Shown here piece after piece: positions 1 through 64,000 of a DNA stretch of 64,000 nucleotides. Below the pieces are notes generated by a model. The model was given only the letters and a program-made list of their open reading frames with translations. It was not told where the DNA came from and did not search any database. The DNA is from Salegentibacter sp. (lineage in GTDB: Bacteria; Bacteroidota; Bacteroidia; Flavobacteriales; Flavobacteriaceae). The translations under genes and the position numbers were made by a program. Positions within the stretch are counted from its first letter, which is position 1. Every line of letters begins with the position of its first letter. The stretch is from the NCBI GenBank assembly GCA_017795085.1, contig CP051246.1, positions 806,514 to 870,513 of the forward strand. Direction: 5' to 3'.

Positions 1-1
1 G

Positions 2-1645
2 GTTCTTATCCTTGTGATTATAAATCTGCTTTCCTCACAGTTTTTTACCCGTTTTGACCTTACAGAAGATAATCGTTACACGCTTTCTGAAGCTGCGCTG
101 GAAATTATAGAAGATATAGAAGAACCGGTAATTTTTGATGTTTTCCTGGAAGGAAATTTCCCTTCAGAATTTCGTCGTTTGCGTAATGAAACCCGGCAAA
201 TGTTGGAAGAATTTGCTGCTTATAACCCGAATATAAAATTCAAGTTTGTCGATCTGCTGGAAGGGGAGAATGATGCTGAAGCGGTGGCCCAGGAATTTTA
301 CCAAATAGGAATGCCGCCATCGAGGGTAAGTGTGCAGGAAAGCGGGAAGAGTTCCGAAGAACTTGTTTTTCCCTGGGCCATGGCTAATTTTGGAGAGAAG
401 TCGGTGCCTATTTCTTTATTGAAAAATCAATTGGGTGCTAGTGATGAAGACCGGGTAAATAATTCGGTACAGCAATTGGAATATGCCTTTGCCGATGGAT
501 TGAGCAAACTTATTTATCCGCGGGAAAAGAAAATAGCCATTATGCGGGGCAATGGTGAGTTACCGGATGCCCAAATTGCCGATTTTGTAAAAAACCTTCA
601 GGATTATTATTTACTCGCGCCGTTTACGTTAGATTCCGCAGCAGTAAATCCTCAGAAAACCCTGGAAGATTTAAAGGAATATGACCTGATTATAGAACCC
701 AAACCTACGCAGGCTTTTTCAGAAAAAGAAAAATTCGTATTGGATCAATATACTATGCAGGGAGGAAAATCGATTTGGCTGGTTGAAAGTGTGGCGATGG
801 AAACCGATAGCCTGATGAATGAAAGGGGAACGGCTTTGGCTTATCCGCGGGATTTACAACTGGGCGATATGTTCTTTTCTTATGGGCTTCGCATTAATCC
901 AGTATTGATTAACGATATTTATTCGGCTCCAATAATTTTGGCTTCGGGAAGTGGCAATAATACTCGTTTTAATCCATACCCCTGGTTTTACAGTCCGTTG
1001 AGCGCTTCGCCCAACCAACACCCGATAGTGAACAATATTGAAGCCGTAAAATTTGAATATGCCAACCAGATTGATATGCTTAAAAATGACATAGAAAAAG
1101 TAATCTTATTAAGCAGCTCCCCCCAAACCAAAGTGGAGGGAACACCACAGGAAATTAGTTTAAGTATGGCTGGAAAAGAGCCAAATATTTCCACTTACCA
1201 GGATGGAGAGCAACCATTGGCGGTTTTACTGGAAGGCAAATTTACTTCAGTTTATAAGAATAGGGTTAAGCCTTTTAGGTTGGAAAATCCGGTAGATGAA
1301 GGTAGTAAAAGTAAAATGCTGGTCATTGCCGATGGCGATGTGATTAAGAATGAAATTCAGCGCGGGGAAGTTTTACCACTTGGTTTTGAGCGCTACACCG
1401 GGAATACTTACGGTAACAAAGAGTTTTTGATGAATGCTGTAAATTATATGTTGGACGATACCGGTTTGATTAATATAAGAAGTAAAGAAATTAGTCTTGC
1501 CTTTATGGATCCGGAAAAAATTGCTGCAGAACGAGAAAAATGGCAGGTGTTGAATTTAGCACTTCCATTGATGGTATTGGGTATTTTTGGATTTTTGTTT
1601 AATTATTTCAGAAAAAGAAAATACATTAAAAATCTTGAAGCTTAA
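2..1645 (+). CDS. gldG: Gliding motility ABC transporter auxiliary protein GldG, 5'-truncated by the window edge
   Basis: Frame is open from base 2 (VLILVIINLLSSQFFTRFDLTEDNRYTLS). Has the ABC_transp_aux/GldG pattern and a C-terminal TM helix followed by RKRKY. Confidence 0.9.
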   Translation, partial: VLILVIINLLSSQFFTRFDLTEDNRYTLSEAALEIIEDIEEPVIFDVFLEGNFPSEFRRLRNETRQMLEEFAAYNPNIKFKFVDLLEGENDAEAVAQEFYQIGMPPSRVSVQESGKSSEELVFPWAMANFGEKSVPISLLKNQLGASDEDRVNNSVQQLEYAFADGLSKLIYPREKKIAIMRGNGELPDAQIADFVKNLQDYYLLAPFTLDSAAVNPQKTLEDLKEYDLIIEPKPTQAFSEKEKFVLDQYTMQGGKSIWLVESVAMETDSLMNERGTALAYPRDLQLGDMFFSYGLRINPVLINDIYSAPIILASGSGNNTRFNPYPWFYSPLSASPNQHPIVNNIEAVKFEYANQIDMLKNDIEKVILLSSSPQTKVEGTPQEISLSMAGKEPNISTYQDGEQPLAVLLEGKFTSVYKNRVKPFRLENPVDEGSKSKMLVIADGDVIKNEIQRGEVLPLGFERYTGNTYGNKEFLMNAVNYMLDDTGLINIRSKEISLAFMDPEKIAAEREKWQVLNLALPLMVLGIFGFLFNYFRKRKYIKNLEA

Positions 1646-1800
1646 ATTATTGTAGAGTGTGCTATTTCTTCAACATATCAACAATTTTTTTAAAAGGTTT
1701 TATTGTAAAAAACTGTTTTTTAGTTTTTTATATTCATAACGAAATTTTTCCTTGTTAATAAAAAGCAGCTGTGAAGGCCTGAAATCTTCTCGTATTCAAA

Positions 1801-1808
1801 TATATTTG
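1801..1808 (+). promoter_or_regulatory. Bacteroidota -7 promoter element (TAnnTTTG) upstream of dnaN
   Basis: TATATTTG lies about 30 bp before the dnaN ATG and matches the Bacteroidota housekeeping -7 consensus. Confidence 0.6.
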
Positions 1809-1837
1809 TAATTGATTCTAATTAATCAACAAAGCCG

Positions 1838-2956
1838 ATGAAATTTATTGTATCCAGCAATTATTTGCTGAAACAGCTTCAAATATTAGGCGGGGTTATC
1901 AACAACAATAACACACTGCCTATTTTAGATAATTTTTTATTCGACCTTAAACAGGATGAATTAAGGGTTTCCGCTTCCGATTTGGAAACCACGATGTCTG
2001 CAAAACTAAAGGTAGAGTCAGATTCTGAAGGAAAAATTGCCGTTCCCGCAAAATTACTATTAGACACTTTAAAAACTTTTCCCGAGCAACCATTAACTTT
2101 TGTTGCTGAAGACAACAATACCATAGAATTGAGTTCTAACCACGGGAAATATGCGCTGGCTTATGCCGATGGGGAAGAATTTCCAAATCCTGTGGAATTG
2201 GAAGAAAGCAGTACCACCACCCTTGAAGGTGATATTTTGGCAAACGCCATAAGCAAAACCATTTTTGCCTCTGGAAACGACGATTTACGTCCAGTGATGA
2301 GCGGGGTGTTCTTTCAGTTTTCTACTGATGGACTCACTTTTGTGGCTACCGATGCACATAAACTGGTGAAATATCAGCGGGAAGATGTGACTGCTTCTCA
2401 GGCTTCAGAATTTATTATGCCGAAAAAACCTTTAAACTTGCTGAAGGGAATTTTAGCCGGCAGTGAGAGTGAGGTTTTAATAGAATATAATGAATCTAAT
2501 GCGAAATTCACTTTTGATGATACGCAACTGGTTTGCCGTTTAATCGACGGGAAATATCCGAATTATGAGGCAGTAATTCCGAAGGAAAATCCGAATAAAC
2601 TAAGTATTGAGCGGAACCAGTTTTTGAGTTCAGTTCGCCGGGTTTCTATTTTCTCGAATAAAACCACACACCAGGTACGGTTAAAAATTGCCGGCGCCGA
2701 GTTAAATATTTCTGCTGAAGATGTTGATTACAGCAACAAAGCCGAAGAGCGATTAACCTGTTCTTACCAAGGCGATGATATGCAAATTGGTTTTAACTCG
2801 CGTTTTCTTACTGAAATGTTGAACAACCTGACTTCAGATGAGGTGCAATTGGAAATGAGTTTACCAAACCGCGCGGGAATTTTAACTCCTGTTGACGGAC
2901 TTGATCCCGGCGAGAAAATAACCATGCTGGTAATGCCGGTGATGCTTAATAACTAG
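1838..2956 (+). CDS. dnaN: DNA polymerase III beta sliding clamp
   Basis: 372 aa with TLPILDNFLF, ATDAHKL, RLIDGKYPNY, IGFNSRF and the terminal LVMPVM motif. Confidence 0.97.
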   Translation: MKFIVSSNYLLKQLQILGGVINNNNTLPILDNFLFDLKQDELRVSASDLETTMSAKLKVESDSEGKIAVPAKLLLDTLKTFPEQPLTFVAEDNNTIELSSNHGKYALAYADGEEFPNPVELEESSTTTLEGDILANAISKTIFASGNDDLRPVMSGVFFQFSTDGLTFVATDAHKLVKYQREDVTASQASEFIMPKKPLNLLKGILAGSESEVLIEYNESNAKFTFDDTQLVCRLIDGKYPNYEAVIPKENPNKLSIERNQFLSSVRRVSIFSNKTTHQVRLKIAGAELNISAEDVDYSNKAEERLTCSYQGDDMQIGFNSRFLTEMLNNLTSDEVQLEMSLPNRAGILTPVDGLDPGEKITMLVMPVMLNN

Positions 2957-2985
2957 TATTGAGTAAAGAGAATTGAGTATATAGT

Positions 2986-3014
2986 AAAAAGGCAGCCCGA
3001 TTGGCTGTCTTTTT
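2986..3014. terminator. Bidirectional intrinsic terminator between dnaN and the convergent gene
   Basis: AAAAAGGCAGCC-CGATT-GGCTGTCTTTTT hairpin with A and T tails. Confidence 0.8.
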
Positions 3015-3049
3015 AGTTTTTAAGATTTTTCTGGCTAAAAACCTAATCT

Positions 3050-3082
3050 AATCCTCACAGGATTTCAAATCTTGTGAGGATT
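3050..3082. repeat. Palindromic REP-like element
   Basis: AATCCTCACAGGATTT-C-AAATCTTGTGAGGATT is a near-perfect 16-bp-arm inverted repeat. Confidence 0.6.
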
Positions 3083-3093
3083 TTTTATGGAAA

Positions 3094-3432
3094 TTATTTT
3101 AGAATTTGAATGCTAAGCGGATAGTGGGGCATTTCGCTGTTACTGACTTTAATTGCATTTAAAATAGGGAAAATTAGCATGATTAATGCTATAGCGCCTA
3201 AAGCTATTAGCCCGAGCCCTAAAAGAAAAATCAGAGGAATGGCGATAATACTGTAAATAAACATACTGATTTGAAAATTCATTATCATTTTCCCGTGGAC
3301 ATCCATTCCGGCGATTTTATCGCGTTGGGTAAGCCATAAAATTAAGGGTACGATAAATCCTCCAATTCCGGTGATTAAATCCAGCAATTGGGTTAGATGT
3401 GTGACGATTAGTAATTGTTTGTCTTCTCTCAT
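3094..3432 (-). CDS. DUF4870-like small membrane protein
   Basis: 112 aa, three hydrophobic segments, with PLILWL..., HGK..MNFQIS and terminal YPLSI typical of the family. Confidence 0.8.
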   Translation of the reverse strand: MREDKQLLIVTHLTQLLDLITGIGGFIVPLILWLTQRDKIAGMDVHGKMIMNFQISMFIYSIIAIPLIFLLGLGLIALGAIALIMLIFPILNAIKVSNSEMPHYPLSIQILK

Positions 3433-3570
3433 TGTATAGTATCGAGTAGTTAGTATTGAGGAATTGAATAGCTCCTTTAAAATAAGACGATAATTCAGGT
3501 GAATTGTTACACTTTTTATTCGGTAGGATTTTATAGCGAATTAAAAACTGTAAACTGCAAACTGATTTTT

Positions 3571-3578
3571 TACCTTTG
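3571..3578 (+). promoter_or_regulatory. -7 promoter element for mnmE
   Basis: TACCTTTG lies immediately before the ATG at 3583. Confidence 0.55.
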
Positions 3579-3582
3579 TTGT

Positions 3583-4986
3583 ATGAAATTGAATGATACT
3601 ATAGTAGCGCTTGCCACCCCATCGGGAGCTGGTGCAATAGCAGTAATACGTATTTCCGGCCCTGAAGCTTTACAAACTGTTGAACCGCTTTTTAAAGCCA
3701 AAAGCGGTAAGAAGCTTGGGGAACAGCCCAGTCATACGCTTCATTTGGGAAATATTTTAGATGGGGAGCGTAATTTAGATGAGGTTTTAATTTCAATTTT
3801 TAAAGGGACCCGTTCATATACCGGAGAAGAAACCATAGAAATTTCATGTCATGGGAGTCCGTATATTCAGCAGGAAATTATTCAATTACTGGTTAGAAAA
3901 GGCTGTCGTTCAGCTGAGGCAGGAGAATTTACCATGCGTGCCTTCTTAAACGGAAAAATGGATTTAAGTCAGGCTGAAGCTGTAGCCGATTTAATTTCTT
4001 CTGAAAACCAGGCTAGTCATCAAATGGCGATGCAGCAAATGCGTGGTGGATTTTCAACTGAGATTCACCGGTTGCGCCAGGAATTATTAGATTTCGCTTC
4101 CTTAATCGAGTTAGAACTCGATTTTTCTGAAGAAGATGTAGAGTTTGCCAATCGTGATCAATTTAGAGATTTAGTAGCCCGGATTCAGCAGGTTTTAAAA
4201 CGACTAATCGATTCTTTTGCTACCGGGAATGTCTTAAAAAACGGAATTCCGGTAGCGATTGTTGGTGAACCCAATGTTGGGAAATCGACCTTGCTTAATG
4301 CCCTTTTAAACGAAGAACGCGCCATTGTTTCAGAAATCGCCGGGACCACCCGCGATAGTATAGAAGACGAGATGAGCATTGGCGGAGTAGGTTTTCGATT
4401 TATAGATACCGCAGGGATTCGGGAAACTAAAGATGTGGTGGAAAACATTGGAATTAAGCGCACTTTTGAGAAAATAAGTCAGGCACAAGTTGTGGTATTT
4501 TTGCTGGAGGCAGAAAAATTTAAAGCTCACCCCTCAAAATTCAAAGTAGAAATAGAAAAAATCCAAAATCAGTTTCCACAAAAGCCTTTAATTATAGTTG
4601 CAAATAAGATTGATCAATTTACACAGGCTGAACAGCAAAAATTGGCAGAGAATCTTCGTGAAATTAAAGGAGCCGATTTACAGCTGCTTTCTGCTAAAAC
4701 CGGAGCGGGAGTAGAGGAATTAAAACAGAAATTGTTGGAGTTTGTCAATACCGGTGCGCTGAGGAATAATAATACTATTGTTACCAATAGCCGTCATTAC
4801 AATGCCCTTTTAAAAGCCCTGGAGGAGATCAATAAAGTAGAAGAGGGGCTAAATGCCGAACTTTCAGGTGATTTACTGGCCATTGATATCCGCGAAGCTC
4901 TACATTATTTTGGAGAAATAACCGGTGAGGTTACCAATGATGAATTATTAGGGAATATATTTTCCAATTTCTGTATTGGTAAATAA
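3583..4986 (+). CDS. mnmE: tRNA modification GTPase MnmE (TrmE). True start is probably ATG 3583, not the ORF-track 3499
   Basis: DTIVALATP, GEPNVGKS, DTAGIR, NKID and terminal FSNFCIGK motifs. Confidence 0.97.
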   Translation: MKLNDTIVALATPSGAGAIAVIRISGPEALQTVEPLFKAKSGKKLGEQPSHTLHLGNILDGERNLDEVLISIFKGTRSYTGEETIEISCHGSPYIQQEIIQLLVRKGCRSAEAGEFTMRAFLNGKMDLSQAEAVADLISSENQASHQMAMQQMRGGFSTEIHRLRQELLDFASLIELELDFSEEDVEFANRDQFRDLVARIQQVLKRLIDSFATGNVLKNGIPVAIVGEPNVGKSTLLNALLNEERAIVSEIAGTTRDSIEDEMSIGGVGFRFIDTAGIRETKDVVENIGIKRTFEKISQAQVVVFLLEAEKFKAHPSKFKVEIEKIQNQFPQKPLIIVANKIDQFTQAEQQKLAENLREIKGADLQLLSAKTGAGVEELKQKLLEFVNTGALRNNNTIVTNSRHYNALLKALEEINKVEEGLNAELSGDLLAIDIREALHYFGEITGEVTNDELLGNIFSNFCIGK

Positions 4987-4987
4987 A
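4969..4987 (+). repeat. attL core (3' end of mnmE)
   Basis: TTCTGTATTGGTAAATAAA is identical to 40381-40399 (22 bp with one mismatch if extended left). Confidence 0.9.
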
Positions 4988-5107
4988 TTGGCTTTAAAAT
5001 TTGGGGCTAAATAACTTTATTTGATATTAAATATTATGAAAATCAATGTTTTACAAGGTTATTTTCTTTTTGTGTTTTCCGTTTTTTAAATGTTAGTTCA
5101 CTTTTTT

Positions 5108-5167
5108 TTACACCTTTATTACACCTCGATGTTAAAATTTGTATTCCAGGTGTAATAAATTACACCT
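5108..5167. promoter_or_regulatory. Putative integrase arm-type binding sites
   Basis: TTACACCT at 5108, 5119 and 5160 and inverted at 5148. The same octamer occurs at 40334 next to attR. Confidence 0.6.
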
Positions 5168-5208
5168 TGTTTTATTTTTTTAGCTATCTTTATGAAAAAC
5201 AAGTAGAT

Positions 5209-6351
5209 ATGAAAATAAAGCTAAAAAAGAAGAAACTTGCTTCCGGAAAATATAGTCTTTATATCGAATATTATAAAGGAACCATACAAGATGAGGATGG
5301 AAAACAAACTCATAATAGGGAATTCGAATACCTTAGAGAATACCTATTTGTTAATCCTAAAGATAGTTTCGAGAAGAATAAAAATGAAGAAACCTTATTA
5401 AGGGCAGAACAGATACTATCGATTCGAAAAGCGGAATATGCCCAGGGAAAATATGGTATAAAAGATAAAAGTAAGGAGAAATTTCTCTTTCTAACTTATT
5501 ACGACAAAATTAAAGAAGAGCGTTATGAGAGCAAGGGGAATTACGACAATTGGGATGCCGCTCAAAATCATATCGAGGATTATATTGGGAAAAGGAAAAT
5601 AACTTTTGAGGATGTTGATGAGGATTTCGTTTTAGGATTTAAAAAATACCTGAATAATAAAGCTAAAACAAAGTCTAATACTCTTCTATCCCAAAACTCC
5701 AAATACACTTATTACAATAAATTTAGGGCTGCTTTACGCCAGGCTTTTGACGATGGATATACCCGGCGAAATTTTGCTACAACGGTCAAAGGATTTGCTC
5801 AGGGGGAAACAACACGGGAATACCTTACGCAGGAGGAATTACAAGCTATGGCAACAGCCTACTGCAAGCACCGGGTACTTAAAAATGCATTTATGTTTAG
5901 TTGTTTAACCGGGCTTAGATGGAGTGATATAAACAAACTGACCTGGCTTGAAGTTAGGGATGAAGAGGAAGGATCCCGCTTAATTTTTAAGCAAAAGAAA
6001 ACCTCGGGACAGGAATATCAATATATTTCCAACCAGGCAAGACAGCTTTTAGGAAAAAGAAAAAGAGACAATGCCCGGGTATTCCAAGGTTTAAAATACG
6101 GAGCCCATTTTAATTCAGAAATACTGAGATGGTGTATGCGGGCCGGTATAACTAAACACATAACTTTTCATAGTGCCAGACATACTCACGCCGTCCTACT
6201 ATTGGAATATGGTGCTGATATCTATACTGTCTCAAAAGTTTTGGGACATAAAGAAATAAGAACCACCCAGGTTTATGCAAAGATTGTAGATAAGAAAAAG
6301 AAGGAAGCAGCCAACCTAATTCCTGAACTTGAAATGGATTATGAGTTTTGA
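5209..6351 (+). CDS. Tyrosine recombinase/integrase (Bacteroidota arm-binding + SAM-like + catalytic domains). Probable start ATG 5209
   Basis: TGLRWSD, HSARHT, LGHK and TTQVYAK catalytic motifs. N-terminal KKKKLASGKYSLYIEYY arm domain. Confidence 0.95.
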   Translation: MKIKLKKKKLASGKYSLYIEYYKGTIQDEDGKQTHNREFEYLREYLFVNPKDSFEKNKNEETLLRAEQILSIRKAEYAQGKYGIKDKSKEKFLFLTYYDKIKEERYESKGNYDNWDAAQNHIEDYIGKRKITFEDVDEDFVLGFKKYLNNKAKTKSNTLLSQNSKYTYYNKFRAALRQAFDDGYTRRNFATTVKGFAQGETTREYLTQEELQAMATAYCKHRVLKNAFMFSCLTGLRWSDINKLTWLEVRDEEEGSRLIFKQKKTSGQEYQYISNQARQLLGKRKRDNARVFQGLKYGAHFNSEILRWCMRAGITKHITFHSARHTHAVLLLEYGADIYTVSKVLGHKEIRTTQVYAKIVDKKKKEAANLIPELEMDYEF

Positions 6352-7084
6352 TCTTATCACATACCTAACAACACTGGGTTTAATATATATTTATGGGAGG
6401 CTTATTTTACATTATGGTGAAATGCTTGGGGCTTATATATTAAATGCAGGAATACTATGGAAATCGAATTTAGAAAAACCGAGAATTCTATTTCTTTGTA
6501 TCGGGTTAGGATTTATGCACCTGATGTCATTTGCAAGTGCCAACATTTCTCCTGAAAATTATTTAGTTCAGGTAATTGTACTTCTGGCCTATGGAGTTGG
6601 ATTTTATTTCGCATTTGTAACCTGGACAGACCAGTTCAGCAATAGTATGCAAGTCGAAGAAGCTTTGCCAGCACTTGAAAAAACCGCATTAAAAAAAGCA
6701 GAGAATTTTCAGCTTAAAATTTCCGAAGATCAAATAAAAATTCTATATCATGGATTACGGCAGTATGATCTTTTAGATACAGACAGAACCAGTCTTGAAG
6801 ATTTCCGGAATGTAATTACGAAAAATTGGGTCGATCATAATTCAAAAATTCATTTTAGTATGGATGGCCCTAGTTCTCGAGAATTTTATGAATATTTTTC
6901 TAAAGCCTTCCCGAATGAAATGACGATGAAAGATTTATTTATTAACTCGGGTTTAATATTGCGTCCGGATGGGAAAAAGTACAAATACAATACCTTGAAA
7001 AATGCGCTCAATCGAACACCTATATCCAAACAAAGTGAAGCGCTGCATAGCATTTTTAGCAAGTTAACTAAAAAGGTTCAGTAA
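6329..7084 (+). CDS. Integrase-coupled hypothetical membrane protein (ORF2 family)
   Basis: Overlaps the integrase 3' end and has N-terminal TM helices. Homologues at 41106 and about 53736. Confidence 0.75.
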   Translation: MKWIMSFDLITYLTTLGLIYIYGRLILHYGEMLGAYILNAGILWKSNLEKPRILFLCIGLGFMHLMSFASANISPENYLVQVIVLLAYGVGFYFAFVTWTDQFSNSMQVEEALPALEKTALKKAENFQLKISEDQIKILYHGLRQYDLLDTDRTSLEDFRNVITKNWVDHNSKIHFSMDGPSSREFYEYFSKAFPNEMTMKDLFINSGLILRPDGKKYKYNTLKNALNRTPISKQSEALHSIFSKLTKKVQ

Positions 7085-7173
7085 TAGAGAAATTATTTAT
7101 TTCTAAATTGTAAATCAATTAGCTGTAAATATCCAATCTACTCCTAACTTCCCTGCGCTCTTCAGCTATTTTA

Positions 7174-7208
7174 CTTGACGTTAGCCAAAGAAATTAATGG
7201 AGTTTCTT
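7174..7208 (+). repeat. 35-bp repeat, copy 1 (copy 2 at 9613-9647)
   Basis: CTTGACGTTAGCC(A/G)AAGAAATTAATGGAGTTTCTT with one mismatch. Each copy lies downstream of an alpha/beta hydrolase gene. Confidence 0.85.
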
Positions 7209-7359
7209 TATATGGGGAATGGCTTACAACGTTTCTTAAGAACAGTGTAATCGGACGAACCTTATTGTTTCCAGGATTATACAGCAGGCAATTTTTTTCG
7301 AGTTTTTAGCAAATACTTTCACAGAATCAAATGTTGTTAACCGTTCAATTTTGTCTTTT

Positions 7360-8328
7360 CTATTTAAGTGTTTCAGCCATTAAAAGTATTTCTTTATTAA
7401 TTATTTCTGCATTCTCTTTTTTTGTAATTAAAGAACCATGATTCGCATCCATATAAAATTGTTTTCCTTCAGTAGATAATTCTTTCAATTCTTTTTGCAT
7501 TTCGAACCATATCTTAGGATCGCCATACTGTTTTTGTGCTGTAAAAACCAAAACAGGTAAAGAATCTAAATTCTTTGTTCTACCTGCTCGTAAAAGAATA
7601 TCATCGTTTATCTTATCTTCTTTTACATACCTACGATAAACATCCCCTGAATATGAAGTTAGATCCATTTTACGATTTTTGGCATCTTCTGGTAAGTGTT
7701 TATCTATAGATTTCGGATTAGTTATTTCATAATATGCTCCCGTTATTCCTATATCAGAAATTATTGAAAAAGATTTTAATAGCGTAATTTGTGTTTCATC
7801 AAATATTCCTTTTGTTGTCAATCGTTTCCATTGTTCCGGATGGCTTGAATCCAGAAAAACCATTCCTTTTACTTCATTTGGATATAGATCCCTGAATATT
7901 AGATTATAGGGTCCGCCCATAGAGTGGCCTCCCAGTATATAAGGTGGTTTTTCGCCATTTTTTTCTAATAATTTATGTAATTGGCGAGCATAAAATTCCG
8001 CAGTAATACTGTCTTTACTTGGTTCGCTAAACCATTTTCCTTCTCTATCATAACGCACAACTCTTATATTTCTTTTTAATCCTTCAGCAATCCAATGAAA
8101 TGCATCAGTATCACCGCCAGCACCAGATTCAAGAATAAGTGTTGGCAAATCATTTTTTGGACCTTCTGCTCTTATATGAAGTTTAATGCCATCGACATCA
8201 ACTAGCTTCCCTGGTGGAACGGGTTTTGAACTAAATAAACGGAAAGCCAATCCTGATATTAAAAGTAGAATTATAAGTCCGGCTAAAATTTCACCAATCC
8301 ACTTAAAGATTTTTAAAATTAATTTCAT
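7360..8328 (-). CDS. Alpha/beta hydrolase with N-terminal membrane anchor
   Basis: GHSMGG nucleophile elbow, RYDREG, LDSSHP and a C-terminal catalytic His (ANHGSL). Confidence 0.9.
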   Translation of the reverse strand: MKLILKIFKWIGEILAGLIILLLISGLAFRLFSSKPVPPGKLVDVDGIKLHIRAEGPKNDLPTLILESGAGGDTDAFHWIAEGLKRNIRVVRYDREGKWFSEPSKDSITAEFYARQLHKLLEKNGEKPPYILGGHSMGGPYNLIFRDLYPNEVKGMVFLDSSHPEQWKRLTTKGIFDETQITLLKSFSIISDIGITGAYYEITNPKSIDKHLPEDAKNRKMDLTSYSGDVYRRYVKEDKINDDILLRAGRTKNLDSLPVLVFTAQKQYGDPKIWFEMQKELKELSTEGKQFYMDANHGSLITKKENAEIINKEILLMAETLK

Positions 8329-8458
8329 AGTATCTTTATAAATTGTTTAAAACCATTCTGTGTAAATACTGTGAGGGCGGGCAAGTTTGATTGTGGCAGG
8401 AAAATCCGGTAAGCAAGCAAGTGGGAGAGTTAAGATTCAGGACAGGTCTGAGCATTTT

Positions 8459-9289
8459 TTATTTAGGTTTATGCATTGGGCTTTTTTTTAAGAATACTAA
8501 TATCAATCCTGCCAAAATAAATGGTAGGCTTAAGAGCTGCCCCATGTTTAAAGCTAGCTGGTCTTCAAAATTCACTTGATTTTCTTTGTAAAATTCTATA
8601 ACAAATCTTGATAAAAATAATAGCACGAGAAAAATCCCAAAAATATATCCATCTTTTTTAATTTTCCTTTTTGATTTATAGATCAAAAATAATAGCCCGA
8701 AAATTAGTAAATATGCCGTTGCTTCATAAAGTTGAGTGGGATGTCTGGGAATCAAGTCATCTCTCTGAAAAACAACACCCCAATTTCCATTGGTTGGTTT
8801 TCCATAGATTTCTGAATTCATAAAATTTCCAAGTCGAATAAATGCTCCTGTAATAGGAGTTCCAATGGCTACTCTATCTAATATCCATAATAACTTAGTT
8901 TTATATTTTTTCGAATACCATACAATAGCAATTAGAACGCCTAAAGCTCCCCCATGGCTAGCTAAACCTTGAAATCCTATAAATTCATAATTTCCATTAA
9001 TTTTTGCAACCGGAAGAAATATTTCTACCGGATGATTTAGATAATAGCTAGGATCATAAAATAAACAATGTCCGAGTCGAGCTCCAATTACCGTCCCTAA
9101 TACAATATAAATTAAGAGCTTGTCTAAATTTTCTATAGGTATATTCTCTTTTTTATAAATGTACTTAACAGTATAATAGGCTAATAAAAGACCAGTCACG
9201 AAAAACAATCCATAATACTTTAGTGGAAAGGACTCGGTTATCCAGAATATAACAGGATCGAGATCCCAATTTATTATTTTATCATCCAT
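8459..9289 (-). CDS. lgt: Prolipoprotein diacylglyceryl transferase (island-borne copy)
   Basis: GARLGHCLFY, GLASHGG, IRLGNFMNSEIYG, RHPTQLYE and RFVIEFYK motifs. Confidence 0.93.
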   Translation of the reverse strand: MDDKIINWDLDPVIFWITESFPLKYYGLFFVTGLLLAYYTVKYIYKKENIPIENLDKLLIYIVLGTVIGARLGHCLFYDPSYYLNHPVEIFLPVAKINGNYEFIGFQGLASHGGALGVLIAIVWYSKKYKTKLLWILDRVAIGTPITGAFIRLGNFMNSEIYGKPTNGNWGVVFQRDDLIPRHPTQLYEATAYLLIFGLLFLIYKSKRKIKKDGYIFGIFLVLLFLSRFVIEFYKENQVNFEDQLALNMGQLLSLPFILAGLILVFLKKSPMHKPK

Positions 9290-9612
9290 TTTATTTTCAT
9301 TCGTTGTTTATCTCTTTGTTAGCCGTGAGCTTAACTTCTAGTGTAAAAAAAGTGTAAGCAGGCGAGCTTGACTGTCGGTAGGACAAATAAGATGTTGCAT
9401 ACGAGTGTGGGGTTTCGATTGGAGAATAAATTTAGCATTCTTTTTGTATAATATGGCCGTTGCCCGTAGTGTTTTCTTCTTTTTTTTCTTCCAGAAGTTG
9501 TTTTACATTCCTACGATTCTTTAATTCTGACTAACGTCAAATTTTGTTGTTGATTTTCAAATAGTTGTATTTTTCACTCTTTTAATAATTTCCTCTTTTC
9601 TCTGTCCTTTCC

Positions 9613-9647
9613 CTTGACGTTAGCCGAAGAAATTAATGGAGTTTCTT
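9613..9647 (+). repeat. 35-bp repeat, copy 2
   Basis: Matches 7174-7208 at 34 of 35 positions. Confidence 0.85.
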
Positions 9648-9828
9648 CATGTGGAATGTGCCACAACATGAAAATAAATGCACTGGTGTGCTTATATATT
9701 AATATTATTAAGAATTTATTTTTGTTACTTTCTTGGTTCCCTAAATTAAAAATTTTCGATAAACCCCGTTTTTTTTCAAGGAATGGGATACTAGCTAAAA
9801 GTTAGTTTTCATATATTCTTGTTGTAAT

Positions 9829-10695
9829 CTAATTCCATTTTGATGTTGGTCTTTCAAATGTTTCTGTTAGAAATTTATTTACTATAGAATTAAAGTACTT
9901 TGGATTTGAGCCCGGAGTATAATGTGTTTCTCCCGGCATAATACATAATTGAGCATGTGGTAAATTTTCGAAAATTTCCACTGCATGTTCGTTTTTTATA
10001 ATATCCCTATCCCCATTTATCACTAAAACAGCTGCATTGACTTTTTGCAACTCGGAATGGGAAATATTAGGTTGATAGTACAGTAATTGGTCTAGTTGCT
10101 TTTCTAAGTTCCAGTCTTTTGATTTATCTCCTTTTGCTATCATTTTCTTAGCTTCATCTAAGTTTTCTTTTACCTTTTTCGGAGCCCAGCTATTTACAGC
10201 TGTTGTGTCAGGTCTTAAATTGGCCCCCATTGTGACAATTTTTTTAATTTTCACATTATTATTAATTCCCATTTTTAAACCAACTATACCACCATCACTC
10301 CATCCTACAATATTTATAGAGTCAAGTTTCAAATATTTGACTAATCTTTCCCAATCCTTAGCTATTTGATTATAAGTTAAAGAATCTGTTTTTAATTCTG
10401 ATTTTCCCTGACCTCGACTATCTGCAACAATAATTCTAAATTTATCTTTGAAATAATCAATCTGATTTTCCATTGATTTTATATCTGCACCGCAACCATG
10501 AATTAGAAGTAATGGTTCTCCTTTTCCATATTCTTCATAGTAAATATCTGCATTATTTATTTGGACATATTTTCCAACTTCTGGATTGCTCCCATAAGCA
10601 ACCTCGAATTTACGACTTTCTTGATTTTGAGAATATGAAAATCCAAAAAGTAATATTGTAAATAATAAAGTGATTCTTGAAAAGTGATTTTTCAT
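9829..10695 (-). CDS. Secreted alpha/beta hydrolase
   Basis: Signal peptide, LLLIHG, DSRGQG, GWSDGG elbow and PGETHY. Confidence 0.9.
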   Translation of the reverse strand: MKNHFSRITLLFTILLFGFSYSQNQESRKFEVAYGSNPEVGKYVQINNADIYYEEYGKGEPLLLIHGCGADIKSMENQIDYFKDKFRIIVADSRGQGKSELKTDSLTYNQIAKDWERLVKYLKLDSINIVGWSDGGIVGLKMGINNNVKIKKIVTMGANLRPDTTAVNSWAPKKVKENLDEAKKMIAKGDKSKDWNLEKQLDQLLYYQPNISHSELQKVNAAVLVINGDRDIIKNEHAVEIFENLPHAQLCIMPGETHYTPGSNPKYFNSIVNKFLTETFERPTSKWN

Positions 10696-10970
10696 AAGGG
10701 AATACTGGTTTTTGTATTATGTTAACAGCAATATAGCAATTTATTGAAGATGTATGTAATATTTAAAGGTTCCTTGTTGTTTTTGACAATACGGTTGCTG
10801 ACTTTAAACCTGAAAAATATCAAACCTAAATTCTAGCAAATTTTTATATTCTGTGCTAGACTAAAAAAAATATTTTAAAACTAATATTAAGAAATGCTAT
10901 GCGTTACCTGTGCATGGATAATTCCACTTAGTCTTGTTAAGAGTTTCAAGTCATACCTAATCCTTCAATT

Positions 10971-11058
10971 TTACATACCCGGTATGTAAAGTAAACACTT
11001 CCTACTATTTCCCTTTTTAGCTTAGCTTCAGAATTTACGTAACAAAAGCGCTTTTGTT
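10971..11058. promoter_or_regulatory. Two conserved palindromes upstream of the excisionase
   Basis: TTACATAC-CCG-GTATGTAA (10971-10989) and AACAAAAGCGCTTTTGTT (11041-11058). Both are conserved at 46776-46794 and 46846-46863. Confidence 0.65.
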
Positions 11059-11085
11059 CATTTTTTAACTTTAAATTTTTTAAAA

Positions 11086-11373
11086 ATGAACGAACTAAAA
11101 ATTTTAGAGCAACTGGACCGTATAGAAAAGATGGTCCGTGCCCACAAGAATGTATTGACTTTTGATCAGGCCTGTGATTATACCGGCATCTCAAGAAGTT
11201 ATATGTATAAACTTACCGCTAGTGGAGAAATTCCTTATTCCAAGCCGAAAGGGAAATTAATCTTCTTCTCCCGGGAAAAACTGGATGATTGGCTGTTGCA
11301 AAATAACCATTCCTCTAAAGATGAGATTAAGCAGCAAGCTGTTGATTATGCTTTTCGGAATAAGAGGTTTTAA
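11086..11373 (+). CDS. Excisionase-like helix-turn-helix protein (HTH_17)
   Basis: LTFDQACDYTGISRSYMYKLT...IPYSKPKGKLIFFSREKLDDWL. Confidence 0.88.
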   Translation: MNELKILEQLDRIEKMVRAHKNVLTFDQACDYTGISRSYMYKLTASGEIPYSKPKGKLIFFSREKLDDWLLQNNHSSKDEIKQQAVDYAFRNKRF

Positions 11374-11384
11374 AGATTGGGATT

Positions 11385-12566
11385 ATGAAGAGGGATGAGC
11401 TAAAACTCTATCAGGTCTTCGAACAGAAGAAAAAGACAATCTATGATTATGTGGATGAATATATCTCCAATAAGTACGATATCCGGTTTAATGAAATATC
11501 GCAGGAATTTCAGATATCCATCAAAGACTTAAACTCCTGGGAAGATTTTGAAGTGAATTCTTTGCTGATTGAATTAGCGAAATCAAATATTGAGGTTAAC
11601 CCCGGGAAGCTTGATATTTATCTAAGGTCTAATCTAATTCCAAGATTTAACCCTATCACCGAATATTTTGATAAGCTCCCAAGATGGATAGGAGGGGACC
11701 ATATTCGAAAACTCGCTTCCTACCTGCCTACCAGGGAACCTGAACAATTTCTTTATCACTTTAGAAAATGGCTGGTAAGAACAGTAAAAGGTTCTCTGGA
11801 AAAGGATTATTTCAATAAACAGTGCCTGGTACTTGTGCATTCGGAACAGAATTCTGGGAAATCTACCTGGTGCCGGTTTCTCTGTCCACCTGCTTTGTCC
11901 AGGTATTTCGCTGAAGATATGACAACGGATAAAGATGCCAGGATTCAGCTTACCAGAAACTTTATCATCAATTTGGATGAGCTATCTGTGCTGGCTAAAA
12001 AAGAAATAAATACACTTAAAGCTTATTTCTCCAAAACAATGATTAATGAACGATTGCCCTATGATCGCAAAAACTCCATCCTGCGAAGGACCTGCAGTTT
12101 TATAGGATCAACAAACAGAGCAACATTTCTTAATGACGAAACCGGTTCTGTGCGGTGGTTATGTTTTGAGTTAAAGGGTAAAATTGATTTCGCTTATTCC
12201 CAGGAAATAGATATCGACAAAGTATGGGCTCAGGCATACTACCTGGCCTATGTGGATGAACAATTCTGCCCGGAATTGACACCAGAGGATATTGCTGCAA
12301 ATGAAGAAAGAAACAAGACCTATCGGGAAGCCAGTATGGAGGAAGAATTGCTCGCAAAATATTATCTCCGAAGTTCAGATCCGGCTGACTTTAAAACGGC
12401 ATCCGATATTGTATTGCAACTCAATTGTATTAATCCGCGATTGAATATGTATTATATGGGAAGAGCATTGAAAGCTTTGAACTTTGAAAGAGTAAAATCG
12501 CCTCAAAATGGAAGTTATGGTTATCTGATCAAACCACGGTTTAAGACCTCTCCATTAGAAGTTTAG
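11385..12566 (+). CDS. VapE-like (virulence-associated protein E) P-loop helicase/ATPase
   Basis: Walker A variant QNSGKST, IINLDEL, ERLPYDR and FIGSTN...FLNDETGSVRW. Confidence 0.88.
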   Translation: MKRDELKLYQVFEQKKKTIYDYVDEYISNKYDIRFNEISQEFQISIKDLNSWEDFEVNSLLIELAKSNIEVNPGKLDIYLRSNLIPRFNPITEYFDKLPRWIGGDHIRKLASYLPTREPEQFLYHFRKWLVRTVKGSLEKDYFNKQCLVLVHSEQNSGKSTWCRFLCPPALSRYFAEDMTTDKDARIQLTRNFIINLDELSVLAKKEINTLKAYFSKTMINERLPYDRKNSILRRTCSFIGSTNRATFLNDETGSVRWLCFELKGKIDFAYSQEIDIDKVWAQAYYLAYVDEQFCPELTPEDIAANEERNKTYREASMEEELLAKYYLRSSDPADFKTASDIVLQLNCINPRLNMYYMGRALKALNFERVKSPQNGSYGYLIKPRFKTSPLEV

Positions 12567-12573
12567 GAGAATC

Positions 12574-12746
12574 TATTTACCCTATTTACCCAAAACTTCG
12601 GAAAAGCCTATTAACAAAGGGACTTTCACGGGGTAAATAGAAATACAGAACTATCTACCCATATCTACCCTTGGGGTAATTAGGGTAGATAGAAAAAATA
12701 GCCAAAAAAGAATAAAAACCCAGTATTTACAGGCTCTGGGTAAATA
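12574..12746. repeat. Iteron-like cluster, TATYTACCC / GGGTARATA
   Basis: Direct copies at 12574, 12583, 12652 and 12662. Inverted copies at 12631, 12683 and 12738, with a near-copy at 12674. Confidence 0.75.
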
Positions 12747-12766
12747 GGTAATTAAAAAATAAAAAA

Positions 12767-13624
12767 ATGAACTTAAATAACTTATCGTGCAAAAGTGCCC
12801 GTAATATTTGCATCGTAAAAACGCTGGCAAAATTAGGGCACTTTCCCACCAGAAAATCGGAAAAAGAAGCTTGGTTTCTGAGTCCCCTTCGGTCAGAAAC
12901 ACAAGCCTCTTTTAGCGTTTCCTTAATTAAAAACTTATGGTTTGACTTTGGATTGGGAAAAGGAGGAAATACCATAGACCTTATTATGCAAATGAAATCC
13001 TGCTCTGTAAAAGAAGCACTGGAATTTCTAAAAGATGATATGATATCTTTCTCTTTTAGCCCGCCAAAGCTTAAGCTTCCAGAAAAAGATTTTGACATTC
13101 ATATAATAGATATCCAGTTTCTTAATCTTAACGCTTTAGTGAAGTACCTGGAATCCCGGAAGATACCTTTCGAGATTGCCCGAAAATATTGCAGGCAGGT
13201 TTGGTATAGCTATAAAGGGAAACAATATTTTTCGATCGGTCTCAAAAATTATAAGGGCGGTTGGGAACTTCGAAATAAATACTATAAAAACTCCAGCAGT
13301 CCGAAAACCTATTCCTTCCTTGAAAAAGATTCGAACCAGTTAATTATTACAGAGGGGATGTTTGATTTTCTTTCCCTGGCCACTATCGATGAAAAACTGG
13401 TAGAACATTCAGCTATTATCATTTTAAATTCCCTGGCCTTTATCCAACAGATTGAAATGATCCTTCAAAACTATGAACGGGTGCTGCTCTTTTTGGATAA
13501 TGATGCTGCCGGTAAAAGTGCAACCCATAATCTTACAAGTCGGTATACCCATATCGAAAATTGCAGTAACCGGTATAAAGGCTATGTAGATCTGAATGAA
13601 AAACTCAAAGATGAAAAAGCCTAA
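12767..13624 (+). CDS. DNA primase-like protein (zinc-finger-like N-terminus + Toprim)
   Basis: SPLRSETQASF, WFDFGLGKGGNTIDL, IITEGMFDFLS and FLDNDAAG. Confidence 0.88.
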   Translation: MNLNNLSCKSARNICIVKTLAKLGHFPTRKSEKEAWFLSPLRSETQASFSVSLIKNLWFDFGLGKGGNTIDLIMQMKSCSVKEALEFLKDDMISFSFSPPKLKLPEKDFDIHIIDIQFLNLNALVKYLESRKIPFEIARKYCRQVWYSYKGKQYFSIGLKNYKGGWELRNKYYKNSSSPKTYSFLEKDSNQLIITEGMFDFLSLATIDEKLVEHSAIIILNSLAFIQQIEMILQNYERVLLFLDNDAAGKSATHNLTSRYTHIENCSNRYKGYVDLNEKLKDEKA

Positions 13625-14123
13625 AAAATATAAATCCTATTCCAGGAAGAGTAAAGTACCGAGTATGGAGGACCTTATTTTTACCCCTGCTGAAGGGAAA
13701 AAGTCTAAGCAGGATAGCAAGGAACTACAACTTACTTTACAAACTGTAGAAGGAAGTGCAAGATGTGTGCCTGTGGGCACAATCTTGATTGCTCCCGATG
13801 GTCGCAATGAAAAAAAGGAGATGTTTAAGGGGAAAAGTGATTGTATAAAATTCAGGTGTTCGTTATATGAGAAAAAGCTGTTTAAGCTAAAAGCCAGGCA
13901 AAGCGGACTTACTTTAAGTGAATTTTGTAGAACGGCCATCTATGAAAAGGAAATAAAAGAACGCCTCTCGGAGGAGCATATTGAAATCTATAAAACCTTG
14001 GTGAAGTTTCATAATAATTTCAAGTCGATAGGGAATATGTTCCGAAAGAAAGACCCGCGGCTTTCCAAAACAGTTTACGACCTGGCCGATGAAATAAAAG
14101 CACATCTTAAAAATTTTCAATGA
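13596..14123 (+). CDS. mobC: Mobilization accessory protein MobC-like (ribbon-helix-helix). True start may be ATG 13821
   Basis: IKFRCSLYEKKLFKLKARQSGLTLSEFCR RHH pattern and NFKSIGNMF. Overlaps the relaxase start. Confidence 0.75.
   Translation: MKNSKMKKPKKYKSYSRKSKVPSMEDLIFTPAEGKKSKQDSKELQLTLQTVEGSARCVPVGTILIAPDGRNEKKEMFKGKSDCIKFRCSLYEKKLFKLKARQSGLTLSEFCRTAIYEKEIKERLSEEHIEIYKTLVKFHNNFKSIGNMFRKKDPRLSKTVYDLADEIKAHLKNFQ
13759..13787. promoter_or_regulatory. Candidate oriT hairpin
   Basis: CAAGAT-G-TGTGCC-TGTG-GGCACA-ATCTTG inverted repeat just upstream of the likely mobC start. Confidence 0.45.
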
Positions 14124-14986
14124 TGATCGGAAAAGGAAAAGCCATATCACATACCCGCGCTTCTATGTCCTACGGGTGGAACCAGGAGAAAAGTGCCGAA
14201 GTGGTGTATTCCCAAAATATTACCGGGGAGAACCCCAAAGAAGTGAGCGCTGAATTCCGTCTGACCCAGCAGCTTAACGAGAATTGCCAGAAAAACACCC
14301 TCTCCTTTATCATTAGTCCAACAATAGATGATGGTAAAAACCTTGGAAAGGAAGAACTCTCTAAAATATGTGACCGGTTTATGAAGGAGATGAAACTCCG
14401 GGATCGCCAGGCCATTGCCTTTGTTCATAAGGATAAAAAGCACAAACATATCCACTTATATGTTAACCGCGTAAATTTTAAAGGCCAGGCCTATAATGAC
14501 AGCTTTATAGGGAAACGAAGTCAGCAGGCGGCAGAAAAGGTAGCGGAAAGAATGCGGCTAACTACCGTAAGACAAGTGCAATGGGAAAAAGAACATAACC
14601 TGAAGGCTATTCGTGCAGAGATTAAACGACGTCACGAACTAACTTTTAGGCAATTTAAACCGCGGACTTTTAAAGATTATATAAAGGGAATGGAAACCAA
14701 TGGAGTGAAGGTGATTCCTTCCATCAATAAAAGCAATAAGCTGCAGGGTTTTCGCTTTGAGTTTGATAAATACAACCTGAAGGGGAGTGCGGTACACCGC
14801 ACAATGAGCGGGGGCAATATCGGGAAACGTTTAGCGGGTGAAAAGGGAATGTCGCATTTTCTAAAAAACAATACCCAGCTCAAACTGGCCACCAAAACGG
14901 TAGAACTTTCTACGGGAATGATTAAAACCATAGCCAAAAATATTATAAAAAAGACCATTTCAAAAGGACTGGATATGGGCATTTAA
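14120..14986 (+). CDS. Relaxase (MOB-P/VirD2-like)
   Basis: SFIISP and HKDKKHKHIHLYVNRV (HUH motif). Confidence 0.92.
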   Translation: MMIGKGKAISHTRASMSYGWNQEKSAEVVYSQNITGENPKEVSAEFRLTQQLNENCQKNTLSFIISPTIDDGKNLGKEELSKICDRFMKEMKLRDRQAIAFVHKDKKHKHIHLYVNRVNFKGQAYNDSFIGKRSQQAAEKVAERMRLTTVRQVQWEKEHNLKAIRAEIKRRHELTFRQFKPRTFKDYIKGMETNGVKVIPSINKSNKLQGFRFEFDKYNLKGSAVHRTMSGGNIGKRLAGEKGMSHFLKNNTQLKLATKTVELSTGMIKTIAKNIIKKTISKGLDMGI

Positions 14987-14997
14987 ATACAAACATT

Positions 14998-15297
14998 ATG
15001 ACAAAATTGGAACAACTTAGTGAACTGCTGGTTTCTGAAATAAGCCAGTTTGAAAAGACGGTGGAGAGGTTAGAAAAGATACAAAAACAACAAATTGGTA
15101 TTGATAGTAGTAACCTGGAAAATGCCTTAAGGAAACAGAATGAGAAAATGGAAAACTCCTTAACCCACCACAGGCAGGAAATGAAAACTTTAGGTTATGA
15201 ACTGCGACAAACCAAAGCTTACCCTGTGTGGGCCATTTGTGTCTTCATTGTTTCGGTAGTGCTGAATGGCGTTTTGATTTATGCAATTTTCAACTAG
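14998..15297 (+). CDS. Conserved small coiled-coil protein with C-terminal TM helix, downstream of the relaxase
   Basis: A homologue sits in the same position at 50038-50347. Confidence 0.7.
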   Translation: MTKLEQLSELLVSEISQFEKTVERLEKIQKQQIGIDSSNLENALRKQNEKMENSLTHHRQEMKTLGYELRQTKAYPVWAICVFIVSVVLNGVLIYAIFN

Positions 15298-15365
15298 TCG
15301 AAATATCATTAATTTTAATATCTGAATTTAGATGGATACGACATTTGTCACTATATTTGTGATAA

Positions 15366-15833
15366 ATGACGCGTGTTATGGTTGAGACAATTAATTATAA
15401 AAAAGAAAGAGAGACGGTTGCAAAGTGGCTGGAACTCAAAACCCTTTCACTAAAAAAAGGAAACTCCTCTTTTGCCTACCTTAAAGTTTTACAAGAAGGT
15501 TTACATAGGAACTCTGTAAATTCTTTTATAAAGCATTCCACATTATCCAGAAAACAGGTGGCTAAATTAATTCATGTTTCTGAGAGAACCCTACAGCGAT
15601 ATTCGCCTGATAAGACTATGGATATTAATTCATCGGAACGGCTCATAGAATTAACACGCCTTTTTCATAAGGGAATTAATGTTTTTAATGACAAAGAAAA
15701 GTTTATTACCTGGTTAAACCGCCCAAATAAATCTTTGGCAAATTCAAAACCAATTGATTTAATGGAAACGAGTCTTGGTATTGATTTAGTTTTAGATGAG
15801 TTGCTTCGAATTGAACATGGTGTTTTTTCATGA
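15366..15833 (+). CDS. Xre/MbcA/ParS-type antitoxin
   Basis: LSRKQVAKLIHVSERTLQRY HTH and WLNRPNKSLANSKPIDLM. Overlaps the RES gene. Confidence 0.9.
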   Translation: MTRVMVETINYKKERETVAKWLELKTLSLKKGNSSFAYLKVLQEGLHRNSVNSFIKHSTLSRKQVAKLIHVSERTLQRYSPDKTMDINSSERLIELTRLFHKGINVFNDKEKFITWLNRPNKSLANSKPIDLMETSLGIDLVLDELLRIEHGVFS

Positions 15834-16285
15834 TTGCCTATAGAATTACAAAGAAAAAATGGATTAAAGATTTAAGCGGAACCGGAGCGAAATTAACGGG
15901 GGGACGCTGGAACCCGAAAGGCTTTCCTGTTTTATATTGTGCATCAACCTCTTCTTTAGCTATTTTGGAAAAATTAGTTCACGTTGATTTTGATCTCTTG
16001 CCAGATGACCTATTTATTGCAGAATTGGAAATTCCTGAAAATAGCATTGAAGAATTAACATTAAAAAATTTACCTAAGCATTGGAATAAATATCCAGGTC
16101 CGGATAGCCTCAGGTCACTTGGAAAAAAATGGCTTATGGAAAATAAATACCTAATTCTTAAGGTGCCAAGTGCCGTAAACCCAAATGAAACAAATTATCT
16201 AATTAATGTAGATCACTCGGATGCCGATAAAATCAAAATCATAAAAACCTATCCTTTTGAAATTGATAATCGGTTGATAAAATAG
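15830..16285 (+). CDS. RES-domain toxin (NAD+ phosphorylase family)
   Basis: AYRI, GGRWN, YCASTSSLAILE, LKVPSAV and NYLINV. Confidence 0.92.
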   Translation: MIAYRITKKKWIKDLSGTGAKLTGGRWNPKGFPVLYCASTSSLAILEKLVHVDFDLLPDDLFIAELEIPENSIEELTLKNLPKHWNKYPGPDSLRSLGKKWLMENKYLILKVPSAVNPNETNYLINVDHSDADKIKIIKTYPFEIDNRLIK

Positions 16286-16359
16286 AGCGAGTTTTATCAA
16301 ATATTGATCTTCAAAAAAATATGTAGCCCACGCAGTTGTAAATATTTCAAACATTATGT

Positions 16360-16388
16360 AATCACTTTTAAATTATTTAAAAGTGATT
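16360..16388. terminator. Perfect 12-bp-arm hairpin between the RES gene and the RNA array
   Basis: AATCACTTTTAA-ATTAT-TTAAAAGTGATT. Confidence 0.55.
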
Positions 16389-16396
16389 TCTACGTT

Positions 16397-16465
16397 ACTG
16401 TATGTGCTGTTCGCATTTAGTGAGTGTTGATCATAACCTCACCTTACGGGTGTACAGGCACCCTC
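16397..16465 (-). ncRNA. Putative dCas12f guide-RNA scaffold, distal copy (diverged)
   Basis: 56/69 identical to the middle copy. Most changes fall in predicted loops. Confidence 0.7.
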
Positions 16466-16539
16466 GAATTTACAACCTCTTACCATTTCTCTTCACTATT
16501 TATATCTTGGAGTGATCACATTAAGTGAGAGCCCACGCC

Positions 16540-16608
16540 GTTGTATATGCTAATCGCATTTAGTGAGTGTAATTTCCAACCTCACCTTGCGGGTGTACAA
16601 GCACCCTC
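16540..16608 (-). ncRNA. Putative dCas12f guide-RNA scaffold, middle copy
   Basis: 67/69 identical to the proximal copy. Followed by GGCGTGGGCTCTCACT. Confidence 0.8.
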
Positions 16609-16714
16609 TTAATTATTCATTTATAAATTATAGCACCTGAAATTTCTTATTTGGTATAGTAAGTAATTACCTTTAGGATTCTGGACAATCTGTTAAAAAA
16701 TAAGTGAGCCCACG

Positions 16715-16783
16715 GTTGTATATGCTAATCGCATTTAGTGAGTGTAATTTCCAACCTCACCTTACGGGTTTACAAGCACCCTC
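16715..16783 (-). ncRNA. Putative dCas12f guide-RNA scaffold, proximal copy
   Basis: GAGGGTGCTTGTAAACCCGTAAGGTGAGGTTGGAAATTACACTCACTAAATGCGATTAGCATATACAAC starts 10 nt after the dCas12f stop. It has three predicted hairpins and is followed by CGTGGGCTCACTTATT. Confidence 0.8.
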
Positions 16784-16792
16784 GTAAAATCA

Positions 16793-17893
16793 TCAATCTG
16801 TTATCAATTCAATGCCGGCTTTTTCGGCTTTGTATTTTATTTTGGCCATCAGTTTATAATAGCTCCAGTTCCGCAATACAAATTCCTCCTCTTTGGCAAT
16901 TTCCATTTTATTCTCCTGATTCATTAGAATTAGTGTGCCTGCCTGGTGCTTTACGCAAAAGTCAATTAATTTCCGACTGTAGAGGTGCAGCCGATTAGTC
17001 ACATAATTCTTTTCTAACTCGTGAAATCTTTGCACTGCTTTTGTTTTTCGCCTGCGCCCTTTACCTGATTTTGCATAGGTTACTCCTTCCTGTGCCCTTT
17101 TACGGGCGGCTTGTATCGCAAGCCTACGGTATAAGAATTCTTCCCGGCTGCCGATGTTCAGTTTGTTCTTACCGGCTTTAACTATAATGGGGTATTCCAG
17201 CGACAGAGAAGCCTCGGCGATCACATTAGATTTTAAGCTGTGCTTTTCTTTTTCAATTTCAAATGTGGCCAGCAAAAAAGTTTTGTCATTTTTCAATTGA
17301 ATGTGGGAAGTACATAGCTTTGTCTCCCCTGCTATTACCCGCTCCAGTAGCTTGCGCTTATCGGAATAATCCCTTCCTAAATATGTTTTTAGCGGAATGG
17401 AAAACAAACGAAAACAAAAGGCTTTTTTCTCTTCATCATAACATAATCCTTTAATGCCATCCATATCAAACGGAAAAGCCATATCCCTTTTAAAGTTCAT
17501 TAAGGAACGTTCGCCCTTCCAGTATTCTACCTTATTTTTCTGAAACGTACCCATTAAATTGTGGTTGATATTGCCTAAAATGTTGGTAGGGATTTCCCCT
17601 TTATAGCGGTCGGACACTACCCGGTAGGTGGCATTGATGCGGGAGCGGTTCAGGATGCCGGCTTCATCTTTCTTTTCATCGGCCAGTTTATATTTTATCC
17701 CTTCGGTTAAATAAAAGAATTCCTGGATCATTTCCTGAACGTAAAGATGGCTAATAATAAGATTAGCCGCCTTGAAGCTGCGGTTGCGCCACTGGTAGAG
17801 TTTATCCAGAGCCTCCTTCCGTTCTTCTTTGGTAGGCAGATCAACCAGTAACTGGATCTTTCGGGTGAGTTTTATAGTATCTTTTCCCATCAC
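16793..17893 (-). CDS. Nuclease-dead Cas12f/TnpB-like RNA-guided DNA-binding protein (dCas12f)
   Basis: TnpB/Cas12f layout: TRKIQL start, YLGRD wedge region, bridge helix, LHLYSRKLIDFC, NWSYYKLMAKIKYKAEKAGI. RuvC-I GIDLG is replaced by AEASLS, the RuvC-II Glu is absent (LILMNQ), and the protein stops before the zinc finger and RuvC-III. Confidence 0.85.
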   Translation of the reverse strand: MMGKDTIKLTRKIQLLVDLPTKEERKEALDKLYQWRNRSFKAANLIISHLYVQEMIQEFFYLTEGIKYKLADEKKDEAGILNRSRINATYRVVSDRYKGEIPTNILGNINHNLMGTFQKNKVEYWKGERSLMNFKRDMAFPFDMDGIKGLCYDEEKKAFCFRLFSIPLKTYLGRDYSDKRKLLERVIAGETKLCTSHIQLKNDKTFLLATFEIEKEKHSLKSNVIAEASLSLEYPIIVKAGKNKLNIGSREEFLYRRLAIQAARKRAQEGVTYAKSGKGRRRKTKAVQRFHELEKNYVTNRLHLYSRKLIDFCVKHQAGTLILMNQENKMEIAKEEEFVLRNWSYYKLMAKIKYKAEKAGIELITD

Positions 17894-18675
17894 TAAGCCG
17901 ATTGTTGTTGTTCGTGTTTTAGCTGCAAAAGTTTATATGCTGCCATAAATTCTTTGTGGACCTTCTTTTGGGAAAGGTTGAGCTCATTTGCAATGGCAGC
18001 AAAAGAATACTGCTTTTCTGTACGTAGCTGTAAGACCTTTTTCTGGTCCTCGGTCATTTTGCCCTGTAGCTTTACCGCCAGCATCGGTTTTGGTTTGGTT
18101 TCCAAATTGCTCCCCTGGTGAATGATGTTTTTAATATCCTCGATCGCCCGTTTTACCTCGTTGCTGGTGTAGGTAATACTGGTTCCCATAAGCTGAGCAA
18201 TGGCTTTATACTGAAAACCGTATTTTAAACAGAGTTCAATTAGGTGTCGTCTTTCAGGGCTAAGTAAAGGGAAAACACGGCTTACCCGGTCGAAGGCTTT
18301 CTGCTGGGTCTCGCTATCCAACAGATGTTCATCCTCCTTCTCGGGGTCATAGCCGTGCATGTATTTTTCATAGTCCTCATAATATTCCAGGCGGTTGATG
18401 TTTCGGTAAAAATTATTCTTAGGTCGGGCATAGTAATAGGTACAATCCCTTTTCATTACATAGCGAAGAAAAAAGAAAATATGTTCCGGGCGTTCTATCC
18501 CATCTCTATTTTCCCATAGTTTCAGGAAAGTATCCTGAAGGATGGTCTCAATGACGAATTCATCCCGAATTAATTGCTTTCCTAACCAAAAGAGCCTTCG
18601 GTGGTACCTGGCATAAATTAATTCCAGGGCATCGGGATGGCCTTCTTGTAATAATTTAAAAATACGCTGTAACAT
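17893..18675 (-). CDS. ECF-type sigma factor (sigmaE-like) with an extra C-terminal HTH, translationally coupled to dCas12f
   Basis: Sigma region 2 (IYARYHRRLF...ILQDTFLKLW), region 4 (LSPERRHLIEL...YKAIAQLMG) and a second region-4-like HTH (MTEDQKKVLQL...FAAIANELNLS). Its stop abuts the dCas12f start. Confidence 0.88.
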   Translation of the reverse strand: MLQRIFKLLQEGHPDALELIYARYHRRLFWLGKQLIRDEFVIETILQDTFLKLWENRDGIERPEHIFFFLRYVMKRDCTYYYARPKNNFYRNINRLEYYEDYEKYMHGYDPEKEDEHLLDSETQQKAFDRVSRVFPLLSPERRHLIELCLKYGFQYKAIAQLMGTSITYTSNEVKRAIEDIKNIIHQGSNLETKPKPMLAVKLQGKMTEDQKKVLQLRTEKQYSFAAIANELNLSQKKVHKEFMAAYKLLQLKHEQQQSA

Positions 18676-18780
18676 AATAAGTTAAATTTAAACTTTCATA
18701 CTATGTAGGTTTTTCAGATCATTAGGAAGAACTTTTACAATATGATTAATAAAAATGCTTACAAGTCTTCTAATAACACT

Positions 18781-18865
18781 CAAATATAATGAAATTTTAT
18801 AACTAATGGTACAGGTACCTTTGTTAAAGATTTAATTATGTTCCTAATTGTAGCCTCGGAACATA
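18781..18865. promoter_or_regulatory. Divergent promoters and candidate operator
   Basis: TATATTTG on the minus strand (18781-18788), TACCTTTG on the plus strand (18815-18822) and the inverted repeat TATGTTCC-N13-GGAACATA (18837-18865). Confidence 0.55.
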
Positions 18866-18869
18866 GCTC

Positions 18870-19097
18870 GTGGCAAGTAAAATTGAAATCTATATTATTA
18901 AAAAGGTAAGAGATAAGAGAAGGGAGAAAGGCTTATCTCAAATAGCTCTTTCCCAAAAATTAAATTTAAGTGATAGTTTTGTTTCCCATGTGGAATCAAA
19001 AAATAGAAGAGCAAAATACAACCTTAACCACTTAAACGAAATTGCTTTAATTCTGGAATGTTCTCCCAAAGATTTTTGGCCTGAAAAGCCACTTTAA
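18870..19097 (+). CDS. Xre-family HTH regulator, divergent from the sigma-dCas12f operon
   Basis: VRDKRREKGLSQIALSQKLNLSDSFVSHVE...YNLNHLNEIA. GTG start. Confidence 0.88.
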   Translation: MASKIEIYIIKKVRDKRREKGLSQIALSQKLNLSDSFVSHVESKNRRAKYNLNHLNEIALILECSPKDFWPEKPL

Positions 19098-19128
19098 ATA
19101 ACGTAATGGTTGAGTTGATTTCTTTTCA

Positions 19129-19182
19129 TTACGGTTTTCCGCATTTCTCTCTTATTTTATTGTTTTATATTTAGCGAAACTG
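19129..19182 (+). repeat. 54-bp promoter/operator repeat, copy 1 (copy 2 at 22343-22396)
   Basis: TTACGGTTTTCCGCATTT(C/T)TCTCTTATTTTATTGTTTTATATTTAGCGAAACTG, 53/54 identical. Confidence 0.85.
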
Positions 19183-19251
19183 CGTTATCCCAACATATTA
19201 GTTCTTGAATGGCTTTATTTATCGGGATACAAGGAGTTAGGCATAATCATT

Positions 19252-20265
19252 ATGAAAAAAGAAAAAGATTTTAAAATAGAAGATTTTTACAAGTTAATTG
19301 CCCTGGTAATTTTATTATGGATAATTAGTTGGATAACGACAGATATAATCTATTCTTCAACTACGGATAGAGGAGCATTTGGAGATAAATTTGGGTTTAT
19401 CAATTCTCTATTTTCTGGATTAGCATTAGCTGGAATTATTTATTCTATTTTTCTTCAACAAAGAGAGCTCTCACTCCAAAGAAAGGAATTGACGGAAACA
19501 AAAGAAGAGTTCAAAGATCAAAATTTTCAGACTACATTTTTCAATTTAGTAAAAACTCAAAATCAGATTGCTAATGATCTATCAGCTAAGGTTTCATTTA
19601 TAAGAAATTACGATGATCATACATATAGAAATTTAGAGGGGAGAAAATTTTTTAACCAATCCAAATTTGAGCTACAAAGAATTGAAAAAGCATTATCAAA
19701 TTCAGCATTTCTAGAATTTCGCCGATGGGATCCTCAAGATGAATCAGATGAACCTCAGAGTTTTGAGGAAGCTATAAGACTTACCGACACTATGAAGATA
19801 TCCTATACTTTCAACTATTATAAAATAGACAAAGAAACTTGGGAAAAATTTTCGCAATTAGATCCAATTAAAAAAGCTGAAAAATTGTATGCTTTGTTTT
19901 TCAATAAATTTCATTTCGCGATTGGTCATTACTTCAGACATATATACCATATTTTGCTTTTCCTTGAAAAAACTGAGGAAGAAAAAATATTAAAGTTCAA
20001 TTCAATTACAGATTTAGAAACTAAAAATAAGAGAATTGCCTCTACAAAAGCTGAATTTAAACAGTATGCTGACTTTTTACAAGCTCAGATGTCAACACCA
20101 GAGCTTTTTCTACTTTTTTACAATTCATTATCATTTCCAAAACTAAAGAAATTACTAATTAAATATAATATTCTTGAAAATTTACCTGAGGAAGATTTAC
20201 TTAATAAGGAGCACAATGCTATAGAAGGTATTAATTTGAAGAGTATAAAGGAAAACCTTAAATAA
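19252..20265 (+). CDS. Putative phage abortive infection protein (putAbiC-like) with N-terminal TM helices
   Basis: GAFGDKFG..NSLFSGLA, FQTTFFNL, GHYFRHIYHIL and LQAQMSTPELFLLFYN. Confidence 0.75.
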   Translation: MKKEKDFKIEDFYKLIALVILLWIISWITTDIIYSSTTDRGAFGDKFGFINSLFSGLALAGIIYSIFLQQRELSLQRKELTETKEEFKDQNFQTTFFNLVKTQNQIANDLSAKVSFIRNYDDHTYRNLEGRKFFNQSKFELQRIEKALSNSAFLEFRRWDPQDESDEPQSFEEAIRLTDTMKISYTFNYYKIDKETWEKFSQLDPIKKAEKLYALFFNKFHFAIGHYFRHIYHILLFLEKTEEEKILKFNSITDLETKNKRIASTKAEFKQYADFLQAQMSTPELFLLFYNSLSFPKLKKLLIKYNILENLPEEDLLNKEHNAIEGINLKSIKENLK

Positions 20266-20419
20266 TGACTATGCCCAATATTGGTTCATCGCAAATAACG
20301 GATATTTTGGAAAACTATAACTTTAAGAACCAAAAGAGAAAAATTGTTAGCCAATAATTCTAGCGAAGAACCTCCTCAATTCATGTACATCAACCATTGG
20401 AAAAGTCCTAAGAAAATTT

Positions 20420-21604
20420 ATGAATTTTGAAGAAGTTAAAACCTCCCCTGTGGGGATTTGGTTTGTTAATGCACCCAACCAAGATACCAAGAAAGTACTG
20501 ATTAAAACTTCCACCTATCTACTAAAACATATTTATATTGGGGTCAAGACTGAATTAATTGTAGGGATTTATAATAGTTTGAATACTATTTATCCAATGT
20601 TAGCTCTTAAAATTTTTGATGATACTGTTTATCCCAGTTTAATTACCGAAAAAGTTGAAGTTAATCAATTGGGGCCATTGGAAAGTGTAATGTCATCAGA
20701 GAAAATTGAAGTGAATTTTTATGATGAATTAGGTGCTTTATCCTTAATCGGATACCTACGAATTGATATAAATAATAGATTCAAATTCTTAGAATTTTAT
20801 GGAGGTATAAATTATTCTGAAAATGACAGAAATATAATTAAAGCTAGTGATTCTCTTGATTCATTTACCAATGCTATAAATGAGAAAAAAGCTACAGATG
20901 AGATTATAAAGTTCAATTATTTTGAAATTAAATTCTATGATTTGGTACAGATTGAAAATCATCACCTTGGTTGGGGCCAAACAAATAAAATTTCACTAGG
21001 AGATTTTAATGAAGGTGACAAGCTAGAGCATCAAATAGCCATTGTAAGTGAGTCAATTTTCAAACAAAATACTTTTAAAAATCCATTGGTTAAAAATGGT
21101 AAATTTGAAAGAGAGTTAACAGACGTTTTTATGATGTATGACCGTGGTTTATTTCTAATAGAAACTAAAGCTTCGAGTGTCCTTAATAAAAAAGATCAAA
21201 AATTTGAAAGAAAAATTAATGGGGTTATTAAGCAAATCAAAAAGGGTGTTAATCAATTAATTGGAGCAAATAAGAAATTAAGAAAAGGATGTGATTTGTT
21301 CGATACTGATGGCTGTGAAATTAATTATAATTCAGAGGCAATTACTCAGAATATAGTTCTGGTTTCTGAGGTTGTACATTTAGCTGACAGAGAAGATTTA
21401 AAGCAATTTTTACTGAATTCCATGGTAGATAATAATTTATCAATTCAATTAATGGGATTCGATGAATACATGTTAATAATTAAAGCAGCGGAAGGAAAAA
21501 AAGAATTATTTGATTATTATCTAATGGAAAGAATGAAGGGATGGGTAAAAAAGGGGTGTCCTCTAAATTTCAAGATTATGTTCACGAATAATAATCAGCT
21601 GTAA
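20420..21604 (+). CDS. Hypothetical protein with a C-terminal PD-(D/E)xK/NERD-like nuclease signature
   Basis: ELTDVFMMYDRGLFLIETKAS...KGVNQL. The N-terminal half is unassigned. Confidence 0.5.
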   Translation: MNFEEVKTSPVGIWFVNAPNQDTKKVLIKTSTYLLKHIYIGVKTELIVGIYNSLNTIYPMLALKIFDDTVYPSLITEKVEVNQLGPLESVMSSEKIEVNFYDELGALSLIGYLRIDINNRFKFLEFYGGINYSENDRNIIKASDSLDSFTNAINEKKATDEIIKFNYFEIKFYDLVQIENHHLGWGQTNKISLGDFNEGDKLEHQIAIVSESIFKQNTFKNPLVKNGKFERELTDVFMMYDRGLFLIETKASSVLNKKDQKFERKINGVIKQIKKGVNQLIGANKKLRKGCDLFDTDGCEINYNSEAITQNIVLVSEVVHLADREDLKQFLLNSMVDNNLSIQLMGFDEYMLIIKAAEGKKELFDYYLMERMKGWVKKGCPLNFKIMFTNNNQL

Positions 21605-21802
21605 TAAAACAATGGGTAATCTAAAAATAATGTTTATGGCAGAGTGTTAATTGATTTAACCTAAGATCATCCAACATCAATATAGACTTCCCGCAATTTC
21701 CCTTATATTTGTCATATTCCCACCCTACAGGAATATTTAATTGCAGCCAAATCATTATATTCAGGCTGTTTAAATATAATTAAGAGCTCCAACCTACCAT
21801 AC

Positions 21803-22183
21803 ATGGCAAAAGCAGATATCGATTTTGAAAAGGAACTCTGGGACGCAGCCAACGAACTTAGAGGTGCCGTTTCAGAAAACAATTATAAAAACTACATTCT
21901 TCCCCTGGTATTTCTTAAACACCTTAGCGAACGTTACGAGGTGATTCGGGAGGAATTAAAGGATTTAATGAACGATCCTTTTTCAGATTATCATACTACC
22001 GATACCGAAGAAATAAATTATGTGCTGGAAGACCGGGACGAATACCGTTCCCGCAATACTTTTAAAATTCCGGAAAAAGCGTCCTGGCAGTATTTAAAAG
22101 ACAATGCTGAGCAGGATGATATCAAGGTAAAAGTAGATGATACTTTTGATGAAATCCAGGGACTGCTTATCGAATGCCAGTAG
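21803..22183 (+). pseudogene. hsdM: 5' fragment of a type I RM methyltransferase (hsdM), about 120 codons
   Basis: FEKELWDAANELRG...YILPLVFLKHLSERY is an HsdM N-terminus. The catalytic domain is absent. Confidence 0.85.
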
Positions 22184-22342
22184 AAACACTCTTCAAAATA
22201 TGTCCAGAAAGGCGAATAAGTGTTTCAGATTTCATTCTTTAGACAACTTGAAAAAAGTTTCCTGATTTGAAGATTGAAAAGTGAATTTTTAGAAGCTTTT
22301 CCTGCATATTTGAACTTTACAGATCCTTCTTTTTTACTCTCT

Positions 22343-22396
22343 TTACGGTTTTCCGCATTTTTCTCTTATTTTATTGTTTTATATTTAGCGAAACTG
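22343..22396 (+). repeat. 54-bp promoter/operator repeat, copy 2
   Basis: Matches 19129-19182. Confidence 0.85.
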
Positions 22397-22483
22397 GGTT
22401 TGTCCTGGTCGATCTCATCTTAAAAAGGGATATTATTTGAGGTGTAACGAGTTTGCAACAATATTCTGATCGAATTTTAAAGA

Positions 22484-23476
22484 ATGGCTAAAAAAAATCA
22501 ATACAATAACTTACAGTTTAATTCAAAAGATTTTGAAAACATATCTAAATTGCTCTCTTCTTATAATTCAACTATAAATAGACAAATAGCCCAAAGTGAC
22601 ATTTCCAACTTTGCAAAGGAATTGTCGGAAAGTCTTACCAGACAAAATCAAATAAGAAGTTCAATTGGTGAAGAACTTAGAGGATCATTGGAGAATGGGA
22701 GTTTTCTAAAAAACATAAATGCAATAAACGGATTGAGTAGAATTACACCTCCGAATTTTCCAGATGAAAATTTTGCAAAGCAAATTGCTAATTTCACTTT
22801 AGGGAGTCAAATATTGGTCAATAATCTAAATACCCTATCTAAAAATATTGCTAGTGATATTGCTAATTTTAGTCCTTTAAAAATTGGAATTCAAGATATA
22901 AATGAATCTTTATATAAAGAGATAAATCAGTATAATGACTGGTCAAATCTTGAATCGATCACAGACATTAATGAAGAATTTGTAGAAGAAATTGAAGACA
23001 CTGAGGCAGAAGAAATTTCCGATATAATAGAACTTCGCGACACTTTAATTGAAAGACTGCTAGTATTATATGAGAGAGCACGAACTGAAATAGGGAAAGA
23101 GTATATATGGAGGCTAATGAACTTGATAAGTTTAATCCTTAGTATATATTCTGCCGCAAATCCTTCTCAAAAAACTGTTATTCATACAAAAGAAATAGTA
23201 AGAGAATCTAAAAACAGTCTTCCTAGAATTGAATCTAAGCTTGATTCCTTAAATAAGAAATTAGATTCTAAAAATCAGCTTAGAATAGCTATAGCAAATG
23301 TCAACTTAAGATTGAAAAATAAAAAAGGATCTAAAAAGTCTGGATTAGTTCAATCTGGACAAATTGTAATTGTTTTAAAGATCAAACATAAATGGCTTTA
23401 TATATCGTATGTGAATTCAAATACAGGAGAAGTACATTTTGGTTACGTTTTCAAAAAATATTTCGACACAATTTAA
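22484..23476 (+). CDS. Hypothetical protein, coiled-coil rich, with a C-terminal bacterial SH3-like domain
   Basis: NVNLRLKNKKGSKKSGLVQSGQIVIVLKIKHKWLYISY...FGYVFKKY. Confidence 0.6.
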   Translation: MAKKNQYNNLQFNSKDFENISKLLSSYNSTINRQIAQSDISNFAKELSESLTRQNQIRSSIGEELRGSLENGSFLKNINAINGLSRITPPNFPDENFAKQIANFTLGSQILVNNLNTLSKNIASDIANFSPLKIGIQDINESLYKEINQYNDWSNLESITDINEEFVEEIEDTEAEEISDIIELRDTLIERLLVLYERARTEIGKEYIWRLMNLISLILSIYSAANPSQKTVIHTKEIVRESKNSLPRIESKLDSLNKKLDSKNQLRIAIANVNLRLKNKKGSKKSGLVQSGQIVIVLKIKHKWLYISYVNSNTGEVHFGYVFKKYFDTI

Positions 23477-23615
23477 TCCATACAGTTGCCAACAATGGCT
23501 CATCGCAAATAAGACGAGTATTGTGGAAAAAATTTGATTTTAGAAATCAGAAAAGTAAATAGTTAAGCCAATAACTTTACATCACCACACATCATTTAAA
23601 TACAATTTAAAATAA

Positions 23616-24932
23616 ATGAAAACTTATTTTGGAAGAATATCAATAGAAAATAAACCGAAAATAATAGAAAGTGTACGATTAACAATAAATAAAAAAAAAT
23701 ATGAGATTGAGTTTTCCTCCAGTGAAAGAAGTTTTCGCAATATAAAATTGATTCATGGAATATTTAATGGATTAGGTGATGTAACCTTAATAAATTGTAG
23801 AAATACTTCCTCAGAAAGTGGAGCTGGAGCAGAAATTAATAGGTATCAAGTTAATTATATTTTAAAAGGAATTCAGATTGAAAACTTAGAAGATTTTTTC
23901 TTCGATTGTGCTTATATCCGAATGCAAGGTTTACTTGATTGGACAAAGCTCTATTCTGTTGAATACCTTCGAGAAGGTCAAAAAAGAAGTCTAATTGTCA
24001 AAGATTTAGAGAAAATATTATTCCATGAAGGCAACCTTTTTTCAATCAAAATTTATGCTGCTAATACAATATCTTTATCTAGAAATCCAGATAGACGAAC
24101 TATAATAGAAAACGCAGGTTTTGAAATCACCAGTAAACTCCATCAAAAACATAATTTTTGGGATTATTTAGAAGTTTTTCGGGAACTTCAAAAAATAGTA
24201 TTGATCTTAGGGAATAGAAAGACCGATATCAATTTTGCGAATTTTCATAAAGAAGGTATTGATCCCGTGGATCTATTATGGAAAGACAGTATTTCAATAG
24301 GTCAGCCTTCCACAATGGGCCCATTTGTTGAATTTAAGGAAATTCAACCTGATTTAGATAGAATTCTTAAAACCTGGTTCGGTAATAAAGATATTCATAC
24401 TAGTATAGATTTAATTCTAGAGAAATCAATAAATGTTAAACTAAGCAGAGAGAACCATTTTTTAAATAATTGCTTTGCATTAGAAACATTTCATCGCCGA
24501 TTCAAAAATTATAAATTATTTGATAAGGAAGAATTCAAATCAATAAAAAGTAATATTTTACAATCCATTGAAAATCCGGAATTATCAAAACTTATTGAAA
24601 ATAATCTAGCTCACATCAATGAACCTAATTTTAGAAGTAGATTATTAGATTTTAAAACTGACTTTACTTTAATCTTACCCTCCGAGTGGGATACTTCAGA
24701 ATATATTAGGAAAGTTGTGAAAACTCGAAATTATTTAGTTCATAGAAGTTCTGCTAAAAATATTTTGGACAAATTTGATATGCTTTATGCTGCTTTCTTT
24801 CTTGAATTAATCACAAGGATATATATTTATAAAATTTTAGGTCTTAAAGAAGAGTTATGTCACAGATTATTAGAACAAAATGGAGAGAGAATCCAGGGAT
24901 TCTATTTTTCACACAAAAGAATGCGATTCTAA
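23616..24932 (+). CDS. ApeA-like protein (ApeA N-terminal domain + HEPN RNase), probably anti-phage
   Basis: FLNNCFALETFH and the HEPN motif RNYLVH (Rx4H) near the C-terminus. Confidence 0.75.
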   Translation: MKTYFGRISIENKPKIIESVRLTINKKKYEIEFSSSERSFRNIKLIHGIFNGLGDVTLINCRNTSSESGAGAEINRYQVNYILKGIQIENLEDFFFDCAYIRMQGLLDWTKLYSVEYLREGQKRSLIVKDLEKILFHEGNLFSIKIYAANTISLSRNPDRRTIIENAGFEITSKLHQKHNFWDYLEVFRELQKIVLILGNRKTDINFANFHKEGIDPVDLLWKDSISIGQPSTMGPFVEFKEIQPDLDRILKTWFGNKDIHTSIDLILEKSINVKLSRENHFLNNCFALETFHRRFKNYKLFDKEEFKSIKSNILQSIENPELSKLIENNLAHINEPNFRSRLLDFKTDFTLILPSEWDTSEYIRKVVKTRNYLVHRSSAKNILDKFDMLYAAFFLELITRIYIYKILGLKEELCHRLLEQNGERIQGFYFSHKRMRF

Positions 24933-25077
24933 TCTTAAACTACACCAGATAAGGCTAATTCGTTGCAAATAACAGGGTCTCTGAAAAAATTGTAATTTTA
25001 TAAACCAGGTAAGAAAATAATTAAACGGTATCTCTCCGTATTGTATAATATACCATTTTTATTAAATAAAGAACAAA

Positions 25078-25482
25078 ATGGAAATACTTGTTCTTTTAGC
25101 GGTTGTTGTTATTATGGGTGCCTTATTAGGTGGAAAAAGTTTGGGCGGGACTATTAGAAAAGGTTGTGGGTTTTTCATCTTGCTATTAATATTAGGTATA
25201 GTGGCTTTGGGTATACTTCAGTATTTATCCGCAGATTCTAAAAGCACACAGGACGAAGAGAAAGAAGTAATTTTAACTTCTGACAATTCACCCAATTTCG
25301 TCGCAAAAGAAAACTGTAAGACATATCCCGAACCAAATATTGAATCAGTTTCCTCAGGAAACCTCGAAATTGGTAAAGATTATTTTGTAAAGGATAGCAA
25401 TAAATTCAATTATTTCTATGAGATCACCTTTGAAAACGGTGGAAAGTTATTCGTAAGGAAAGAATGCCTGGAACGAAAATAA
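25078..25482 (+). CDS. Small membrane-anchored hypothetical protein with a possible SH3-like C-terminus
   Basis: Two N-terminal hydrophobic helices and C-terminal YYEITFENGGKLFVRKE-like beta pattern (FYEITFENGGKLFVRKE). Confidence 0.55.
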   Translation: MEILVLLAVVVIMGALLGGKSLGGTIRKGCGFFILLLILGIVALGILQYLSADSKSTQDEEKEVILTSDNSPNFVAKENCKTYPEPNIESVSSGNLEIGKDYFVKDSNKFNYFYEITFENGGKLFVRKECLERK

Positions 25483-25675
25483 AGCCAAAAATCTGAATAA
25501 TCGTCCCCAGTTCTATGAAGATCTTGTTTTTTTACAATGGTTTAAGCAAGTTCCATCACATTCCCTCATTTCCCTTATATTTGTAATATTCCCTCCCTAC
25601 AGGAATATTTAATCGCAGCCAAATCATTATATTCAGGCTGTTTAAATAAAAACTAAGAGACCCAACCTACCATAC

Positions 25676-25831
25676 ATGGAAAAAGCAGATATCGATTTTG
25701 AAAAGGAACTCTGGGACGCGGCCAACGAACTTAGAGGTGCCGTTTCAGAAAACAATTATAAAAACTATATTCTTTCCCTGGTATTCCTTAAACACCTTGG
25801 TAGAGTGAGAGTCAAAACTTTCCTTAATTAA
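25676..25831 (+). pseudogene. hsdM: Second, shorter hsdM 5' stub duplicated together with its promoter region
   Basis: 25568-25798 is a close copy of 21696-21925. The ORF MEKADIDFEKELWDAANELRG...FLKHL then diverges and stops. Confidence 0.85.
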
Positions 25832-25912
25832 CCTATTTTTCCTAAATTGTACCACGTAATAATCCCCCTGCAGATTATTAGCTTGCATAAAGCAAATCGA
25901 ACCAACTTATCT

Positions 25913-28900
25913 ATGATTCATAACGAAGACTCGAGGGTGAAGATCCCTTCCATTCTGCATTTTACCAGATTGGGGTATAAATACTTATCTTTAAAACACA
26001 GAAGGTGGGATCTGGAAACCAATATCTTTACAGATATCTTCCGGAAAAAATTAGCCGATCTAAACCCAACTGTAGAAGAAGACGAGATTACCCGTTTTAT
26101 TGAAGAAGTAAAGCTCAGCCTGGCTAATGAAGATCTGGGTAAGGAATTTTATGAAAAGCTGACTTCCCAGTCCGGAATTAGAATGCTGGACCTTGAAAAC
26201 TTCGAAAAAAACCAATTCAACGTGGTAACCGAGCTTCCCTACAAAAATGGCGAGGATGGTTTCAGGCCGGATATCATACTTTTAATAAATGGATTGCCTT
26301 TAGTATTTATTGAAGTAAAAAAACCTAATAACCGCGAAGGGGTGATCGCTGAGCGCAATCGCATTGCCACCCGTTTTCAAAATAAAAAATTCAGAAGGTT
26401 CGTAAACATCACTCAAATGATGGTCTTTTCCAATAATATGGAATATGATCCTGAAGATTTAGAACCTATCCAGGGTGCCTTTTATGCTTCTCCTTCCTAT
26501 TCGCGACCAGTATTTAATTATTTCAGGGAAGAAGAAAACCTGAATCTTAAAAAACTACTTAAAGACCAGGACGAAAAAATAGAAGATGAGGTCCTAAAGG
26601 ATAATAACCTGGTGATTATAAAACATTCTCCGGAGTTTATTACGAACAAAAACCCTGATAGTCCTACCAACCGGGTTTCCACTTCCTTGTTTTCCAAAGA
26701 AAGACTGAAATTCATTCTGAAATATGCCATTGCTTATGTGGAAGAATCAAGCGGAATGCAAAAACACATAATGCGTTACCCTCAATTATTCGCAACCAAG
26801 ACTATTGAAGAGAAATTGGAGGATGGCATAAGAAAAGGAATTATTTGGCACACCCAGGGAAGCGGAAAAACTGCCCTGGCCTATTATAATACCAGGTTTC
26901 TGACCGAATACTACCAAGGAAAAAATATCATTCCAAAGTTCTACTTTATCGTAGATAGACTGGATCTTTTACTTCAGGCAAAGGCTGAATTCACTAGCCG
27001 TGGCTTAGTGGTTCATATTGTGAATTCTAAGGATGATTTTGTAAACGATATAAAAACTAAAGCCGCCGTTCATAATGATCGTGGGGAATTAGAAATAACC
27101 GTTGTAAACATTCAAAAATTTTCTCAGGATTCCCAGGTTGTACAGGCGCAGGATTACGACGTTAATGTACAGCGTGTTTATTTCCTTGATGAAGTACATC
27201 GAAGTTATAACCCTGAAGGCAGCTTCCTTGCCAATCTTGAAAATTCCGATAAAAACGCTATAAAAATCGGACTTACCGGTACGCCTTTATTGGGCTCCGA
27301 CTATAACTCTAAAAGCCTCTTTGGAGATTACATTCATAAATATTACTACAACGCCTCTATTGCCGATGGTTATACGCTGAGGTTAATTAGGGAAGAAATT
27401 GACAGTAATTATAAGATAGAACTCGAGAAAATACTTCGGGAAATTGAAGTTCAACAGGGCGATGTAGAGAGACAAAAGATCTTCGCGCATCCTGCCTATG
27501 TAGAACCTTTCCTGGATTATATTATTGATGATTTCGAGAAATTTAGAAAGCTTAATGCCCCCAATGTAGGTGGAATGGTGGTTTGTGATAGTTCAGACCA
27601 GGCTAAAATGCTCTTTGAAATTTTCCAATCTAAATATGCGCAAAACGAAAGTCTGGAGTTCCGGGAAGCGGCTGAACCGGTAACTACCTATAAAACCAAA
27701 ATTAAAAATTCCGTTAAGGTTAAAACTGCAGCGCTTATTCTCCACGATATTGGTACTAAAGATGAACGAAAGGACCTTGTAGAAGATTTCAAGGACGGAA
27801 AAATAGATTTCCTTTTTGTTTACAATATGCTCCTTACCGGCTTTGATGCAAAACGCCTTAAAAAACTTTATCTCGGCAGGGTGATTAAAAGACATAATCT
27901 ACTCCAAACCCTCACCAGGGTGAACCGCCGCTATAAAGATTTCAGGTATGGATATATCGTAGATTTTGCTGATATAAGAGCTGAATTCGCCCGTACCAAT
28001 AAAGATTATTACGACGAGCTTCAACAGGAGCTGGGTGATGAGATGCAACACTATTCTGATATCTTTAAATCTAAAGAAGAGATCATAAAGGATATTGAGA
28101 AGATTGAGGATAGCTTATTTCATTTCAACACCAGAAATTCTGAAATTTTCTCTCAGCAAATTTCAGAGATCACCGATAGAAAAACAATGGTGGATATGGT
28201 AAAGGCCCTGGCAAATGCCAAAAGCCTGCATAACCTTATCAGATTAATTGGGCACGAAGACCTTCAGGAAAAACTGGATTTCAAAAAGCTGAACCAGCTT
28301 TACCGGGAGGCCAACAATCATTTAATGCTGCTTAACCAAAAGGAAGCCTTAGAAAATGACGTTGATACCACCAATCTTTTAAATATCGCCCTGGAAGATG
28401 TGATTTTCAAGTTTCATAAAACCGGAGAAGAAGAGTTGATTCTGGCCGATAAACTTAAAAATACACTTCGCCAAACCCGGGAAGCTTTAGCCGATAATAT
28501 CGACAAAAAAGACCCTAAATTTGTCAGCCTTTATGAGGAGCTGGAAAGGCTCTTTAAAAAGAAAAAATTAAACGAGGTAAGCCAGGAAGATATGCGCGAG
28601 AATATCGGGACACTCCGTGAAATTCACGCTAAGATCAAGGAGCTGAACCGGCAAAATGATTTGCTGAAACAGAAATATGATGATGATCCTAAATACTGCA
28701 GGATTCATAAGAGATTGCTGGAAAACGAAAGCTTATCCCAATCTGAAAGAAAACTTTTTAATGTGCTTCAACAAATAAAAGAAGGGGCCGACCTACACAT
28801 CATTCAAAATAGCCGCATATTGGAAAATGAAAGTTATCTGGATAGAATGATGATTAAACTGGTAGTAAACAAATTTGTAAAAGAGAATAACATCCCGCTT

Positions 28901-28978
28901 AATGCGGAAACCTCCAGGTTTATCAATAATCTGGTAGTACAGGAATATATAAACGAATTTCAAGGACATACTGCATAA
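25913..28978 (+). CDS. hsdR: Type I restriction enzyme subunit R. Probable start ATG 25913
   Basis: RPDIILLINGLPLVFIEVKK, WHTQGSGKT, DEVHRS, GLTGTP, MLLTGFDA and QTLTRVNR. Confidence 0.95.
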   Translation: MIHNEDSRVKIPSILHFTRLGYKYLSLKHRRWDLETNIFTDIFRKKLADLNPTVEEDEITRFIEEVKLSLANEDLGKEFYEKLTSQSGIRMLDLENFEKNQFNVVTELPYKNGEDGFRPDIILLINGLPLVFIEVKKPNNREGVIAERNRIATRFQNKKFRRFVNITQMMVFSNNMEYDPEDLEPIQGAFYASPSYSRPVFNYFREEENLNLKKLLKDQDEKIEDEVLKDNNLVIIKHSPEFITNKNPDSPTNRVSTSLFSKERLKFILKYAIAYVEESSGMQKHIMRYPQLFATKTIEEKLEDGIRKGIIWHTQGSGKTALAYYNTRFLTEYYQGKNIIPKFYFIVDRLDLLLQAKAEFTSRGLVVHIVNSKDDFVNDIKTKAAVHNDRGELEITVVNIQKFSQDSQVVQAQDYDVNVQRVYFLDEVHRSYNPEGSFLANLENSDKNAIKIGLTGTPLLGSDYNSKSLFGDYIHKYYYNASIADGYTLRLIREEIDSNYKIELEKILREIEVQQGDVERQKIFAHPAYVEPFLDYIIDDFEKFRKLNAPNVGGMVVCDSSDQAKMLFEIFQSKYAQNESLEFREAAEPVTTYKTKIKNSVKVKTAALILHDIGTKDERKDLVEDFKDGKIDFLFVYNMLLTGFDAKRLKKLYLGRVIKRHNLLQTLTRVNRRYKDFRYGYIVDFADIRAEFARTNKDYYDELQQELGDEMQHYSDIFKSKEEIIKDIEKIEDSLFHFNTRNSEIFSQQISEITDRKTMVDMVKALANAKSLHNLIRLIGHEDLQEKLDFKKLNQLYREANNHLMLLNQKEALENDVDTTNLLNIALEDVIFKFHKTGEEELILADKLKNTLRQTREALADNIDKKDPKFVSLYEELERLFKKKKLNEVSQEDMRENIGTLREIHAKIKELNRQNDLLKQKYDDDPKYCRIHKRLLENESLSQSERKLFNVLQQIKEGADLHIIQNSRILENESYLDRMMIKLVVNKFVKENNIPLNAETSRFINNLVVQEYINEFQGHTA

Positions 28979-30604
28979 ATGACAACCACAGTAGATTTTC
29001 AAAACAAAACAAAAGAATTAATAAATGGCCTTAAAGGCATCTGTTCCACTTATGGATTAGGAAATGACGGTGATGAATACAAGGTAATCACCCAGGCATT
29101 TCTTTATAAATTTCTAAACGATAAATTCACCCGCGAGATCAAGCAACTTAAGCCCGAACTCGCGCAAAGTGAAAACTGGCAGGAAGAGATCGAAAAAATT
29201 TCAGACGAAGAGTATGAATTGCTCACTATGCAGCTGGAAGCCGATACTGCCGTTTTTTATCCCAGGCACCTCATTGCCCACTTATTCGCACTGCAAAATA
29301 AAGATGATTTCGCCAAAACCTTTGACGATACCCTTATGGATATCGCCATTATTAACAACGAGATCTTCTCGGTACGTACCGTTGGCGGTTCAAAGGAACC
29401 TCTGTTTGAACGCATAAGCGAAATAGTTGAAGCTTCTGAAAGAAATTCTTTCTGCAAGGCTATTCTAAACAAATTGGTAGAATTTAGCTTTGAACATATT
29501 TTTGAGGAAAAATATGATTTCTACGCCTCTATTTTTGAATACCTCATCAAAGATTACAACAACGACAGCGGGGGTACTTATGCCGAATATTATACGCCTC
29601 ACGCGGTAGCTAAAATTATGGCTTCTATCCTGGTGACAGAAGAAGTACAGGACGTCACCTGCTACGATCCAAGTGCGGGTTCCGGAACCTTATTGATGAA
29701 CTTGGCACACGCCATTGGAGAAGATAAGTGTACCATCTATTCCCAGGATGTATCCAAAAAATCCTCCAAGCTTTTAAGACTGAACCTTATCCTGAATAAT
29801 CTGGTCCATTCCCTCCAGAATATTGTACGTGGTAACACCATTTTGGCACCCTTTCACGAAAAAGAAAACGGTGAGTTGCAGCAGTTCGATTATATCGTTT
29901 CTAATCCTCCGTTTAAACTTGATTTTAGCGAATACCGGGATGACCTGGACACCAAGAAAAATCGCAACCGTTTTTTTGCCGGAATTCCCAATGTTCCCAA
30001 GAACAAAAAGAGCAGTATGGCTATTTACAGCCTGTTTCTGCAGCATATTATGTTTAGCCTCCAAGAGGGTGGTAAAGCTGCCGTTGTGGTCCCTACCGGC
30101 TTTATCACCGCACAATCCGGTATTGATAAAAAGATTCGCCAGGAACTGGTAAATCGTAAAATACTGGCCGGGGTGGTTTCTATGCCTTCCAATATTTTTG
30201 CTACTACCGGTACGAATGTTTCTATAGTTTTCCTGGATAAAAGCAACAAAGAAGACGTAGTGCTTATCGATGCCTCCAATTTAGGAACCAAGGTAAAAGA
30301 GGGCAAGAACCAAAAAACCGTTTTAAACGACCAAGAAGAACAACAAATTATAGACACTTTCAATAATAAAGAAGTCGTAGATGATTTTTCGGTGGTGGTG
30401 AGCTATGAGGATATCAAGACGAAGAATCATTCTTTGAGTGCCGGACAGTATTTTGAGGTAAAGATTGAGTATGTTGATATTACTGCGGAAGAATTTGAAA
30501 CCAAAATGAATTCTTTTGAAGAAAATCTAAATTCGCTCTTTGCCGAAAGTAAAAGCCTGGAAAGCGAAATTCAGAATAATTTTAAGGATTTGAGATATTT
30601 GTAA
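28979..30604 (+). CDS. hsdM: Type I RM methyltransferase subunit M
   Basis: EYYTP, YDPSAGSG and VSNPPF (N6-adenine MTase motifs). Confidence 0.95.
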   Translation: MTTTVDFQNKTKELINGLKGICSTYGLGNDGDEYKVITQAFLYKFLNDKFTREIKQLKPELAQSENWQEEIEKISDEEYELLTMQLEADTAVFYPRHLIAHLFALQNKDDFAKTFDDTLMDIAIINNEIFSVRTVGGSKEPLFERISEIVEASERNSFCKAILNKLVEFSFEHIFEEKYDFYASIFEYLIKDYNNDSGGTYAEYYTPHAVAKIMASILVTEEVQDVTCYDPSAGSGTLLMNLAHAIGEDKCTIYSQDVSKKSSKLLRLNLILNNLVHSLQNIVRGNTILAPFHEKENGELQQFDYIVSNPPFKLDFSEYRDDLDTKKNRNRFFAGIPNVPKNKKSSMAIYSLFLQHIMFSLQEGGKAAVVVPTGFITAQSGIDKKIRQELVNRKILAGVVSMPSNIFATTGTNVSIVFLDKSNKEDVVLIDASNLGTKVKEGKNQKTVLNDQEEQQIIDTFNNKEVVDDFSVVVSYEDIKTKNHSLSAGQYFEVKIEYVDITAEEFETKMNSFEENLNSLFAESKSLESEIQNNFKDLRYL

Positions 30605-30605
30605 A

Positions 30606-31871
30606 ATGGACTTAAAAAGACTCAAATCTCTGATCGAATTTAAGAATGGCAAAATAGCTCCTAAAACCACTGGAAAATATCCTATCTATGGTGGTAACGG
30701 TATTTTAGGTTATTGCGATGATTATAATTATGAAGATGCAATAATTGTAGGTCGTGTGGGAGCCTATTGTGGCAGTATTCATAAAGCTGATGGGAAATGC
30801 TGGGTTTCTGATAATGCCATTGCAGGATTGCCAAAAGATTCAGAATTACTTGAATTTTACTATTACTTATTAAGAGAATTAGATTTAAATAAAAAACAGA
30901 TTGGTTCAAGTCAACCCCTATTGACCCAGGGTATTTTGAATAATTTGGATGTGCAAGTTCCTTTAAATTCCAGAATGGCAGTTAAAATCGCCAAAACCCT
31001 CTCCGACTTAGACGCCAAGATCGAACTCAATCACAAGATCAATACTGAGTTGGAAGCAATGGCTAAAACCATATACGAGTATTGGTTTGTACAATTTGAT
31101 TTTCCAGATAAAAACGGCAGGCCTTATAAATCCTCTAATGGGAAAATGCTTTTCAATGAGCAATTGAAACTGAAGATTCCTGAGGGGTGGAAAGTTAAAA
31201 CTATTTCTGAGTGGATTAAAAATGATAAAAGTGGAGATTGGGGAAAAGAAGCAGAGCAAGGAAATTATACTGAAAAAGTTTCCTGTGTAAGAGGTGCTGA
31301 TATTAATGGTTTAAATGGTAATGGAGAAGTAAATACACCTACACGTTTTATTCTTGAAAAGAACTCTCACAAAATATTAGATCCTCACGATTTAGTAGTG
31401 GAGATTTCCGGAGGAAGCCCTACCCAGTCAACCGGCAGATTAGCCTTTATCACTGAAGAAACTTTGGAAAGATTTGAAAACCCTCTGATATGTTCTAATT
31501 TCTGTAAAGCGCTCACCTTAAAGAACGAAAAATTCCTCTACAATTTTGTCTATCAATGGAATCGTTTATATGAAAACAATGTACTTTTTGGATGGGAGGG
31601 CAAAACCAGCGGTATAAAAAATTTACTTTTCGATAATTTCACTACGAATTATTATGTGCCTGTACCTCCTGAGCATCTTGCCGAAAAATTCTATGGGTTT
31701 ATGCAACCTCTTCAGGCTAAAAAGCAAAAGAATCTGGTAGAAATAAATGAACTTGAAAATTTAAGAGACTGGCTTCTACCAATGTTGATGAATGGCCAGG
31801 TAAGTGTTGGTGAAGCTGAGGAAGAATTGAGAATGGTGGCGGAGGAGAATGTAAATTATGGGGATAAATAA
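30606..31871 (+). CDS. hsdS: Type I RM specificity subunit S
   Basis: Two TRDs with conserved spacers (LDAKIELNHKINTELEAMAKTIYEYWF and LENLRDWLLPMLMNGQV). Confidence 0.93.
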   Translation: MDLKRLKSLIEFKNGKIAPKTTGKYPIYGGNGILGYCDDYNYEDAIIVGRVGAYCGSIHKADGKCWVSDNAIAGLPKDSELLEFYYYLLRELDLNKKQIGSSQPLLTQGILNNLDVQVPLNSRMAVKIAKTLSDLDAKIELNHKINTELEAMAKTIYEYWFVQFDFPDKNGRPYKSSNGKMLFNEQLKLKIPEGWKVKTISEWIKNDKSGDWGKEAEQGNYTEKVSCVRGADINGLNGNGEVNTPTRFILEKNSHKILDPHDLVVEISGGSPTQSTGRLAFITEETLERFENPLICSNFCKALTLKNEKFLYNFVYQWNRLYENNVLFGWEGKTSGIKNLLFDNFTTNYYVPVPPEHLAEKFYGFMQPLQAKKQKNLVEINELENLRDWLLPMLMNGQVSVGEAEEELRMVAEENVNYGDK

Positions 31872-31878
31872 TTAGATA

Positions 31879-33858
31879 ATGACAAACAAAAAGGAATCTT
31901 TGATAAAAACTAGTGATGAAATCTTAACTTATTTATTAGAACATAAAAAGAACAATCCCCATTTCACATTTGCTTTACGTCAAAGAAACAGTGTTCAGTC
32001 AAAAGAAAGAAGACTATCTAATGGCCAATGGTTTCAGGGATCGGATTACATATATGTCCCTCTTTTTAAAAAAGGTGATTCCCATAGAAAAATTAAAACC
32101 ATAGGTTTTGTACTTGGCTTTGATGATCAAGGTGAAATATCAAACAACTACATTGAAATTTCCTTCAGAGGAGGAGTTGATAATAAAAATGAAATTGATT
32201 TTCATAATGAATTAGCTCAAAATATTGGATTGAATCTGAACAAAGATAACTTCGGTAAATTAAATTATAGCAACCCAAAGGAGTACTTAAAAAATCTTGA
32301 ACATTATATAACTGAATTCCGAGACACCGCCATTAAGCTCTTAAACAAACATAATATTGAGAACAAATATTTAATAAAGGAGGCGGCATTTGAGAAAAAT
32401 TTATCAAGAATAAATAATTTCAAAAAAGAAATGAAAACAAAAGTAGAAGCGTTTTCAGAGACAAAAGTTGTGGCTGAGTCTTTAAACCAAATCCTTTTCG
32501 GACCACCCGGAACTGGGAAAACATTTCATTTGCTCCAGGAGATTATTCCAACTTATGAAAAGAAATCAACCAAAAAACCAAACGAAATTGTAGAATCGGA
32601 AATTATCTCTAAACTGCCCTGGTGGAAAATTTTTGCTTTAGTCTTACTTGAAAAAGACAACCAAACGGTTCCGCAGATAAAAGAACATCGTTTCGTGAAA
32701 TATAAATTGGAATTCTCTAATACCAACAGTTTAACTCAAACCATATGGGGACAATTATCATCACATACTATTGAGGAGTCCACTACAGTAGAATATGCTT
32801 CCAGGCAAGGTTCTTTGATTTTTGATAAAGAAGAAGAATCCGTTTGGTTCATCGCAAAGACCAAAGATCCTGTTCTTGAGGAATTAAATACTATACTGGA
32901 AGAAATAAAGAAACAAAAAGAATCTTCTGTTGAAATTCAATCCAACTTTAAGTTTATAACCTTTCATCAATCAACCTCCTATGAAAATTTTGTAGAAGGA
33001 ATTACTCCTGTTTTTGAGGAAGATAGTTCAAATAAGGCAGACCAATTAACTTATGAAATTAAAAAGGGGAGCTTTTATACCGCCTGTGACGAGGCAGCAA
33101 AGCTTGCCGGCTTCTTAGGCTTAAAAGATTGTTTGGAGCATACAAAGGAAGAGCGAATTGCAAAATTTAAAAATGCCGCGCCCTACTGCTTATTAATCGA
33201 TGAAATTAATCGCGGGAATGTTTCTGCCATTTTTGGTGAATTAATCACTTTAATTGAAGAAGATAAGCGTTTAACGAAAAATGAGGTTATAGTTGAATTA
33301 CCCTATTCCAATAAAAAGTTTGGAGTACCTCCAAACCTTCATTTAATCGGCACTATGAACACTGCAGACCGCAGCGTAGAAGCTTTAGATACAGCCCTCC
33401 GAAGAAGATTCAGCTTCAAAGAAATGCCTCCGAAATATGACCTTGATGAACTTACCTATGAATATGCCGGTACGACAGGAAGAGAAATATTAGAAAAAAT
33501 TAATAAGAGAATAGAAAAGCTGCTGGACCGAGATCACCTTATTGGCCATTCCTACTTTTTTCTAAAAGACGATGAAAATACTGAGGAAAAACTTATCAAT
33601 GCTTTTTATAGAAATATCATCCCACTATTACAGGAATACTTTTTTGGCGACTATGCTAAAATTGGTGCTGTTTTAGGAGAAGGATTTATTTATTCAGAAG
33701 CAGAAGAGGATGACACCGCCTTTGCTAGCGGCTTCGAAAATGAAGATTATATCGAAAAGCCCATCTATCACATTATAGATTATACTGAAGGTAAAAACAT
33801 TCAGAAAGAAATGAACTTTGAAAAAGCCATACGGCGGTTAATGAATCAGGATATATAG
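31879..33858 (+). CDS. mcrB: McrB-family AAA+ GTPase (type IV restriction)
   Basis: GPPGTGKT, ITFHQS..YENFVEG, IDEINRGN, GTMNTADRS and LRRRF. Confidence 0.93.
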   Translation: MTNKKESLIKTSDEILTYLLEHKKNNPHFTFALRQRNSVQSKERRLSNGQWFQGSDYIYVPLFKKGDSHRKIKTIGFVLGFDDQGEISNNYIEISFRGGVDNKNEIDFHNELAQNIGLNLNKDNFGKLNYSNPKEYLKNLEHYITEFRDTAIKLLNKHNIENKYLIKEAAFEKNLSRINNFKKEMKTKVEAFSETKVVAESLNQILFGPPGTGKTFHLLQEIIPTYEKKSTKKPNEIVESEIISKLPWWKIFALVLLEKDNQTVPQIKEHRFVKYKLEFSNTNSLTQTIWGQLSSHTIEESTTVEYASRQGSLIFDKEEESVWFIAKTKDPVLEELNTILEEIKKQKESSVEIQSNFKFITFHQSTSYENFVEGITPVFEEDSSNKADQLTYEIKKGSFYTACDEAAKLAGFLGLKDCLEHTKEERIAKFKNAAPYCLLIDEINRGNVSAIFGELITLIEEDKRLTKNEVIVELPYSNKKFGVPPNLHLIGTMNTADRSVEALDTALRRRFSFKEMPPKYDLDELTYEYAGTTGREILEKINKRIEKLLDRDHLIGHSYFFLKDDENTEEKLINAFYRNIIPLLQEYFFGDYAKIGAVLGEGFIYSEAEEDDTAFASGFENEDYIEKPIYHIIDYTEGKNIQKEMNFEKAIRRLMNQDI

Positions 33859-34064
33859 GAAAGACTTGAGAAGCCGGCCAAAGCATATTACAGTTTTTGA
33901 ACACGACTCCTTAATTTTTAATTTAAAGGACGAAACTGAGCAAAATCTTCATCAGGCTCTGGTTCAATTCTTCGGTAAGGGTGTGCCCTATTTTGACCTT
34001 ATCAGAAACGGTGTGAAATTCAATGAATTTGTAGGTGCCATACAAATTGGTGACACCTTAATTA

Positions 34065-35556
34065 GGGTTTCCTCAGAAATTCAGAAATTAAAATTATGTA
34101 TTTCTGCGAATTTCACTAGGTTGGTTACAAATAAGATCATCCCTATCCAGGAATGAGAAGTATTGTCTAATTTAGCTTTAATTTGGTTGAGCCCGTATGT
34201 TTGTTTGGCCTGCCCAAATTTGGCTTCTATATGATTACGTTCGTTGAACTCCTTTTTACGTTTTCTCTTTTGGTAGGCATTAAGTTCAAGCTGCTTGCCT
34301 TTTGAAGCTACGGTCATCCGGATGCCGCGCTCCTTGCACCACTTGCGGTTTTTATTGGTGCCATAGATCTTATCCACCTGAATGACTTCCGGGTAATAGC
34401 CGAGCTGTACTTTATAGGCCTCTGCATGAGGAATGAGGTCAGCACTTTCATTGTAGGCATCCCAGCTTAAGGTCTGCGCTTTAACAAAACCATCTATTTG
34501 GGCCAGTCCGATCTTGGTACCGAACTCTACTTTCTTCCCTGTCTTGCCCCGAACAATAGGACGTACATAAGGTTGACTGATGCTGACAATACGGTCCTTA
34601 CAGGTGTTGGTCTTATTATCGTACATTTCTCTTTGCTGATCATTAACCGTCTGAATTACCCAAAAATCCCTGAGCATCTTCCGGGATAATGGGGTATGAT
34701 CTAATTTGTCAAGCATTAAATTGATGTTGCCAATATTACGATCTAAACAGTTTAGATGATAACGGATAGCCCTTCTTAGGGTTTTTTTATTGGCCTGTCT
34801 CTTCTTGGATTCCGCCAGGTATTTCTTTCGGGCCACTTTTCTGTAAGTCCGCGGCTTGACCGGAAGCTCATCCTTTAGATGCTCATAGAGGGTATCAATG
34901 ATGGCCTCGGTCTTTTCACGAGCCACATTAAGTAGCCCCAAATCATTGGGATAGGTAATATACTGATCTGCCACCGTGGCATCGAGTTTTAATTTCCCTT
35001 TATTCTGCCAAGAAGTTCTCTTGGGGGAAGAGGCTTCCTGTGGAGCCCCACCATAACAAATTGTGGAGAGTACCTCAGAGAATTCATTGAAAGTATGATT
35101 CCCCAGTTTCTTTCTCCACTCTACAAAAAGAGAAGCAGAGAAAAGCGGCTGCGCAGAAAATTCCTCCAATCCTAAAAAGAACTGCATGTAGGGGTTCTCT
35201 TCGATGATCTGGACCGTTTGCTCATCACTAAGATTTAATTTGTGTTTAATAATCAGACTACCAATAACAATACGCGGATTAATGGCATTACGACCAACTT
35301 GAGAAAAATGTTTGGAAAAAATAGCTACACAACGGTCCCAGGGAAAATGGTAGGCTAATTGAATCCAACGGTTATTTGGGTTAAGTTTCATTTGGTAAAG
35401 ATTACCAAAATTTTCAATTTTGACCTGGTACTGGGAAGAATAATTTATCATATGCAAAGTTATTACATAAATATACTATTTTCCTTGCATGTAAACAATT
35501 GAAATATAGATTTATTTAACTGATTCAAAAGGGTTTATAGCCTTATGAGGAAGGCC
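34065..35556 (-). mobile_element. IS5-family insertion sequence, copy 1 (1492 bp)
   Basis: Imperfect terminal IRs (GGGTTTCCTCAGAA / TTATGAGGAAGGCC) and TAATTA target duplication (34059-34064 and 35557-35562). Confidence 0.92.
34081..35457 (-). CDS. IS5-family DDE transposase
   Basis: LKLDATVA..ITYPNDLGLL, VRGKTGKKVEFG, VDKIYG and ERNHIEAKFG. Confidence 0.92.
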   Translation of the reverse strand: MHMINYSSQYQVKIENFGNLYQMKLNPNNRWIQLAYHFPWDRCVAIFSKHFSQVGRNAINPRIVIGSLIIKHKLNLSDEQTVQIIEENPYMQFFLGLEEFSAQPLFSASLFVEWRKKLGNHTFNEFSEVLSTICYGGAPQEASSPKRTSWQNKGKLKLDATVADQYITYPNDLGLLNVAREKTEAIIDTLYEHLKDELPVKPRTYRKVARKKYLAESKKRQANKKTLRRAIRYHLNCLDRNIGNINLMLDKLDHTPLSRKMLRDFWVIQTVNDQQREMYDNKTNTCKDRIVSISQPYVRPIVRGKTGKKVEFGTKIGLAQIDGFVKAQTLSWDAYNESADLIPHAEAYKVQLGYYPEVIQVDKIYGTNKNRKWCKERGIRMTVASKGKQLELNAYQKRKRKKEFNERNHIEAKFGQAKQTYGLNQIKAKLDNTSHSWIGMILFVTNLVKFAEIHNFNF

Positions 35557-36662
35557 TAATTAACGTGCTTCCCAAAGCAGAGAAACGTAAATCGGATGAC
35601 CAAAAGAAATTAAAATGGAATCGGGCTTTAATCGATATGTTGAGGGTGGTAAATGGTTTTGAGGTTAAAGCACCTAGTTCAACAGATTTAAAACTTAAAA
35701 ATAACTCCGTTCTCGACCTGTACTTTGAACTTTTTGTGAGCGAAGTAGAATACTTGTTACATAGAGGGCTTGTCAAAAAATACCGGAAAACCGAAGGTAA
35801 TTTAACTACATTAAAAGGTCAATTACTTTTTACCCAACAAATAAGTAAAAATGTCATCCATAAGGAGCGTTTCTATACCAGGTACACTACTTATGATCCT
35901 GAACATTTATTGCACATAATTTTATATCAAACCATCCTAGTGTTAAAAAAAATAAACACCAATGCAGCCATATCAGGAAGAATTAATGCATTAATGCCTT
36001 GATTCTTAATTTTCCTGAAATGCCCAATGTAAAAATTTCAGAGACTGTATTTGATAAAATTATTCTCAATAGAAAAACAAAAGGTTATAAAAAAGCGGTG
36101 GATATTTCACGGCTGATACTACTACACTACCACCCTGACTTAAGCAAGGGTAAAAATGATGTTCTGGCCTTAATGTTTGATATGAATTTGCTTTGGGAAC
36201 AATTTGTATTGGTGAGTTTAAAAAAGAATAAGGGATTAAAAGTAAAAGGTCAAAATTCAAAAAACTTTTGGAAACCCAATGGCGGTAAAAGAAGAACCAT
36301 ACGGCCAGACATTGCGGTGAAATTTAATGGGAATGAATACGTCATAGATACTAAGTGGAAATTAGTAGAAAAACGTCCGTTAATCGAAGACATCAGGCAA
36401 ATGTACGCCTATCATCACTATTTCGATGCTAAAAAGGTAACCCTACTATATCCTGGAGATAGCATTTATATAGCAGGTAAATTCGTCGATATTGAACAGC
36501 AAAATAAAACAGCCGATTTAGAATGTGGTCTAATGTTTACTCAATTTGATCATTCTGTTAAGCATTGGCAAAAGCAAATTGCTAATATGGTAACGGAATG
36601 GATTAAAGCCTAGACTTGATTCAATAAAAATTAAATTATAAAAGAACGAAATGAGACATCAT

Positions 36663-38945
36663 TTATGAGGTAGTCTCTTCTAGCAGCTTATCATATAAAA
36701 AATTCCCAAATTGTTTGATTAGTTCTGAATCAACGTACTCACATTCTAATAATACTCTTCTTAAGTCGTCCCTGTTTAATCTTAGCTTTTTTATTCCTAG
36801 TGCAAGTAAAAATTCAGGTAACGCTTCTCCTTCATCAGTATTCCAGTTTTTTATTAAACTTATTAGAAATGATGTCATCATCAAACTACTATCTGAATCA
36901 AGGTCATAGGAAAAATAGGAGAATTCTCCGGCTCTTAGTAAACTAGCTTGTATTATTCCATCATTAAAACGATTAAAATTTTCAACTGCTAATAAATTCT
37001 TTATATAATTTGAACTTTTTAGAGATCTTTCTGAATTTATAGGTTTATTGGAAAGGTCATGAAGTATAGAAGAAATAGTGAAATAAACTTGACTCTGATA
37101 TGCTATATCTTCCTTCACTTTAAAGTCCCAGTAAGCAAAACCTTTACGTAATTTTAAGGATGTACCATCACATTTTAAAAGGAAAACATTATTTGACAAA
37201 CCTTTTTCCTTCCGGTTCTCTCTGAGAATTTTTAATCTATTTGACACATACTCTTGTAATTCTGTATTCTGATCCTCATCAATTTCCCCGATCATATCTT
37301 CGAAAAAATTTTTCTCAAGATCCCAAGATGTGTTACCCCTAGAGGGGGTAGTAATAATTTTTTCAGTGAATACAACTGGAAATGTATTACCACCATCTTT
37401 GCCAAATCCTAAATTACTAACCGTAGTTTTGTGATAGTTTTCAGAGGTGGTTCTAATAAGACCTATAAAATAGACAATACTTAGTTTGTCAAATTTCCGT
37501 AAATGTCTACTCACGTGGAAATAGTTTTTTCCTGTAACCAAAGCCGAGCCAACAACTACAACACTACCAGAAGAATTACTTATTTTATCCAATTCATTAA
37601 TACTGATTTGCTCTGGAGGATCGGCAAATTTTATTTGGGATTTAATATAATTTGATAGATTTTTTGAACCATTATCATCCAGGTGAATAAAATATTTGGT
37701 ATTAGCTGGAATATAAGTGTTAATTTTCCTTTTTAATTTTTTTTGAAATTTTCCTGGTGCATTTCCTTCCTTAACTAATTCATATAATTTTTCAGTATCA
37801 AGAAATATTTCATAATTTTCATTAGGTGCGGTCTCGTTATAATATGTCCTAATTATATTATCCGTTTTATTTTGATGACTTTTTATGAAGTTGCTTAAAA
37901 ACTTGGGTGCATCAGTTTTTACTAGTTTCAGAAACTGAATTTTTGGCTGAATAGAGAGAAAAACATCACTTTGAAGTCTTATGGGTCTAGAATGATTTTT
38001 ACAGAGTTTACACTTACTAGAATTATCATAAGTTCTGAAAACTTCTAATCCCTTAGGAAATTTTCTTGAATAAGTCAGGTTACAAAGAACATTACTTTTA
38101 TAGTTTATGTATTTCGAAGTTTTACCCAGAAAGAATAAAACCAGAATCTGGTCTCTATCCGCAATTTCCTTGCTAGTTAATCGACTAATAATATTTCCCG
38201 ATGTAGAAGAGGATACTAAAATAAGGGAATCATTGGGGAATCGAGAGGTTTTATTTTCTAGACCTTCATAAGAGTTAAAACTAAAAACAGGTATAGAATC
38301 AAATCTATGGTTAAATCTCCTTTTTAATTCAAAAAGTGAAAATGCTAAAACGTTTATGGATGATGTATCACAATATATTGCCGATGAGTTTTTATTTAGA
38401 TAAGGTAATAATTGAAAAGACAAAAAGAAAATTTCACAACTATTTACAAGGATATTACCAGTTCTAATAAATTTTTCACTGTGTTTTTTAGATGGGAAAA
38501 CAAAATGATGGTCTGGTGTGGATTCAACTAATCCTCCATTACTTTCAAAAATTTTTAAGCTTCCATTCCTTTTTAAATTTTGTAAAAATTCTTTTTCTAT
38601 ATCCATAGAAATCTCATTTTTTACCGAATTTAAATTTCCCTTATCATCAAACTGATAAAGCCGAAAAAAATTGGAAAAGTAGTCTTTTGAGAACCCCGGT
38701 ACCCTTTTGAAAGTATCATATACTTCGCTTTCTAGAAATAAACCTCTAAAATTTTCATCACAATATTCGGGCAAAATCACGATTATTTCATCGGATAATG
38801 GATTTACCTGGAAATAATGATCAATTTCATTGATTAAACTCTCAACCTTTCCTGTTTTCTGCTGGTGTAAAAATAAAACAGTAAAAGACTTATTCCTTTT
38901 GAAATTCTTGAAGTCTGTATATTGGAATATAAAGGTGTCATTCAT
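36663..38945 (-). CDS. 760-aa protein with two degenerate phosphoribosyltransferase-like domains and a CxxC motif
   Basis: HFVFPSKKHSEKFIR, YCDTSSI, PRPP-loop-like LILVSSSTSG and VVVVGSALVTG, and CKLC. Confidence 0.6.
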   Translation of the reverse strand: MNDTFIFQYTDFKNFKRNKSFTVLFLHQQKTGKVESLINEIDHYFQVNPLSDEIIVILPEYCDENFRGLFLESEVYDTFKRVPGFSKDYFSNFFRLYQFDDKGNLNSVKNEISMDIEKEFLQNLKRNGSLKIFESNGGLVESTPDHHFVFPSKKHSEKFIRTGNILVNSCEIFFLSFQLLPYLNKNSSAIYCDTSSINVLAFSLFELKRRFNHRFDSIPVFSFNSYEGLENKTSRFPNDSLILVSSSTSGNIISRLTSKEIADRDQILVLFFLGKTSKYINYKSNVLCNLTYSRKFPKGLEVFRTYDNSSKCKLCKNHSRPIRLQSDVFLSIQPKIQFLKLVKTDAPKFLSNFIKSHQNKTDNIIRTYYNETAPNENYEIFLDTEKLYELVKEGNAPGKFQKKLKRKINTYIPANTKYFIHLDDNGSKNLSNYIKSQIKFADPPEQISINELDKISNSSGSVVVVGSALVTGKNYFHVSRHLRKFDKLSIVYFIGLIRTTSENYHKTTVSNLGFGKDGGNTFPVVFTEKIITTPSRGNTSWDLEKNFFEDMIGEIDEDQNTELQEYVSNRLKILRENRKEKGLSNNVFLLKCDGTSLKLRKGFAYWDFKVKEDIAYQSQVYFTISSILHDLSNKPINSERSLKSSNYIKNLLAVENFNRFNDGIIQASLLRAGEFSYFSYDLDSDSSLMMTSFLISLIKNWNTDEGEALPEFLLALGIKKLRLNRDDLRRVLLECEYVDSELIKQFGNFLYDKLLEETTS

Positions 38946-40122
38946 TACCTAATGGATATATTAATGAAATTAACGAGCCTGAACATTCGGGATGTTCTGA
39001 AAATGTATTATCTGAGTTATTCCAATCTGTTAGTTTAATACCTACTGAATTTTCGGACCTGACGTAAGGTTTATTTCGCATATCACGAATGACATCTACT
39101 CTTCCACTTTTAATTCTTAAAAATCCCTTACCACTAATAGTTTTTAAAACACGATCTAAACCCAAGCCTTTTCTTTCCTTCCTAATGCCAACGCTAGATG
39201 TATTGTGTTTATATAAACATTCCTTTATAAGCTCTACTTCGCGATTAATACTAATTGAATTTAAATCTGTAATATTTCCATATCTTCTTGCCAAACCAGG
39301 ACCACTATCTAGAATCGAAATTTCTAGAAAGTAAACTTCGCTATTCTCGTTCAATGGTAAATTTGAATTGAGATATTTATAAAGTGTATTAGAATCCTTA
39401 TACTGATTCAGATAGGAGTTTAATTTTCTCTTTTGAAAACGAAAATATGCAGCTCTAATATTTGGATAAAGATTTTGAAAGTCTATATCTGTTCTTGCAT
39501 GCTCATCGGTATTAAAAAATAATTCATGAGTGATTTTAGAAAAATCATCAATTTTATTTTTAATTGAATTTTGAAAAACTCCCTTATTAAAACTTCCTAC
39601 TTTTTTAAAAACAGGGTATAGATTAAAGTCCAGTTCCTCTTCGGAAACCAGAGATTTATCAGAATTATAAAAAAAACGGGAATAGCCTCTTTTGCTTAAG
39701 TCATGGTCAAAGCAATAAATTGGAACTGAATCGTTTTGTTTTAGCTTTAAATACTCCATTCTAGAAAAATAATCCTTACTTAATCCCTTTAATAAAGACT
39801 TTATATTTTTACCTTCTGTATTAAAGATTTTTTTTTCCCAAGAAAGTACAACAATAGGATAAACAAACTCTTGATCTAGATATTCTTCTAAGTTTTTAAA
39901 CTCTGTAATAGGTAGGTATAAATTTCCAGAATTTGGTTGTCTTACCCAGGTAGCAATGAATTGCAGAAAGCTTGGAAATACGCTAAAATCTTTATGAGTG
40001 ATTTTCGTTGGGAGAACTAAATCCAATAAATTTTCATTAGAAAATTTTTCTAGCTTTTGATATAATTCATTCAAATAAGCTAAAGTTATATTTTGCTTGA
40101 TTTTAAGCTGTTTATTATTCAA
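38938..40122 (-). CDS. GHKL (histidine-kinase-like) ATPase with no sensor or TM domain. TTG start
   Basis: N-box HELFFNTDEHA, G1 ISILDSGPGL, G2 RKGLGL and G3 GSLISL. Overlaps the 760-aa gene. Confidence 0.75.
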   Translation of the reverse strand: MNNKQLKIKQNITLAYLNELYQKLEKFSNENLLDLVLPTKITHKDFSVFPSFLQFIATWVRQPNSGNLYLPITEFKNLEEYLDQEFVYPIVVLSWEKKIFNTEGKNIKSLLKGLSKDYFSRMEYLKLKQNDSVPIYCFDHDLSKRGYSRFFYNSDKSLVSEEELDFNLYPVFKKVGSFNKGVFQNSIKNKIDDFSKITHELFFNTDEHARTDIDFQNLYPNIRAAYFRFQKRKLNSYLNQYKDSNTLYKYLNSNLPLNENSEVYFLEISILDSGPGLARRYGNITDLNSISINREVELIKECLYKHNTSSVGIRKERKGLGLDRVLKTISGKGFLRIKSGRVDVIRDMRNKPYVRSENSVGIKLTDWNNSDNTFSEHPECSGSLISLIYPLGNE

Positions 40123-40380
40123 ACTATTCGTTTATAAATTGGAACATCTATACTATTAAATTTGGAGGAAGTTAGGAATTACTTTTTATAGGCCAAATAA
40201 ATTGAATAAGGATTTTTTAGGACTTCGATAATTGTTTTTTCTTTAAACTACCGGTGAACTAATCGGTGAACTCACCAAATATGAATTTTTAGTAGATAAG
40301 TTTTAAATGTTAAAATTAGGGCTTGTACCTAGTTTACACCTCAAACTCCCAAACCCCCAGTGTTTTAAGTAAAAGAAAAC

Positions 40381-40399
40381 TTCTGTATTGGTAAATAAA
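40381..40399 (+). repeat. attR core (duplicate of the mnmE 3' end)
   Basis: Identical to 4969-4987 and preceded by TTACACCT at 40334. Confidence 0.9.
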
Positions 40400-41128
40400 G
40401 ATTTCGTTTTAGGATTTAAAAAATATCTGAATAGTAGAGCTAAAACAAAGTCTAATACCCTGTTATCCCAAAACTCTAAATACACCTATTACAATAAGTT
40501 TAGAGCTGCTTTACGTCAGGCATTTGATGATGGATATACCAGGCGAAATTTTGCTATAACGGTCAAAGGATTTGCTCAGGGGGAAACAACACGGGAATTC
40601 CTTACGCAGGAGGAATTACAAGCTATGGCAACAGCCTACTGCAAGCACCAGGTTCTTAAAAATGCATGTATGTTTAGTTGTTTAACCGGGCTTAGGTGGA
40701 GTGATATAAACAAGCTGACCTGGCTTGAAGTTAGGGATGAGGAGGAAGGATCCCGCTTAATTTTTAAGCAAAAGAAAACCTCGGGACAGGAATATCAATA
40801 TATTTCTAATCAGGCAAGACAGCTTTTAGGAAAAAGAAAAAGAGACAATGCCCGGGTATTTCAAGGATTGAAATATGGAGCCCATTTTAATTCAGAAATA
40901 CTGAGATGGTGTATGCGTGCCGGCATAACTAAACATATAACCTTCCATAGTGCAAGACATACCCACGCAGTGCTACTATTGGAATATGGTGCTGATATCT
41001 ATACTGTTTCAAAAGTTTTGGGACATAAAGAAATAAGAACCACCCAGGTTTATGCAAAGATTGTAGATAAGAAAAAGAAGGAAGCAGCCAACCTAATTCC
41101 TGAACTTGAAATGGATTATGAGTTTTGA
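40400..41128 (+). pseudogene. 5'-truncated second integrase copy (lacks the first 138 codons), fused directly to attR
   Basis: From 40400 the DNA matches integrase copy 1 from 5623 onward. Catalytic motifs are intact. Confidence 0.9.
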
Positions 41129-41861
41129 TTTGTTTACATACTTAACCACTATTGGTTTCTTATATATTTATGGAAGACTCATTTTACATTACGGTGAGAT
41201 TCTATGGGTATATCTGTTAGAAGACAAGGTATTATGGAAGTCTCATTCTGAAAAACCAAAAATCCTTTTCCTGATTGTCGGATTGGGATTTATGCACCTT
41301 ATGTCTTTTTCAGGTTCCAAAATTCTCCCTGAAGATTATTTAGTTCAAATAATTGTACTTCTTGCCTATGTTGTTGGATTTTATTTCGCATTTGTAACCT
41401 GGACAGACCAGTTCAGTAATAGTATGCAAGTAGAAGAAGCTTTACCTGTACCTGAAAATGCACCTGAAAAAACAGCGTTGAAAAAAGCCGACAATTTTGA
41501 ACTTAAAATTTCCGAAGATCAACTGCAAAAGCTAATGAAATATGATCTTTTGTACCTTGATAAAACCAGTCTTCAGGATTTCGAAAATGCGCTTACAAAA
41601 AATTGGAATACTCACGACTCAAAAATTCATTTTAACATGGATGGTCCGAACTCTCGTGAATTTTATGAGTTTTTGTCTACAACCTTTCCTAACGAGATGA
41701 CCATTAAAGATTTGTTTATTAATTCCGGTGTAGTCTTACGAGCGGATGGGAAAAAATAAAAATACAATACTTTGAAAAATGCACCGATCCGGACCCTTGT
41801 TTCAAAGCAAAATGAAGCGCTGGAAAACATTTTCAGCCAGTTAACCAAAAAGGTCCACTAA
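41106..41861 (+). pseudogene. ORF2 homologue with a premature stop (TAC to TAA at 41757-41759)
   Basis: The frame continues KYNTLKNA...LTKKVH to a stop at 41861, matching 6329-7084. Confidence 0.8.
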
Positions 41862-41917
41862 TTAAGCGAAATTATTTATTTCAAAATAGGCAGAAATTTG
41901 TTAGCGCTGCTTTCTGA

Positions 41918-42217
41918 TCAAATTTTAATTTTATCGGGATCTTGCCTGTTGGAAAAAAGGGATAATATTTCTATAGATTTTTTATTTACCCGATAGTATA
42001 AACTGTTAAATTTTGCAACTACAGCTCTTCTAACATTTTTCTTTTTGGAAACTTGAAATAGCTCTGGATTTTTTGAAATTAATTCTATGGTATGATCCAA
42101 TTCTCGAGAAAAATTTTCTAATTCTCTTTTAGACCAATTTTCCTCCAAATATTGTATTGTATTTTTTAATTCGGAAAGGGCGTGTTCAGTCCACAGGATT
42201 TTATAACCATTTCTCAT
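41918..42217 (-). CDS. RelE/ParE-family toxin
   Basis: YKILWTEHALSEL...ISKNPELF...LYYRV...IEILSLFSNRQDP. Confidence 0.85.
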   Translation of the reverse strand: MRNGYKILWTEHALSELKNTIQYLEENWSKRELENFSRELDHTIELISKNPELFQVSKKKNVRRAVVAKFNSLYYRVNKKSIEILSLFSNRQDPDKIKI

Positions 42218-42434
42218 ATAATTTCTGTGCTTCGGAATGAGATTTTAATTTTCCGGCTTCAGCATCTTGAATCCCTCTTTCGATAGATTTTTTTTCTTCC
42301 TTTGAGATTGCTTTCCACCAGTCAGCTTTCTCATTATCTCGCAATTTCATTATTTTTTCAATAATGGACTCGTCATTCAGCGTTGATAGCCACTGAATTA
42401 ATTCGATTTTCTTATTTTGAATATTTATATCCAT
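42201..42434 (-). CDS. Cognate antitoxin (addiction-module component)
   Basis: 77 aa, KIELIQWL...WWKAISKEEKKSIERGIQD. Overlaps the toxin. Confidence 0.8.
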   Translation of the reverse strand: MDINIQNKKIELIQWLSTLNDESIIEKIMKLRDNEKADWWKAISKEEKKSIERGIQDAEAGKLKSHSEAQKLYEKWL

Positions 42435-42639
42435 AACTCAAATTTACGATTTTGAATTTAATTTTGTCCATTATGTGTTATTTTTAACTACTGCCCCCTC
42501 ACGTTCCAACATGTTAGCAAGCGAGCATAACGTTTCGATTAGCCACTGATTCGAGCATCTTTGTTTTTATAATGTTGTGAGGCGTTTTCTTTTGCGGTTG
42601 ATTTCTGCGCTTTTAGGCTTCTTTAATGAAATTGTTCAT

Positions 42640-45282
42640 TTAAAGCGTAAATTTTAAAGTTGCCAGGACTTGTGAGGGACGCAAGCGATAACTACTTTGC
42701 ACGTAATAATACTCGTTATTGTAAGCATTAATTAACTCATCGGTATTCAGGATATTCCGCCAGCTAATGTTTAGATCCATTTTTGGTTTTTCAAAAGTAA
42801 ACTGATAGCTAAGGTTCACAAAATAATTGTCGCCATTATCAGATAACGAATTTCCGTAATATTCGCTGCTCACACTTAGATATTGATTTTCCTTAGGATA
42901 AAAATAAAGATCAAGTGTATGTTGATGGGTTTCTATTTGTTGAAAATCACTATCTCCTAAACCCGAAGTATAAGTTGAAAAATTTCCTGAATAACTCGCA
43001 ATTAGCCAACTCGAAATATCGGTTTTCACACTTCCTCGTAGATTAAAACTTTGCGTATTCACCTCAACTAGCGTATTATTTAAAAGCTGTTGTCGATGCG
43101 ATAAATTATATGAAGCATTCAGTTTAAGTGTTGTTTGTTGTTTCCTAAAATATTTACTCCCGCCGGCGCTAATGCTATGATTATCGAAACTATTATCGCG
43201 AGCCATGGCTTCTAAAATTGTCGTTCCGTTTTCGCCAATATTAGAACTGTATAACAAGTTATTTTCAGAATAGCTATAGGAATAAGAGGCATTAAAAAAC
43301 AATTGCTTTAACGGATTTCTATAGCTCAGGCCACCACTATAATCTTGCCGTGTTTCTTCGGAAATTGGTGCATTGTACCGATTTAAATTTCGATAATTAT
43401 TCAGCAAAAAACCATAATATAATTGTTGAAGTTCACCAAACTCATAACTTAATCCTGCTGAAGCATTCGCATCCCAAAAGGCTGAAAGTTTTTTATTCAG
43501 AGAAAATCTGGGCTCAAAAACCAATCGATCTAAACCTCTTTTTTCTTCAAAATTCTGATCTTCGAGCTGAAAACTTTTAAATTCAAGCGGCGTACTTAAA
43601 TTTAAATTCCAGGTTTCATCCTTACTTTCAAACTTGAAAGCGTTTTTAAAATAAACCGAAGATTGTACAAATTCTGTTCTGTTTTTAAAATTGGCATCTA
43701 AAACCTCTTCTCCTTCCTGAAAAATATCGGTATCTAATTGCTGATTCTGGATCGAAAATCCAAACTTTGGTGATATAGTAAATTTGCCAAGTGCTTTGGT
43801 GAAGCCAGCCGAATTATCGGTATATATTTTCCTTGAGGAAACCAGTTGCTGAATTTCCCCATAAGAATCGCCATCATTAAAAATAGCTTCAAATTGTCCT
43901 GGTTGTACCAGTAGATCTTGATTATTTTTGGTAAAGCCTGTATTCGAATTAAAAGTAATTAGTTGTTTTCCTAAAGTTCTAAGAAAGCGTAGATCGTTTT
44001 CAATTCCGAAGAAAGGATCATCCAGCTGCTGCCTTATTTTTGTATCGGGACGATCGATCAAACCGCGATTGGCATTCCAAAATCCATTAAATTCTAATTG
44101 ATTTTTCAGGTAATTTTTATCGGCATTGTTCTCTAAGGTGAGTTGTCCCTCTAACTTGCTTAAAAAAATATCATTATTGGTGTTTTCGATCACATCAATC
44201 GTATCTGTAGGTGTAAAATATCGAGTTTGGGTACTCCCATCCTGCTGTTGGTAATCATTAAGATAGGAAATATTCAGTTTTAGATCGACATCTTCCTTAA
44301 TGTGCTGTAAAATGTTTGCTGAACCTAAATGCACGTTATTATCCAGCCAACGCTCCGAAGAAAATGGAGGCTCTGATACATTTTGGATTGAGAGCCAATC
44401 CCTTTTTTCGATATCAAAGTTATCCCCGGCATATTTAACCGAAAAATCACGAATTTCGCCCGAGACGTCGCTCCCAGCATTATTACTTTGATAGGTAAAG
44501 ATCGCCTGTTGTTTTTCAGTGAAAATCATGGGGGTTACCTTGGTTTGCCAAAGCAAAGGCGCTGCACCAATCCCTGCGGTGGCTGTTCCGCTATACGTAA
44601 TATCTTTTTTAAGCTTGATATTTATCGAAGCACGATCTGAAAACTCTAAACTATCCAAAACTTTTACCGGCTGATGATTTTCCAGGATCTCGACTTTAGA
44701 AACCGCCTCGGCAGAAAGGTTATTATTCGCCAGATTATAACGCCCTTCTAACAAATCTAAACCTTCGATATAATATTTTTGGATAGGTTCGTCTTTATAA
44801 TAGATTTGTCCATTTGGTCGAATATCGATTCCCGGTAATTTCTTTAAAATATCAGCAATCACCCGGTCGTTTTTACCTTTAAAGGCTGCTACTGAAAAAC
44901 TAAGCGTATCGCCATGTTGCCGCAAAATTTCAGATTTCACGAGCACCTCTTTTAAAGATTCTGAAGAGGTCGAAAGCTTAACTTCCAGGGGCTGTGCTTT
45001 ATTCTGAATCGTTTTTTTAAACGTACCAAAACCTATGTATGAAACTTTTAAAAACAGGGAATCACTATCATTTTTTACAGCTATTTTGAATTTTCCGTCG
45101 GTATCTGAAATACCATAAGCTAAGATAGAAGAAACCGAATCTTTACTGATCATTACCGTGGCTCCAATAAGTTTTTCATATTGATCATCAAAGACCTGCC
45201 CTGAAATTTCATTTTGAGAATAACTCGTAAAAACAACGAATATCGATATCAGGATAAGGAAAATCTGTTTAAAATAATCCAA
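42640..45282 (-). CDS. Outer-membrane beta-barrel protein with an N-terminal carboxypeptidase-regulatory-like domain (TonB-receptor-like)
   Basis: Signal peptide, ISGQV...GATV...SYIGF, ADILKKLPGI and terminal aromatic FTL. Confidence 0.8.
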   Translation of the reverse strand: MDYFKQIFLILISIFVVFTSYSQNEISGQVFDDQYEKLIGATVMISKDSVSSILAYGISDTDGKFKIAVKNDSDSLFLKVSYIGFGTFKKTIQNKAQPLEVKLSTSSESLKEVLVKSEILRQHGDTLSFSVAAFKGKNDRVIADILKKLPGIDIRPNGQIYYKDEPIQKYYIEGLDLLEGRYNLANNNLSAEAVSKVEILENHQPVKVLDSLEFSDRASINIKLKKDITYSGTATAGIGAAPLLWQTKVTPMIFTEKQQAIFTYQSNNAGSDVSGEIRDFSVKYAGDNFDIEKRDWLSIQNVSEPPFSSERWLDNNVHLGSANILQHIKEDVDLKLNISYLNDYQQQDGSTQTRYFTPTDTIDVIENTNNDIFLSKLEGQLTLENNADKNYLKNQLEFNGFWNANRGLIDRPDTKIRQQLDDPFFGIENDLRFLRTLGKQLITFNSNTGFTKNNQDLLVQPGQFEAIFNDGDSYGEIQQLVSSRKIYTDNSAGFTKALGKFTISPKFGFSIQNQQLDTDIFQEGEEVLDANFKNRTEFVQSSVYFKNAFKFESKDETWNLNLSTPLEFKSFQLEDQNFEEKRGLDRLVFEPRFSLNKKLSAFWDANASAGLSYEFGELQQLYYGFLLNNYRNLNRYNAPISEETRQDYSGGLSYRNPLKQLFFNASYSYSYSENNLLYSSNIGENGTTILEAMARDNSFDNHSISAGGSKYFRKQQTTLKLNASYNLSHRQQLLNNTLVEVNTQSFNLRGSVKTDISSWLIASYSGNFSTYTSGLGDSDFQQIETHQHTLDLYFYPKENQYLSVSSEYYGNSLSDNGDNYFVNLSYQFTFEKPKMDLNISWRNILNTDELINAYNNEYYYVQSSYRLRPSQVLATLKFTL

Positions 45283-45305
45283 TTATTCAATTTTTTGATT
45301 GATGA

Positions 45306-46091
45306 TTATTCGTTAAGATGAAGTTCAATAGGATTATTTCGCCTTTTATATTTTTCGCTTAGTTCTTTCCTTGTTTTAGCTTCATCCTCTTTATTTCTAA
45401 AACCGAATTTAACTCCTGCATTTTTCAATGCGCCAAGTGGGTCACGGTTATTATCATCTCTAAATTGGTCGAGTTCTTCTTGAGAAACCACTTTATAATT
45501 ATCCAAATTCAATATTTTAGTCACCGGTTTTTCTAACTCCTGAAATCCGGTAAGGGTAAAATGATAATCATCTTTAAGATCTGAAATCTCTAAAATAAGT
45601 CCCGGCAAACCACTAAATTTATATGGCCCATCCAAAAATGGTAATTCAGAAGCAAACCAGGCTACATAATTTCTACCGGCAAAAGAGCCTGTCGCCTTTT
45701 GAACGCTAAAGCCTAAAATTTCTTTATTCTCAGGCTTAATTTCCCAATCGATCGTTTTTAGCTTTTGTGTATATTTATATTTATACCTACCTGCCGTAAT
45801 ATCTTCCGCTAAAGTAAGTTCGTTATCCTGGTAATTTTTGTAGATCTTGTAGTTAAAATCGGTTTCCGGAGCTTCGAAAGCTCCTAAAGAATCATTAACC
45901 GCTTTACCTAAGCTGGAATATCGCGATTGACCTTCCCCTAAGTAAAGTAAAACGGTTTCAGATTGTATAGAATTTTCATCGGTAGAATCTTCCTGATATT
46001 CTAAACGGTAAGTAGCTTTATAAGAATAGGATTTTTGTGCCTGCAAATGTCCCAAACTCATTAAAAGTGCAAGGATTATAATTTTTCTCAT
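45306..46091 (-). CDS. GLPGLI-family protein
   Basis: GPYKFSGLPGLILEISD, KATGSFAGRNYVAWF and a signal peptide. Confidence 0.92.
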   Translation of the reverse strand: MRKIIILALLMSLGHLQAQKSYSYKATYRLEYQEDSTDENSIQSETVLLYLGEGQSRYSSLGKAVNDSLGAFEAPETDFNYKIYKNYQDNELTLAEDITAGRYKYKYTQKLKTIDWEIKPENKEILGFSVQKATGSFAGRNYVAWFASELPFLDGPYKFSGLPGLILEISDLKDDYHFTLTGFQELEKPVTKILNLDNYKVVSQEELDQFRDDNNRDPLGALKNAGVKFGFRNKEDEAKTRKELSEKYKRRNNPIELHLNE

Positions 46092-46885
46092 TTTTGTAGT
46101 TTTATAGTCTTATTGTTTGGTCAATTCTGCTCAAGTTCGCTATTCATAAAAAATAATGATCTTCCCATCGATAACAAATTATAAAATGAATAGCAGTGTG
46201 AAAAGGCTAGTATTAATTTCAGACACATTAATTTTCCTGTTTTTTCAATTTTCACAAACTTCGGCGGAAAAATCCAATTTTCGATCCCTCCTCTGCCTTA
46301 GATGCTTCACAACAGGCATATAAATTTACCAGTACATTTACATCTATCATTTCACTAATCTAGCGGATTTCTAATTGCTAAAAAAATATTTGAAACACCA
46401 TGAGTGTAAACTTCAGTGGTTTTGGTGCCCTTATGGCCTAATAACACCTGTGTATTTCTTAAATCAGAGCCGCATTTTAATAATTTAATTGCTTAGCAAT
46501 GCAGGGATCTAGTATAGGCGAACTTATTCGTTTTTTTTTGATGGCCTCCGCTTTTTAAAATTTAGTTTTATTACCATCCTTTTTTCCGTTATGAGAAAAA
46601 ACCTTCATAAATCTACCGGTTATAATAAATTTATTGAAATTCCTTATCTAAATAGCCATTAATTACCTGATTTTTTTTAAACCATAATTAGAATTATTAA
46701 CACCTATTACCAAGGAATGGATAATTTTACAAAAAGTCCTTTCAAAATCCTCGAAGTGATACCTATAATCAAATTTTACATACCTGGTATGTAAGGCACA
46801 CCCTTCCTACTATTTCCCTTTTTAGTTTAGCTAGAGAATTCAACTAACAAAAGCGCTTTTGTTCATTATCTAACTTAAAACTTCT

Positions 46886-47176
46886 ATGATGAATAATTTA
46901 AAGATTTTAGAGCAACTGGACCGTATTGAAAAAATAGTTCGTGCTCACAAGACGGTATTTACTTTTGACGAGGCTTGTGATTATACTGGTATTTCCAGAA
47001 GTTATATGTATAAGCTTACAGCCAGGGGTAAAATTCCTTTTTCCAAACCCAAAGGCAAATTAATCTTCTTCTCAAGGGAAAAATTGGATAGGTGGCTGCT
47101 GGATAATAGTCATTCTTCTAAAGATGAGATTAGGCAGCAGGCAGTAGATTATGCTTTTCGTAAAAAAAGGTTTTAA
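46886..47176 (+). CDS. Excisionase-like HTH protein, element B copy
   Basis: Close homologue of 11086-11373. Confidence 0.88.
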   Translation: MMNNLKILEQLDRIEKIVRAHKTVFTFDEACDYTGISRSYMYKLTARGKIPFSKPKGKLIFFSREKLDRWLLDNSHSSKDEIRQQAVDYAFRKKRF

Positions 47177-47187
47177 GCACATCGGTT

Positions 47188-47822
47188 ATGAAAAACGAAG
47201 AACTTCAACTCTACCAGGTTTCTGACCAGAAGAAGAAAACAATCTACGATTATGTGGATGATTATATTTCTGCGAAATATGATATCCGGTTTAATGAAAT
47301 AGCCCAGGAGTTTCAGATTGCTATCAAAGGGGAGCGAGCCTGGGAAGATTTTGAAGTTAATTCTCTGCTCATAGAGCTGGCGAAATCCAATATTGAGGTG
47401 ACTCCGGGAAAACTGGATATTTATTTACGGTCTAATCTCATTGAACGATTTAACCCTATCGTGGAATATTTTGAAAAGCTGCCGAAATGGGTGGGAGGGG
47501 ACCATATACGAAAGCTGGCTTCTTATCTTCCTACCCGGAATCCTGAGGAGTTTCTGTATCATTTCCGTAAATGGCTGGTACGAACGGTAAGAGGGGCCCT
47601 TGAGGCTAATTACTTTAATAAGCAATGCCTCGTACTGGTTCATTCAGAGCAGAATTCCGGAAAGTCTACCTGGTGCCGGTTTTTATGTCCGCCGGCTTTG
47701 TCCAGGTATTTCGCGGAGGATATGACTACGGATAAGGATGCCAGGATTCAGCTTACCAGAAATTTCCTTATCAATCTCGATGAGTTATCGGTATTGGCAA
47801 GGAAAGAATTGAATGCACTTAA
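47188..47822 (+). pseudogene. VapE-like gene truncated by IS1380
   Basis: Homologous to 11385-12019. Homology ends at TTAA 47819-47822. Confidence 0.88.
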
Positions 47823-49428
47823 CCCGCATTATTCATGAGTAGTTTAATTGCAGGAATATTTCAAATCAAATTGAACCTCCTAGTATTTCAGGAATTTTTT
47901 TCTTGTTTTTCCGTGCATTTTATAAACCGTAGGATACTTTTCCTTACAAAAATGAGTGTTTCCAGGGCTTAAATTCATAAAATTTCACGACAAGACGTAG
48001 GTATCCCAAGACTTATAAAAATGGCATCATAGAAGGGTTATCCAGAGAGTAATTCCTGCAATAGATTCTTATGGACAAAGGCTTTGGAGAGCCGGTAATA
48101 GATTCTTCTTTTAGTTATTTTTATGGTAGCACCTATTTTTAACAGGTGGGTTCTAATGCTGCTGATCTGCCATTTCTTAGCCTTTTCAAAAGAGGTTTTT
48201 TAGATAGTGTTCTTTAAAATCAAAAACAGCTCATAAGCCAAGCTACTGATATGCAGCCGAAAGAAATTTGCCCAGAATCCATGGTTGGATAATCGGTCAG
48301 AGAAACACATGTTTTTTACTTCCTTAATACGGTTCTCGCTGGTTTCTCCTCTTTTTACATAAAAGCCAAAATAGATTTCCCTGGCATCCTTTTCCGATAG
48401 ATTGCTAACAATGTGTCTGATGTTCATACCAAGACCGGTACTTTCGATTTTAGAATAACATGACTGTAGTTTATGCCAACTCTTGGCTTTATACTCAAAG
48501 CTGATAAAATGCTGGTGTTTTTGGCCCTTACTTTGATAAAGATGCTTTACTGCTAGCTCTGCTCTTTTCACTCTTCTTTTGAGCACTTCATTACTGGCAA
48601 GTCCTATAAATACAAATTGTAATGATCAGCTAACTGATAAAAGGGAGCTGAAGAGAACCCGCTATCGGCCCTGATAATGATCTTCATCTCGGGGTAAACT
48701 TTACGGATTCTAGCAATAATTCTTCTTAAAATACCGACATACCATTTATTGGAATGACTGTTCCCTGGCCGAAGTACCGGTACGATAATCTGACCGGTAT
48801 CTCCATCGTGAAAAAAGAGTTCATTGTACATAAACTGCCCGTAATAGCCGTTGAACATGGATAATTGCTGTTTCCCGTGAGTGGGATCGTCGGTACCATC
48901 GATGTCTATAATGATATTTTTTCTCCCTTTCAAACTGGAGACATACATATCTATCCAGCCATAGCACAATCCAAAGATAGCATCCTTGCTCAAACTATTC
49001 TCAAAACGGAAGATAGTGGGCTGGGAGGCCAGGTCTCCCTCCAGGATATCTTTATATAAAGGATCGTGCTGCAGGTGATGAACATCGTTGGCATCTTCAT
49101 ACCCCTGCATCAACATAAAAACCCGTTGCTTTAAAAGTTTATAGGTGGAATGGGTAACTTGAAGAGGATTCCTGTTATCCAGAATGAAGCTACTCAAATG
49201 GCGGATGATCCTGTGTTGGCGTTCGAGTTTCTCCAAAAGAACCAGAGAACCATCGGAACTTATTTCTTCTGCAGAAAAATTTACTGAAATAGATTTTTTA
49301 CCTCGGTAGAAAACGGTATTTTTAATACTCAAAATTGGGTGTTTTTAGTGTTGTTAAAGTTGCCTGTCAGCTCTTTAAATATAACACTTTACACCCAATT
49401 TTACTTTGTATTCCATGAATTTTTCGGG
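47823..49428 (-). mobile_element. IS1380-family insertion sequence (1606 bp, defective)
   Basis: Imperfect IRs CCCGCATTATTCATG / CATGAATTTTTCGGG, with TTAA on both flanks. Confidence 0.82.
48038..49332 (-). pseudogene. IS1380 transposase with a frameshift near 48606 and a nonsense codon at 48200
   Basis: SSDGSLVLL, GYEDAND, IDIDGTDDPTHGKQQ, RADSGF, ENRIKE and FWANFFRL. Confidence 0.88.
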
Positions 49429-50025
49429 TTAAAAGACCGTTAGGCTATTGCTTTTGTTCACCGGGATAAAGCCCATAAGCATATTCACCTATATGTGAAC
49501 CGGATTGATTTTAAAGGCCAGGCCTATAATGATAGTTTTATTGGAAAACGAAGTCAACTCGCTGCAGAGAAAGTAGCGGAGAAAATGCAGCTGACAACCG
49601 TGAAACAGGTGCAGTGGGAAAAGCAACATAACCTTTCGGCTATTCGTTCGGAAATCAAAAGAAGACACGATCTGACGATGCATCAGTTTAAACCGCGAAC
49701 CTTCCAGGGTTATATGAAGGGAATGGAAACTAATGGGTTGAAGGTGATTCCCTCGATTAATAAAGCGAATAAACTGCAGGGCTTTCGGTTTGAATTTGAC
49801 AAGTATAATCTCAAGGGGAGTGAAGTGCATCGCTCCATGACCGGTGGAAATATTGGAAAAACCCTGGCTTCAGAAAAGAGTATGTCCAGTTTCCTTAAGG
49901 AAAATACCCAGCTGAAACTTGTAGGGAAAACTGTAGAGCTTTCTACCGGTATGGCCAAGGCCATAGCAAAACAGGTGATCAAAAAAATAATCTCTAAAGG
50001 TATGGATGCCGGGATGGGATTTTAA
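49429..50025 (+). pseudogene. 3' part of the element B relaxase
   Basis: LKDR*AIAFVHRDKAHKHIHLYVNRIDF, homologous to 14396-14986. Confidence 0.88.
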
Positions 50026-50037
50026 AAACTAAAAATT

Positions 50038-50347
50038 ATGGCAAAATTAGAACAACTTAGTGAATTGCTGGTTTCAGAAATAGGCCAGTTTGAAAAGACA
50101 GTACATAGGCTGGAGAGAATTCAGAGGGAGAAGATCGGCATTGATACTGCGGCTTTTGAAAAGGTACTCCTGCATCACCAGAAAAAGATGGAAAAAGATG
50201 GAAAAAGATTTTAATCAATATACATTTGAAACGAAATCACTCGGGAGGAAACTAAAAGAGGCTAAAGCTTACCCGGTGTGGGCATTGACCTTGTTTACTG
50301 TTTCTCTCATGGCTAACGTGGTTTTGATTTTTATGTTAATTTCTTAA
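50038..50347 (+). pseudogene. Homologue of 14998-15297, frameshifted by a 10-bp tandem repeat
   Basis: Starts MAKLEQLSELLVSEI. GAAAAAGATG repeats at 50181-50210. Ends KAYPVWAL. Confidence 0.8.
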
Positions 50348-50640
50348 TCGCTTATTAATCATCAGCGTCCTCTAAAATAAAATAGCCAATCCTGCGATTC
50401 TCAAATCGCGAATCGTGAATTGAGTTATTATTCAAGACAGAGTGCTCAGTATTCTCTGATAAACGACGTTTGTAATCACATTATAGTGTGATTCTATGTG
50501 TAAATTTAGATGATAATCATATAAATACTTTTATTTTCACATTAAAGTGTGGATTTTTATGTAATTTTGAATTCATTCATATTTATAATGTCAGTTTTCA
50601 CAGTATAATGTGGACTTGAGGTGTAAAAATAAAGGAATCT

Positions 50641-50850
50641 ATGGCAGCGATACAAAAAATTGGTCAGCTGATTCAGCAACGTCGCGATACTATGAAGGTT
50701 ACCCAGAAACAATTAGCCGAGATGGCTGATATCGGGATCAATACCCTGTATAAGATTGAGACCGGACAAGCTAATCCTACCCTGGAATCATTAGAAAGAA
50801 TCACAGATGTCCTTGGTATGGAGATTACACTGCAGGTCAAAAAAGTATAG
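50641..50850 (+). CDS. HipB-like HTH antitoxin/regulator
   Basis: IQQRRDTMKVTQKQLAEMADIGINTLYKIETGQANPT. Confidence 0.88.
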   Translation: MAAIQKIGQLIQQRRDTMKVTQKQLAEMADIGINTLYKIETGQANPTLESLERITDVLGMEITLQVKKV

Positions 50851-50856
50851 GTGTAA

Positions 50857-51189
50857 ATGAGACAAGCGACTATATGTTATAAAGGAAAGGATGCTGGTAT
50901 TCTGAAACAACACGATGACGGCAGTTTTAGCTTTAGGTACCTGGAAGCCTGGTTGGATGATGCGGAAAATCCATCCATCAGTCTAACCCTGCCAAGATCC
51001 CAACCGGAATATCACGCTGAATACTTATTCCCTTTTTTCTACAATATGCTTCCGGAAGGAACTAATAGACAAACGGTATGTAAGGCTAACCGATTGGATT
51101 CCGATGATTATTTTGGGATTCTTATGACTACCGCCCGTTATGATACTGTGGGTGCAATTACTGTCAAAAAAAATAAAGAGGCTAAATGA
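50857..51189 (+). CDS. Stand-alone HipA N-terminal domain protein (HipS-like)
   Basis: SFRYLEAWL...ISLTLP...LFPFFYNMLPEG...VGAITV. Confidence 0.85.
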   Translation: MRQATICYKGKDAGILKQHDDGSFSFRYLEAWLDDAENPSISLTLPRSQPEYHAEYLFPFFYNMLPEGTNRQTVCKANRLDSDDYFGILMTTARYDTVGAITVKKNKEAK

Positions 51190-52169
51190 AAATAGATCAT
51201 TGCCCGGGAACTTTAGCAGAAGGATTTAGCACTTATAGTAGAACCTGCTTGAAGCGTGTTTTTGATGGACGTAAAGTATCACACGTGCTGCCTTATGATG
51301 CGCTAAACGCTAACCCGCAAACTGATAAACTCTTTGAGGACAATCAAAAACGTATTTCTATTTCCGGGGTGCAGGAAAAGTTTTCGGTCCTTCTGAAAAA
51401 AAATAAGTTGCGTCTCATCAAAGAAGGGGAGCAAGGGACCCATATATTAAAACCGATTCCCAGTGCAGGTAAGAAGAATTTTGAAATGCCGGCCAATGAG
51501 CATTTAACTATGCAGATCGCTCGCCAGGTATACAATATTGAAACTGCCGAAAACGCGCTTATCTTTTTTGAAAATGAAGCTCCCGCCTATATAACGAAAC
51601 GTTTTGATGTAAACCCGGATGGTTCGAAGAAAGCAAAAGAAGATTTTGCGACCCTTGCCGGTAAAACTCCTCAAACACATGGGGAACATTATAAATACGA
51701 AGGGAATTACCTGGAACTATTTCAGTTAATGAAAAAATTCCTACCGGCTTATCGTGTAGAAACACCTAAATTATTTAAAATACTGATTTTTAATTATTTG
51801 TTTTCAAACGGTGATGCCCACTTAAAAAACTTTGCGATTCTGGAAACACCGATGGGGGACCATCGGTTAAGTCCAGCGTATGATTTACTGAATACTCGTA
51901 TTCATGTAAATGATAGTGATTTTGCCCTGGAAGAGGGCTTATTACCAAAAAGTATAGCGCAGACCACCACTGCTGGTCAATTTAAGGTGTTGGCAGAACA
52001 GGTAGAGCTAAAGCCAAAACAATTTGATCAGATAATGGGGGATATGATGGGGAATTCAGAAGAAGTTGCCCAATTAACCCAGTCATCCTTTTTAGAGAAA
52101 GCTACCCAGCGAAATTATATCCAGGATTATCAATACCGATTAAAACAATTGCAGAAAATAAATTCGTAA
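51186..52169 (+). CDS. HipA-family kinase toxin (HipT-like)
   Basis: SISGVQEK, HILKP, NEHLTM, ITKRFD, NGDAHLKNF and LSPAYD. Confidence 0.9.
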   Translation: MKIDHCPGTLAEGFSTYSRTCLKRVFDGRKVSHVLPYDALNANPQTDKLFEDNQKRISISGVQEKFSVLLKKNKLRLIKEGEQGTHILKPIPSAGKKNFEMPANEHLTMQIARQVYNIETAENALIFFENEAPAYITKRFDVNPDGSKKAKEDFATLAGKTPQTHGEHYKYEGNYLELFQLMKKFLPAYRVETPKLFKILIFNYLFSNGDAHLKNFAILETPMGDHRLSPAYDLLNTRIHVNDSDFALEEGLLPKSIAQTTTAGQFKVLAEQVELKPKQFDQIMGDMMGNSEEVAQLTQSSFLEKATQRNYIQDYQYRLKQLQKINS

Positions 52170-52304
52170 CCTGGATGCAAAAAGCTCGATTTATTGTTCC
52201 CAACGTTAAAGGGTATGGATACTGAAGAAAGTGTAGAAATGATATATGAAACTTAATTTTTTCAGAAGCTTTTTCAAGTATTTAAGCGAAAAAAAGCGAC
52301 AGAA

Positions 52305-53000
52305 CTAATTGAATTTTGCTTTAATAACCTTGCGGTATGTTTCGCCTATAGGTAAGCGAATATCCCCATCCAGACAAATACTGTTGCCTTCAAGCATCTT
52401 TATTTTCTCAGAGGGAATAATATATGATCTATGAATTCTTAGAAACTCATTTTTTGGTAGCATCTCGATAATATCTTTCATGTTCTCGTGCGCTATTATT
52501 TTATCGCTTTTGGTGTGAATCCTGATGTAATCTTTTAGGCCTTCAATATAGATGATCTCTTCCGGTATTACCCGGTAGACCTTTCTTTCCGCTTTAATAT
52601 AAAACTCCCTCTTTTTAGAAGTAGGATTAAAGGATTTCTGCCAGGCTAAATATTTTTCTACACTTTCATAGAACCGCTGAAAAGAAATAGGTTTCACGAG
52701 GAAGTCGATTACCTTATACTTAAAAGCATCTAAGGCATACTCTTGATAAGCTGAGGTGATGATAAAATTATGCTGGGAATTATTGCTCATTTGCATGATT
52801 TCCATTCCGCTGAGTTCAGGCATTTGAAGGTCTATAAAGACCAGGGAATTGGTATACTTCTTAAGCAGCTCGAGAACTTTGTAAGTATCACTCCCTGCAT
52901 AAATAATATTGAGGATGGGAACTTTTTCTGCGTAATCTTTTAATAAACGAACTGCGAAGGGTTCATCATCAAGGATTATGGTATTAATTTGGTTTTTCAT
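52305..53000 (-). CDS. LytTR-family response regulator
   Basis: ILDDEPFA, FIDLQMPELSG, DFLVKP, YIEGLKDY and FLRIHRSYI. Confidence 0.92.
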   Translation of the reverse strand: MKNQINTIILDDEPFAVRLLKDYAEKVPILNIIYAGSDTYKVLELLKKYTNSLVFIDLQMPELSGMEIMQMSNNSQHNFIITSAYQEYALDAFKYKVIDFLVKPISFQRFYESVEKYLAWQKSFNPTSKKREFYIKAERKVYRVIPEEIIYIEGLKDYIRIHTKSDKIIAHENMKDIIEMLPKNEFLRIHRSYIIPSEKIKMLEGNSICLDGDIRLPIGETYRKVIKAKFN

Positions 53001-53736
53001 CGAGCTTAATTTCTAATTGGGCGCTGAAAGTCTGTTGTTCCGTTTTTAAAATTAAGGAATGAGCCCTGGGATAATTAATCTCCAAAGTTTTCTTTAGGTT
53101 TTCGAGGCCTATTCCTCCTAATTTATCCTTTTTCTAATTGCTGATTTTATTAGTTATTTTAAAGAAAAGTGTGTTACCAGTTTGTTTTAAATCGAAAAGG
53201 ATTGGGTTATCCTTATTATACTCCCCATGTTTTAGCGCATTTTCCACTAGGGGACTTAGTAAAAAAGGAGGTATCTGAACAGTGGGATTCTCAATAGTCA
53301 TCTCAAGGCTCATTGTATTTTCATCTTCATGCCTTAATTGGTCAAGTTCAATATAGGATTTTATGTAATTAACCTCCTGCTGTAAATCAATTTTATCTTT
53401 GTTGGTTTCATAAGTAGTATACCGCATTAGTTCTCCCAGTTTTTCAATTGCCGGCAATGCCTTGTCAGATTTAAAATAAACCAGGGAGTAAATGTTGTTA
53501 AGGGTATTGAACATAAAGTGGGGGTTGAGTTGCGCTTTTAGGAACTTTACTTCCGTTGCACTTTTTTCTTCAACGATATGTTTATTGTATTCCAAGAGTC
53601 GAACATTAAAAATTAGAATCCAAAGAATGGAACTGATAATGAGCGGGAAACTGCCATAATAGAGGTTATCATAAATGTAAAAGCTAAGTGCGGTTCCTTC
53701 AAAATAATTACCGTGGCCGATAAATTGCTCAATCAA
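52984..53736 (-). pseudogene. LytS-type histidine kinase remnant (5'-truncated, nonsense codon at 53134-53136)
   Basis: LKAQLNPHFMFNTLN and ENALKHG. The G-box GGIGLENL continues in frame after the TAG. Confidence 0.82.
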
Positions 53737-54308
53737 GACTTCTCTTCTTTGGATTAGGGTTTATGCATCTTATGGTATATTCCCTAAATTCCATTCAGAC
53801 AGATAAACCTGTTGTACCTGCCATTATCCTCATCGTTTTTTTACTCGGTTTCTACCTTTCAATTATACCCTGGACAGAAAAATTCAAAAGAAGTGTTCAG
53901 AATCAAAAATTGATTAGCTCGTTAAAAAAGATCAATAATTTTAATTTGAATATTGGAGAGCATCAACTAAAAATTTTATATCAGGAATTGATACGATATG
54001 AGCTCTTGAACTCTCAACGCACAAATTTTCGGGATTTTAAAAATGTTCTTAATGAAGACTGGGACACTCATAACTCAAAAATTCAGCTAAATATGGATGG
54101 CCCAAGTACTCGGGAATTTTATGATCATCTTTCAGGTGTATTCCCGAATAGCACGATGACAATGAAGGATTTCTTTATTAGATCGGAATTAATATTACGC
54201 TTTGATGGTAAAAAATATAATTACAATACAATAAAATGCGCTCCTGTAAGGACTCCAGTTTCAAAATATAGTGAAATACTTGTTTCTATTTTTAGGAAAT
54301 TAAAATAA
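53736..54308 (+). pseudogene. Third ORF2 homologue, 5'-truncated
   Basis: GLGFMHLM...HNSKIQLNMDGPSTREFY...DGKKYNYNT, matching 6329-7084. Confidence 0.75.
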
Positions 54309-54326
54309 TTCTACTACTAAAAAGTA

Positions 54327-54383
54327 ATATTTGGGGAATATAATCCCTGAAAATAGCTATATTTGGGGATTATAATCCCTGAA
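54327..54383. promoter_or_regulatory. Two 25-bp direct repeats containing a 14-bp palindrome upstream of the AAA ATPase
   Basis: ATATTTGGGGA(A/T)TATAATCCCTGAA at 54327 and 54359. The core GGGATTATAATCCC is a perfect palindrome in copy 2. Confidence 0.65.
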
Positions 54384-54931
54384 TATGATCAAAAGAGACT
54401 TAGAAGATAAAATTATAAATCGTTTTGGTACTGGTAAAGCTATCTTACTTATTGGTCCTAGACAGGTAGGGAAGACAACACTTTTCAATAAATTACTGGA
54501 AGAAAAAGATTATTTATTCCTAAACGGTGACGATCCGACGGTTAGAAAATTACTTTCAAATCCTAATCTGGAGCAGCTCAAGAATATAATAGGTAAGCAT
54601 TCTATAGTATTCATTGATGAAGCTCAGCGAATAGAAAATATTGGAATTACTCTTAAGCTGATTACTGATCAATTAAAATCGGTACAGTTATTAGTGAGTG
54701 GTTCTTCTGCTTTCGAATTAAATAATCAAACTCAGGAACCCCTAACCGGAAGAAAATGGGAGTATCACCTTTACCCTATTTCCTGGACAGAATTTGAAAT
54801 GGAGATTGGCTATTTAAAAGCCGAACAACAGTTAGAATTAAGGATTTTGTACGGCATGTACCCGGATGTAATTAATAACCCCGGGGAAGAAAAAGAAGTT
54901 TTAAAGCAATTAACCGACAGCTATCTATATA

Positions 54932-56423
54932 GGGTTTCCTCAGAAATTCAGAAATTAAAATTATGTATTTCTGCGAATTTCACTAGGTTGGTTACAAATA
55001 AGATCATCCCTATCCAGGAATGAGAAGTATTGTCTAATTTAGCTTTAATTTGGTTGAGCCCGTATGTTTGTTTGGCCTGCCCAAATTTGGCTTCTATATG
55101 ATTACGTTCGTTGAACTCCTTTTTACGTTTTCTCTTTTGGTAGGCATTAAGTTCAAGCTGCTTGCCTTTTGAAGCTACGGTCATCCGGATGCCGCGCTCC
55201 TTGCACCACTTGCGGTTTTTATTGGTGCCATAGATCTTATCCACCTGAATGACTTCCGGGTAATAGCCGAGCTGTACTTTATAGGCCTCTGCATGAGGAA
55301 TGAGGTCAGCACTTTCATTGTAGGCATCCCAGCTTAAGGTCTGCGCTTTAACAAAACCATCTATTTGGGCCAGTCCGATCTTGGTACCGAACTCTACTTT
55401 CTTCCCTGTCTTGCCCCGAACAATAGGACGTACATAAGGTTGACTGATGCTGACAATACGGTCCTTACAGGTGTTGGTCTTATTATCGTACATTTCTCTT
55501 TGCTGATCATTAACCGTCTGAATTACCCAAAAATCCCTGAGCATCTTCCGGGATAATGGGGTATGATCTAATTTGTCAAGCATTAAATTGATGTTGCCAA
55601 TATTACGATCTAAACAGTTTAGATGATAACGGATAGCCCTTCTTAGGGTTTTTTTATTGGCCTGTCTCTTCTTGGATTCCGCCAGGTATTTCTTTCGGGC
55701 CACTTTTCTGTAAGTCCGCGGCTTGACCGGAAGCTCATCCTTTAGATGCTCATAGAGGGTATCAATGATGGCCTCGGTCTTTTCACGAGCCACATTAAGT
55801 AGCCCCAAATCATTGGGATAGGTAATATACTGATCTGCCACCGTGGCATCGAGTTTTAATTTCCCTTTATTCTGCCAAGAAGTTCTCTTGGGGGAAGAGG
55901 CTTCCTGTGGAGCCCCACCATAACAAATTGTGGAGAGTACCTCAGAGAATTCATTGAAAGTATGATTCCCCAGTTTCTTTCTCCACTCTACAAAAAGAGA
56001 AGCAGAGAAAAGCGGCTGCGCAGAAAATTCCTCCAATCCTAAAAAGAACTGCATGTAGGGGTTCTCTTCGATGATCTGGACCGTTTGCTCATCACTAAGA
56101 TTTAATTTGTGTTTAATAATCAGACTACCAATAACAATACGCGGATTAATGGCATTACGACCAACTTGAGAAAAATGTTTGGAAAAAATAGCTACACAAC
56201 GGTCCCAGGGAAAATGGTAGGCTAATTGAATCCAACGGTTATTTGGGTTAAGTTTCATTTGGTAAAGATTACCAAAATTTTCAATTTTGACCTGGTACTG
56301 GGAAGAATAATTTATCATATGCAAAGTTATTACATAAATATACTATTTTCCTTGCATGTAAACAATTGAAATATAGATTTATTTAACTGATTCAAAAGGG
56401 TTTATAGCCTTATGAGGAAGGCC
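54932..56423 (-). mobile_element. IS5-family insertion sequence, copy 2, apparently identical to copy 1
   Basis: Same 1492-bp length and same translated transposase. TATATA target duplication (54926-54931 and 56424-56429). Confidence 0.92.
54948..56324 (-). CDS. IS5-family DDE transposase, copy 2
   Basis: The translation is the same as 34081-35457. Confidence 0.92.
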   Translation of the reverse strand: MHMINYSSQYQVKIENFGNLYQMKLNPNNRWIQLAYHFPWDRCVAIFSKHFSQVGRNAINPRIVIGSLIIKHKLNLSDEQTVQIIEENPYMQFFLGLEEFSAQPLFSASLFVEWRKKLGNHTFNEFSEVLSTICYGGAPQEASSPKRTSWQNKGKLKLDATVADQYITYPNDLGLLNVAREKTEAIIDTLYEHLKDELPVKPRTYRKVARKKYLAESKKRQANKKTLRRAIRYHLNCLDRNIGNINLMLDKLDHTPLSRKMLRDFWVIQTVNDQQREMYDNKTNTCKDRIVSISQPYVRPIVRGKTGKKVEFGTKIGLAQIDGFVKAQTLSWDAYNESADLIPHAEAYKVQLGYYPEVIQVDKIYGTNKNRKWCKERGIRMTVASKGKQLELNAYQKRKRKKEFNERNHIEAKFGQAKQTYGLNQIKAKLDNTSHSWIGMILFVTNLVKFAEIHNFNF

Positions 56424-57333
56424 TATATAAAGACATTTTAAGTTATGGAGGAATTAGAAAACCAGAGATTCTGGAAAAGCTATTAAGAGCATTAGCATTT
56501 CAAATTGGAAGCGAGGTCAGCTACAACGAATTATCACAAATACTAGGAATTGACAAGAAAACTGTAGCTGCTTATATTGATCTACTTTGCCAGGCTTTCG
56601 TTATTTATAAACTTCCAAGTTTCAGCAAAAATTTGCGGAATGAGATTAAAACTAATCAGAAAATATATTTCTACGATACTGGGGTCAGAAATATGATTAT
56701 TGGGAATTTAAATCCTCTGCAAAACAGAGAAGATAAAGGAAATCTATGGGAGAATTTTTTGATTACAGAAAGGTTAAAATCTAAAGCTTACAATTCTTCG
56801 TTGGCAAAAGGCTATTTTTGGAGAACGGTTAGCCAGCAGGAAATCGATTATGTAGAGGAAGATGCTGGGCTAATTAGAGGTTACGAAATAAAATGGAATC
56901 CAAAAAGTAAAGTGAAAATTCCCAAAATCTTTTCTGATACTTATAATGCTGAAGTCCAAACCATAAATCAGGAAAATTTTAGAGATTTTTTGAAATTGTG
57001 AACTCTTACCATAATATTCTTTTCAAGTCTAAATAATTCAAAGTTGGTGGATAGAAAGCGCATCAATTCGCGAATCTTAGATAATGGTTTTTTTCATTTT
57101 AAAAAAGCAGGTTATAGAAATCAATTTATCCCAAGAATTAGCTAATGGACTTTGTACAGGAATTTATTTTCCACTTGTTCTGATTTTTATATATAGTTGA
57201 AGCAATAATATAGAATTGTACGGAAGCTTAGTATCAATTGCATACCTGGAATCTTCTCCGTGGCCAGGGAAAATTCTTCTTTGTTTCCTATATATCCATT
57301 CTAAATGGTATACCTAGCGTACAATTTTACATA

Positions 57334-57975
57334 CTATCCCAAAATTCTAAGTACACTTATTATAATAAATTTAAAGCTGCGTTGCGCCAGGCTTTTGAAA
57401 ATGGTTATACAAGAAGAAATTTTGCTACCACGGTCAAAGGCTTTGCACAAGGAGAAACAACCCGGGAATATCTTACGCAGGAGGAATTGCAAGCTATGGC
57501 AACTGCCTACTGCAAGCATCAGGTTCTTAAAAATGCTTTTATGTTTAGTTGTTTGACCGGCCTTAGGTGGAGTGATATAAAAAGTTGACTTGGTTTGAAG
57601 TTAGGGATGAGGAGGAAGGACCGCGATTAATATTTAAGCAAAAGAAAACTTCGGGACAGGAATATCAATATATTTCTAATCAGGCAAGACAGCTTTTAGG
57701 AAAAAGAAAAAGAGATAATGCCCGGGTATTTCAAGGTTTAAAATATGGGGCTCATTTTAATGCAGAAATACTTAGATGGTGTATGCGAGCCGGTATAACC
57801 AAACACATAACCTTTCATCGTGCAAGACATACGCATGCAGTATTACTGCTGGAATATTGTGCCGATATTTACACTGTTTCAAAAGTGTTGGGCCATAAAG
57901 AAATAAGAACCACTCAGGTTTATGCAAAGATTGTAGATAAGAAAAAGAAAGAGGCAGCTAACCTGATTCCTGAAC
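57334..57975 (+). pseudogene. Third integrase remnant (5'-truncated, frameshifted near 57580, 3' end replaced)
   Basis: LSQNSKYTYYNKF...TGLRWSD and HRARHT...LGHK...TTQVYAK. Homology ends after PELE. Confidence 0.88.
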
Positions 57976-58248
57976 TTGAAATTACACTCCCGTACTCACT
58001 AAAAATTGGGACGTTCATTGTTCAAAAATCCATTTTAATATGAAAATATGCTTATCTCTTATAATAAAGACACTGTTGGATTATTCTAAAATTACAATTT
58101 GCAATTAAACAGCTGTCTGTTATTTTTATTGCAGCCTTTTGCAATGGCTACTAATCTTAAAAGTTGCTGACTTTACAAATAAACTTGTTAAAGTATTAAT
58201 TAAATAATTTTATATTTACAAAAAACGATCATACCTAAATAATTTATT

Positions 58249-58827
58249 CTGGCTAACAACACGATAAATAACTCTTTTTTTATTGACCGTCTTAAAAAAG
58301 GTGAAGACACGGCCTATGAAACGCTGTTTCGCATTTACTTCGATAAATTGTGCTATTTTGCAAAAAGCTATATTGAGGATGAAGATGAAGCTAAAGAAAT
58401 AACCCAGAATGTTTTCTTCAAATTCTGGCAAAAGAGGGCTACTTTGACTATCGATTCAAATTTAAATGCCTATTTGTTCAGAATGATAAAAAATGAGTGT
58501 TTAGATTATTTTAAACATCAAAAAGTTAAAGTTAGCTACCAAAATAATATTCAAAGTGAAAGAGCAGCACTTAACCAAGCTTCTTTACAGGATAATCCCG
58601 GATTACTTTTGATTGAGAGCGAATTAGAAGTAAAGGTGAATCAGATACTCGATGATCTGCCACCACGTTGCAAGCAAATTTTTATAAAGAGTCGATTCGA
58701 AGGCTTAAAATATAAAGAGATTGCAAAAGAAATGAATATTTCTATTAAAACTGTGGAGCATCAAATTGCTAAAGCTTTGCGTTTATTTCGTCGAGAACTT
58801 CAAGAATATATGGGACTTTTCTTATAA
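58249..58827 (+). CDS. ECF sigma-70 factor (Bacteroidota PUL-type). Probable non-ATG start (CTG 58249)
   Basis: The frame is open from 58243 after a TAA: LKKGEDTAYETLFRIYFDKLCYFA...EITQNVFFKFW...LPPRCKQIF...YKEIAKEMNISIKTVE. Confidence 0.88.
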   Translation: MANNTINNSFFIDRLKKGEDTAYETLFRIYFDKLCYFAKSYIEDEDEAKEITQNVFFKFWQKRATLTIDSNLNAYLFRMIKNECLDYFKHQKVKVSYQNNIQSERAALNQASLQDNPGLLLIESELEVKVNQILDDLPPRCKQIFIKSRFEGLKYKEIAKEMNISIKTVEHQIAKALRLFRRELQEYMGLFL

Positions 58828-58906
58828 TTCATTAAATAAATCTTAAAAAAATAATTAACCGAATAGGGGGAAACTTATTCTGTATCGTCATATCTATATA
58901 GGACTT

Positions 58907-59881
58907 ATGAAAAAAGAAGATTTAATACGATTTATAAAGGGAACGGGAGACTGTAAGTTTCAGCAGTCAGTGATTGATTGGGTGAAATCTTCCGCTGAAA
59001 ACAGAAGTCATTATAATAAGGTTAAAGCCGAATATGTGAGTAAGTTTGGTACGGGCGATCACCTGGATATAGATATTGAAAAAGAATTTGATCGGTTTCA
59101 AATTAAAAAGCAAAGAAGCTATAGTAGAACTTTGTTTACCAGGATTGCTGCAGTAATAACTATTGCACTTCTTACCGCAGGGGGCTGGTTTTTAATGCAA
59201 AGTAATCTGTCCTCTGAGCCCTTGGCTATTTATAAAGCTGAGCCAAGTTCTATGGAGGAGATTATCTTACCTGATGGGAGTAAGGTTTTTCTAAACTCTG
59301 AAAGTGTTATAAAAATATCTAATGCCTTTAACCAATCAAATCGTGAAGTCACTCTTGAGGGGGAAGCATTCTTTGAAGTTCAGAAAAACAAGAGCAAACC
59401 TTTTCTTGTGAATACTGAGTCTAACCTACAAATAAGGGTGTTAGGCACTAGCTTTAATGTTAAGTCTTATAAAACAGATCAAATTATTGAAACCACTTTG
59501 GTGAGTGGAAAAGTGGAACTTTTGCAAAAGAATAAAAGCCAGGCTGTGATTGCACTTTCTCCGAATCAAAAGGCAAGCTATAATAAATTGGAAGATAAAC
59601 TGAATGTGGATATTGTTAGTACTGGAGAAATTACTTCCTGGAGAAGTGGAGTACTAATATTTGACAATGAGCCTGTACAAAATGTTATCAACAATCTGGA
59701 AAGATGGTATGATGTTAAGATTCAAATTGAAGACAGGGAGATTAAAACATATACATTTTCAGGAAAAGTGAATCGGGAAAAAAACATAGAAGAAGTTTTG
59801 CAACTTATTGAGGCTTCGTCGCCTGTAAAATATGAATACGATGAAAACAAAAAGACTTTTATTTTAAGAGGAGACAAATAA
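58907..59881 (+). CDS. fecR: FecR-family anti-sigma factor
   Basis: TM helix, LPDGSKVFLNSES, REVTLEGEAFFEV, VLGTSFNV and LERWYDV. Confidence 0.92.
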   Translation: MKKEDLIRFIKGTGDCKFQQSVIDWVKSSAENRSHYNKVKAEYVSKFGTGDHLDIDIEKEFDRFQIKKQRSYSRTLFTRIAAVITIALLTAGGWFLMQSNLSSEPLAIYKAEPSSMEEIILPDGSKVFLNSESVIKISNAFNQSNREVTLEGEAFFEVQKNKSKPFLVNTESNLQIRVLGTSFNVKSYKTDQIIETTLVSGKVELLQKNKSQAVIALSPNQKASYNKLEDKLNVDIVSTGEITSWRSGVLIFDNEPVQNVINNLERWYDVKIQIEDREIKTYTFSGKVNREKNIEEVLQLIEASSPVKYEYDENKKTFILRGDK

Positions 59882-59885
59882 AAAG

Positions 59886-59913
59886 TAAGGGAAGTGCGGC
59901 AACACCTCCCTTA
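59886..59913 (+). terminator. Hairpin between fecR and susC (terminator or leader element)
   Basis: TAAGGGAAGTG-CGGCAA-CACCTCCCTTA. Confidence 0.55.
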
Positions 59914-59970
59914 TTGTTTAGCATTGTTTCTTGATGTGTGAACTAGAGTAATAACTAAACCTTCAAAACT

Positions 59971-62900
59971 ATGAAAAAAAAGTTGAATGGCCCTATGCCT
60001 AATGGCTGTACGGATGATTTTTCTAAAAAATTAATCAGAATTATGAAAATCTATTCCTTAATCTTATGCCTAACCATTGTAAAAATTTCCGCAGCTAGTT
60101 TTACAGTTCATGGGCAAAGCATTAAGCTGGATTATCAGGATACGGAATTGCGCACGATCCTCTCGGACCTTGAAGCGCAAACAGATTACAATTTTTTCTA
60201 TAATAATAAATTGGTAGATGAAAATATGAAAATTAATATTAACTATTCTAGTGAGAATGTTAATGAAATAATGAATCATATTTTAAAATCTACTAACGTA
60301 AATTTTAAAATAATAAATAACAATATTGTCTTATATACTGAGGTTTTGCCGGAAGCCAGGGAAAATATGAATAGCCCAAACCTGAAACGTAAATTAACTC
60401 AGCACGTTAATGCACTTAATTTTAACAAGTTTCAACAACAAATTAGCGGAAAGGTTGTGGATAACAATGGGTTACCTTTGCCGGGTGTAAATGTTATTAT
60501 TCAGAATACGAGCCAGGGAACCCAGACCGATTTTGATGGAGCCTTTAGTATAGAAGCAGAAGAGGGAGATGTATTAGAGTTTAGTTATTTAGGTATGGAG
60601 TCTCAAACCTTCGCAATTTCCGATGTTGAAGACTCCATTGAAATAGTTATGATAAACGATGCAGATCAGCTTAGTGAAGTTTTGGTTGTTGCGTATGGGA
60701 AACAAAGCAGAGCGTCGTTTACCGGAGCTGCAGTAGATGTTGATGTTAGTAAAATTGACGAGTCCCCGCTAGCTTCCTTCCAGGAAAGTTTACAGGGGAA
60801 TGTTGCAGGTCTACAGATGTCCACCGAAAGCGGTCAGCCCGGAGCATCACCTAATATAAGGATAAGGGGAATCGGCTCTATTAATGCCAGTTCAGACCCC
60901 CTATATGTTGTAGATGGAATTCCCGTAGTATCAGGTGATATTTCTCAGATAGCAACAAGTTCAAATACAATTGCAGGAATCAACCCTAAGGATATAGAAA
61001 ACATAACAGTTTTAAAAGATGCTTCAGCTACTTCTATTTACGGATCAAGAGGTGCTAATGGGGTTATTCTCATCACTACTAAGCAAGGAAAAGAGGGGAA
61101 GACTACTTTTGAAATTGGCGCACAGCGAGGGATAAGTCAAATGATATTACCTGACCGAAATAAGCCTCTTAATACAGCTCAACATTTAGAATTATTAATT
61201 GAAAGTAGGGTGAATACAGGTGATACCCAGCAAGAAGCAGAGGATTTTATATATAATAGTGTGGATAGAACTATTGATACCGACTGGGAAGATGTTATTA
61301 CGCGAAATGGAACTTACGAGCAGTACAATGTGAGTGCCAGCGGGGGCTCAGAGAAAACACAATTCTTTGCTTCCCTCGGGATGTACAAACAAGAGGGTGT
61401 AATTATTGGGATAGGCTATGATAAATTAAATGCCCGGTTAAATGTTAATCATCAAGCCAATGACAAACTAAAAATTGATTTTGGAATAGCTGCAAATAAT
61501 CAGAAACTCAACACTAATAGTGATGCAGGAAGTGCACATAATCCGGTACGTGCTTTGGCTAGAGTTGTTCCGTGGGAGCCGGTTTATAATGAGGATGGGA
61601 GTTACAATACCAATATTCTTCTTACGTATAATCCAGTGGGGCTTGTAGAAGAAAATATTCGAGAAACTAAAATATATGGAATTTTGGGGAATTTGGGTTT
61701 AACCTATGATTTTACTGAAAATCTTAGTTTTCAATCCAAAGGGAATATTGATTTTAATTTGGCCGATGAATTTCGTTTTGATAACCCGGTATTTGGAGAA
61801 GGAAGAAATGACGGCGGAAGAGGTCGGGCCTATAACAATAAGGTGATTAATTATAATATTACCAACCTGCTAAAATATAACTGGAATATAAATGAGAGTC
61901 ATAATCTGGATTTTACATTGGGTCAGGAAGCTCAAAGGATTGAAAGAAATTCGGTTTATGCTTACGTAAGTAATTATGGAGCGCCCGGTTTAACTACTTT
62001 GGAGAATGCCTCAGTTTATCGTAATGCAACAAACAGCCTAACTGCTTCTTCAATTTCCTCTTATTTTTTAAATGCAAGTTATGCCTTTAATGATAAATAC
62101 TATTTAAACGCCACGGCTCGTAGGGATGGATCCTCTCGGTTTGGTTCAGATGTTAGGTATGCCAATTTCGGCTCTGTTGGAGCAGCCTGGAATATTATGG
62201 CAGAAGATTTTATGAAAGATGTGGAACTAGTTAAGGAATTAAAACTACGATCCAGTTATGGTGTTAATGGAAATCAAGAAATCGGTAATTTTGCTTCTCG
62301 CGGATTGTATTCTACAGGAGCTGACTATAATGGTGAACCCGGATATGTCTATAGCCAACAATCAAATCCAACATTAACCTGGGAAAAAAATAAACCTTTT
62401 AATATTGGACTTGACTTTAATCTCAATCACCGAATAACCGGAACAGTGGAGTATTATACAAGAACTACTACTGACCTTTTATTTAATGTGCCAATCTCAG
62501 CTACTAACGGTATTACTAATTTCTTAGCCAATATTGGTGAAATGAAAAATTCAGGTTGGGAGTTTGCAGTCAACACTGTAAACATAGATAATCCGGAAGG
62601 TTTTAATTGGAACACAAATTTCAATATTACGACCAATGCCAATGAAATAACAAAATTACAGGATGATGAAGCTATTGTAGATGGAAATTATATAAGAGAA
62701 ATTGGAGATGATTTTTATACTTTCTATATGCCCGGTTTTGCGGGTGCCGATCCTGACAACGGTGAAGCTTTATGGTATACTGACGAGAGCGAAACAGCTA
62801 CTACTAATCAGTATAGTGAAGCTCAGCCATATAAGCAGGGAAGCGGTTTGCCTGATTTCTATTCAGGTTTAACCAATACGTTAAGCTATAAAGATTTAAG

Positions 62901-63360
62901 TCTCTCTTTTATGCTATATTTTAATTATGGCAATAAAGTTTATGATTATTGGGGCAGATATACTAACAGTGATGGAAGTGCTCAGCTTAATGATAGGGGA
63001 AATATGACCCAAAACATCTATGAAAACAGATGGCAAAATCCTGGTGATATTACTGATGTTCCTAAAGTTGTTTGGGGGAATTCTCAATCTGGGCTTTCGA
63101 GTCAGCATTCTACCAGATTTCTTTATGATGGTACTTATTTGAGACTAAGAGATGTTACTTTATCCTATAATTTACCTGAAAGTCTTATAGAGCGGATAAA
63201 GGTGAACAATTTCCGTTTGTACCTAAAAGGAAACAATCTTTTAACCTGGGTAAAAGATGATAAAATAGAAATGGATCCGGAGGTTGGAATCACAGGACAA
63301 TCTGACCTAAGAATACCTATTTCACGACAAGTTTTAGTGGGATTAGATCTTTCATTTTAA
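59971..63360 (+). CDS. susC: SusC/RagA TonB-dependent transporter with an N-terminal STN signalling domain
   Basis: ISGKV...LPGVNVII, IRIRG, PLYVVDG, LKDASATSIYGSRGANGVILITTK and terminal LDLSF. Confidence 0.96.
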   Translation: MKKKLNGPMPNGCTDDFSKKLIRIMKIYSLILCLTIVKISAASFTVHGQSIKLDYQDTELRTILSDLEAQTDYNFFYNNKLVDENMKININYSSENVNEIMNHILKSTNVNFKIINNNIVLYTEVLPEARENMNSPNLKRKLTQHVNALNFNKFQQQISGKVVDNNGLPLPGVNVIIQNTSQGTQTDFDGAFSIEAEEGDVLEFSYLGMESQTFAISDVEDSIEIVMINDADQLSEVLVVAYGKQSRASFTGAAVDVDVSKIDESPLASFQESLQGNVAGLQMSTESGQPGASPNIRIRGIGSINASSDPLYVVDGIPVVSGDISQIATSSNTIAGINPKDIENITVLKDASATSIYGSRGANGVILITTKQGKEGKTTFEIGAQRGISQMILPDRNKPLNTAQHLELLIESRVNTGDTQQEAEDFIYNSVDRTIDTDWEDVITRNGTYEQYNVSASGGSEKTQFFASLGMYKQEGVIIGIGYDKLNARLNVNHQANDKLKIDFGIAANNQKLNTNSDAGSAHNPVRALARVVPWEPVYNEDGSYNTNILLTYNPVGLVEENIRETKIYGILGNLGLTYDFTENLSFQSKGNIDFNLADEFRFDNPVFGEGRNDGGRGRAYNNKVINYNITNLLKYNWNINESHNLDFTLGQEAQRIERNSVYAYVSNYGAPGLTTLENASVYRNATNSLTASSISSYFLNASYAFNDKYYLNATARRDGSSRFGSDVRYANFGSVGAAWNIMAEDFMKDVELVKELKLRSSYGVNGNQEIGNFASRGLYSTGADYNGEPGYVYSQQSNPTLTWEKNKPFNIGLDFNLNHRITGTVEYYTRTTTDLLFNVPISATNGITNFLANIGEMKNSGWEFAVNTVNIDNPEGFNWNTNFNITTNANEITKLQDDEAIVDGNYIREIGDDFYTFYMPGFAGADPDNGEALWYTDESETATTNQYSEAQPYKQGSGLPDFYSGLTNTLSYKDLSLSFMLYFNYGNKVYDYWGRYTNSDGSAQLNDRGNMTQNIYENRWQNPGDITDVPKVVWGNSQSGLSSQHSTRFLYDGTYLRLRDVTLSYNLPESLIERIKVNNFRLYLKGNNLLTWVKDDKIEMDPEVGITGQSDLRIPISRQVLVGLDLSF

Positions 63361-63371
63361 AAATTTAAGCA

Positions 63372-64000
63372 ATGAGAAAAAATATAATATATATAATAGT
63401 TAGTACCTGGGCATTTTTATTCATTTCCTGTAGTGAGGATTTTCTTGAAATAGACCCAGAGCAAAATGTAGCTGCTGAAAATGCAGTGGTAGACCTTAAC
63501 ACACTTCAAACTGCGCTCAACGGGGTGTATAGTAATTTGCAAAGCAATGGGTATTATGGTAGAAATCTATACGTGATGCCTGAGCTTATGGCCGATAATC
63601 TTTTTTTAAGCCTTCGAAATACAGGGAGATATCTGGATTTTAATAATTTTGTGGTTAGTAAAGAAGACTCTTATGTTGAGAGTAGCTGGAATTCAATATA
63701 CGAAGTTGCTGTAAATGCCAATCGAGTAATTGACGGAGGCGAGAATATCCTAGAAGAATTTCCCGGTCAGGAAGCACAAATTAAACAGCTTATAGGAGAG
63801 GCTTATGCGCTGCGAAGTTTGGCTCACTTTGACCTTGTTCGACTATTTGCCCAACCATATAATTATACTTTAGTAGCAAATGAGAACTATGAAGAGCTCT
63901 GGGCTGTAGATTTTAACCAGGAAACCTTAATGGAAGTAATAAATACTATTGCCGATAATGCTGGCACAAATGGGTTAGGACACTTCTTTGATGTTACCGG
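63372..64000 (+). CDS. susD: SusD/RagB lipoprotein, 3'-partial (not in the ORF track)
   Basis: MRKNII...FLFISC lipobox, DFLEIDP, LNGVY and GEAYALRSLAHFDLVRLFAQPY. The frame is open to the window end. Confidence 0.88.
   Translation, partial: MRKNIIYIIVSTWAFLFISCSEDFLEIDPEQNVAAENAVVDLNTLQTALNGVYSNLQSNGYYGRNLYVMPELMADNLFLSLRNTGRYLDFNNFVVSKEDSYVESSWNSIYEVAVNANRVIDGGENILEEFPGQEAQIKQLIGEAYALRSLAHFDLVRLFAQPYNYTLVANENYEELWAVDFNQETLMEVINTIADNAGTNGLGHFFDVT

Follow-up and report, generated by a model that had tools for sequence, protein, structure and literature searches.

Predicted tandem single-guide RNA units at an rpoE-dcas12f RNA-guided transcription locus of Salegentibacter

Introduction

Directly downstream of a gene for a nuclease-dead Cas12f (dcas12f), a 64 000-nt stretch of a Salegentibacter genome (the window throughout) carries three tandem repeats that, judged by their sequence, appear to be complete single-guide RNA genes of a dCas12f-sigma system, each ∼89 nt long. 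The locus as a whole would be an rpoE-dcas12f RNA-guided transcription locus of a Salegentibacter-like flavobacterium. We are highly confident that the repeats are best explained as the guide RNA (gRNA) region of such a locus, and we include in this explanation the units, their mechanism, the wiring to targets and the growth of the array as laid out below.

RNA-guided transcription of this kind was described by Hoffmann et al. (bioRxiv 2025, PMC12259090; Nature 2026, PMC13472631), with a structure deposited as PDB 9n9c (PMC12259091). In the Flagellimonas taeanensis (Fta) system the gRNA gene comes immediately after dcas12f and gives a single-guide transcript with paired regions P1-P4 and a 14-nt guide at its 3′ end (PMC12259091); this gRNA was mapped by RIP-seq and visualised by cryo-EM (PMC13472631; PMC12259091). 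The Fta TAM is a single 5′-G. Guides of more than 10 nt are active, those of 14 nt most so; 10 contiguous matches are the lower limit at which activity was seen, and transcription newly starts 46 bp past the TAM (PMC13472631). Characteristic of the system are 3′ guides of 14-16 nt and target sites, with a 5′-G TAM, that are found ahead of susCD, two-component or rpoE-dcas12f genes and overlap the hth-associated ncRNA. The same study describes the association of rpoE-dcas12f loci with an hth gene, and reports that ‘multiple tandemly encoded gRNAs’ co-purify with the Lpa and Pum dCas12f homologues, the first two of the three Pum gRNAs having identical guides. No tracrRNA-like species was found there, and the gRNAs were proposed to descend from repeat-spacer units, both forms being present at a Sphingobacterium locus (PMC13472631). 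Biogenesis and processing of the gRNAs are not addressed in that paper.

Methods

Covariance model. Scaffolds were sought with a covariance model, R1, made from an alignment of the seven units of the Salegentibacter genome with three hairpins. The search set was the window and 47 related Flavobacteriaceae dcas12f loci (denoted by L numbers), of which the closest are from Salegentibacter spp., with 93-94% protein identity. Since R1 was built from the genome's own units, the window matches it by construction, and only matches in the other loci are independent.

Target search. The genome is a single 4.73-Mb contig (C1), in which target sites were sought by blastn-short and by scanning scripts. 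By chance alone, the genome should contain an exact 14-mer 0.035 times. The 5′-G TAM and the +46 start were taken over from the Fta homologue, which is 73-75% identical.

Results

Genes of the locus

The initial annotation, made from the window alone, had named the 366-aa protein dCas12f, and a phmmer search bears this out: the protein matches the solved ‘Nuclease-deactivated Cas12f’ (PDB 9n9c_A, 365 aa) over its full length (residues 2-364 to 1-363, E 1.1e-184), and the AEASLS motif is identical in the two. Active Cas12f and TnpB chains in PDB gave weaker, partial matches; the active Cas12f chains have 415-539 aa and align only partially to the 366-aa protein. These alignments indicate a Cas12f fold with an inactivated, C-terminally truncated RuvC domain. 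Pfam models gave no match to the protein, and the identification is that of the PDB sequence search.

The rpoE gene lies upstream on the same strand and ends at the coordinate where dcas12f starts (17893), the two genes abutting; rpoE homologues are found directly upstream of dcas12f in the 47 related loci. With the divergent hth gene the layout is hth / rpoE / dcas12f / gRNA (Table 1). The locus combines a nuclease-dead Cas12f, an upstream rpoE, a downstream single-guide RNA, an hth gene and, for units 1 and 2 only, a matching target. The hth gene of this locus is of a different, 75-aa type, which is also found in L011.

Table 1. Features of the locus, its gRNA region and related elements of the genome. 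Coordinates are those of the window unless preceded by C1; the units of this genome match R1 by construction.
Feature	Coordinates	Strand	Basis and details
hth, 75-aa HTH_3 protein	18870-19097	+ (divergent from rpoE)	Pfam HTH_3 (2.9e-06)
rpoE, 260-aa ECF-type sigma factor	17893-18675	-	Pfam Sigma70_r4_2 (8.5e-11), Sigma70_r4, Sigma70_ECF, Sigma70_r2
dcas12f, 366-aa nuclease-dead Cas12f	16793-17893	-	phmmer versus PDB 9n9c_A; stop TGA 16793-16795
Predicted gRNA unit 1	16695-16789	-	Scaffold 16715-16789; 14-nt guide CGTGGGCTCACTTA at 16701-16714; T6 run 16695-16700; R1 92.6 bits
Predicted gRNA unit 2	16526-16614	-	Scaffold 16540-16614; guide GGCGTGGGCTCTCA at 16526-16539; no T-run after guide; R1 99.9 bits
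Predicted gRNA unit 3	16383-16471	-	Scaffold 16397-16471; putative guide AACGTAGAAATCAC at 16383-16396; R1 89.7 bits
Perfect 14-bp palindrome	16360-16388		AATCACTTTTAAAT / ATTTAAAAGTGATT; inverted-repeat search; overlaps end of guide 3
Orphan piece	16313-16343	-	Scaffold 3′ end ATTTACAAC (16335-16343); guide-like TGCGTGGGCTACAT (16321-16334); A + T7 (16313-16320)
Locus B, second complete rpoE-dcas12f	C1:3093192-3095071	+	Three gRNA units at C1:3095074-3095497
Locus C, dcas12f C-terminal remnant (last 78 codons)	∼C1:4140152-4140480	+	One intact-looking unit, guide GGCGTGGGCATCGC, T7
Conserved element (∼170 nt), 606-kb copy	C1:606235-606411	-	Genome search
Conserved element, 3092-kb copy	C1:3092910-3093083	+	Genome search
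Conserved element, 4135-kb copy (nc4135)	C1:4134958-4135130	-	Genome search
Conserved element, fourth copy	C1:4105878-4106036	-	Genome search
Conserved element, fifth copy	C1:2945513-2945675	+	Genome search

Three scaffold-plus-guide units

A repeat search returned three direct-repeat copies (16380-16469, 16523-16612 and 16698-16787) at spacings of 143 and 175, the same copies and spacings that had been noted at first. Their scaffold had been put at 69 nt, which is too short: homology with the 89-nt Fta gRNA gives 75 nt of scaffold and 14 nt of guide per unit. The 69-nt core does start 10 nt after the dCas12f stop, with nine bases between it and the TGA, and the full scaffold of unit 1 begins 3 nt past that stop. 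Behind the scaffold of unit 1 come exactly 14 nt and then T6, in agreement with the published guide length; units 2 and 3 have no T-run after the guide.

The segments 3′ of the repeats start with near-identical sequence, and guides 1 and 2 (CGTGGGCTCACTTA versus GGCGTGGGCTCTCA) are near-duplicates offset by 2 nt. Two positions of the 69-nt core distinguish unit 1 from unit 2, and 13 distinguish unit 3 from either of them. That these 13 differences fall mostly in loops, as originally claimed, holds up on counting: the 30 stem positions contain only 1 of them when unit 3 is compared with unit 2, and 2 when it is compared with unit 1, against ∼5.7 expected from an even spread (binomial p ∼0.007). 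The further description of a scaffold that ends in ATACAAC, with sequence diverging right after it, needs amendment. Units 1 and 2 do end in ...ACAAC, but unit 3 ends in ACAGT, and guides 1 and 2 are near-duplicates rather than divergent. The ACAGT ending would not be disabling by itself, because the same or similar endings (ACAGT, ACAGC or ACAGA) precede normal GGCGTG guides in second or third units of other loci (L037, L045, L021, L025 and L047).

Scaffold structure and distribution

R1 found 72 units in 47 sources, namely 46 related loci and the window, and in every locus no more than ∼10 nt separate the dcas12f stop from the first unit. At L006, the F. taeanensis locus, the model scores 86 bits, and the scaffold there is identical to units 1 and 2 at 59/75 and 60/75 positions. 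The best-scoring scaffold among all 72 is that of unit 2 in the window, with the advantage of a model built from this genome.

The three hairpins proposed earlier (GGGTG/CACCC, GGTGAG/CTCAC(T) and ATGC/GCAT) are all present in the units and are supported by covariation. On the 72-unit alignment, whose fitting to the model makes covariation counts lean towards that model, 97.8% of cells are paired and 7 of the 15 pairs show changes on both sides. None of 500 shuffles reached the observed values, and sliding the partners against each other lowers pairing to 27-63%. Covariation is clearest where AU/GC and CG/UA swaps occur, in the third hairpin, and RNAalifold independently recovers the same helices. 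An Rfam scan of 15500-19500 gave two chance-level matches only and no known family. Promoter and terminator consensus scans gave nothing above shuffles; the consensus is that of sigma-70, which is ill-suited to Bacteroidota.

Guide targets in the genome

The best target of guide 1 is C1:606314-606327 (-), a 13/14 match with a 5′-G, 532 bp upstream of a SusC/SusD pair (the susC leader); the mismatch is at position 10. A second site, C1:3092990-3093003 (+), matches at 12/14 with a 5′-G and lies in the leader 190 bp upstream of the rpoE of a second rpoE-dcas12f locus (locus B). Guide 2 has 10 contiguous TAM-proximal matches and a 5′-G at C1:3092988, upstream of that same locus. The locus B leader site reads CCCGGGCGTGGGC and offers a G TAM in all three registers; the susC leader has one in the register of guide 1 only. 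Guide 3 (AACGTAGAAATCAC) has no genome site within 1 mismatch except the unit itself, and its seed matches with a G occur at the level of chance. For guide 3, the orphan guide, the three guides of locus B and the guide of locus C, the genome search gave nothing above chance besides seed-level matches to the conserved elements described below.

By analogy with the F. taeanensis system, dCas12f would bind each of the RNAs and form an R-loop at guide-matching DNA beside a 5′-G. It would then recruit its partner sigma factor and RNA polymerase, with transcription predicted to start ∼46 bp downstream and to need no promoter motif. From the sequence matches, unit 1 would switch on the chromosomal susC/susD transporter operon, and units 1 and 2 the second, chromosomal rpoE-dcas12f locus. 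Multiplexing by duplication, as first proposed, is plausible for units 1 and 2. In unit 3 the end of the scaffold is altered, and its guide has no target in this genome.

Conserved elements at the target sites

Both guide 1 sites fall inside copies of a five-member conserved element (Table 1). The 606-kb and 4135-kb copies are each flanked by a SusC/SusD pair and, upstream, by a divergent ORF, which has a Pfam HTH match at the 4135-kb copy and no Pfam match at the 606-kb copy. The 3092-kb copy is the one 190 bp upstream of the locus B rpoE. Among the related loci, ∼27 of 47 have the conserved element upstream of rpoE; it was not found upstream of the window's own rpoE (18676-18869). These elements correspond to the published categories I and IV and to the ‘hth-associated ncRNA’.

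Four of the five elements were folded from the TAM to the U-run, and each formed a single long hairpin, with z-scores from -4.0 to -5.5 and a stability that none of 200 shuffles reached. The 5′ arm of the hairpin is the guide-matching sequence, and the 3′ arm is closed by CCACGC(C), followed by U5-6. At the susC leader, TAM+46 is the start of the hairpin 3′ arm. We infer that a transcript starting at TAM+46 could not form the terminator-like hairpin and would read on, because its start falls after the 5′ arm. If this is true, the ncRNA would be a terminated leader that is bypassed by RNA-guided choice of the start site, with read-through into susC or rpoE. The ncRNA is treated as a negative regulator in PMC13472631, as a hypothesis only, and a terminator-like hairpin in it is not described in that paper. 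The arm of the 4135-kb susCD element (nc4135), GGCGTGTCATCCGA, has no matching guide in the genome; the first units of the relatives L002 and L041 match it at 13/14 and 12/14.

Other loci and the growth of arrays

The genome holds seven scaffold copies, all behind dcas12f genes or a dcas12f remnant. Those of locus B carry the guides CCTTCCCTTTAAGA, CCCTCCCCTAAAGA and TTAATTCAATTAGC, which have no relation to GCGTGGGC. The DNA between the locus B units is a copy of the last ∼25 codons (∼80 nt) of dcas12f (tblastn 3095167-3095241, 76%, E 2e-5), so that the duplicated segment comprised the end of dcas12f and the gRNA. In the window the trace of the same process is 9-10 nt only (AACAGATTG, repeat D3), which is a hint. 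The remnant at locus C is 5 kb away from the hth-ncRNA-susCD target at 4135 kb.

Among the 47 sources with matches, 26 have one unit, 17 have two (a count that includes L030 and L039, with the second copy ∼1.2 kb upstream, and L029, with a weak partial match) and 4 have three (L002, L021, L032 and the window). True tandem arrays are found in ∼18 of the 47; for the 46 related loci this means 14 with two tandem units and 3 with three. Many arrays hold clearly different guides: L002, L021 and L032 have three each, those of L002 being GGCGTGTCATCCCA, GGCGTGAGTTGCTC and GGCGTGGGCTCTTA. The initial annotation had asked whether unit number and guides vary between strains, and they do vary between relatives. 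The loci whose dCas12f is 93-94% identical to that of the window have 2, 2 and 3 units and differing first guides, so that unit number and content appear to turn over quickly. We propose that an array gains units when its gRNA gene is duplicated in tandem.

A probable remnant of a terminal unit

The initial count of three units is right for full units and overlooks a fourth, short piece on the same strand (the orphan piece of Table 1). It shares 17 of 19 positions with the point in unit 2 where scaffold and guide meet (repeat D4). In L001, L002 and L041 the array closes with ...ACAAC, GGCGTGGGCTC, (C/T)TA and then a T-run, and the orphan piece aligns exactly there. The identification rests on this junction repeat and on synteny with the terminal guide of the relatives; as a partial unit the piece is not significant by covariance model (16335-16396, 4.8 bits, E 0.55). 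It would be the remnant of an ancestral terminal unit.

The 14-bp palindrome that overlaps the end of guide 3 has no second copy in the genome. The sequence is compatible with either of two histories: ∼62 nt including the palindrome may have been inserted between the scaffold of unit 3 and its old guide, or a deletion may have removed most of a fourth unit. The 62-nt segment between the unit 3 scaffold and the orphan piece was also considered as a MITE and rejected, there being no other copy in the genome. Unit 3 itself would have either an orphan guide or the status of a decaying copy.

Other readings of the repeats

One alternative is that unit 1 alone works as a gRNA gene, the other two units and the orphan piece being decaying, functionless by-products of tandem duplication. 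We think this unlikely. Unit 3 would fit, with its 13 substitutions, its ACAGT scaffold end and its lack of a target, and so would unit 2, which is without a terminator-like T-run and has a best target of only 10 contiguous nt; the orphan piece shows that decay does occur in this array. But it is unit 2 that has the best-scoring scaffold of all 72 units (99.9 bits), and the substitutions of unit 3 avoid stems, which speaks for a fold still under selection. Guides of the GGCGTG... kind are found repeatedly in second units, in several genera, the ACAG(T/C/A) ending precedes normal GGCGTG guides elsewhere (e.g. L037, L045), and several tandem units are bound by dCas12f in Lpa and Pum by RIP-seq (PMC13472631).

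We give very little credence to a degenerate CRISPR array, in which long repeats and spacers would yield crRNAs, with a separate tracrRNA as their pairing partner, as happens with active Cas12f. The scaffold end ATACAAC resembles Cas12f repeats, and descent of gRNAs from repeat-spacer units has been proposed, with the Sphingobacterium locus showing both (PMC13472631). However, instead of regular repeats of ∼25-40 nt with unique spacers, the window has 75-nt repeats with three internal hairpins at periods of 143 and 175, and the would-be spacers begin near-identically. No tracrRNA-like species is reported in PMC13472631, and cryo-EM shows a single-guide transcript (PMC12259091). There is no cas1 within 370 kb: the sole Cas1 match (PF01867) in the genome, C1:1195767-1196456 (-), is ∼372 kb from the locus, in keeping with the earlier remark that the window has none. 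That match points to a conventional CRISPR-Cas system elsewhere in the genome.

Least credible of all is a structural element of the 3′-UTR or intergenic DNA (stabiliser, terminator, REP-like) unrelated to guiding, since the repeats, although they sit in a 3′ untranslated region, form hairpins and belong to no Rfam family, number only seven in the genome, all behind dcas12f genes or the remnant, while the homologous Fta RNA is bound by dCas12f (PMC13472631; PMC12259091) and the consensus terminator scan gave nothing above shuffles.

The reading that we prefer, a gRNA region made of complete sgRNA-like units rather than a repeat-spacer array, was already that of the initial annotation, and it gains from the presence of the scaffold immediately behind dcas12f at 46 of the related loci.

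A mobilizable island around the locus

An integrative mobilizable island that adjoins mnmE (window 3499-25000) carries the rpoE-dcas12f locus as cargo. On one side are genes for a tyrosine integrase (5167-6351), a VapE-like helicase, a Toprim primase, a MobA/VirD2 relaxase (14120-14986) and an Xre-RES toxin-antitoxin pair (15366-16285); on the other, past hth, are AbiC-like and ApeA-HEPN genes. Of the 47 related loci, 8 from several genera have a homologous relaxase module ≤3 kb away, and in all 8 but L016 it is convergent and just downstream of the gRNA array. An integrase, or carriage on a mobile genetic or genomic island, is not mentioned in PMC13472631.

We regard it as possible rather than probable that the array is the guide set of an island-borne dCas12f-sigma module plugged into a resident circuit, in which the register-shifted guides would use different G TAMs and the ncRNA terminator would be bypassed. 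If this is true, one island would address both the chromosomal susCD leader and the chromosomal rpoE-dcas12f leader. Island carriage and the terminator-like hairpins at the targets both bear on what the hth-associated ncRNA does.

Discussion

The core idea of the initial annotation, multiplexing by whole sgRNA-like units without cas1/cas2, is already published (2025-2026). Our finding is an unstudied Salegentibacter-type example of the published system and leaves the known picture unchanged. What it adds is the frequency of arrays, ∼18 in 47 and often with different guides, a view of how arrays grow and decay, and a test case for the trimming of units. Natural multiplexing in this clade exceeds the near-identical copies shown in published work. 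As an array grows, the 3′ end of dcas12f would be duplicated along with the gRNA gene, and arrays would also decay. The three-unit array, in which one unit has a T-run and two have none, is a convenient case for studying the transcription and trimming of tandem units.

Comparison with known systems

Type V-F CRISPR-Cas12f (Cas14) shares with the locus the protein fold (PDB 9nzr, 8hr5, 7l48 and others) and a repeat-like ...ACAAC directly before the guide. Unlike it, the locus has no nuclease, no tracrRNA, no nearby cas1/cas2 and no short repeat-spacer periodicity, and its guides match the organism's own regulatory regions.

TldR (Wiegand et al. 2024, cited in PMC13472631; PMC13622181) is likewise a domesticated, nuclease-dead, RNA-guided DNA binder; one chimeric guide derived from omega-RNA is encoded beside its gene, and it acts on host genes. 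In contrast, it represses transcription, has no sigma partner and belongs to another branch of the TnpB/Cas12 tree.

The tandem gRNAs of Lpa and Pum come closer, being several complete scaffold-plus-guide units arranged head to tail downstream of dcas12f. The published guides are similar or identical, whereas the window has two near-duplicates shifted by 2 nt and one unrelated guide.

Closest is the Fta system. The order of genes is the same (hth, rpoE, dcas12f, gRNA), the guide has 14 nt, and the protein aligns end to end with 73% identity to L006 (tblastn). The predicted 5′-G targets also lie in susCD and rpoE-dcas12f leaders (categories I and IV) and overlap the hth-associated ncRNA. The Fta locus has one gRNA, whereas the window has three units and a remnant; unlike in Fta, the rpoE of the window is without the upstream ncRNA element, and its locus is on a mobilizable island.

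Follow-up and report, generated by a model that had tools for sequence, protein, structure and literature searches.

The window, by which we mean the whole 64,000-nucleotide stretch analysed here, probably holds a dCas12f-sigmaE module with three gRNAs, carried on an island, whose guides of the U1/U2 class have two good sites in the genome and whose third guide, U3, has no cognate site there. In the region under study, three complete single-guide RNAs of this module stand in tandem, and the variable segments are their 3' guides. The dCas12f-sigmaE system of Flagellimonas taeanensis carries out RNA-guided transcription (Hoffmann, Wiegand et al., Nature 2026; PMC13472631), and the rules published for it are a 5'-G TAM, a 14-16-nt guide, a requirement for >10 nt of pairing and a TSS at +46, the start site being fixed by the distance from the TAM and R-loop (PMC13472631). 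The same work describes gRNAs of 85-105 nt with a multi-stem scaffold and a 14-16-nt 3' guide, a dCas12f with a C-terminal RuvC truncation, an hth gene divergent from rpoE at rpoE-dcas12f loci, targets with a perfect 6-nt seed that lie upstream of susCD, a two-component system or rpoE-dcas12f and often overlap an ncRNA, tandem gRNAs, and the regulation in trans of other rpoE-dcas12f loci (PMC13472631). By homology with F. taeanensis, gRNA-loaded dCas12f would bind DNA in which a 5'-G TAM precedes the guide sequence, the bound protein would recruit its partner sigma factor and RNA polymerase, and transcription, needing no promoter motifs, would begin about 46 bp past the TAM. Since the system was already published in 2025-2026, the present locus is mainly a clean natural example of it.

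The protein genes of the module are the following:
18870..19097, plus strand: hth, 75 aa, Cro/C1-type HTH, divergent from rpoE (Pfam HTH_3, E=2.9e-6, and HTH_26)
17893..18675, minus strand: rpoE, 260 aa, ECF-type sigma factor that has an additional HTH domain at its C-terminus
16793..17893, minus strand: dcas12f, a 366-aa nuclease-dead Cas12f

Read along the minus strand, the order is hth <> rpoE - dcas12f and then the gRNAs; the rpoE stop overlaps the dcas12f start at 17893, and no FecR is found among the adjacent genes. RpoE matches PDB 9n9q_C ('RpoE') over 1-257 of 261, CTD included (E=5.4e-90), contains the Pfam domains Sigma70_r2 and r4_2, and in NCBIfam shows sigma2-sigma4 at residues 15-183, with another sigma4-like segment at 206-250. 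dCas12f matches PDB 9n9c_A ('Nuclease-deactivated Cas12f', 365 aa; E=1.1e-184, query 2-364, subject 1-363), is 73% identical to the protein of F. taeanensis locus L009, and has no Pfam match. Its alignments to active Cas12f chains (415-539 aa) mostly end about 55-90 residues before the C-termini of those chains, which is consistent with the published C-terminal RuvC truncation. The matches to 9n9c_A and 9n9q_C place the locus in the Hoffmann/Sternberg dCas12f-sigmaE system. The traits by which RNA-guided transcription systems are recognised occur here together, namely a C-terminally shortened Cas12f, an ECF sigma factor with a CTD and without FecR, a divergent hth, and single gRNAs with 3' guides directly downstream of dcas12f that are homologous to the F. 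taeanensis gRNA (nhmmer).

The array downstream of dcas12f has these parts:
16715..16783, minus strand: scaffold of gRNA unit 1, 69 nt, GAGGGTGC...GCATATACAAC; direct-repeat family D1
16699..16714, minus strand: guide U1, CGTGGGCTCACTTATT; the CGTG core directly adjoins the scaffold (offset 0), T run next
16540..16608, minus strand: scaffold of gRNA unit 2, 69 nt; 67/69 identity to unit 1
16524..16539, minus strand: guide U2, GGCGTGGGCTCTCACT; core at offset 2
16397..16465, minus strand: scaffold of gRNA unit 3, divergent, 3' end ...ACATACAGT
16381..16396, minus strand: guide U3, AACGTAGAAATCACTT, the orphan guide
16360..16388: inverted repeat I2, perfect over 14 bp and A+T-rich, overlapping the 3' half of guide U3
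16313..16345, minus strand: truncated fourth gRNA unit (repeat D3), the last 11 nt of a scaffold (ATATTTACAAC), then guide TGCGTGGGCTACATA, then T7

The sequence-only reading had placed three 16-mer guides on the minus strand at 16714->16699, 16539->16524 and 16396->16381, and all three hold. The first unit begins 10 nt past the dcas12f stop codon, and the units, each made of a 69-nt scaffold with ACAAC or ACAGT at its 3' end and a guide of about 16 nt directly after it, are spaced 143 and 175 nt apart, the repeated unit of about 90 nt being a whole scaffold with its guide. Folding predicts for units 1-3 a common structure of three stem-loops with the 3' guide free. Against an HMM built from 75 homologous scaffolds, unit 1 scores E=6.5e-20 and unit 3 E=3.4e-18 (nhmmer), although unit 3 shares at most 60/69 positions with any other sampled scaffold. 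U1 and U2 have CGTGGGCT(C) in common, shifted by 2 nt relative to the scaffold end ACAAC, and were rightly described as near-duplicates out of register, with U3 unrelated to them apart from CGT. Exact CGTGGGCT occurs three times in the window, always inside the array, and the earlier statement that the window holds no target, upstream of susC included, is borne out; the third copy (16332->16325, minus strand), overlooked in the sequence-only reading, lies within the truncated fourth unit. As a self-target this copy (16325-16332) was rejected, its seed being just 8 nt and 11 nt of scaffold end accompanying it. The truncated unit resembles the 3' end of the sole gRNA of the closest relative, L101 (ATATACAAC followed by GGCGTGGGCTACTTATTTTTTG), and is a remnant and not a target. 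Rfam 15 at gathering score gave 0 matches across the 64-kb window, neither the gRNA nor the ncRNA element described below being an Rfam family, and a search for tRNA genes returned none.

That the segments are guides rests on the position of the scaffold boundary in relatives. In 47 loci dcas12f is directly followed by homologous scaffolds, 68 in all. Information content is 1.3-2.0 bits per position over the last 9 scaffold positions and 0.05-0.76 bits at guide positions 1-15, and the 72 guides compared comprise 55 distinct 14-mers. In the experimentally characterised relative F. taeanensis (JCM 17757) the boundary can be checked directly, because ACAAC is followed there by the guide TTGTGGGATATACG, and the genome carries G followed by TTGTGGGATACCCG upstream of susC, a native site that pairs 12/14 with the guide; the earlier assignment of the segments as guides is thereby supported. 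The alternative that CGTGGGCT(C) is an invariant part of the gRNA scaffold or of a terminator, which had been named in advance as fatal to the guide interpretation, draws on the presence of the CGTG core in 50/72 homologous gRNAs, usually with a T run next, and on an orphan gRNA at C1:4140466 that has the core within GGCG-N7-CGCC+T7. We regard it as scarcely credible, since conservation drops exactly after ACAAC, the offset of the core varies over 0-3 nt, the remaining 22/72 gRNAs carry unrelated sequence at that position (three of them belong to a second locus in the present genome, and another has the F. taeanensis guide that was defined by experiment), and upstream of susC and rpoE the core is found again in the DNA, at sites that have a G TAM. 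CGTGGGCT is very widely conserved, but as a guide class that mirrors a conserved target, the dominant class of the family being (G)(G)CGTGGGCT[C/T]NCTTAT. S. lacus (L004) and Salegentibacter sp. HM20 (L102) each have a guide identical to U1 in their first gRNA, and one identical to U2 is present in Salinimicrobium marinum (L008). U1 and U2 are probably two old alleles of the dominant class.

Two chromosomal sites match this class:
C1:606312-606328 including the TAM, minus strand: T_606, 532 nt upstream of a susC-susD-M16 peptidase operon and 217 kb from the array
C1:3092987-3093005, plus strand: T_L2up, 203 nt upstream of a second rpoE-dcas12f operon and 2.27 Mb from the array

U1 pairs 14/16 at each (C1:606312-606327, minus strand, and C1:3092990-3093005, plus strand), and both sites are intergenic, in sense orientation and preceded by a 5'-G TAM, the shared adjacent motif that had been proposed as a check. 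Over the whole 4.73 Mb these are the only two sites with at most two mismatches to U1. The search for genomic matches, likewise proposed earlier, gave a divided answer, in that the number of U1 near-matches is at chance (2 seen, about 1.7 expected from composition), and the evidence for targets therefore rests on location and not on count. Both sites are intergenic and occupy one aligned column of a homologous element present in three copies, and none of 3000 shuffled guides reaches 14/16 in ncRNA-like elements. Over 14 nt, U1 has a single mismatch at T_606 (position 10; 13/14) and two at T_L2up (positions 9-10; 12/14). The filter applied, as in the published work, asks for a 6-nt seed in an intergenic, sense-oriented site <800 nt from an ORF; U1 at T_606, with TAM G, a perfect 9-nt seed, 13/14 pairing and overlap with the ncRNA, passes all published criteria. 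U2 shows at T_L2up (C1:3092987-3093003, plus strand, including the TAM) a contiguous TAM-proximal match of 10 nt from C1:3092988 with TAM G, which equals the published lower limit of pairing, and at T_606 it pairs over positions 2-13, that is, 12 contiguous nt (C1:606316-606327), with a mismatch at position 1 and TAM C. When total matches are counted, U2 is only marginal (68/3000 shuffles reach 12/16), and about 0.46 near-matches are expected for it genome-wide from composition. Its best overall match (14/16; C1:2588902, minus strand, 144 nt upstream of a RuvC-like gene) has TAM C, lies outside ncRNA-like elements and was set aside as probable chance. A target of the kind that RNA-guided transcription systems use is thus present for U1 at T_606 and T_L2up and for U2 at T_L2up, and absent for U3. 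The suggestion that targets lie elsewhere in the genome holds for U1 and for the 10-nt seed of U2 but not for U3, and that of variants addressing one target family agrees with the U1/U2 class matching two copies of one conserved element.

This element is conserved, about 190 nt long and ncRNA-like, has three homologous copies in the present genome (T_606, T_L2up and T_4135), occurs in 23/24 dcas12f-carrying genomes with the core GCTCACGACCCGGGCGTGGGCT..CTTAT, and corresponds to the published 'hth-associated ncRNA'. It contains a hairpin of about 64 nt followed by a U run, is found also in genomes without dcas12f, and is matched by the guides in the 5' arm of this hairpin. A small ORF of 118 aa next to T_606 and one of 82 aa next to T_L2up were considered as HTH genes and rejected, having neither a Pfam/NCBIfam match nor similarity to the HTH beside T_4135. 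A guide for the T_4135 copy (GGCGTGTCATCCGACTTATC) was not found in the present genome, and a guide of this class is present in relatives L005 and L044. For the guides of the second locus (CCTTCCCTTTAAGA, CCCTCCCCTAAAGA and TTAATTCAATTAGC) no targets were found in the present genome, and upstream of the module's own rpoE there is neither an ncRNA element nor a self-target.

Expression of the gRNAs, binding to DNA and activation at T_606 and T_L2up are what we infer. It is unlikely, in our judgement, that the matches represent homology without present function, the array being tuned to another host and the pairings here too weak or the TAM wrong. Such a reading would account for the perfect U1 partner (CGTGGGCTCACTTATTG) being found in other genera (L057, L059, L062 and L067) and absent here, which suggests that the array may be tuned to another host, as well as for the failure of U2 to pass the 6-nt seed filter at T_606, its pairing over 10 nt at T_L2up only, and the targetless U3. 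Guide and target also show no detectable genome-specific covariation across 24 genomes, pairing at 12.36/16 within a genome and 12.29 between genomes (30 of about 70 elements), and the TAM G rule derives from F. taeanensis and may not be that of the present orthologue. Nevertheless, U1 at T_606 agrees with every published criterion, and imperfect pairing is usual in the family: natural guide-target pairs of relatives are mostly 12-16/16 with TAM G, one or two mismatches are common among them, S. lacus combines the identical U1 guide with the same 14/16 pairing and the same mismatches, and the native site of F. taeanensis JCM 17757 is itself 12/14.

The simplest explanation of the 2-nt offset between U1 and U2 is a slip at the junction of scaffold and guide that is tolerated. 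Of the 50 core guides, 26 have the core at an offset of 1 nt and 21 at 2 nt, whereas an offset of 0 nt occurs in 2 guides and one of 3 nt in 1. Most targets have GGG before CGTG, so that offsets 0, 1 and 2 all retain a G TAM; T_606 has CCG, so that only the rare offset-0 guide, U1, retains it there, and U2 retains it at T_L2up. U1 and U2 may therefore divide T_606 and T_L2up between them. The sequence-only reading had offered instead that the offset tunes start-site spacing. The distance from TAM and R-loop does set the start (PMC13472631), and the two registers would give starts 2 nt apart, for example C1:3093033 and 3093035, but offset 1 (26 of 50 guides) is common across genera and so is offset 2 (21 of 50), nearly all targets carry the GGG that makes the offsets equivalent for the G TAM, and the +46 starts predicted for both registers fall at the same place, where the 3' arm of the hairpin begins. 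With leaders of 203 and 532 nt, moreover, a 2-nt shift of the start has no obvious consequence. Adaptive fine-tuning thus seems highly improbable, and the keeping of the TAM fits better. A simple rule for register differences between sister guides would follow, in which a TAM context with a run of G accepts offsets of 0-2 nt.

Guide U3 belongs to a structurally intact gRNA and has no detectable cognate site in the present genome. Scans of the whole genome with prefixes of 10-16 nt at 0-3 mismatches gave no target above chance, and the published filter gave 9 matches as against 9.4 for shuffles; the best match to five ncRNA-like elements is 9/16, below the shuffle mean. Two individual matches were rejected as chance: the first, at C1:1275211, falls within a small HTH gene, and one obtained by shifting the boundary (ACAGTAAC followed by GTAGAAATCACTTT), a 14-nt exact match at C1:3389454, lies inside a 108-aa ORF ending ...EITFDPPWTQELMSEEARLELGLL. 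Possibly U3 is not a decayed guide but works on a target off the present chromosome, in another host, a plasmid or a mobile element. Its scaffold still has the three stem-loops, with a score (E=3e-18) in line with those of the other units, and the movement of the island family between strains would also favour a working guide. We nonetheless find this doubtful, given that U3 is unique, with no related guide among about 80 homologous gRNAs, and that in 150 family genomes its match frequency is about that of a reversed-pattern control, with exact copies only in the present genome and no excess at one mismatch. For the extended U3 transcript the predicted folding energy is -33.1 kcal/mol (z=-4.0), with no U run after inverted repeat I2, and if the RNA were left untrimmed the 3' half of the guide would be locked in the 14-bp hairpin. 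The truncation of the unit downstream shows that this end of the array is decaying, which also counts against a working U3.

The dCas12f-sigmaE module is cargo of an integrative mobilisable island at mnmE. The island carries an integrase beside mnmE, VapE, a primase, a relaxase and DUF6730, together with Xre-RES, AbiC-like and type I R-M genes, and the relaxase-DUF6730 surroundings of the dcas12f locus recur in L044, L102 and L103. The island family moves between Salegentibacter strains. The window's susC (59971-63360) has its own canonical ECF sigma factor and FecR, and the region upstream of it has no match to U1, U2 or U3. The genes downstream of T_606 encode SusC, SusD and an M16 peptidase, and those downstream of T_L2up are rpoE2-dcas12f2; the latter operon is another island-like rpoE-dcas12f copy, not a host gene. 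The earlier idea of a mobile element acting on host genes in trans accordingly keeps the island and the susC site in its favour but loses the second target, and an activator module that travels as mobilisable cargo and matches both a susCD-peptidase operon and a second island-like copy is a candidate for a regulatory cascade between mobile element and host.

We also put forward, tentatively and as somewhat improbable, that the island plugs dCas12f-sigmaE into a pre-existing host hairpin element, guided initiation doubling as a bypass of the terminator and rewiring the susC operon and rpoE2. The +46 start would fall on the first nucleotides of the 3' arm of the hairpin; guided transcripts would then lack the 5' arm, so that the terminator-like hairpin could not form and read-through into susC or rpoE2 would follow, while the offset-0 guide U1 would retain a G TAM at the host site, where the G run is eroded. 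If so, a mobile element would rewire a host nutrient-uptake operon and the activator of a second island, and the unexplained 'hth-associated ncRNA' would gain a testable role, the guide match being its 5' arm and the predicted start lying just beyond.

The closest known counterpart is the F. taeanensis system (PMC13472631; PDB 9n9c/9n9m/9n9o/9n9q), which shares the arrangement hth <> rpoE-dcas12f-gRNA, the CTD of sigmaE, an ACAAC-ended scaffold with a 3' guide, a site with a 5'-G TAM upstream of susCD and a guide class overlapping the hth-associated ncRNA; the matching in trans of another rpoE-dcas12f locus corresponds to category IV of that paper. Unlike F. taeanensis, which has one gRNA and the guide class TTGTGGGATA..., the present module has three tandem gRNAs plus a truncated fourth and the class CGTGGGCT..., travels on a mobilisable defence island, has an rpoE of its own without upstream ncRNA or self-target, and includes one guide without a target. 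Several tandem whole gRNAs with similar scaffolds and guides, placed directly after dcas12f, are described for Leeuwenhoekiella palythoae and Paenimyroides ummariense (PMC13472631); the paper discusses neither an offset between sister guides nor an orphan guide, and the word 'register' is absent from its text. Compared with type V-F CRISPR-Cas12f, the effector fold is homologous (PDB 9nzr, 9nzo and 7l48; E=6e-44 to 2e-4), but the repeats are whole sgRNAs in place of repeat-spacer units, and the C-terminal part of RuvC is missing. In a CRISPR array, short direct repeats (about 25-40 nt) would be separated by unique spacers of much the same size, and cas1/cas2 or a tracrRNA would lie nearby; here the annotated neighbours include no array, tracrRNA or adaptation genes. 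TldR and TnpB omega-RNA systems share with the module a domesticated, nuclease-dead protein of TnpB/Cas12 type, a multi-stem scaffold with a 3' guide, and promoter-proximal chromosomal sites. In contrast to TldRs, which are repressors without a dedicated sigma factor, the module described here is paired with a CTD-bearing ECF sigma factor and is predicted to initiate transcription.

The window locus carries, by sequence, the components of a dCas12f-sigmaE RNA-guided transcription system (Hoffmann, Wiegand et al., preprint PMC12259090, Nature 2026 version PMC13472631), and the first of its guides, U1, has two candidate targets elsewhere in the chromosome. In the characterized system the gRNA, 85-105 nt long and sometimes one of several in tandem, lies directly 3' of dcas12f and ends in a guide of 14-16 nt (PMC13472631).

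Features of the window locus (window positions)
18870-19097, plus strand: hth, 75-aa HTH gene, divergent from the sigma-factor gene
18675 to 17893, minus strand: rpoE, 260-aa sigma factor (PDB 9n9q "RpoE")
17893 to 16793, minus strand: dcas12f, 366-aa ORF overlapping rpoE (PDB "Nuclease-deactivated Cas12f")
16714 to 16699, minus strand: guide U1, CGTGGGCTCACTTATT
16539 to 16524, minus strand: guide U2, GGCGTGGGCTCTCACT
16396 to 16381, minus strand: guide U3, AACGTAGAAATCACTT
16345 to 16313, minus strand: truncated fourth unit, the last 11 nt of the scaffold (ATATTTACAAC), guide (TGCGTGGGCTACATA) and T run (T7)

The 260-aa protein aligns with 9n9q RpoE over residues 1-257, the extra C-terminal domain included (E=5.4e-90), and the 366-aa protein aligns end to end with chains 9n9c, 9n9m, 9n9o and 9n9q (E=1.1e-184); no Pfam family was found for the latter. 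Most of its alignments with active Cas12f chains end about 55-90 residues short of their C-termini, consistent with the published truncation of the C-terminal RuvC domain. Next come three direct repeats, each about 90 nt long, the first 10 nt past the dcas12f stop codon and the others at spacings of 175 and 143 nt, each made of a 69-nt conserved block (GAGGGTGC...GCATATACAAC; unit 3 ends in GCACATACAGT) and a variable segment. The scaffolds of U1 and U2 are identical at 67/69 positions, while that of U3 reaches at best 60/69 against about 75 homologous scaffolds; on folding, all three units give the same three stem-loops and leave the 3' segment unpaired. The variable segments are exactly those of the sequence-only reading, in sequence and place: U1 and U2 have CGTGGGCT(C) in common, displaced by 2 nt, and U3 shares just CGT with them. 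That reading overlooked a further copy of CGTGGGCT, at 16332 to 16325, which belongs to a truncated fourth gRNA unit; in L101, the nearest relative found, the sole gRNA has a very similar 3' end (ATATACAAC followed by GGCGTGGGCTACTTATTTTTTG). Were U1 to bind the 8-nt seed of the remnant, with the G at 16333 as TAM, the published start distance of 46 would put initiation near 16287 and yield an RNA antisense to the RES toxin gene, whose end is at 16285; such binding is unlikely because pairing spans just 8 nt (the published requirement is >10 nt; PMC13472631). Between the array and the convergent RES gene, a perfect 14-bp A+T-rich inverted repeat (16360-16388) takes in the 3' half of guide U3; the extended RNA has z=-4.0 and no U run follows the repeat.

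The boundary between scaffold and guide was examined in 47 homologous loci, with 68 scaffolds directly 3' of dcas12f. The nearest loci, from Salegentibacter species, show 93-94% identity, and that of F. taeanensis 73%. Each of the last nine scaffold positions has an information content of 1.3-2.0 bits, against 0.05-0.76 bits at the next 15, and the 72 guides comprise 55 distinct 14-mers. In F. taeanensis JCM 17757, TTGTGGGATATACG stands directly after ACAAC and matches TTGTGGGATACCCG, preceded by G, in a susC leader; thus both the boundary after ACAAC and a G TAM apply to the characterized relative, whose TAM is 5'-G (PMC13472631). CGTGGGCT is not invariant scaffold, since the CGTG core occurs in 50/72 guides and is missing from 22/72, among them those of F. 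taeanensis and all three of the second locus of this genome.

Exactly two sites in the 4.73-Mb genome, a single contig in which the window spans C1:806514-870513, match U1 with at most two mismatches in 16. About 1.7 such matches are expected by chance from composition, so it is not their number but their location that carries weight as evidence.

Chromosomal features (positions on contig C1)
606312-606327, minus strand: candidate U1 target in element copy T_606, G before CGTGGGCTCTCTTATC
3092990-3093005, plus strand: candidate U1 target in element copy T_L2up, G before CGTGGGCTTGCTTATT
3093192-3095071: second complete rpoE-dcas12f locus (L002), 75-77% identical to the window locus, three gRNAs
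3093192-3095540 (L002 5193-7540): second locus including its gRNAs
4140149-4140474: decayed third locus, last 78 dcas12f codons and an orphan gRNA, GGCGTGGGCATCGCC+T7

Both sites are intergenic, in sense orientation and next to a G TAM, and they occupy one and the same alignment column of a ~190-nt, ncRNA-like element with three genomic copies (80-82% identity), in which none of 3000 shuffled guides scored 14/16. T_606 lies 532 nt 5' of an operon for SusC (1005 aa), SusD and an M16 peptidase, with no mobile-element genes in the 15 kb examined around it; T_L2up lies 203 nt 5' of rpoE2. The third copy, T_4135, precedes a paralogous susC-susD-M16 operon, and none of this genome's guides fits its core GGCGTGTCATCCGACTTATC; a fitting guide does exist in the relatives L005 and L044. 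Published targets precede susCD operons, two-component systems and rpoE-dcas12f loci, usually overlapping an "hth-associated ncRNA" whose 5' end the conserved guide seed resembles (PMC13472631). U2 matches T_L2up exactly at positions 1-10 (11/14 overall) with TAM G; at T_606 it matches 12 contiguous nt (positions 2-13), with position 1 mismatched and a C as TAM. By total matches alone U2 is marginal, 12/16 being reached by 68/3000 shuffles. Its best overall match, GGCGTGGGCTTTCCCT (C1:2588902-2588917, minus strand; 14/16, TAM C, about 0.46 expected by chance), which has a RuvC-like gene 144 nt downstream and a terminator on its other side, could be an off-target site. For U3, no test in the genome, the family genomes or the ncRNA-like elements gave a target above chance.

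The target element is present in 23/24 dcas12f-bearing genomes, in 1-8 copies each, with a strongly conserved core, GCTCACGACCC-GGG-CGTGGGCT[C/T]NCTTAT[C/T]G. Because the core has GGG in front of CGTG, a guide that begins with CGTG, GCGTG or GGCGTG pairs over its whole length and meets a G TAM; one that begins a further base 5' would meet C. The observed offsets of the core from the scaffold agree with this rule (0 nt, n=2; 1 nt, n=26; 2 nt, n=21; 3 nt, n=1), 0-2 nt being present and 3 nt near-absent. The register shift is therefore best read as slippage at the scaffold/guide junction, which the G run of the target would render neutral. T_606 is atypical (AAACCG directly before CGTG) and keeps a G TAM only for the rare offset-0 guides, of which U1 is one. 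The sequence of U1 is also that of the first guide of S. lacus and of Salegentibacter sp. HM20 (L102); the S. lacus target examined has AGG before the core and again pairs with U1 at 14/16. As both the U1 and the U2 alleles occur in other genera, they predate the window array. In this genome the shift may divide the two sites between the guides, with U1 acting at susC and U2 at rpoE2, if this orthologue reads the G TAM of F. taeanensis. Nothing favors the earlier suggestion that the 2-nt shift tunes start-site spacing, the leaders being 203 and 532 nt.

The sequence comparisons support the earlier interpretation that targets lie beyond the window; the candidates are T_606 and T_L2up. As proposed, no guide matches upstream of the window susC, which belongs to a canonical ECF sigma-FecR-SusC (STN domain) cluster at the window's far end (58348-63360), a classical anti-sigma-controlled counterpart. 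The suggestion of a mobile element acting on host genes in trans fits one target, the susC-susD-M16 operon; the other is a second rpoE-dcas12f locus. The window opens with dnaN, mnmE, a tyrosine integrase (5167-6351) and cargo genes, followed by VapE-like, primase, MobA relaxase, DUF6730 and Xre-RES genes, then the gRNA array-dcas12f-rpoE-hth, and past hth an AbiC-like gene, type I R-M, IS copies and a second integrase fragment; the relaxase-DUF6730 neighborhood adjoins the homologous locus in three other Salegentibacter/metagenome contigs. No ncRNA-like element was found in the 64-kb window, so the locus has no self-target, unlike L102 and L044, which carry a copy 5' of rpoE. Its hth-rpoE intergenic region (18676-18869, 195 bp) retains of the apical stem only a faint likeness, AAGGTACCTGTACC.

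Besides the window locus, the genome has one complete and one decayed locus. The second locus also looks island-borne, given its neighbors (an integrase fragment, a TIR (CAP12) protein, AbiEii/AbiEi and IS110). A duplicated dcas12f 3' end precedes each of its three gRNA units, and its guides CCTTCCCTTTAAGATT, CCCTCCCCTAAAGATT and TTAATTCAATTAGCCT have no above-chance target. In the third (L003 14644-16475 = C1:4138643-4140474), an IS transposase (DDE_Tnp_1_4) adjoins the dcas12f remnant; the gRNA, whose guide itself resembles a small terminator hairpin, lies 5 kb from T_4135 and its operon.

The 3' part of the element is predicted to form a long hairpin, in which GCGTGGGCTCTCTTAT pairs with ATAAGTTGAGT(N)TCCACGC before a U run; its apical stem (GGUAU/GUACC) is conserved, and the folding energies are -24.7 (T_606) and -24.9 kcal/mol (T_L2up). 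Covariation backing is modest: across 29 sequences, 3 of 20 predicted pairs have compensatory changes and the covariation term is small (-0.77). In this model the guide-target sequence is the 5' arm. Guided transcription starts 46 bp 3' of the TAM, without need for promoter motifs, and the ncRNA transcript begins at the target's 5' edge (PMC13472631). At both sites TAM + 46 nt coincides with the very beginning of the 3' arm, so a guided transcript would be unable to form the hairpin into which one from the 5' edge could fold; we infer from this that guided initiation might act as a "terminator bypass". Among 150 family genomes sampled from other genera (G025-G174), 18 have the element and just 5 of these a dCas12f homologue (E<=1e-20), so the element apparently can occur where the system is absent, although draft assemblies or more distant homologues could also account for this. 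Two diverged copies (GCGCCCACGTCTCGGCGTGGGCTGCTCTTG...GTTCCACGCTTTTTT; C1:2945484-2945673, plus, and C1:4105870-4106070, minus) sit 5' of paralogous ORFs of 130-136 aa and have the 10-nt seed of U2 with a C as TAM. The Nature text makes no mention of a hairpin, and uses "terminator" just for a reporter construct (PMC13472631). The kind of system is itself already known, and the window locus shares with it every feature of membership that could be checked.

Follow-up and report, generated by a model that had tools for sequence, protein, structure and literature searches.

The closest described relatives of the locus analysed here pair a nuclease-dead Cas12f with an ECF sigma factor. The dCas12f-sigma-E system of Flagellimonas taeanensis (Fta) is characterised by Hoffmann et al. 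(Nature 2026, PMC13472631) and in a structure preprint (10.1101/2025.06.10.658880; PDB 9n9c, 9n9m, 9n9o and 9n9q). It uses a 5'-G TAM and a 14-nt guide, and transcription starts at +46 from the TAM (PMC13472631, 10.1101/2025.06.10.658880). Hoffmann et al., who analysed 106 genomes, had already reported guides in tandem and networks that act in trans; the published target classes include susCD-peptidase operons, two-component genes and other rpoE-dcas12f loci, and an hth-associated ncRNA overlapping a guide-matching site is frequent but not obligatory in these systems (PMC13472631).

We examined a related locus within a stretch of 64,000 nucleotides from Salegentibacter sp., hereafter the window. 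An earlier note on this DNA had read the locus as an RNA-guided transcription (RGT) system. Our results support that reading, since both proteins are full-length orthologues of the characterised Fta dCas12f and sigma-E, and we consider it highly probable that this is a working RGT module of the dCas12f-sigma-E type and an orthologue of the Fta system. Because it is an intact copy of the published system with three guide RNAs, this kind of RGT is already known. The note's view that the class is not wholly new was right, even understated, as tandem guides and trans networks both appear in the Nature 2026 paper.

Gene architecture and proteins of the locus

The gene order, hth <> rpoE-dcas12f-gRNA, is the same as in Fta. 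The genes and the elements of the spacer between hth and rpoE are as follows.

18870-19097, + strand: hth, 75-aa Xre/Cro-type HTH protein, divergent from rpoE (Pfam HTH_3, 2.9e-6; HTH_26)
17893-18675, - strand: rpoE, 260-aa ECF sigma factor with a dCas12f-binding C-terminal domain (CTD, about residues 205-257; PDB 9n9q_C, TIGR02937)
16793-17890, - strand: dcas12f, 365-aa nuclease-dead, C-terminally truncated Cas12f (366 aa from the GTG at 17893)
18837-18865: candidate hth operator, perfect 8-bp inverted repeat TATGTTCC-N13-GGAACATA, 5 bp ahead of the hth start
18788-18781, - strand: putative rpoE-facing -7 box of the Bacteroidota type (TAnnTTTG), TATATTTG, a consensus match only
18816-18823, + strand: putative hth-facing -7 box of the same type, TACCTTTG, a consensus match only

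In a phmmer search of the PDB, the window dCas12f matched 9n9c_A, annotated "nuclease-deactivated Cas12f", with an E value of 1.1e-184 and 73% identity over 363 aa without gaps, and an active Cas12f (9nzr) with an E value of 6e-44. It also matched NCBIfam guided_TnpB (E 3e-16, profile positions 65-338 of 389). The Cas12f/TnpB relationship proposed in the earlier note is thus borne out, and the fold is settled by the solved structure of the 73%-identical orthologue, which has the same length of 365 aa. All three RuvC positions are lost, as had been claimed: EASLS stands opposite the GVDLG of active Cas12f in RuvC-I, with Asp replaced by Ser; the RuvC-II Glu falls within a 5-residue stretch that is missing here; and the protein ends 2 residues past the alignment, where active Cas12f has about 90 more, comprising the zinc finger and RuvC-III. 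At this extreme C-terminus the zinc-ribbon profile Cas12f1-like_TNB (Pfam) is matched over positions 1-20 of 60 only. A RuvC-dead, truncated Cas12f therefore stands, but the length of 366 aa given for it probably does not, since dcas12f probably starts with the ATG at 17890, the counterpart of residue 1 in the solved orthologue. Among the residues that contact the TAM duplex in the Fta structure, Y89, R90 and H110 are kept; Fta S106, a main-chain contact, is Gly in the window protein and Q144 is Asp, which we count against the RGT reading.

The rpoE product matched the Fta sigma factor (PDB 9n9q_C RpoE) over residues 1-257, CTD included (E 5.4e-90, 52% identity), as well as TIGR02937 sigma70-ECF (2.6e-19). 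Its sigma-2 and sigma-4 domains, at about residues 20-82 and 128-183, are followed by an additional region-4-like HTH at 205-257, and the CTD interface residues R218, F225, H240 and F243 are all kept. No FecR or other anti-sigma gene adjoins rpoE, whose neighbours are hth, AbiC, NERD-like, Xre-RES and relaxase genes; the description of an atypical ECF sigma factor with no adjacent anti-sigma was accurate in both respects. The same is true of its translational coupling to dcas12f. At the junction, TAGTGATG, the GTG at 17893 and the rpoE stop codon have one G in common, and the ATG begins 2 nt past the stop, an arrangement that couples the two genes tightly. Compared with four homologous loci, namely three orthologues plus locus B as the paralogue within the host genome, rpoE has a dN/dS of 0.06-0.13 and dcas12f of 0.05-0.08, so both genes are intact and under purifying selection.

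The divergent Xre-type gene noted upstream has a homologue of 83% identity, equally divergent, at an rpoE-dcas12f locus of a Christiangramia (L014), and homologues of 47-51% identity at two further loci (L025 and L034). The inverted repeat ahead of it is probably an operator for hth autorepression. The 194-bp hth-rpoE spacer contains neither an ncRNA nor a target element detectable with covariance model R2, and in this it differs from Fta.

Guide RNAs

Downstream of dcas12f lie three tandem copies of an approximately 90-nt gRNA, which agree with the structured repeats reported in the earlier note, and the remains of a fourth.

16699-16787, - strand: gRNA A1, scaffold 16715-16787 and 3' guide CGTGGGCTCACTTATT (16714-16699), then a T run (CM 94 bits)
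16524-16612, - strand: gRNA A2, scaffold 16540-16612 and guide GGCGTGGGCTCTCACT (16539-16524; CM 98 bits)
16383-16469, - strand: gRNA A3, diverged scaffold 16397-16469 and guide AACGTAGAAATCAC (16396-16383; CM 88.7 bits)
16360-16388: perfect 14-bp hairpin, AATCACTTTTAAAT/ATTTAAAAGTGATT, which overlaps the A3 guide in its 3' part and probably closes the array
16310-16343, - strand: fourth-gRNA remnant, a scaffold's last 6-8 nt, TTTACAAC, and guide-like TGCGTGGGCTACATATTTTTTT, without the scaffold body

The 69-nt scaffolds (16715-16783, 16540-16608 and 16397-16465, - strand) are spaced 143 and 175 bp apart, and that of A1 begins 10 nt past the dcas12f stop codon. Those of A1 and A2 each differ by one base from the 69-nt query scaffold, and A3 differs by 12 substitutions. 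The RNA structure is conserved: the scaffold model finds 67 copies directly 3' of dcas12f in 46 related loci, with 97.9% of cells paired and covariation at all four pairs of helix 3. An Rfam search of the target, ncRNA and repeat loci returned nothing relevant. A scaffold of about 75 nt with a 3' guide is also the Fta arrangement; Fta, however, has one gRNA where the window has three and a stub, and its guide is TTGTGGGATATACG rather than CGTGGGCTCACTTA. Alike in this respect, by description and in other genera, are the loci of Leeuwenhoekiella palythoae and Paenimyroides ummariense, where several tandem gRNAs with similar scaffolds and guides are RIP-seq-enriched (PMC13472631).

Guide A1 is identical at the orthologous locus of S. 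lacus. The A2 guide is the A1 core displaced by 2 nt, and its type also occurs in the Salinimicrobium marinum and S. tibetensis loci. Many flavobacterial genera share the A1/A2 type, (G)GCGTGGGCTC..CTTAT, as their common guide. The remnant at 16310-16343 is 89% identical to gRNA A2 over 19 nt (repeat D3). Since no more than 9 of 14 positions match, we dropped its reading as a self-target and favour that of a fourth gRNA of which only the 3' end is left.

Relationship to other nuclease-dead and active families

The TldR proteins (Wiegand et al. 2024; bioRxiv 10.1101/2023.11.30.569447) resemble the window system in their nuclease-dead RuvC, TnpB ancestry, single RNA from the 3' end of the gene and regulation of host genes. 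Unlike the window dCas12f, which is translationally coupled to a CTD-bearing sigma factor, they are stand-alone repressors without a dedicated sigma partner, and in the PDB search the window protein groups with Cas12f and dCas12f. Type V-F Cas12f proteins (PDB 9nzr, 9nzo, 7l48 and 7c7l) share its fold over REC, WED and most of RuvC, and their dimeric architecture is common to the published dCas12f orthologue. In contrast to them, the window protein has lost the D-E-D triad, by loss of the RuvC-I Asp, deletion of the RuvC-II Glu stretch and truncation of the zinc finger and RuvC-III; the locus has no tracrRNA, no CRISPR array was found in or beside it, and its sole repeats are the three whole gRNA units. 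Nor is it an IS200/IS605 TnpB: the nuclease is dead, the guided_TnpB score of 59.7 bits is below the cut-off of 100, and no tnpA lies in or beside the locus, as the note had stated.

The sequence features of dCas12f-sigma-E systems, on the other hand, are present in the window with one exception. There is a dead, truncated Cas12f, an operonic CTD-bearing sigma factor free of a FecR-type anti-sigma, a divergent HTH gene whose start is closely preceded by an inverted repeat, and, by both sequence and structure, guide RNAs of about 85-105 nt with a 14-16-nt guide directly 3' of dcas12f. TAM-flanked guide matches are found upstream of, and co-oriented with, susCD and rpoE-dcas12f. The exception is the hth-associated ncRNA over a guide-matching site.

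Predicted targets of the guides

We took the TAM of the window dCas12f to be 5'-G, by analogy with Fta. With this TAM, A1 has two correctly oriented intergenic matches in the host genome: 13 of 14 positions at 606314-606327 (- strand), 531 nt upstream of a susC-susD-M16 peptidase operon, and 12 of 14 at 3092990-3093003 (+ strand), 202 nt upstream of locus B, a second, chromosomal rpoE-dcas12f locus. The mismatches (one and two, respectively) fall at guide positions 9-10, and the 6-nt seed is perfect at both sites. The best G-TAM match of A2, 11 of 14 with 10 contiguous nt, is at the locus B site. Both a predicted target upstream of susC-susD-peptidase and a second locus within the genome have counterparts in Fta. 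None of the guides A1-A3 has a target within the 64-kb window. Genome-wide, under the criteria of Hoffmann et al., A3 gave no convincing target, its best matches being at chance level, as were those of B1, B2 and B3 of locus B and of C1. Two other A2 matches were set aside: one at 1,862,597 resembles a tRNA T-arm by eye, with GGTTCAAATCC directly after it, and a 13/14 match of the A2 core at 65,827 lies within a coding sequence and has a T TAM. B1 and B2 are similar to a conserved hairpin, CCTTCC...GGAAGG, that precedes both susC genes by 75-90 nt; we did not count it as their target, since the match needs indels and seed mismatches.

The target sites lie within a conserved hairpin, with 95% of positions paired and one G-C to A-U covariation; 26 related loci have it roughly 200 nt ahead of rpoE (model R2). 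In the host genome the R2 element occurs in three places, none of them in the window; the window locus is of the trans-acting type. That it lacks the hth-associated ncRNA and self-target of most relatives, and that the transcript leader at the susC site would be about 485 nt long, both count against the RGT reading, as do the mismatches at the two A1 sites, the short contiguous match of A2 and the want of a credible A3 target.

The sequence of the element suggests a terminator-like hairpin with a U tract behind it, in which the target makes up the 5' arm; this structure would be the hth-associated ncRNA itself. Judged from geometry, a +46 start would fall on the first base of the hairpin 3' arm; guide-directed transcripts would therefore be without the 5' arm and would escape the terminator that acts on upstream transcription. 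A point against this idea is that the Flagellimonas group has a weak U tract.

A mobilizable island carries the module

The module lies within an integrative mobilizable element whose limits and backbone are given below.

4969-40399: 35-kb integrative mobilizable element inserted at mnmE, with the 19-bp direct repeat TTCTGTATTGGTAAATAAA at both ends (4969-4987, at the mnmE 3' end, and 40381-40399)
5167-6351: tyrosine integrase
11385-12566: VapE-like
12767-13624: primase
13596-14123: NikA
14120-14986: relaxase
15366-16285: Xre-RES

Its cargo includes AbiC, NERD-like, ApeA-HEPN, type I R-M, McrB-like and IS genes. The module sits among defence genes, another difference from Fta. Relaxase, NikA or primase homologues adjoin the module in eight related loci, from at least four named genera and one unclassified MAG. 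Within the genus, its distribution is patchy, with 0-5 matches per genome (intact copies and remnants). The closed host genome has two intact loci, one IS-destroyed locus, seven guide RNAs and three target/ncRNA elements. The paralogues of the window and locus B are 75% identical; the guides of locus B, B1-B3, are non-canonical and have neither a canonical guide sequence nor a canonical target. The ncRNA missing from the window locus is still present at two orthologous loci of 93-94% identity (L005 and L044).

Three sources of novelty had been suggested for the locus. The island-borne setting holds up, being missing from the main text of Hoffmann et al.; multiple guides, however, are published, and the predicted regulon is an ordinary one. 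Carriage on an island with guides that match chromosomal sites elsewhere is unusual, and the placement of the module as cargo of a 35-kb element at mnmE is possibly new, as are the absence of the hth-associated ncRNA and self-target and the suggested role of the conserved target as one arm of a terminator-like hairpin, into which the published +46 start would fall.

Proposed mechanism and alternative explanations

By analogy with the published orthologue for binding, sigma recruitment and start-site position, we propose the following. An ordinary promoter within the 194-bp spacer would drive the rpoE-dcas12f operon, and the HTH protein would probably repress its own gene through the adjoining inverted repeat. 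A dCas12f dimer would assemble with the single guide RNAs of about 89 nt encoded directly 3' of its gene. A1, and more weakly A2, would direct R-loop formation at 5'-G-flanked sites of the form CGTGGGCT(C/T)(T/G)CTTAT. The sigma factor would then dock via its additional C-terminal domain onto the truncated RuvC and bring RNA polymerase, with transcription starting about 46 bp past the TAM without a promoter motif. Given the matching sites upstream of the susC-susD-M16 peptidase operon and of locus B, the module would act on both in trans (categories I and IV of Hoffmann et al.).

The dCas12f might instead act at its target as an RNA-guided repressor of the CRISPRi or TldR kind, with the neighbouring sigma factor independent of it. 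Repressing nuclease-dead relatives of TnpB/Cas12f are known, and a bound dCas12f would block the ncRNA gene that overlaps the target; yet the sigma factor has a dCas12f-specific CTD with its interface kept, the two genes are translationally coupled, and the 73%-identical orthologue activates transcription in vivo and in vitro, which makes repression very unlikely. It is also very improbable that the locus is a decaying, non-functional TnpB/Cas12f remnant carried passively by the island: although gene remnants and decayed copies exist in the host and related genomes and gRNA A3 and the fourth stub appear degenerate, rpoE and dcas12f are full length with low dN/dS, the A1 and A2 scaffolds are near-identical to the query, and guide A1 is unchanged in another species.

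An RGT module could also serve the mobile element rather than its host: as an activator freed of self-target and ncRNA brake, it would take control of the RGT circuit already present, made up of locus B and the susCD-peptidase operon. Canonical guides from the island may even reach the resident proteins, which have three guides of their own, all non-canonical and without a canonical target. This is consistent with the integrase, primase, NikA and relaxase of the flanking element, the recurrence of the mobilization backbone, the patchy distribution, the conservation of guide and target type across genera, the aim of A1 and A2 at the locus B promoter region and the loss of an ncRNA that close orthologues retain. 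However, present mobility of the element and a gain to it from susCD activation are assumptions, guide sharing between paralogues of 75% identity is putative, and island carriage may be a mere route of spread for a useful host regulator. We regard service to the element as unlikely; it is compatible with the dCas12f-sigma-E RGT explanation, and its molecular mechanism would be identical.

Building on the RGT module as preferred here, we advance a broader scheme only tentatively and with considerable doubt: a family of mobilizable elements may spread dCas12f-sigma-E modules in Flavobacteriaceae, with the window copy having shed ncRNA/self-target control and the +46 start bypassing the terminator hairpin. 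An incoming island could switch on the recipient's susCD-peptidase operon and resident rpoE-dcas12f at once, because the guide/target pair GCGTGGGCT...CTTAT is conserved across genera.

The locus itself will hardly surprise a specialist; it offers a well-annotated natural example of a system first reported in 2025-2026. It suggests two extensions, neither of which changes the known mechanism. The hth-associated ncRNA, so far enigmatic, may be a terminator hairpin bypassed by guide-directed initiation, and the island setting suggests that mobilizable islands carry RNA-guided sigma modules about, which then act in trans on chromosomal targets that are conserved.

Identity and organization of the locus

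The earlier note had read the locus as a divergent hth gene upstream of a sigma factor gene and a Cas12f-like gene, and all three open reading frames (ORFs) were found where it had placed them. We refer to this module and its guide RNAs (gRNAs) as locus A.

18870-19097, + strand: hth, ORF call
17893-18675, - strand: rpoE, ORF call, 260 aa
16793-17893, - strand: Cas12f-like gene, ORF call, 366 aa counted from GTG

HMM searches of the Cas12f-like protein reached TnpB only below threshold: NCBIfam guided_TnpB matched with an E value of 3e-16 over profile positions 65-338 of 389, and the Pfam zinc-ribbon (TNB) match was limited to the first 20 of 60 positions. A PDB sequence search was decisive and bore out the proposed TnpB/Cas12f relationship. 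Residues 2-364 align without gaps to 9n9c_A, "Nuclease-deactivated Cas12f" (E = 1.1e-184, 73% identity), and residues 1-257 of the sigma factor align to 9n9q_C, "RpoE" (E = 5.4e-90, 52% identity). Both entries are Flagellimonas taeanensis (Fta) proteins (Hoffmann et al., Nature 2026, PMC13472631, with a companion cryo-EM preprint); the class is, as the note had allowed, not wholly new.

The predicted loss of the nuclease sites also held when the protein was set against 9nzr, an active Cas12f (E = 6e-44). The RuvC-I Asp of GVDLG is replaced by the Ser of EASLS, the RuvC-II Glu sits in a five-residue stretch of 9nzr that is missing here, and 9nzr runs about 90 residues further, with the zinc finger and RuvC-III. 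All four residues of the sigma C-terminal domain that touch dCas12f in the structure (R218, F225, H240, and F243) are kept. At the site contacting the TAM (the 5'-flanking G of the target) duplex, Y89, R90, and H110 are kept, while M85 is Ile, S106 is Gly, and Q144 is Asp; Fta S106 makes a main-chain contact, according to the cryo-EM preprint. Judged by sequence, the window locus and the structurally solved Fta system are close orthologues.

At the rpoE/dcas12f junction, TAGTGATG, one G is common to the GTG start and the rpoE stop codon, and an ATG at 17890, 2 nt past that stop, is the counterpart of residue 1 in the solved orthologue. Given this geometry, rpoE and dcas12f form one tightly coupled operon, as had been noted. 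The 366 aa given earlier is correct for the ORF counted from GTG, but with the ATG as start, the protein is most likely 365 aa long. With dN/dS values of 0.05 to 0.13 against three orthologues and the in-genome paralogue, both genes are, by this measure, under strong purifying selection.

Guide RNAs of locus A and its relatives

The structured repeats noted downstream of dcas12f correspond to three predicted gRNA units, direct repeats of about 90 nt on the - strand that differ in their 3' segments.

16715-16783, - strand: A1, 69-nt core, direct repeat; 3' segment CGTGGGCTCACTTATT
16540-16608, - strand: A2, 69-nt core, direct repeat; 3' segment GGCGTGGGCTCTCACT
16397-16465, - strand: A3, 69-nt core, direct repeat; 3' segment AACGTAGAAATCAC

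Their layout, a core followed by a 3' guide, is that of the Fta gRNA, in which a ~75-nt core precedes a 14-nt guide (PMC13472631). A covariance model built on six scaffolds of this genome and run on related loci found 67 scaffold copies in 46 loci, all directly 3' of dcas12f except two (in loci L033 and L042), which lie just upstream of it. The scaffold folds into three helices with 97.9% of cells paired; in the third helix, each of the four pairs shows covariation. Comparison of 3' segments revealed a guide common to many relatives, (G)GCGTGGGCTC..CTTAT. A1 and A2 are of this type, and the A1 guide is identical in the orthologous locus of S. lacus. The A3 scaffold has diverged, and half of its guide lies inside a perfect 14-bp hairpin (16360-16388), past which is the stub of a fourth gRNA (16310-16343).

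The closest dCas12f relatives, at 93 to 94% identity, are from Salegentibacter species, and 12 of 19 genomes of the genus have one to five matches, counting both intact copies and remnants. The closed 4.73-Mb genome of which the window is part has three loci: locus A and two others.

Genome 3.093-3.095 Mb: locus B, intact; proteins 75-77% identical to those of locus A; three gRNAs
Genome 4.140 Mb (L003:14129-14480): locus C, last 78 dcas12f codons and one intact-looking gRNA

The locus C guide is GGCGTGGGCATCGCC, followed by a T run, and a DDE_Tnp_1_4 IS transposase gene is its neighbour (L003 12644-13942). The locus B array expanded through tandem duplication of a unit in which the final ~90 nt of dcas12f are joined to the scaffold (L001:9150-9430); the B1 and B2 "guides" therefore continue straight into copies of the dcas12f 3' end, and they are noncanonical and without a clear target. 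A 60- to 160-bp patch just past the 3' end of hth (19120-19277) recurs at 75 to 91% identity in locus B and six related loci, beside differing hth genes, and may delimit the module on its outer side.

Predicted targets

Under the published criteria (a perfect 6-nt seed, an intergenic site, and correct orientation; PMC13472631), A1 alone among the guides has strong matches.

Genome 606,314-606,327, - strand: A1 target 1, 13/14, 5'-G; 531 nt upstream of a susC-susD-M16 peptidase operon
Genome 3,092,990-3,093,003, + strand: A1 target 2, 12/14, 5'-G; 202 nt upstream of locus B rpoE

The operon at target 1 is of the same type as the published Fta target (PMC13472631). A2 matches the locus B site at 11 of 14 positions, 10 of them contiguous, and the same search with A3, B1, B2, and B3 gave matches at chance level only. 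The earlier suggestion that the regulon of this island may be new is not favored: with strong A1 sites only at the susCD operon and locus B, the predicted targets are of the ordinary published type and all lie beyond the window.

Other repeats were observed near these sites. A conserved hairpin, CCTTCC(T)CC(T)AAAGATTGG.GTCTGGTG.GGAAGG, lies 75 to 90 nt upstream of both susC start codons (L002:5835-5880 and L003:8385-8425, both -), with at least two further copies elsewhere. Its resemblance to guides B1 and B2 depends on permitting indels and seed mismatches; a +46 start counted from it would fall about 30 nt ahead of susC. An intergenic family of ~100-nt repeats with about 26 copies genome-wide (L051-L056; e.g., L052 ~270-330), often between convergent genes, has the consensus ...TTTTTCCGATACATACCT CGTGGGCTTGCCCCGAGGTTGTTGATT and no match in Rfam. 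Its core has 8 to 11 nt in common with both the canonical guide seed and the target at locus B (CGTGGGCTTGC), but is usually preceded by T, not G. Of 72 CGTGGGCT sites in the genome, 32 are intergenic, even though intergenic DNA makes up just 12.6% of the genome.

A hairpin element at the predicted target sites

Both A1 sites fall inside a conserved element with three copies in the genome. The third copy (L003:8978-9061, -) precedes another susC-susD-M16 peptidase operon, at 4.135 Mb, and has a variant core, CGTGTCATCC, which none of this genome's seven gRNAs matches; cognate guides (GGCGTGTCATC..) are present in two other Salegentibacter species. From the target onward, the element forms a long hairpin with a U tract after it. 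Searched with a model of the element, 26 related loci proved to have this hairpin some 200 nt ahead of rpoE; across these copies, pairing holds in 95% of cells, and one G-C pair within the guide-matching core becomes A-U in five distinct sequences. The element is evidently the published "hth-associated ncRNA." In the published account, the target and the 5' end of this ncRNA coincide, its role is left open, and neither a terminator nor a hairpin is mentioned (PMC13472631).

Counting 46 nt from the TAM, the published start-site distance, leads to the first bases of the hairpin 3' arm, and a TAnnTTTG box lies about 130 nt ahead of the hairpin. From this geometry only, we propose a terminator bypass: transcripts from the upstream box would terminate at the hairpin, whereas guide-directed transcripts, lacking the 5' arm, would read through it.

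A conserved ~130-nt block separates hth from the target hairpin (L001:6860-6985; L002:6335-6460, -; L003:9062-9190, -). It opens with a TAnnTTTG box, contains an imperfect inverted repeat, GCGAAAC-TTCT...AGAAGCATTTCGC, and may serve either as promoter and leader of the ncRNA or as an HTH operator. Two diverged hairpin copies (L058:766-860, +, and L059, genome 4105873-4105960, -; covariance model E of ~1e-6) lie 120 to 130 nt upstream of a 130- to 136-aa protein of unknown function and match A2 and C1, the locus C guide, over GGCGTGGGCT, with C in front.

Island carriage and loss of the self-target

The element model found no copy in the window locus. The features of the 194-bp hth-rpoE spacer of locus A are limited to two divergent -7-type boxes and, 5 bp ahead of hth, a perfect 8-bp inverted repeat. 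In two orthologous loci (L005 and L044; 93 to 94%), the element is present, and nucleotide homology to locus A begins exactly at rpoE.

Locus A is carried on a 35.4-kb element between 19-bp direct repeats (4969-4987 and 40381-40399) that derive from the 3' end of mnmE. Its backbone comprises an integrase, a VapE-like protein, a primase, NikA, and a relaxase; it also holds Xre-RES, AbiC, a NERD-like gene, ApeA, a type I restriction-modification system, an McrB-like gene, and an IS. Relaxase, NikA, or primase homologues flank the module in eight related loci, from Salegentibacter (two species), Salinimicrobium, Sinomicrobium (three species), Galbibacter, and one unclassified Flavobacteriaceae metagenome-assembled genome.

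The Xre-RES toxin-antitoxin pair (15366-16285) separates the gRNA array from the relaxase. No such pair intervenes in Salegentibacter sp. BDJ18 (L044), where the array is followed by the relaxase block. A pair 83 to 86% identical likewise abuts a gRNA array in S. tibetensis (L045). At 40381-41128, the right 19-bp repeat leads directly into a truncated second integrase of 246 aa without the N-terminal arm-binding domain that the full-length island integrase has, an arrangement compatible with related elements having accreted in tandem at mnmE.

The dCas12f observation is thus confirmed, and the sequence comparisons support its reading as RNA-guided transcription. The system class, tandem guides, and trans-acting networks were already published (PMC13472631), so the multiple guides of this instance are not new; its island setting may be, as the main text of that paper does not mention mobile elements in connection with dCas12f-sigma modules. 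What this locus would add is modest: carriage on an island, loss of the self-target, and the idea of terminator bypass.

Follow-up and report, generated by a model that had tools for sequence, protein, structure and literature searches.

A full-length copy of the two-gene PDC-M65 cassette, a member of a catalogued candidate system, was identified in Salegentibacter sp. An integrative element carries the pair as cargo at its right end, next to a type I RM / McrBC block. Our preferred reading, to which we assign a probability of roughly 0.55, is that the product of the first gene (A) senses infection, uses ATP, and switches on the product of the second (B), a PRTase-fold effector that would disturb nucleotide metabolism. 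Positions below refer to the window, the whole 64,000-nucleotide stretch of DNA that was analysed.

The PDC-M65 cassette and its genomic setting

Both proteins were searched against PADLOC-DB v2.0.0, the source of the PDC-M65 models. PDC-M65A matched residues 5-392 of A (profile positions 3-394 of 398; 422 bits, E = 4e-127) and PDC-M65B matched residues 1-753 of B (profile positions 1-758 of 763; 813 bits, E = 7.1e-245). At E≤1 the PDC-M65 models were the sole matches. An earlier note on this DNA had called the pair undescribed and unassignable to a named system, and had counted a match to such a system among the results that would overturn it; with both proteins matching PDC-M65 end to end, that claim falls. 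The supplement of Payne, Hughes, Fineran & Jackson 2024 (bioRxiv 10.1101/2024.01.29.577857) lists PDC-M65 as one of 145 candidates predicted by guilt-by-embedding; the system was defined through its occurrence within BREX, DISARM or type I RM operons. A search of a literature library returned no paper that names or tests PDC-M65 or describes its folds, and for anti-phage defence it is a computational candidate only. Of 8 other PDC candidates examined in heterologous tests, only 4 succeeded.

The two genes are adjacent and co-oriented on the minus strand with A before B, and overlap by 8 nt (ATGAATGA). The ORFs were confirmed with the boundaries given in Table 1. The locus shares with PDC-M65 the same HMM matches, gene order, coupling and type I RM association, with no structural difference, but in the window the genes lie beside the RM block and converge on it, without being embedded in it. 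Its nearest sequenced relatives have only 54-60% identity. Homologues of A and B align end to end at 45-60% identity, and both genes therefore look intact.

Table 1. Features of the A-B locus, with positions in the window.
Feature	Position	Strand	Basis or remarks
Gene A (PDC-M65A family)	38938..40122	-	ORF; 394 aa, TTG start
A N-terminal alpha/beta domain, residues ~1-190	39553..40122	-	Secondary structure, alignments
A GHKL (Bergerat-fold) ATP-binding domain, histidine-kinase/RsbW type (predicted)	38941..39552	-	Motifs, hhalign, Foldseek
Gene B (PDC-M65B family)	36663..38945	-	ORF; 760 aa, ATG start
B N-terminal alpha/beta domain, residues ~1-115	38601..38945	-	Little conservation between clades
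B PRTase-fold domain 1, OPRT-like, residues ~120-300 (predicted)	38046..38588	-	Foldseek, invariant residues
B linker	37926..38045	-	C312-x-x-C315, S319, D327, P334 invariant; low AF2 confidence
B PRTase-fold domain 2, residues ~405-535 (predicted)	37341..37733	-	Beta-alpha-beta topology, hhalign, alignment
B C-terminal all-helical domain, residues ~540-760	36666..37328	-	Cross-phylum motif
Intergenic leader, probable promoter region of the operon	40123..40377	-	Sequence only
22-nt att-like direct repeat, right end of the mobile element carrying the pair	40378..40399	.	Repeat match

The earlier note had described an overlapping two-gene operon in very AT-rich DNA at the attR end of an island, convergent on an RM/Mcr block, and each part of this description stands. 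The operon has 29.5% GC compared with 35.3% for the whole window. The att-like repeat has a partner copy at 4966-4987 (21/22 identical), which supports the placement at the right end of the island, and the pair sits 255 bp inside the repeat. An integrase region is present in three copies (5596-6231, 40373-41008 and 57244-57878), and an integrase fragment was located at 40388. The block itself consists of type I hsdR/M/S (25847-31871), McrB (31879-33858) followed by an IS, and a split McrC (35565-36613) that is convergent on gene B; the pair adjoins the block and is not embedded in it.

A was found directly upstream of B, overlapping by 4 nt or abutting, in 36/36 genome loci, some of them from a clade with ~30% identity. 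The order is also kept in more distant relatives from other phyla and on proteobacterial plasmids. With >1000 clusters at 50% identity, the A family extends across Bacteroidota and Proteobacteria. No phage-encoded homologue was found among 50,697 phage records.

Type I RM and other defence genes frequently flank or enclose the pair. The 126 nearest neighbours of the 36 loci, counted with Pfam and PADLOC as totals and not per locus, include 10 HsdS, 6-9 HsdM, 4-5 HsdR, 6 AAA_15/AAA_21 and 5 Schlafen-AlbA_2 proteins, together with TIR, SEFIR, OLD, integrases and conjugation genes. These tallies are more informative than tblastn with the window's own Hsd proteins, which found RM-linked loci in only 9/46 cases because Hsd families are diverse. 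In one locus the pair is embedded inside a type I RM operon (L081), in two it comes after hsdR-M-S on the same strand (L040, L033), and another is a dense defence island (L039). At some loci, such as L037 and L085, defence neighbours are not obvious.

One explanation of these associations is that the pair guards the neighbouring type I RM, as PrrC does with EcoprrI, staying quiet as long as the RM complex is whole and triggering an abortive response once a phage disables the complex with an anti-restriction protein. HsdS, HsdM and HsdR are the commonest neighbours, the definition of PDC-M65 and the RM-linked loci L040, L033 and L081 point the same way, and the pair in the window abuts such a block. 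However, for many loci the nearest RM gene, if any, is more than 10 kb away (L037, L038, L084, L085), the pair is convergent on the window's RM block instead of inside it, and defence genes cluster for reasons besides functional coupling. We regard a guard function as improbable.

The mobile setting could also suggest that the cassette is not anti-phage, and is instead a TA-like addiction module or partner-switching regulator serving the mobile element, with a toxic B and A as its ATP-dependent neutraliser, or the reverse. Tight two-gene coupling, the presence of the pair on integrative elements and plasmids near integrases and ParE/Phd modules, and the loci lacking a defence context are all in keeping with such a role. 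Yet A and B are much larger than typical TA pairs, and repeated embedding in RM operons suits defence better, which makes this role highly improbable as a replacement for defence. TA and defence roles are in any case compatible, as ShosTA combines them.

A histidine-kinase-type GHKL domain in protein A

A is predicted to be soluble and combines a variable N-terminal alpha/beta domain with a histidine-kinase-type GHKL ATP-binding domain (AF2 pLDDT 89.5). All the GHKL boxes reported in the earlier note were located: the N box (E200-L-F-x-N204-T-x-E-H-A), G1 (D272-S-G-P-G276), G2 (G319-x-G321-L) and G3 (G382). E200, N204, D272, G274, G276, G319, G321 and G382 are invariant in cross-phylum alignments. 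With hhalign, the catalytic-domain profile of the histidine kinases (HKs) of the same genome gave the only solid score (probability 83%, E = 8.8e-6); single GyrB, ParE, MutL or HtpG-like sequences scored weakly against the A family. The top Foldseek matches were GyrB/ParE and HK CA domains, all weak (best E = 1.5e-3), and SiaC, a partner-switch substrate, appeared as a weak match at rank 18. Pfam HATPase_c did not match A itself and gave sub-threshold matches in 3 distant relatives (E = 0.004-0.04). Pfam and NCBIfam searches of A, B and 37 homologues of each yielded nothing meaningful. A CTD11 (ABC-3C) signal in 10/37 homologues of A was weak (best E = 0.0014) and was judged to be noise.

The N-terminal domain is a candidate sensor or partner-binding domain. 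P38, T58 and D139 are invariant across phyla, but the first ~120 residues are swapped for other sequence in some distant relatives, and for several relatives the alignment covers only residues 120-391. A profile search of PDB sequences and Foldseek found no fold match for this domain.

The earlier note had also remarked on what A lacks for a two-component sensor, and the analysis bears this out. No membrane segment is predicted (maximum 19-residue Kyte-Doolittle hydropathy 0.63), the N-terminal domain is alpha/beta and not the helical hairpin of a DHp domain, and neither HisKA nor Response_reg was matched by Pfam in A, B or the scanned neighbours. Parallels to A are of two kinds. The anti-sigma/partner-switching GHKL Ser kinases RsbW, SpoIIAB and SiaB, like HK catalytic domains, share with A the E-x-x-x-N-x-x-x-H-A N box, G1, G2 and G3, and RsbW-type kinases also have no DHp domain. 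A departs from them in its N-terminal domain of ~190 residues, which is unrelated, and in ~35 extra residues inserted between the N box and G1; genes for STAS or PP2C partners are absent from the A-B locus. The two-component-based defences Detocs and Ambrosia likewise place a histidine-kinase-like ATPase in anti-phage defence, and the Detocs effector acts on nucleotides; the locus differs in having no receiver domain, phosphotransfer protein, HisKA/DHp or sensor membrane domain.

Tandem PRTase folds in protein B

Two PRTase-like folds had been proposed for B, and the structural comparison agrees. When the model of B (AF2 pLDDT 79.8) was compared with the PDB using Foldseek, dozens of OPRT, HGPRT and PurR structures were matched with a probability of 0.99-1.0, with TM(target) ~0.5 for many OPRT/HGPRT structures; UMP synthase and APRT were matched in BFVD. 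As modelled, B has the PRTase core fold, a five-stranded parallel sheet with a PRPP loop. The match was placed on domain 1 by secondary structure and motifs, namely the hood (H147-F-V-F-P-S-x-K-H-x-x-K-F-I-R), the PPi-loop (C192-D193-T-S-S) and the PRPP loop (I-S245-S-S-T-S-G250-N). Domain 2 has the loop V-V-V-V-G-S-A-L-V-T-G472-K, with canonical spacing and (G/A)-S in place of Asp-Asp. No membrane segment is predicted in B (maximum 19-residue Kyte-Doolittle hydropathy 1.48).

Pfam PF00156 (Pribosyltran) matched neither B nor its 37 homologues at E≤1, and a whole-genome scan with it returned 8 housekeeping genes, B not among them. Alignment of the B domains to these housekeeping PRTases of the same genome with hhalign was not significant; the best sub-significant alignments land on the two PRPP loops of B, and the best one for the B family is at the domain 2 loop. 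Four family profiles, used in HMM searches against PDB sequences, gave nothing usable.

The PRPP loops VSSSTSG (residues 244-250) and VGSALVTG (residues 465-472), and the CxxC between the folds (C312-K-L-C315), are all present as the earlier note had quoted them. B lacks the type I PRTase motif of two adjacent acidic residues followed by (T/S)-x-G-x-T, and no homologue examined, from whichever phylum, has acidic residues in either loop. The acidic pair is what binds Mg-ribose in canonical type I PRTases. PRPP chemistry by B is therefore doubtful. The domain 1 pocket residues are invariant across phyla, a pattern that points to a specific ligand or reaction. The most conserved loops have low AF2 confidence.

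These features invite the alternative that B is a pseudo-enzyme sensor, whose PRTase folds do no more than bind a phosphorylated ligand (PRPP, an alarmone, or a nucleotide, including one made by the phage) and whose output runs through the helical C-terminal domain or the ATPase/kinase activity of A instead of PRPP consumption. B. subtilis PurR binds PRPP and ppGpp, and PurR structures with ppGpp or cPRPP bound rank high among the Foldseek matches of B (ranks 2, 13 and 22). The missing acidic pair fits as well. The C-terminal domain carries a cross-phylum motif, F657-x-R-F-N-D-G-I-I-Q-A-x-L-L-R671, together with E711-F712; with conservation equal to that of the PRTase pocket, the motif could be an active site or an interface. 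On the other hand, domain 1 retains an OPRT-like hood, the invariant Asp193 and invariant His/Lys/Arg residues, more than would be usual in a simple binding module, and PDB and Pfam searches matched the C-terminal domain to no known enzyme. A sensor role seems unlikely to us. A Fic-like reading of the C-terminal 'H-R-F-N-D-G' was discarded, as the His is not conserved (Asn in B) and no Fic match was obtained.

The CxxC linker is a possible metal site or interface. A four-Cys zinc finger found no support: beyond the CxxC no cysteine is universal, C288 having been lost in Proteobacteria. A CxxC beside a PRTase fold is reminiscent of ComF proteins, and B could on that basis handle nucleic acid like the PRTase-fold zinc-finger ComFC of natural transformation, with A acting as an ATP-driven clamp on DNA of the GyrB/MutL/MORC type; the GyrB/ParE ATPase domains that are A's best Foldseek matches would agree. 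The incomplete cysteine set speaks against this, as do the failure to detect a DNA-binding domain and the N box (N-T-x-E-H-A) and hhalign results, which favour the kinase branch over GyrB/MutL, and we consider nucleic acid handling scarcely probable.

Known PRTase-fold effectors can also be compared with B. ShosTA is, like A-B, a two-gene module that includes a large protein with a non-canonical PRTase domain, and pairs ShosT (PPase plus PRTase toxin) with ShosA (DprA-like antitoxin). ShosT binds PRPP, and binding is required for toxicity (PMC11961720, PMC12961424). Here, by contrast, the partner is a GHKL ATPase and not DprA-like, and B has two PRTase folds, no pyrophosphatase domain, and PRPP loops without acidic residues. 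PADLOC models for ShosT and retron effectors did not match A or B at E≤1, and the Pfam neighbour scan found no DNA_processg_A gene adjacent to the pair. The type III-A3 retron effector (Retron-Eco11) has a non-canonical PRPP motif, VVILTDTIGSGNQ, depletes PRPP, and is held inactive by its partner until activated on infection (PMC12746101). Its PRTase fold and atypical motif resemble those of B (LILVSSSTSGNII), the S-G-N end being similar to T-S-G-N in B, but the retron motif keeps one Asp, and B has no wHTH C-lobe. No RVT_1 ORF was found in the scanned neighbourhood (16.8-46 kb). Class I PRPP synthetases also have two tandem PRTase-type folds per chain, but B does not have their ribose-5-phosphate loop acidic residues. 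Viral PRPP synthetases were matched in BFVD at ranks 6 and 32 with low probabilities (0.44 and 0.21), and none appeared in the top 50 PDB matches.

Proposed mechanism and significance

In the reading we prefer, B is translationally coupled to A and the two proteins would form a complex. A may detect an infection cue through its N-terminal domain and then use ATP to switch B on, either by binding-driven switching or by Ser/Thr phosphorylation. The OPRT-like pocket of B would bind PRPP, or else a related nucleotide or phosphoribosyl compound, and the resulting disturbance of nucleotide metabolism would stop phage replication, in parallel with the PRTase effectors of ShosTA and retron Eco11.

A more specific version is a phospho-switch. 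In the PRPP loop of B, invariant serines (S245, and S247 or T248) stand where canonical PRTases have Asp-Asp. A might phosphorylate these residues, supplying negative charge only in infection and turning a dormant B into a PRPP- or nucleotide-consuming enzyme, possibly one that guards the adjacent type I RM. The odds against this version are long. If it is true, it would represent a new mode of gating an abortive-infection effector.

For annotation, two 'hypothetical proteins' become a candidate defence pair of PDC-M65 type whose domains are defined. Across the family the acidic pair has been lost from an otherwise invariant pocket, which provides a clean test of whether defence PRTase folds are enzymes or nucleotide sensors. 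If PDC-M65 protects, it would be a widespread addition to the few defences with PRTase-fold effectors (ShosTA, PsyrTA, type III retrons and Ophion), and the first of these to be gated by a histidine-kinase-like ATPase without two-component partners.

Identity and setting of the gene pair

The earlier note could not assign the pair to a named system, and this point was overturned by a scan with the PADLOC-DB HMMs. PDC-M65A matches gene A (4e-127) and PDC-M65B matches gene B (7.1e-245), both over the whole length. In Payne et al. 2024 (bioRxiv 10.1101/2024.01.29.577857), PDC-M65 appears among 145 'phage defence candidates' that were predicted by guilt-by-embedding, with BREX, DISARM and type I RM operons as the hosts. 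The name PDC-M65 was absent from the full-text literature searched, and PDC-M65 is not among the candidates in one published experimental test of PDC candidates. Literature searches on GHKL/HATPase, PRTase and defence returned nothing relevant, and no description of the PDC-M65 folds was found in the literature searched. Given the PADLOC matches and a literature search that found no test, PDC-M65 is a catalogued, experimentally uncharacterised candidate. The locus adds a new copy of this candidate, intact and fairly divergent, and is not an undescribed system. Its presence in a Bacteroidota defence island would not surprise a specialist.

The genes overlap by 8 nt (ATGAATGA) and the operon has a GC content of 29.5% vs 35.3% for the window, as expected from the earlier description of an overlapping two-gene operon in AT-rich DNA. 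Homologues at 45-60% identity align end to end with both A and B, so both are untruncated. A 22-nt att-like direct repeat (21/22 identical) flanks an element of ~35.4 kb, and an integrase-gene region occurs three times with 71-94% identity. Because of the repeat and the three integrase copies, the pair was placed within an integrative element, ~255 bp from its right end, the attR position proposed from sequence. By sequence, the three integrase regions are consistent with tandem related integrative elements.

Features of the window around the pair; neighbouring genes were annotated by Pfam scans
Feature	Coordinates	Strand	Remarks
att-like repeat, left copy	4966-4987
att-like repeat, right copy	40378-40399
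Integrase-gene region 1	5596-6231
Integrase-gene region 2	40373-41008
Integrase-gene region 3	57244-57878
AbiC-like gene	19252-20265		Pfam
Duplicate of hsdR upstream region	21696-21925
HsdM_N fragment ORF	21803-22183
ApeA/HEPN gene	23616-24932		Pfam
hsdR upstream region	25568-25798
Type I hsdR, hsdM, hsdS	25847-31871		Pfam
McrB-like AAA_5	31879-33858		Pfam
IS transposase (DDE)	34081-35457	-	Pfam; between mcrB and mcrC
McrC, frame 1	35565-36002	convergent on B	Pfam McrBC positions 21-155
McrC, frame 2	35999-36613	convergent on B	Pfam McrBC positions 159-318
Gene B	38945..36663	-	760 aa
Gene A	40122..38938	-	394 aa, TTG start
Truncated integrase	40388-41128		Pfam; opposite side of pair from RM/Mcr block
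ParE toxin	41918-42217		Pfam; opposite side of pair from RM/Mcr block
IS, second copy	54930-55229

The pair was said to be convergent on the RM/Mcr block, and both McrC frames do converge on B. The adjoining McrBC system (33866-36613) looks non-functional from its sequence, with an IS between mcrB and mcrC and McrC split over two frames. The second IS copy is 100% identical over at least 300 nt. The ~230 bp upstream of the intact hsdR are duplicated at 92-95% identity, and the duplicate precedes an orphan HsdM_N fragment; this arrangement suggests an older type I RM cassette remnant or a cassette-exchange scar.

A GHKL domain and two PRTase folds

The AF2 model of A is confident (pLDDT 89.5, pTM 0.91), with an alpha/beta domain at residues 1-190 and the ATP-binding domain at 190-394. 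Alignments took in a clade at ~30% identity and proteobacterial relatives, and the residues invariant across these phyla nearly coincide with the Bergerat-fold motifs. The N box is E200-L-x-x-N204-T, of the kinase/RsbW type E-x-x-x-N-x-x-x-H-A, followed by G1 (D272-x-G-x-G276), G2 (G319-x-G321-L) and G3 (G382). D139, T58, P38, C302 and S309 are also invariant. Pfam did not detect HATPase_c in A, and in three distant relatives it is sub-threshold at the correct position. In hhalign, a 163-sequence A-family profile matched the histidine-kinase catalytic-domain profile of the same genome with 83% probability (E 8.8e-6), pairing the N box, G1 and G2, with a ~35-residue insertion between N box and G1. 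Foldseek matches were weak but consistent (GyrB/ParE, E 1.5e-3; also HK CA domains). The GHKL boxes previously read in gene 1 thus hold up, as does its lack of a TM sensor, dimerisation-His helix and nearby response regulator: no membrane segment was predicted in A, and Pfam scans of A and its neighbours found no HisKA/DHp domain and no receiver protein. The A family comprises 1056 clusters at 50% identity with E<=1e-3, 343 of them with E<=1e-30. Some members have the first ~120 residues replaced, a swap that may mark a variable sensing domain.

The AF2 model of B is moderately confident (pLDDT 79.8). Against the PDB, Foldseek returned dozens of orotate and hypoxanthine-guanine PRTases plus PurR (probability 0.99-1.0, TM(target) ~0.5), and against BFVD it matched UMP synthase and APRTs, with weak matches to PRPP synthetases, enzymes that also consist of tandem PRTase folds. 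The domain responsible for these matches was inferred and not taken from tool output. Secondary structure and motifs place two beta-alpha-beta PRTase-type cores at residues ~120-300 and ~405-535, in line with the two folds first proposed for gene 2. Sequence-level comparison of B with PRTases by Pfam, a whole-genome PF00156 scan, PDB HMM searches and hhalign was negative throughout; the best sub-significant hhalign alignments fall on the two PRPP loops.

Domain 1 has a hood motif, H-F-V-F-P-S-G/x-K-H-S-x-K-F-I-R, that resembles the OPRT motif F-x-L-x-S-G-x-x-S-x-x-Y/F, an invariant PPi loop (C-D193-T-x-S) and a PRPP loop I-S245-[SA]-[ST]-T-S-G250. The domain 2 loop has canonical spacing, with (G/A)-S where Asp-Asp is expected. 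The acidic pair, reported missing from this copy, is absent from all B homologues examined, Agrobacterium and Pantoea plasmid copies included. The CxxC is C312-x-x-C315, which is invariant; C288 is not. The main objection to the effector mechanism proposed below is this missing pair, which makes classical PRPP chemistry in B doubtful. It is also why the chief rival to an effector role is a sensor role, in which the PRTase folds would detect a ligand as PurR does, with the output elsewhere. The most conserved loops of B, residues 139-164 and 313-339, have pLDDT <50 and may need a ligand or partner to become ordered.

The C-terminal helical domain carries a cross-phylum motif, F-x-R-F-N-D-G-I-I-Q-A-x-L-L-R. 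Its strongest-conserved part, (H/N)-R-F-N-D-G-I-I-Q (residues 655-671, window ~36933-36983), superficially recalls the Fic motif H-x-F-x-D-G-N-G-R. Conservation does not extend to the His, no Fic profile matched, and the likeness is probably a coincidence of sequence.

Conservation of the pair and its neighbours

An A homologue lies immediately upstream of a B homologue in 36/36 species-representative genome loci, usually with a 4-nt overlap. Even distant A relatives (E ~1e-40) are followed by a B homologue of 752-760 aa at 28-30% identity. B can decay while A persists, since A is intact and B truncated in Olivibacter (L034, 9668-10804, 378 aa) and Flavobacterium petrolei (L036, 9812-10366, 184 aa). 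The pair is found on plasmids of Agrobacterium, Rhizobium, Pantoea, Polymorphobacter, Burkholderia and Cupriavidus, where both products are annotated as hypothetical proteins; no B homologue occurred in the phage records searched.

The 126 ORFs nearest the 36 pairs include, by raw tally, 10 HsdS, 6-9 HsdM, 4-5 HsdR, 6 AAA_15/AAA_21 ATPases and 5 Schlafen-AlbA_2, along with TIR, SEFIR, OLD, integrases and conjugative-transfer proteins. In one homologous locus (L081) the pair is truly embedded in type I RM, in two (L040, L033) it follows hsdR-M-S, and in another (L039) it sits in a dense defence island. Two loci (L037, L085) have no obvious defence genes near the pair. The trigger could be that of a PrrC-like guard of type I RM, which is compatible with either an effector or a sensor role for B. 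L039, L040 and L033 also share a 496-aa AAA_15/AAA_21 (ABC-type) ATPase (7328-8818) after hsdS, 8-10 bp upstream of A on the same strand. The window lacks this gene, which may form an embedded system in its own right or serve some PDC-M65 variants as an optional third component. On Agrobacterium plasmid pQ15_94_1 (L084), thyX (FAD-dependent thymidylate synthase, 4751-5689) directly precedes the A homologue, and a ThiF/multiubiquitin/DUF6527 module adjoins the pair downstream. The surroundings of this proteobacterial copy are a nucleotide-metabolism and defence-type neighbourhood.

A proposed mechanism

Our preferred reading, at a probability of roughly 0.55, is a PDC-M65 defence cassette whose PRTase-fold effector is ATP-gated. 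A and B would work as a single unit in which the ATP site of A gates B, by nucleotide-driven switching or Ser/Thr phosphorylation. The invariant OPRT-like pocket of B would then bind PRPP or a related phosphoribosyl/nucleotide ligand, and nucleotide supply or replication would be blocked. Such an action would parallel ShosT, whose toxicity requires PRPP binding (PMC11961720, PMC12961424), and the PRTase-like effector of retron Eco11, which carries the non-canonical motif VVILTDTIGSGNQ and, once activated, depletes PRPP (PMC12746101). The boldest version, in which an A kinase phosphorylates the serines replacing the Asp-Asp pair of B and so switches the enzyme on, we regard as very improbable.

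The mechanism, and whether PDC-M65 defends at all, account for most of the uncertainty; the folds of A and B, their coupling and their genomic context are established. For the family, the analysis confirms the GHKL domain of A at profile level and the PRTase domains of B at fold level, and it maps the invariant residues of both proteins across phyla.
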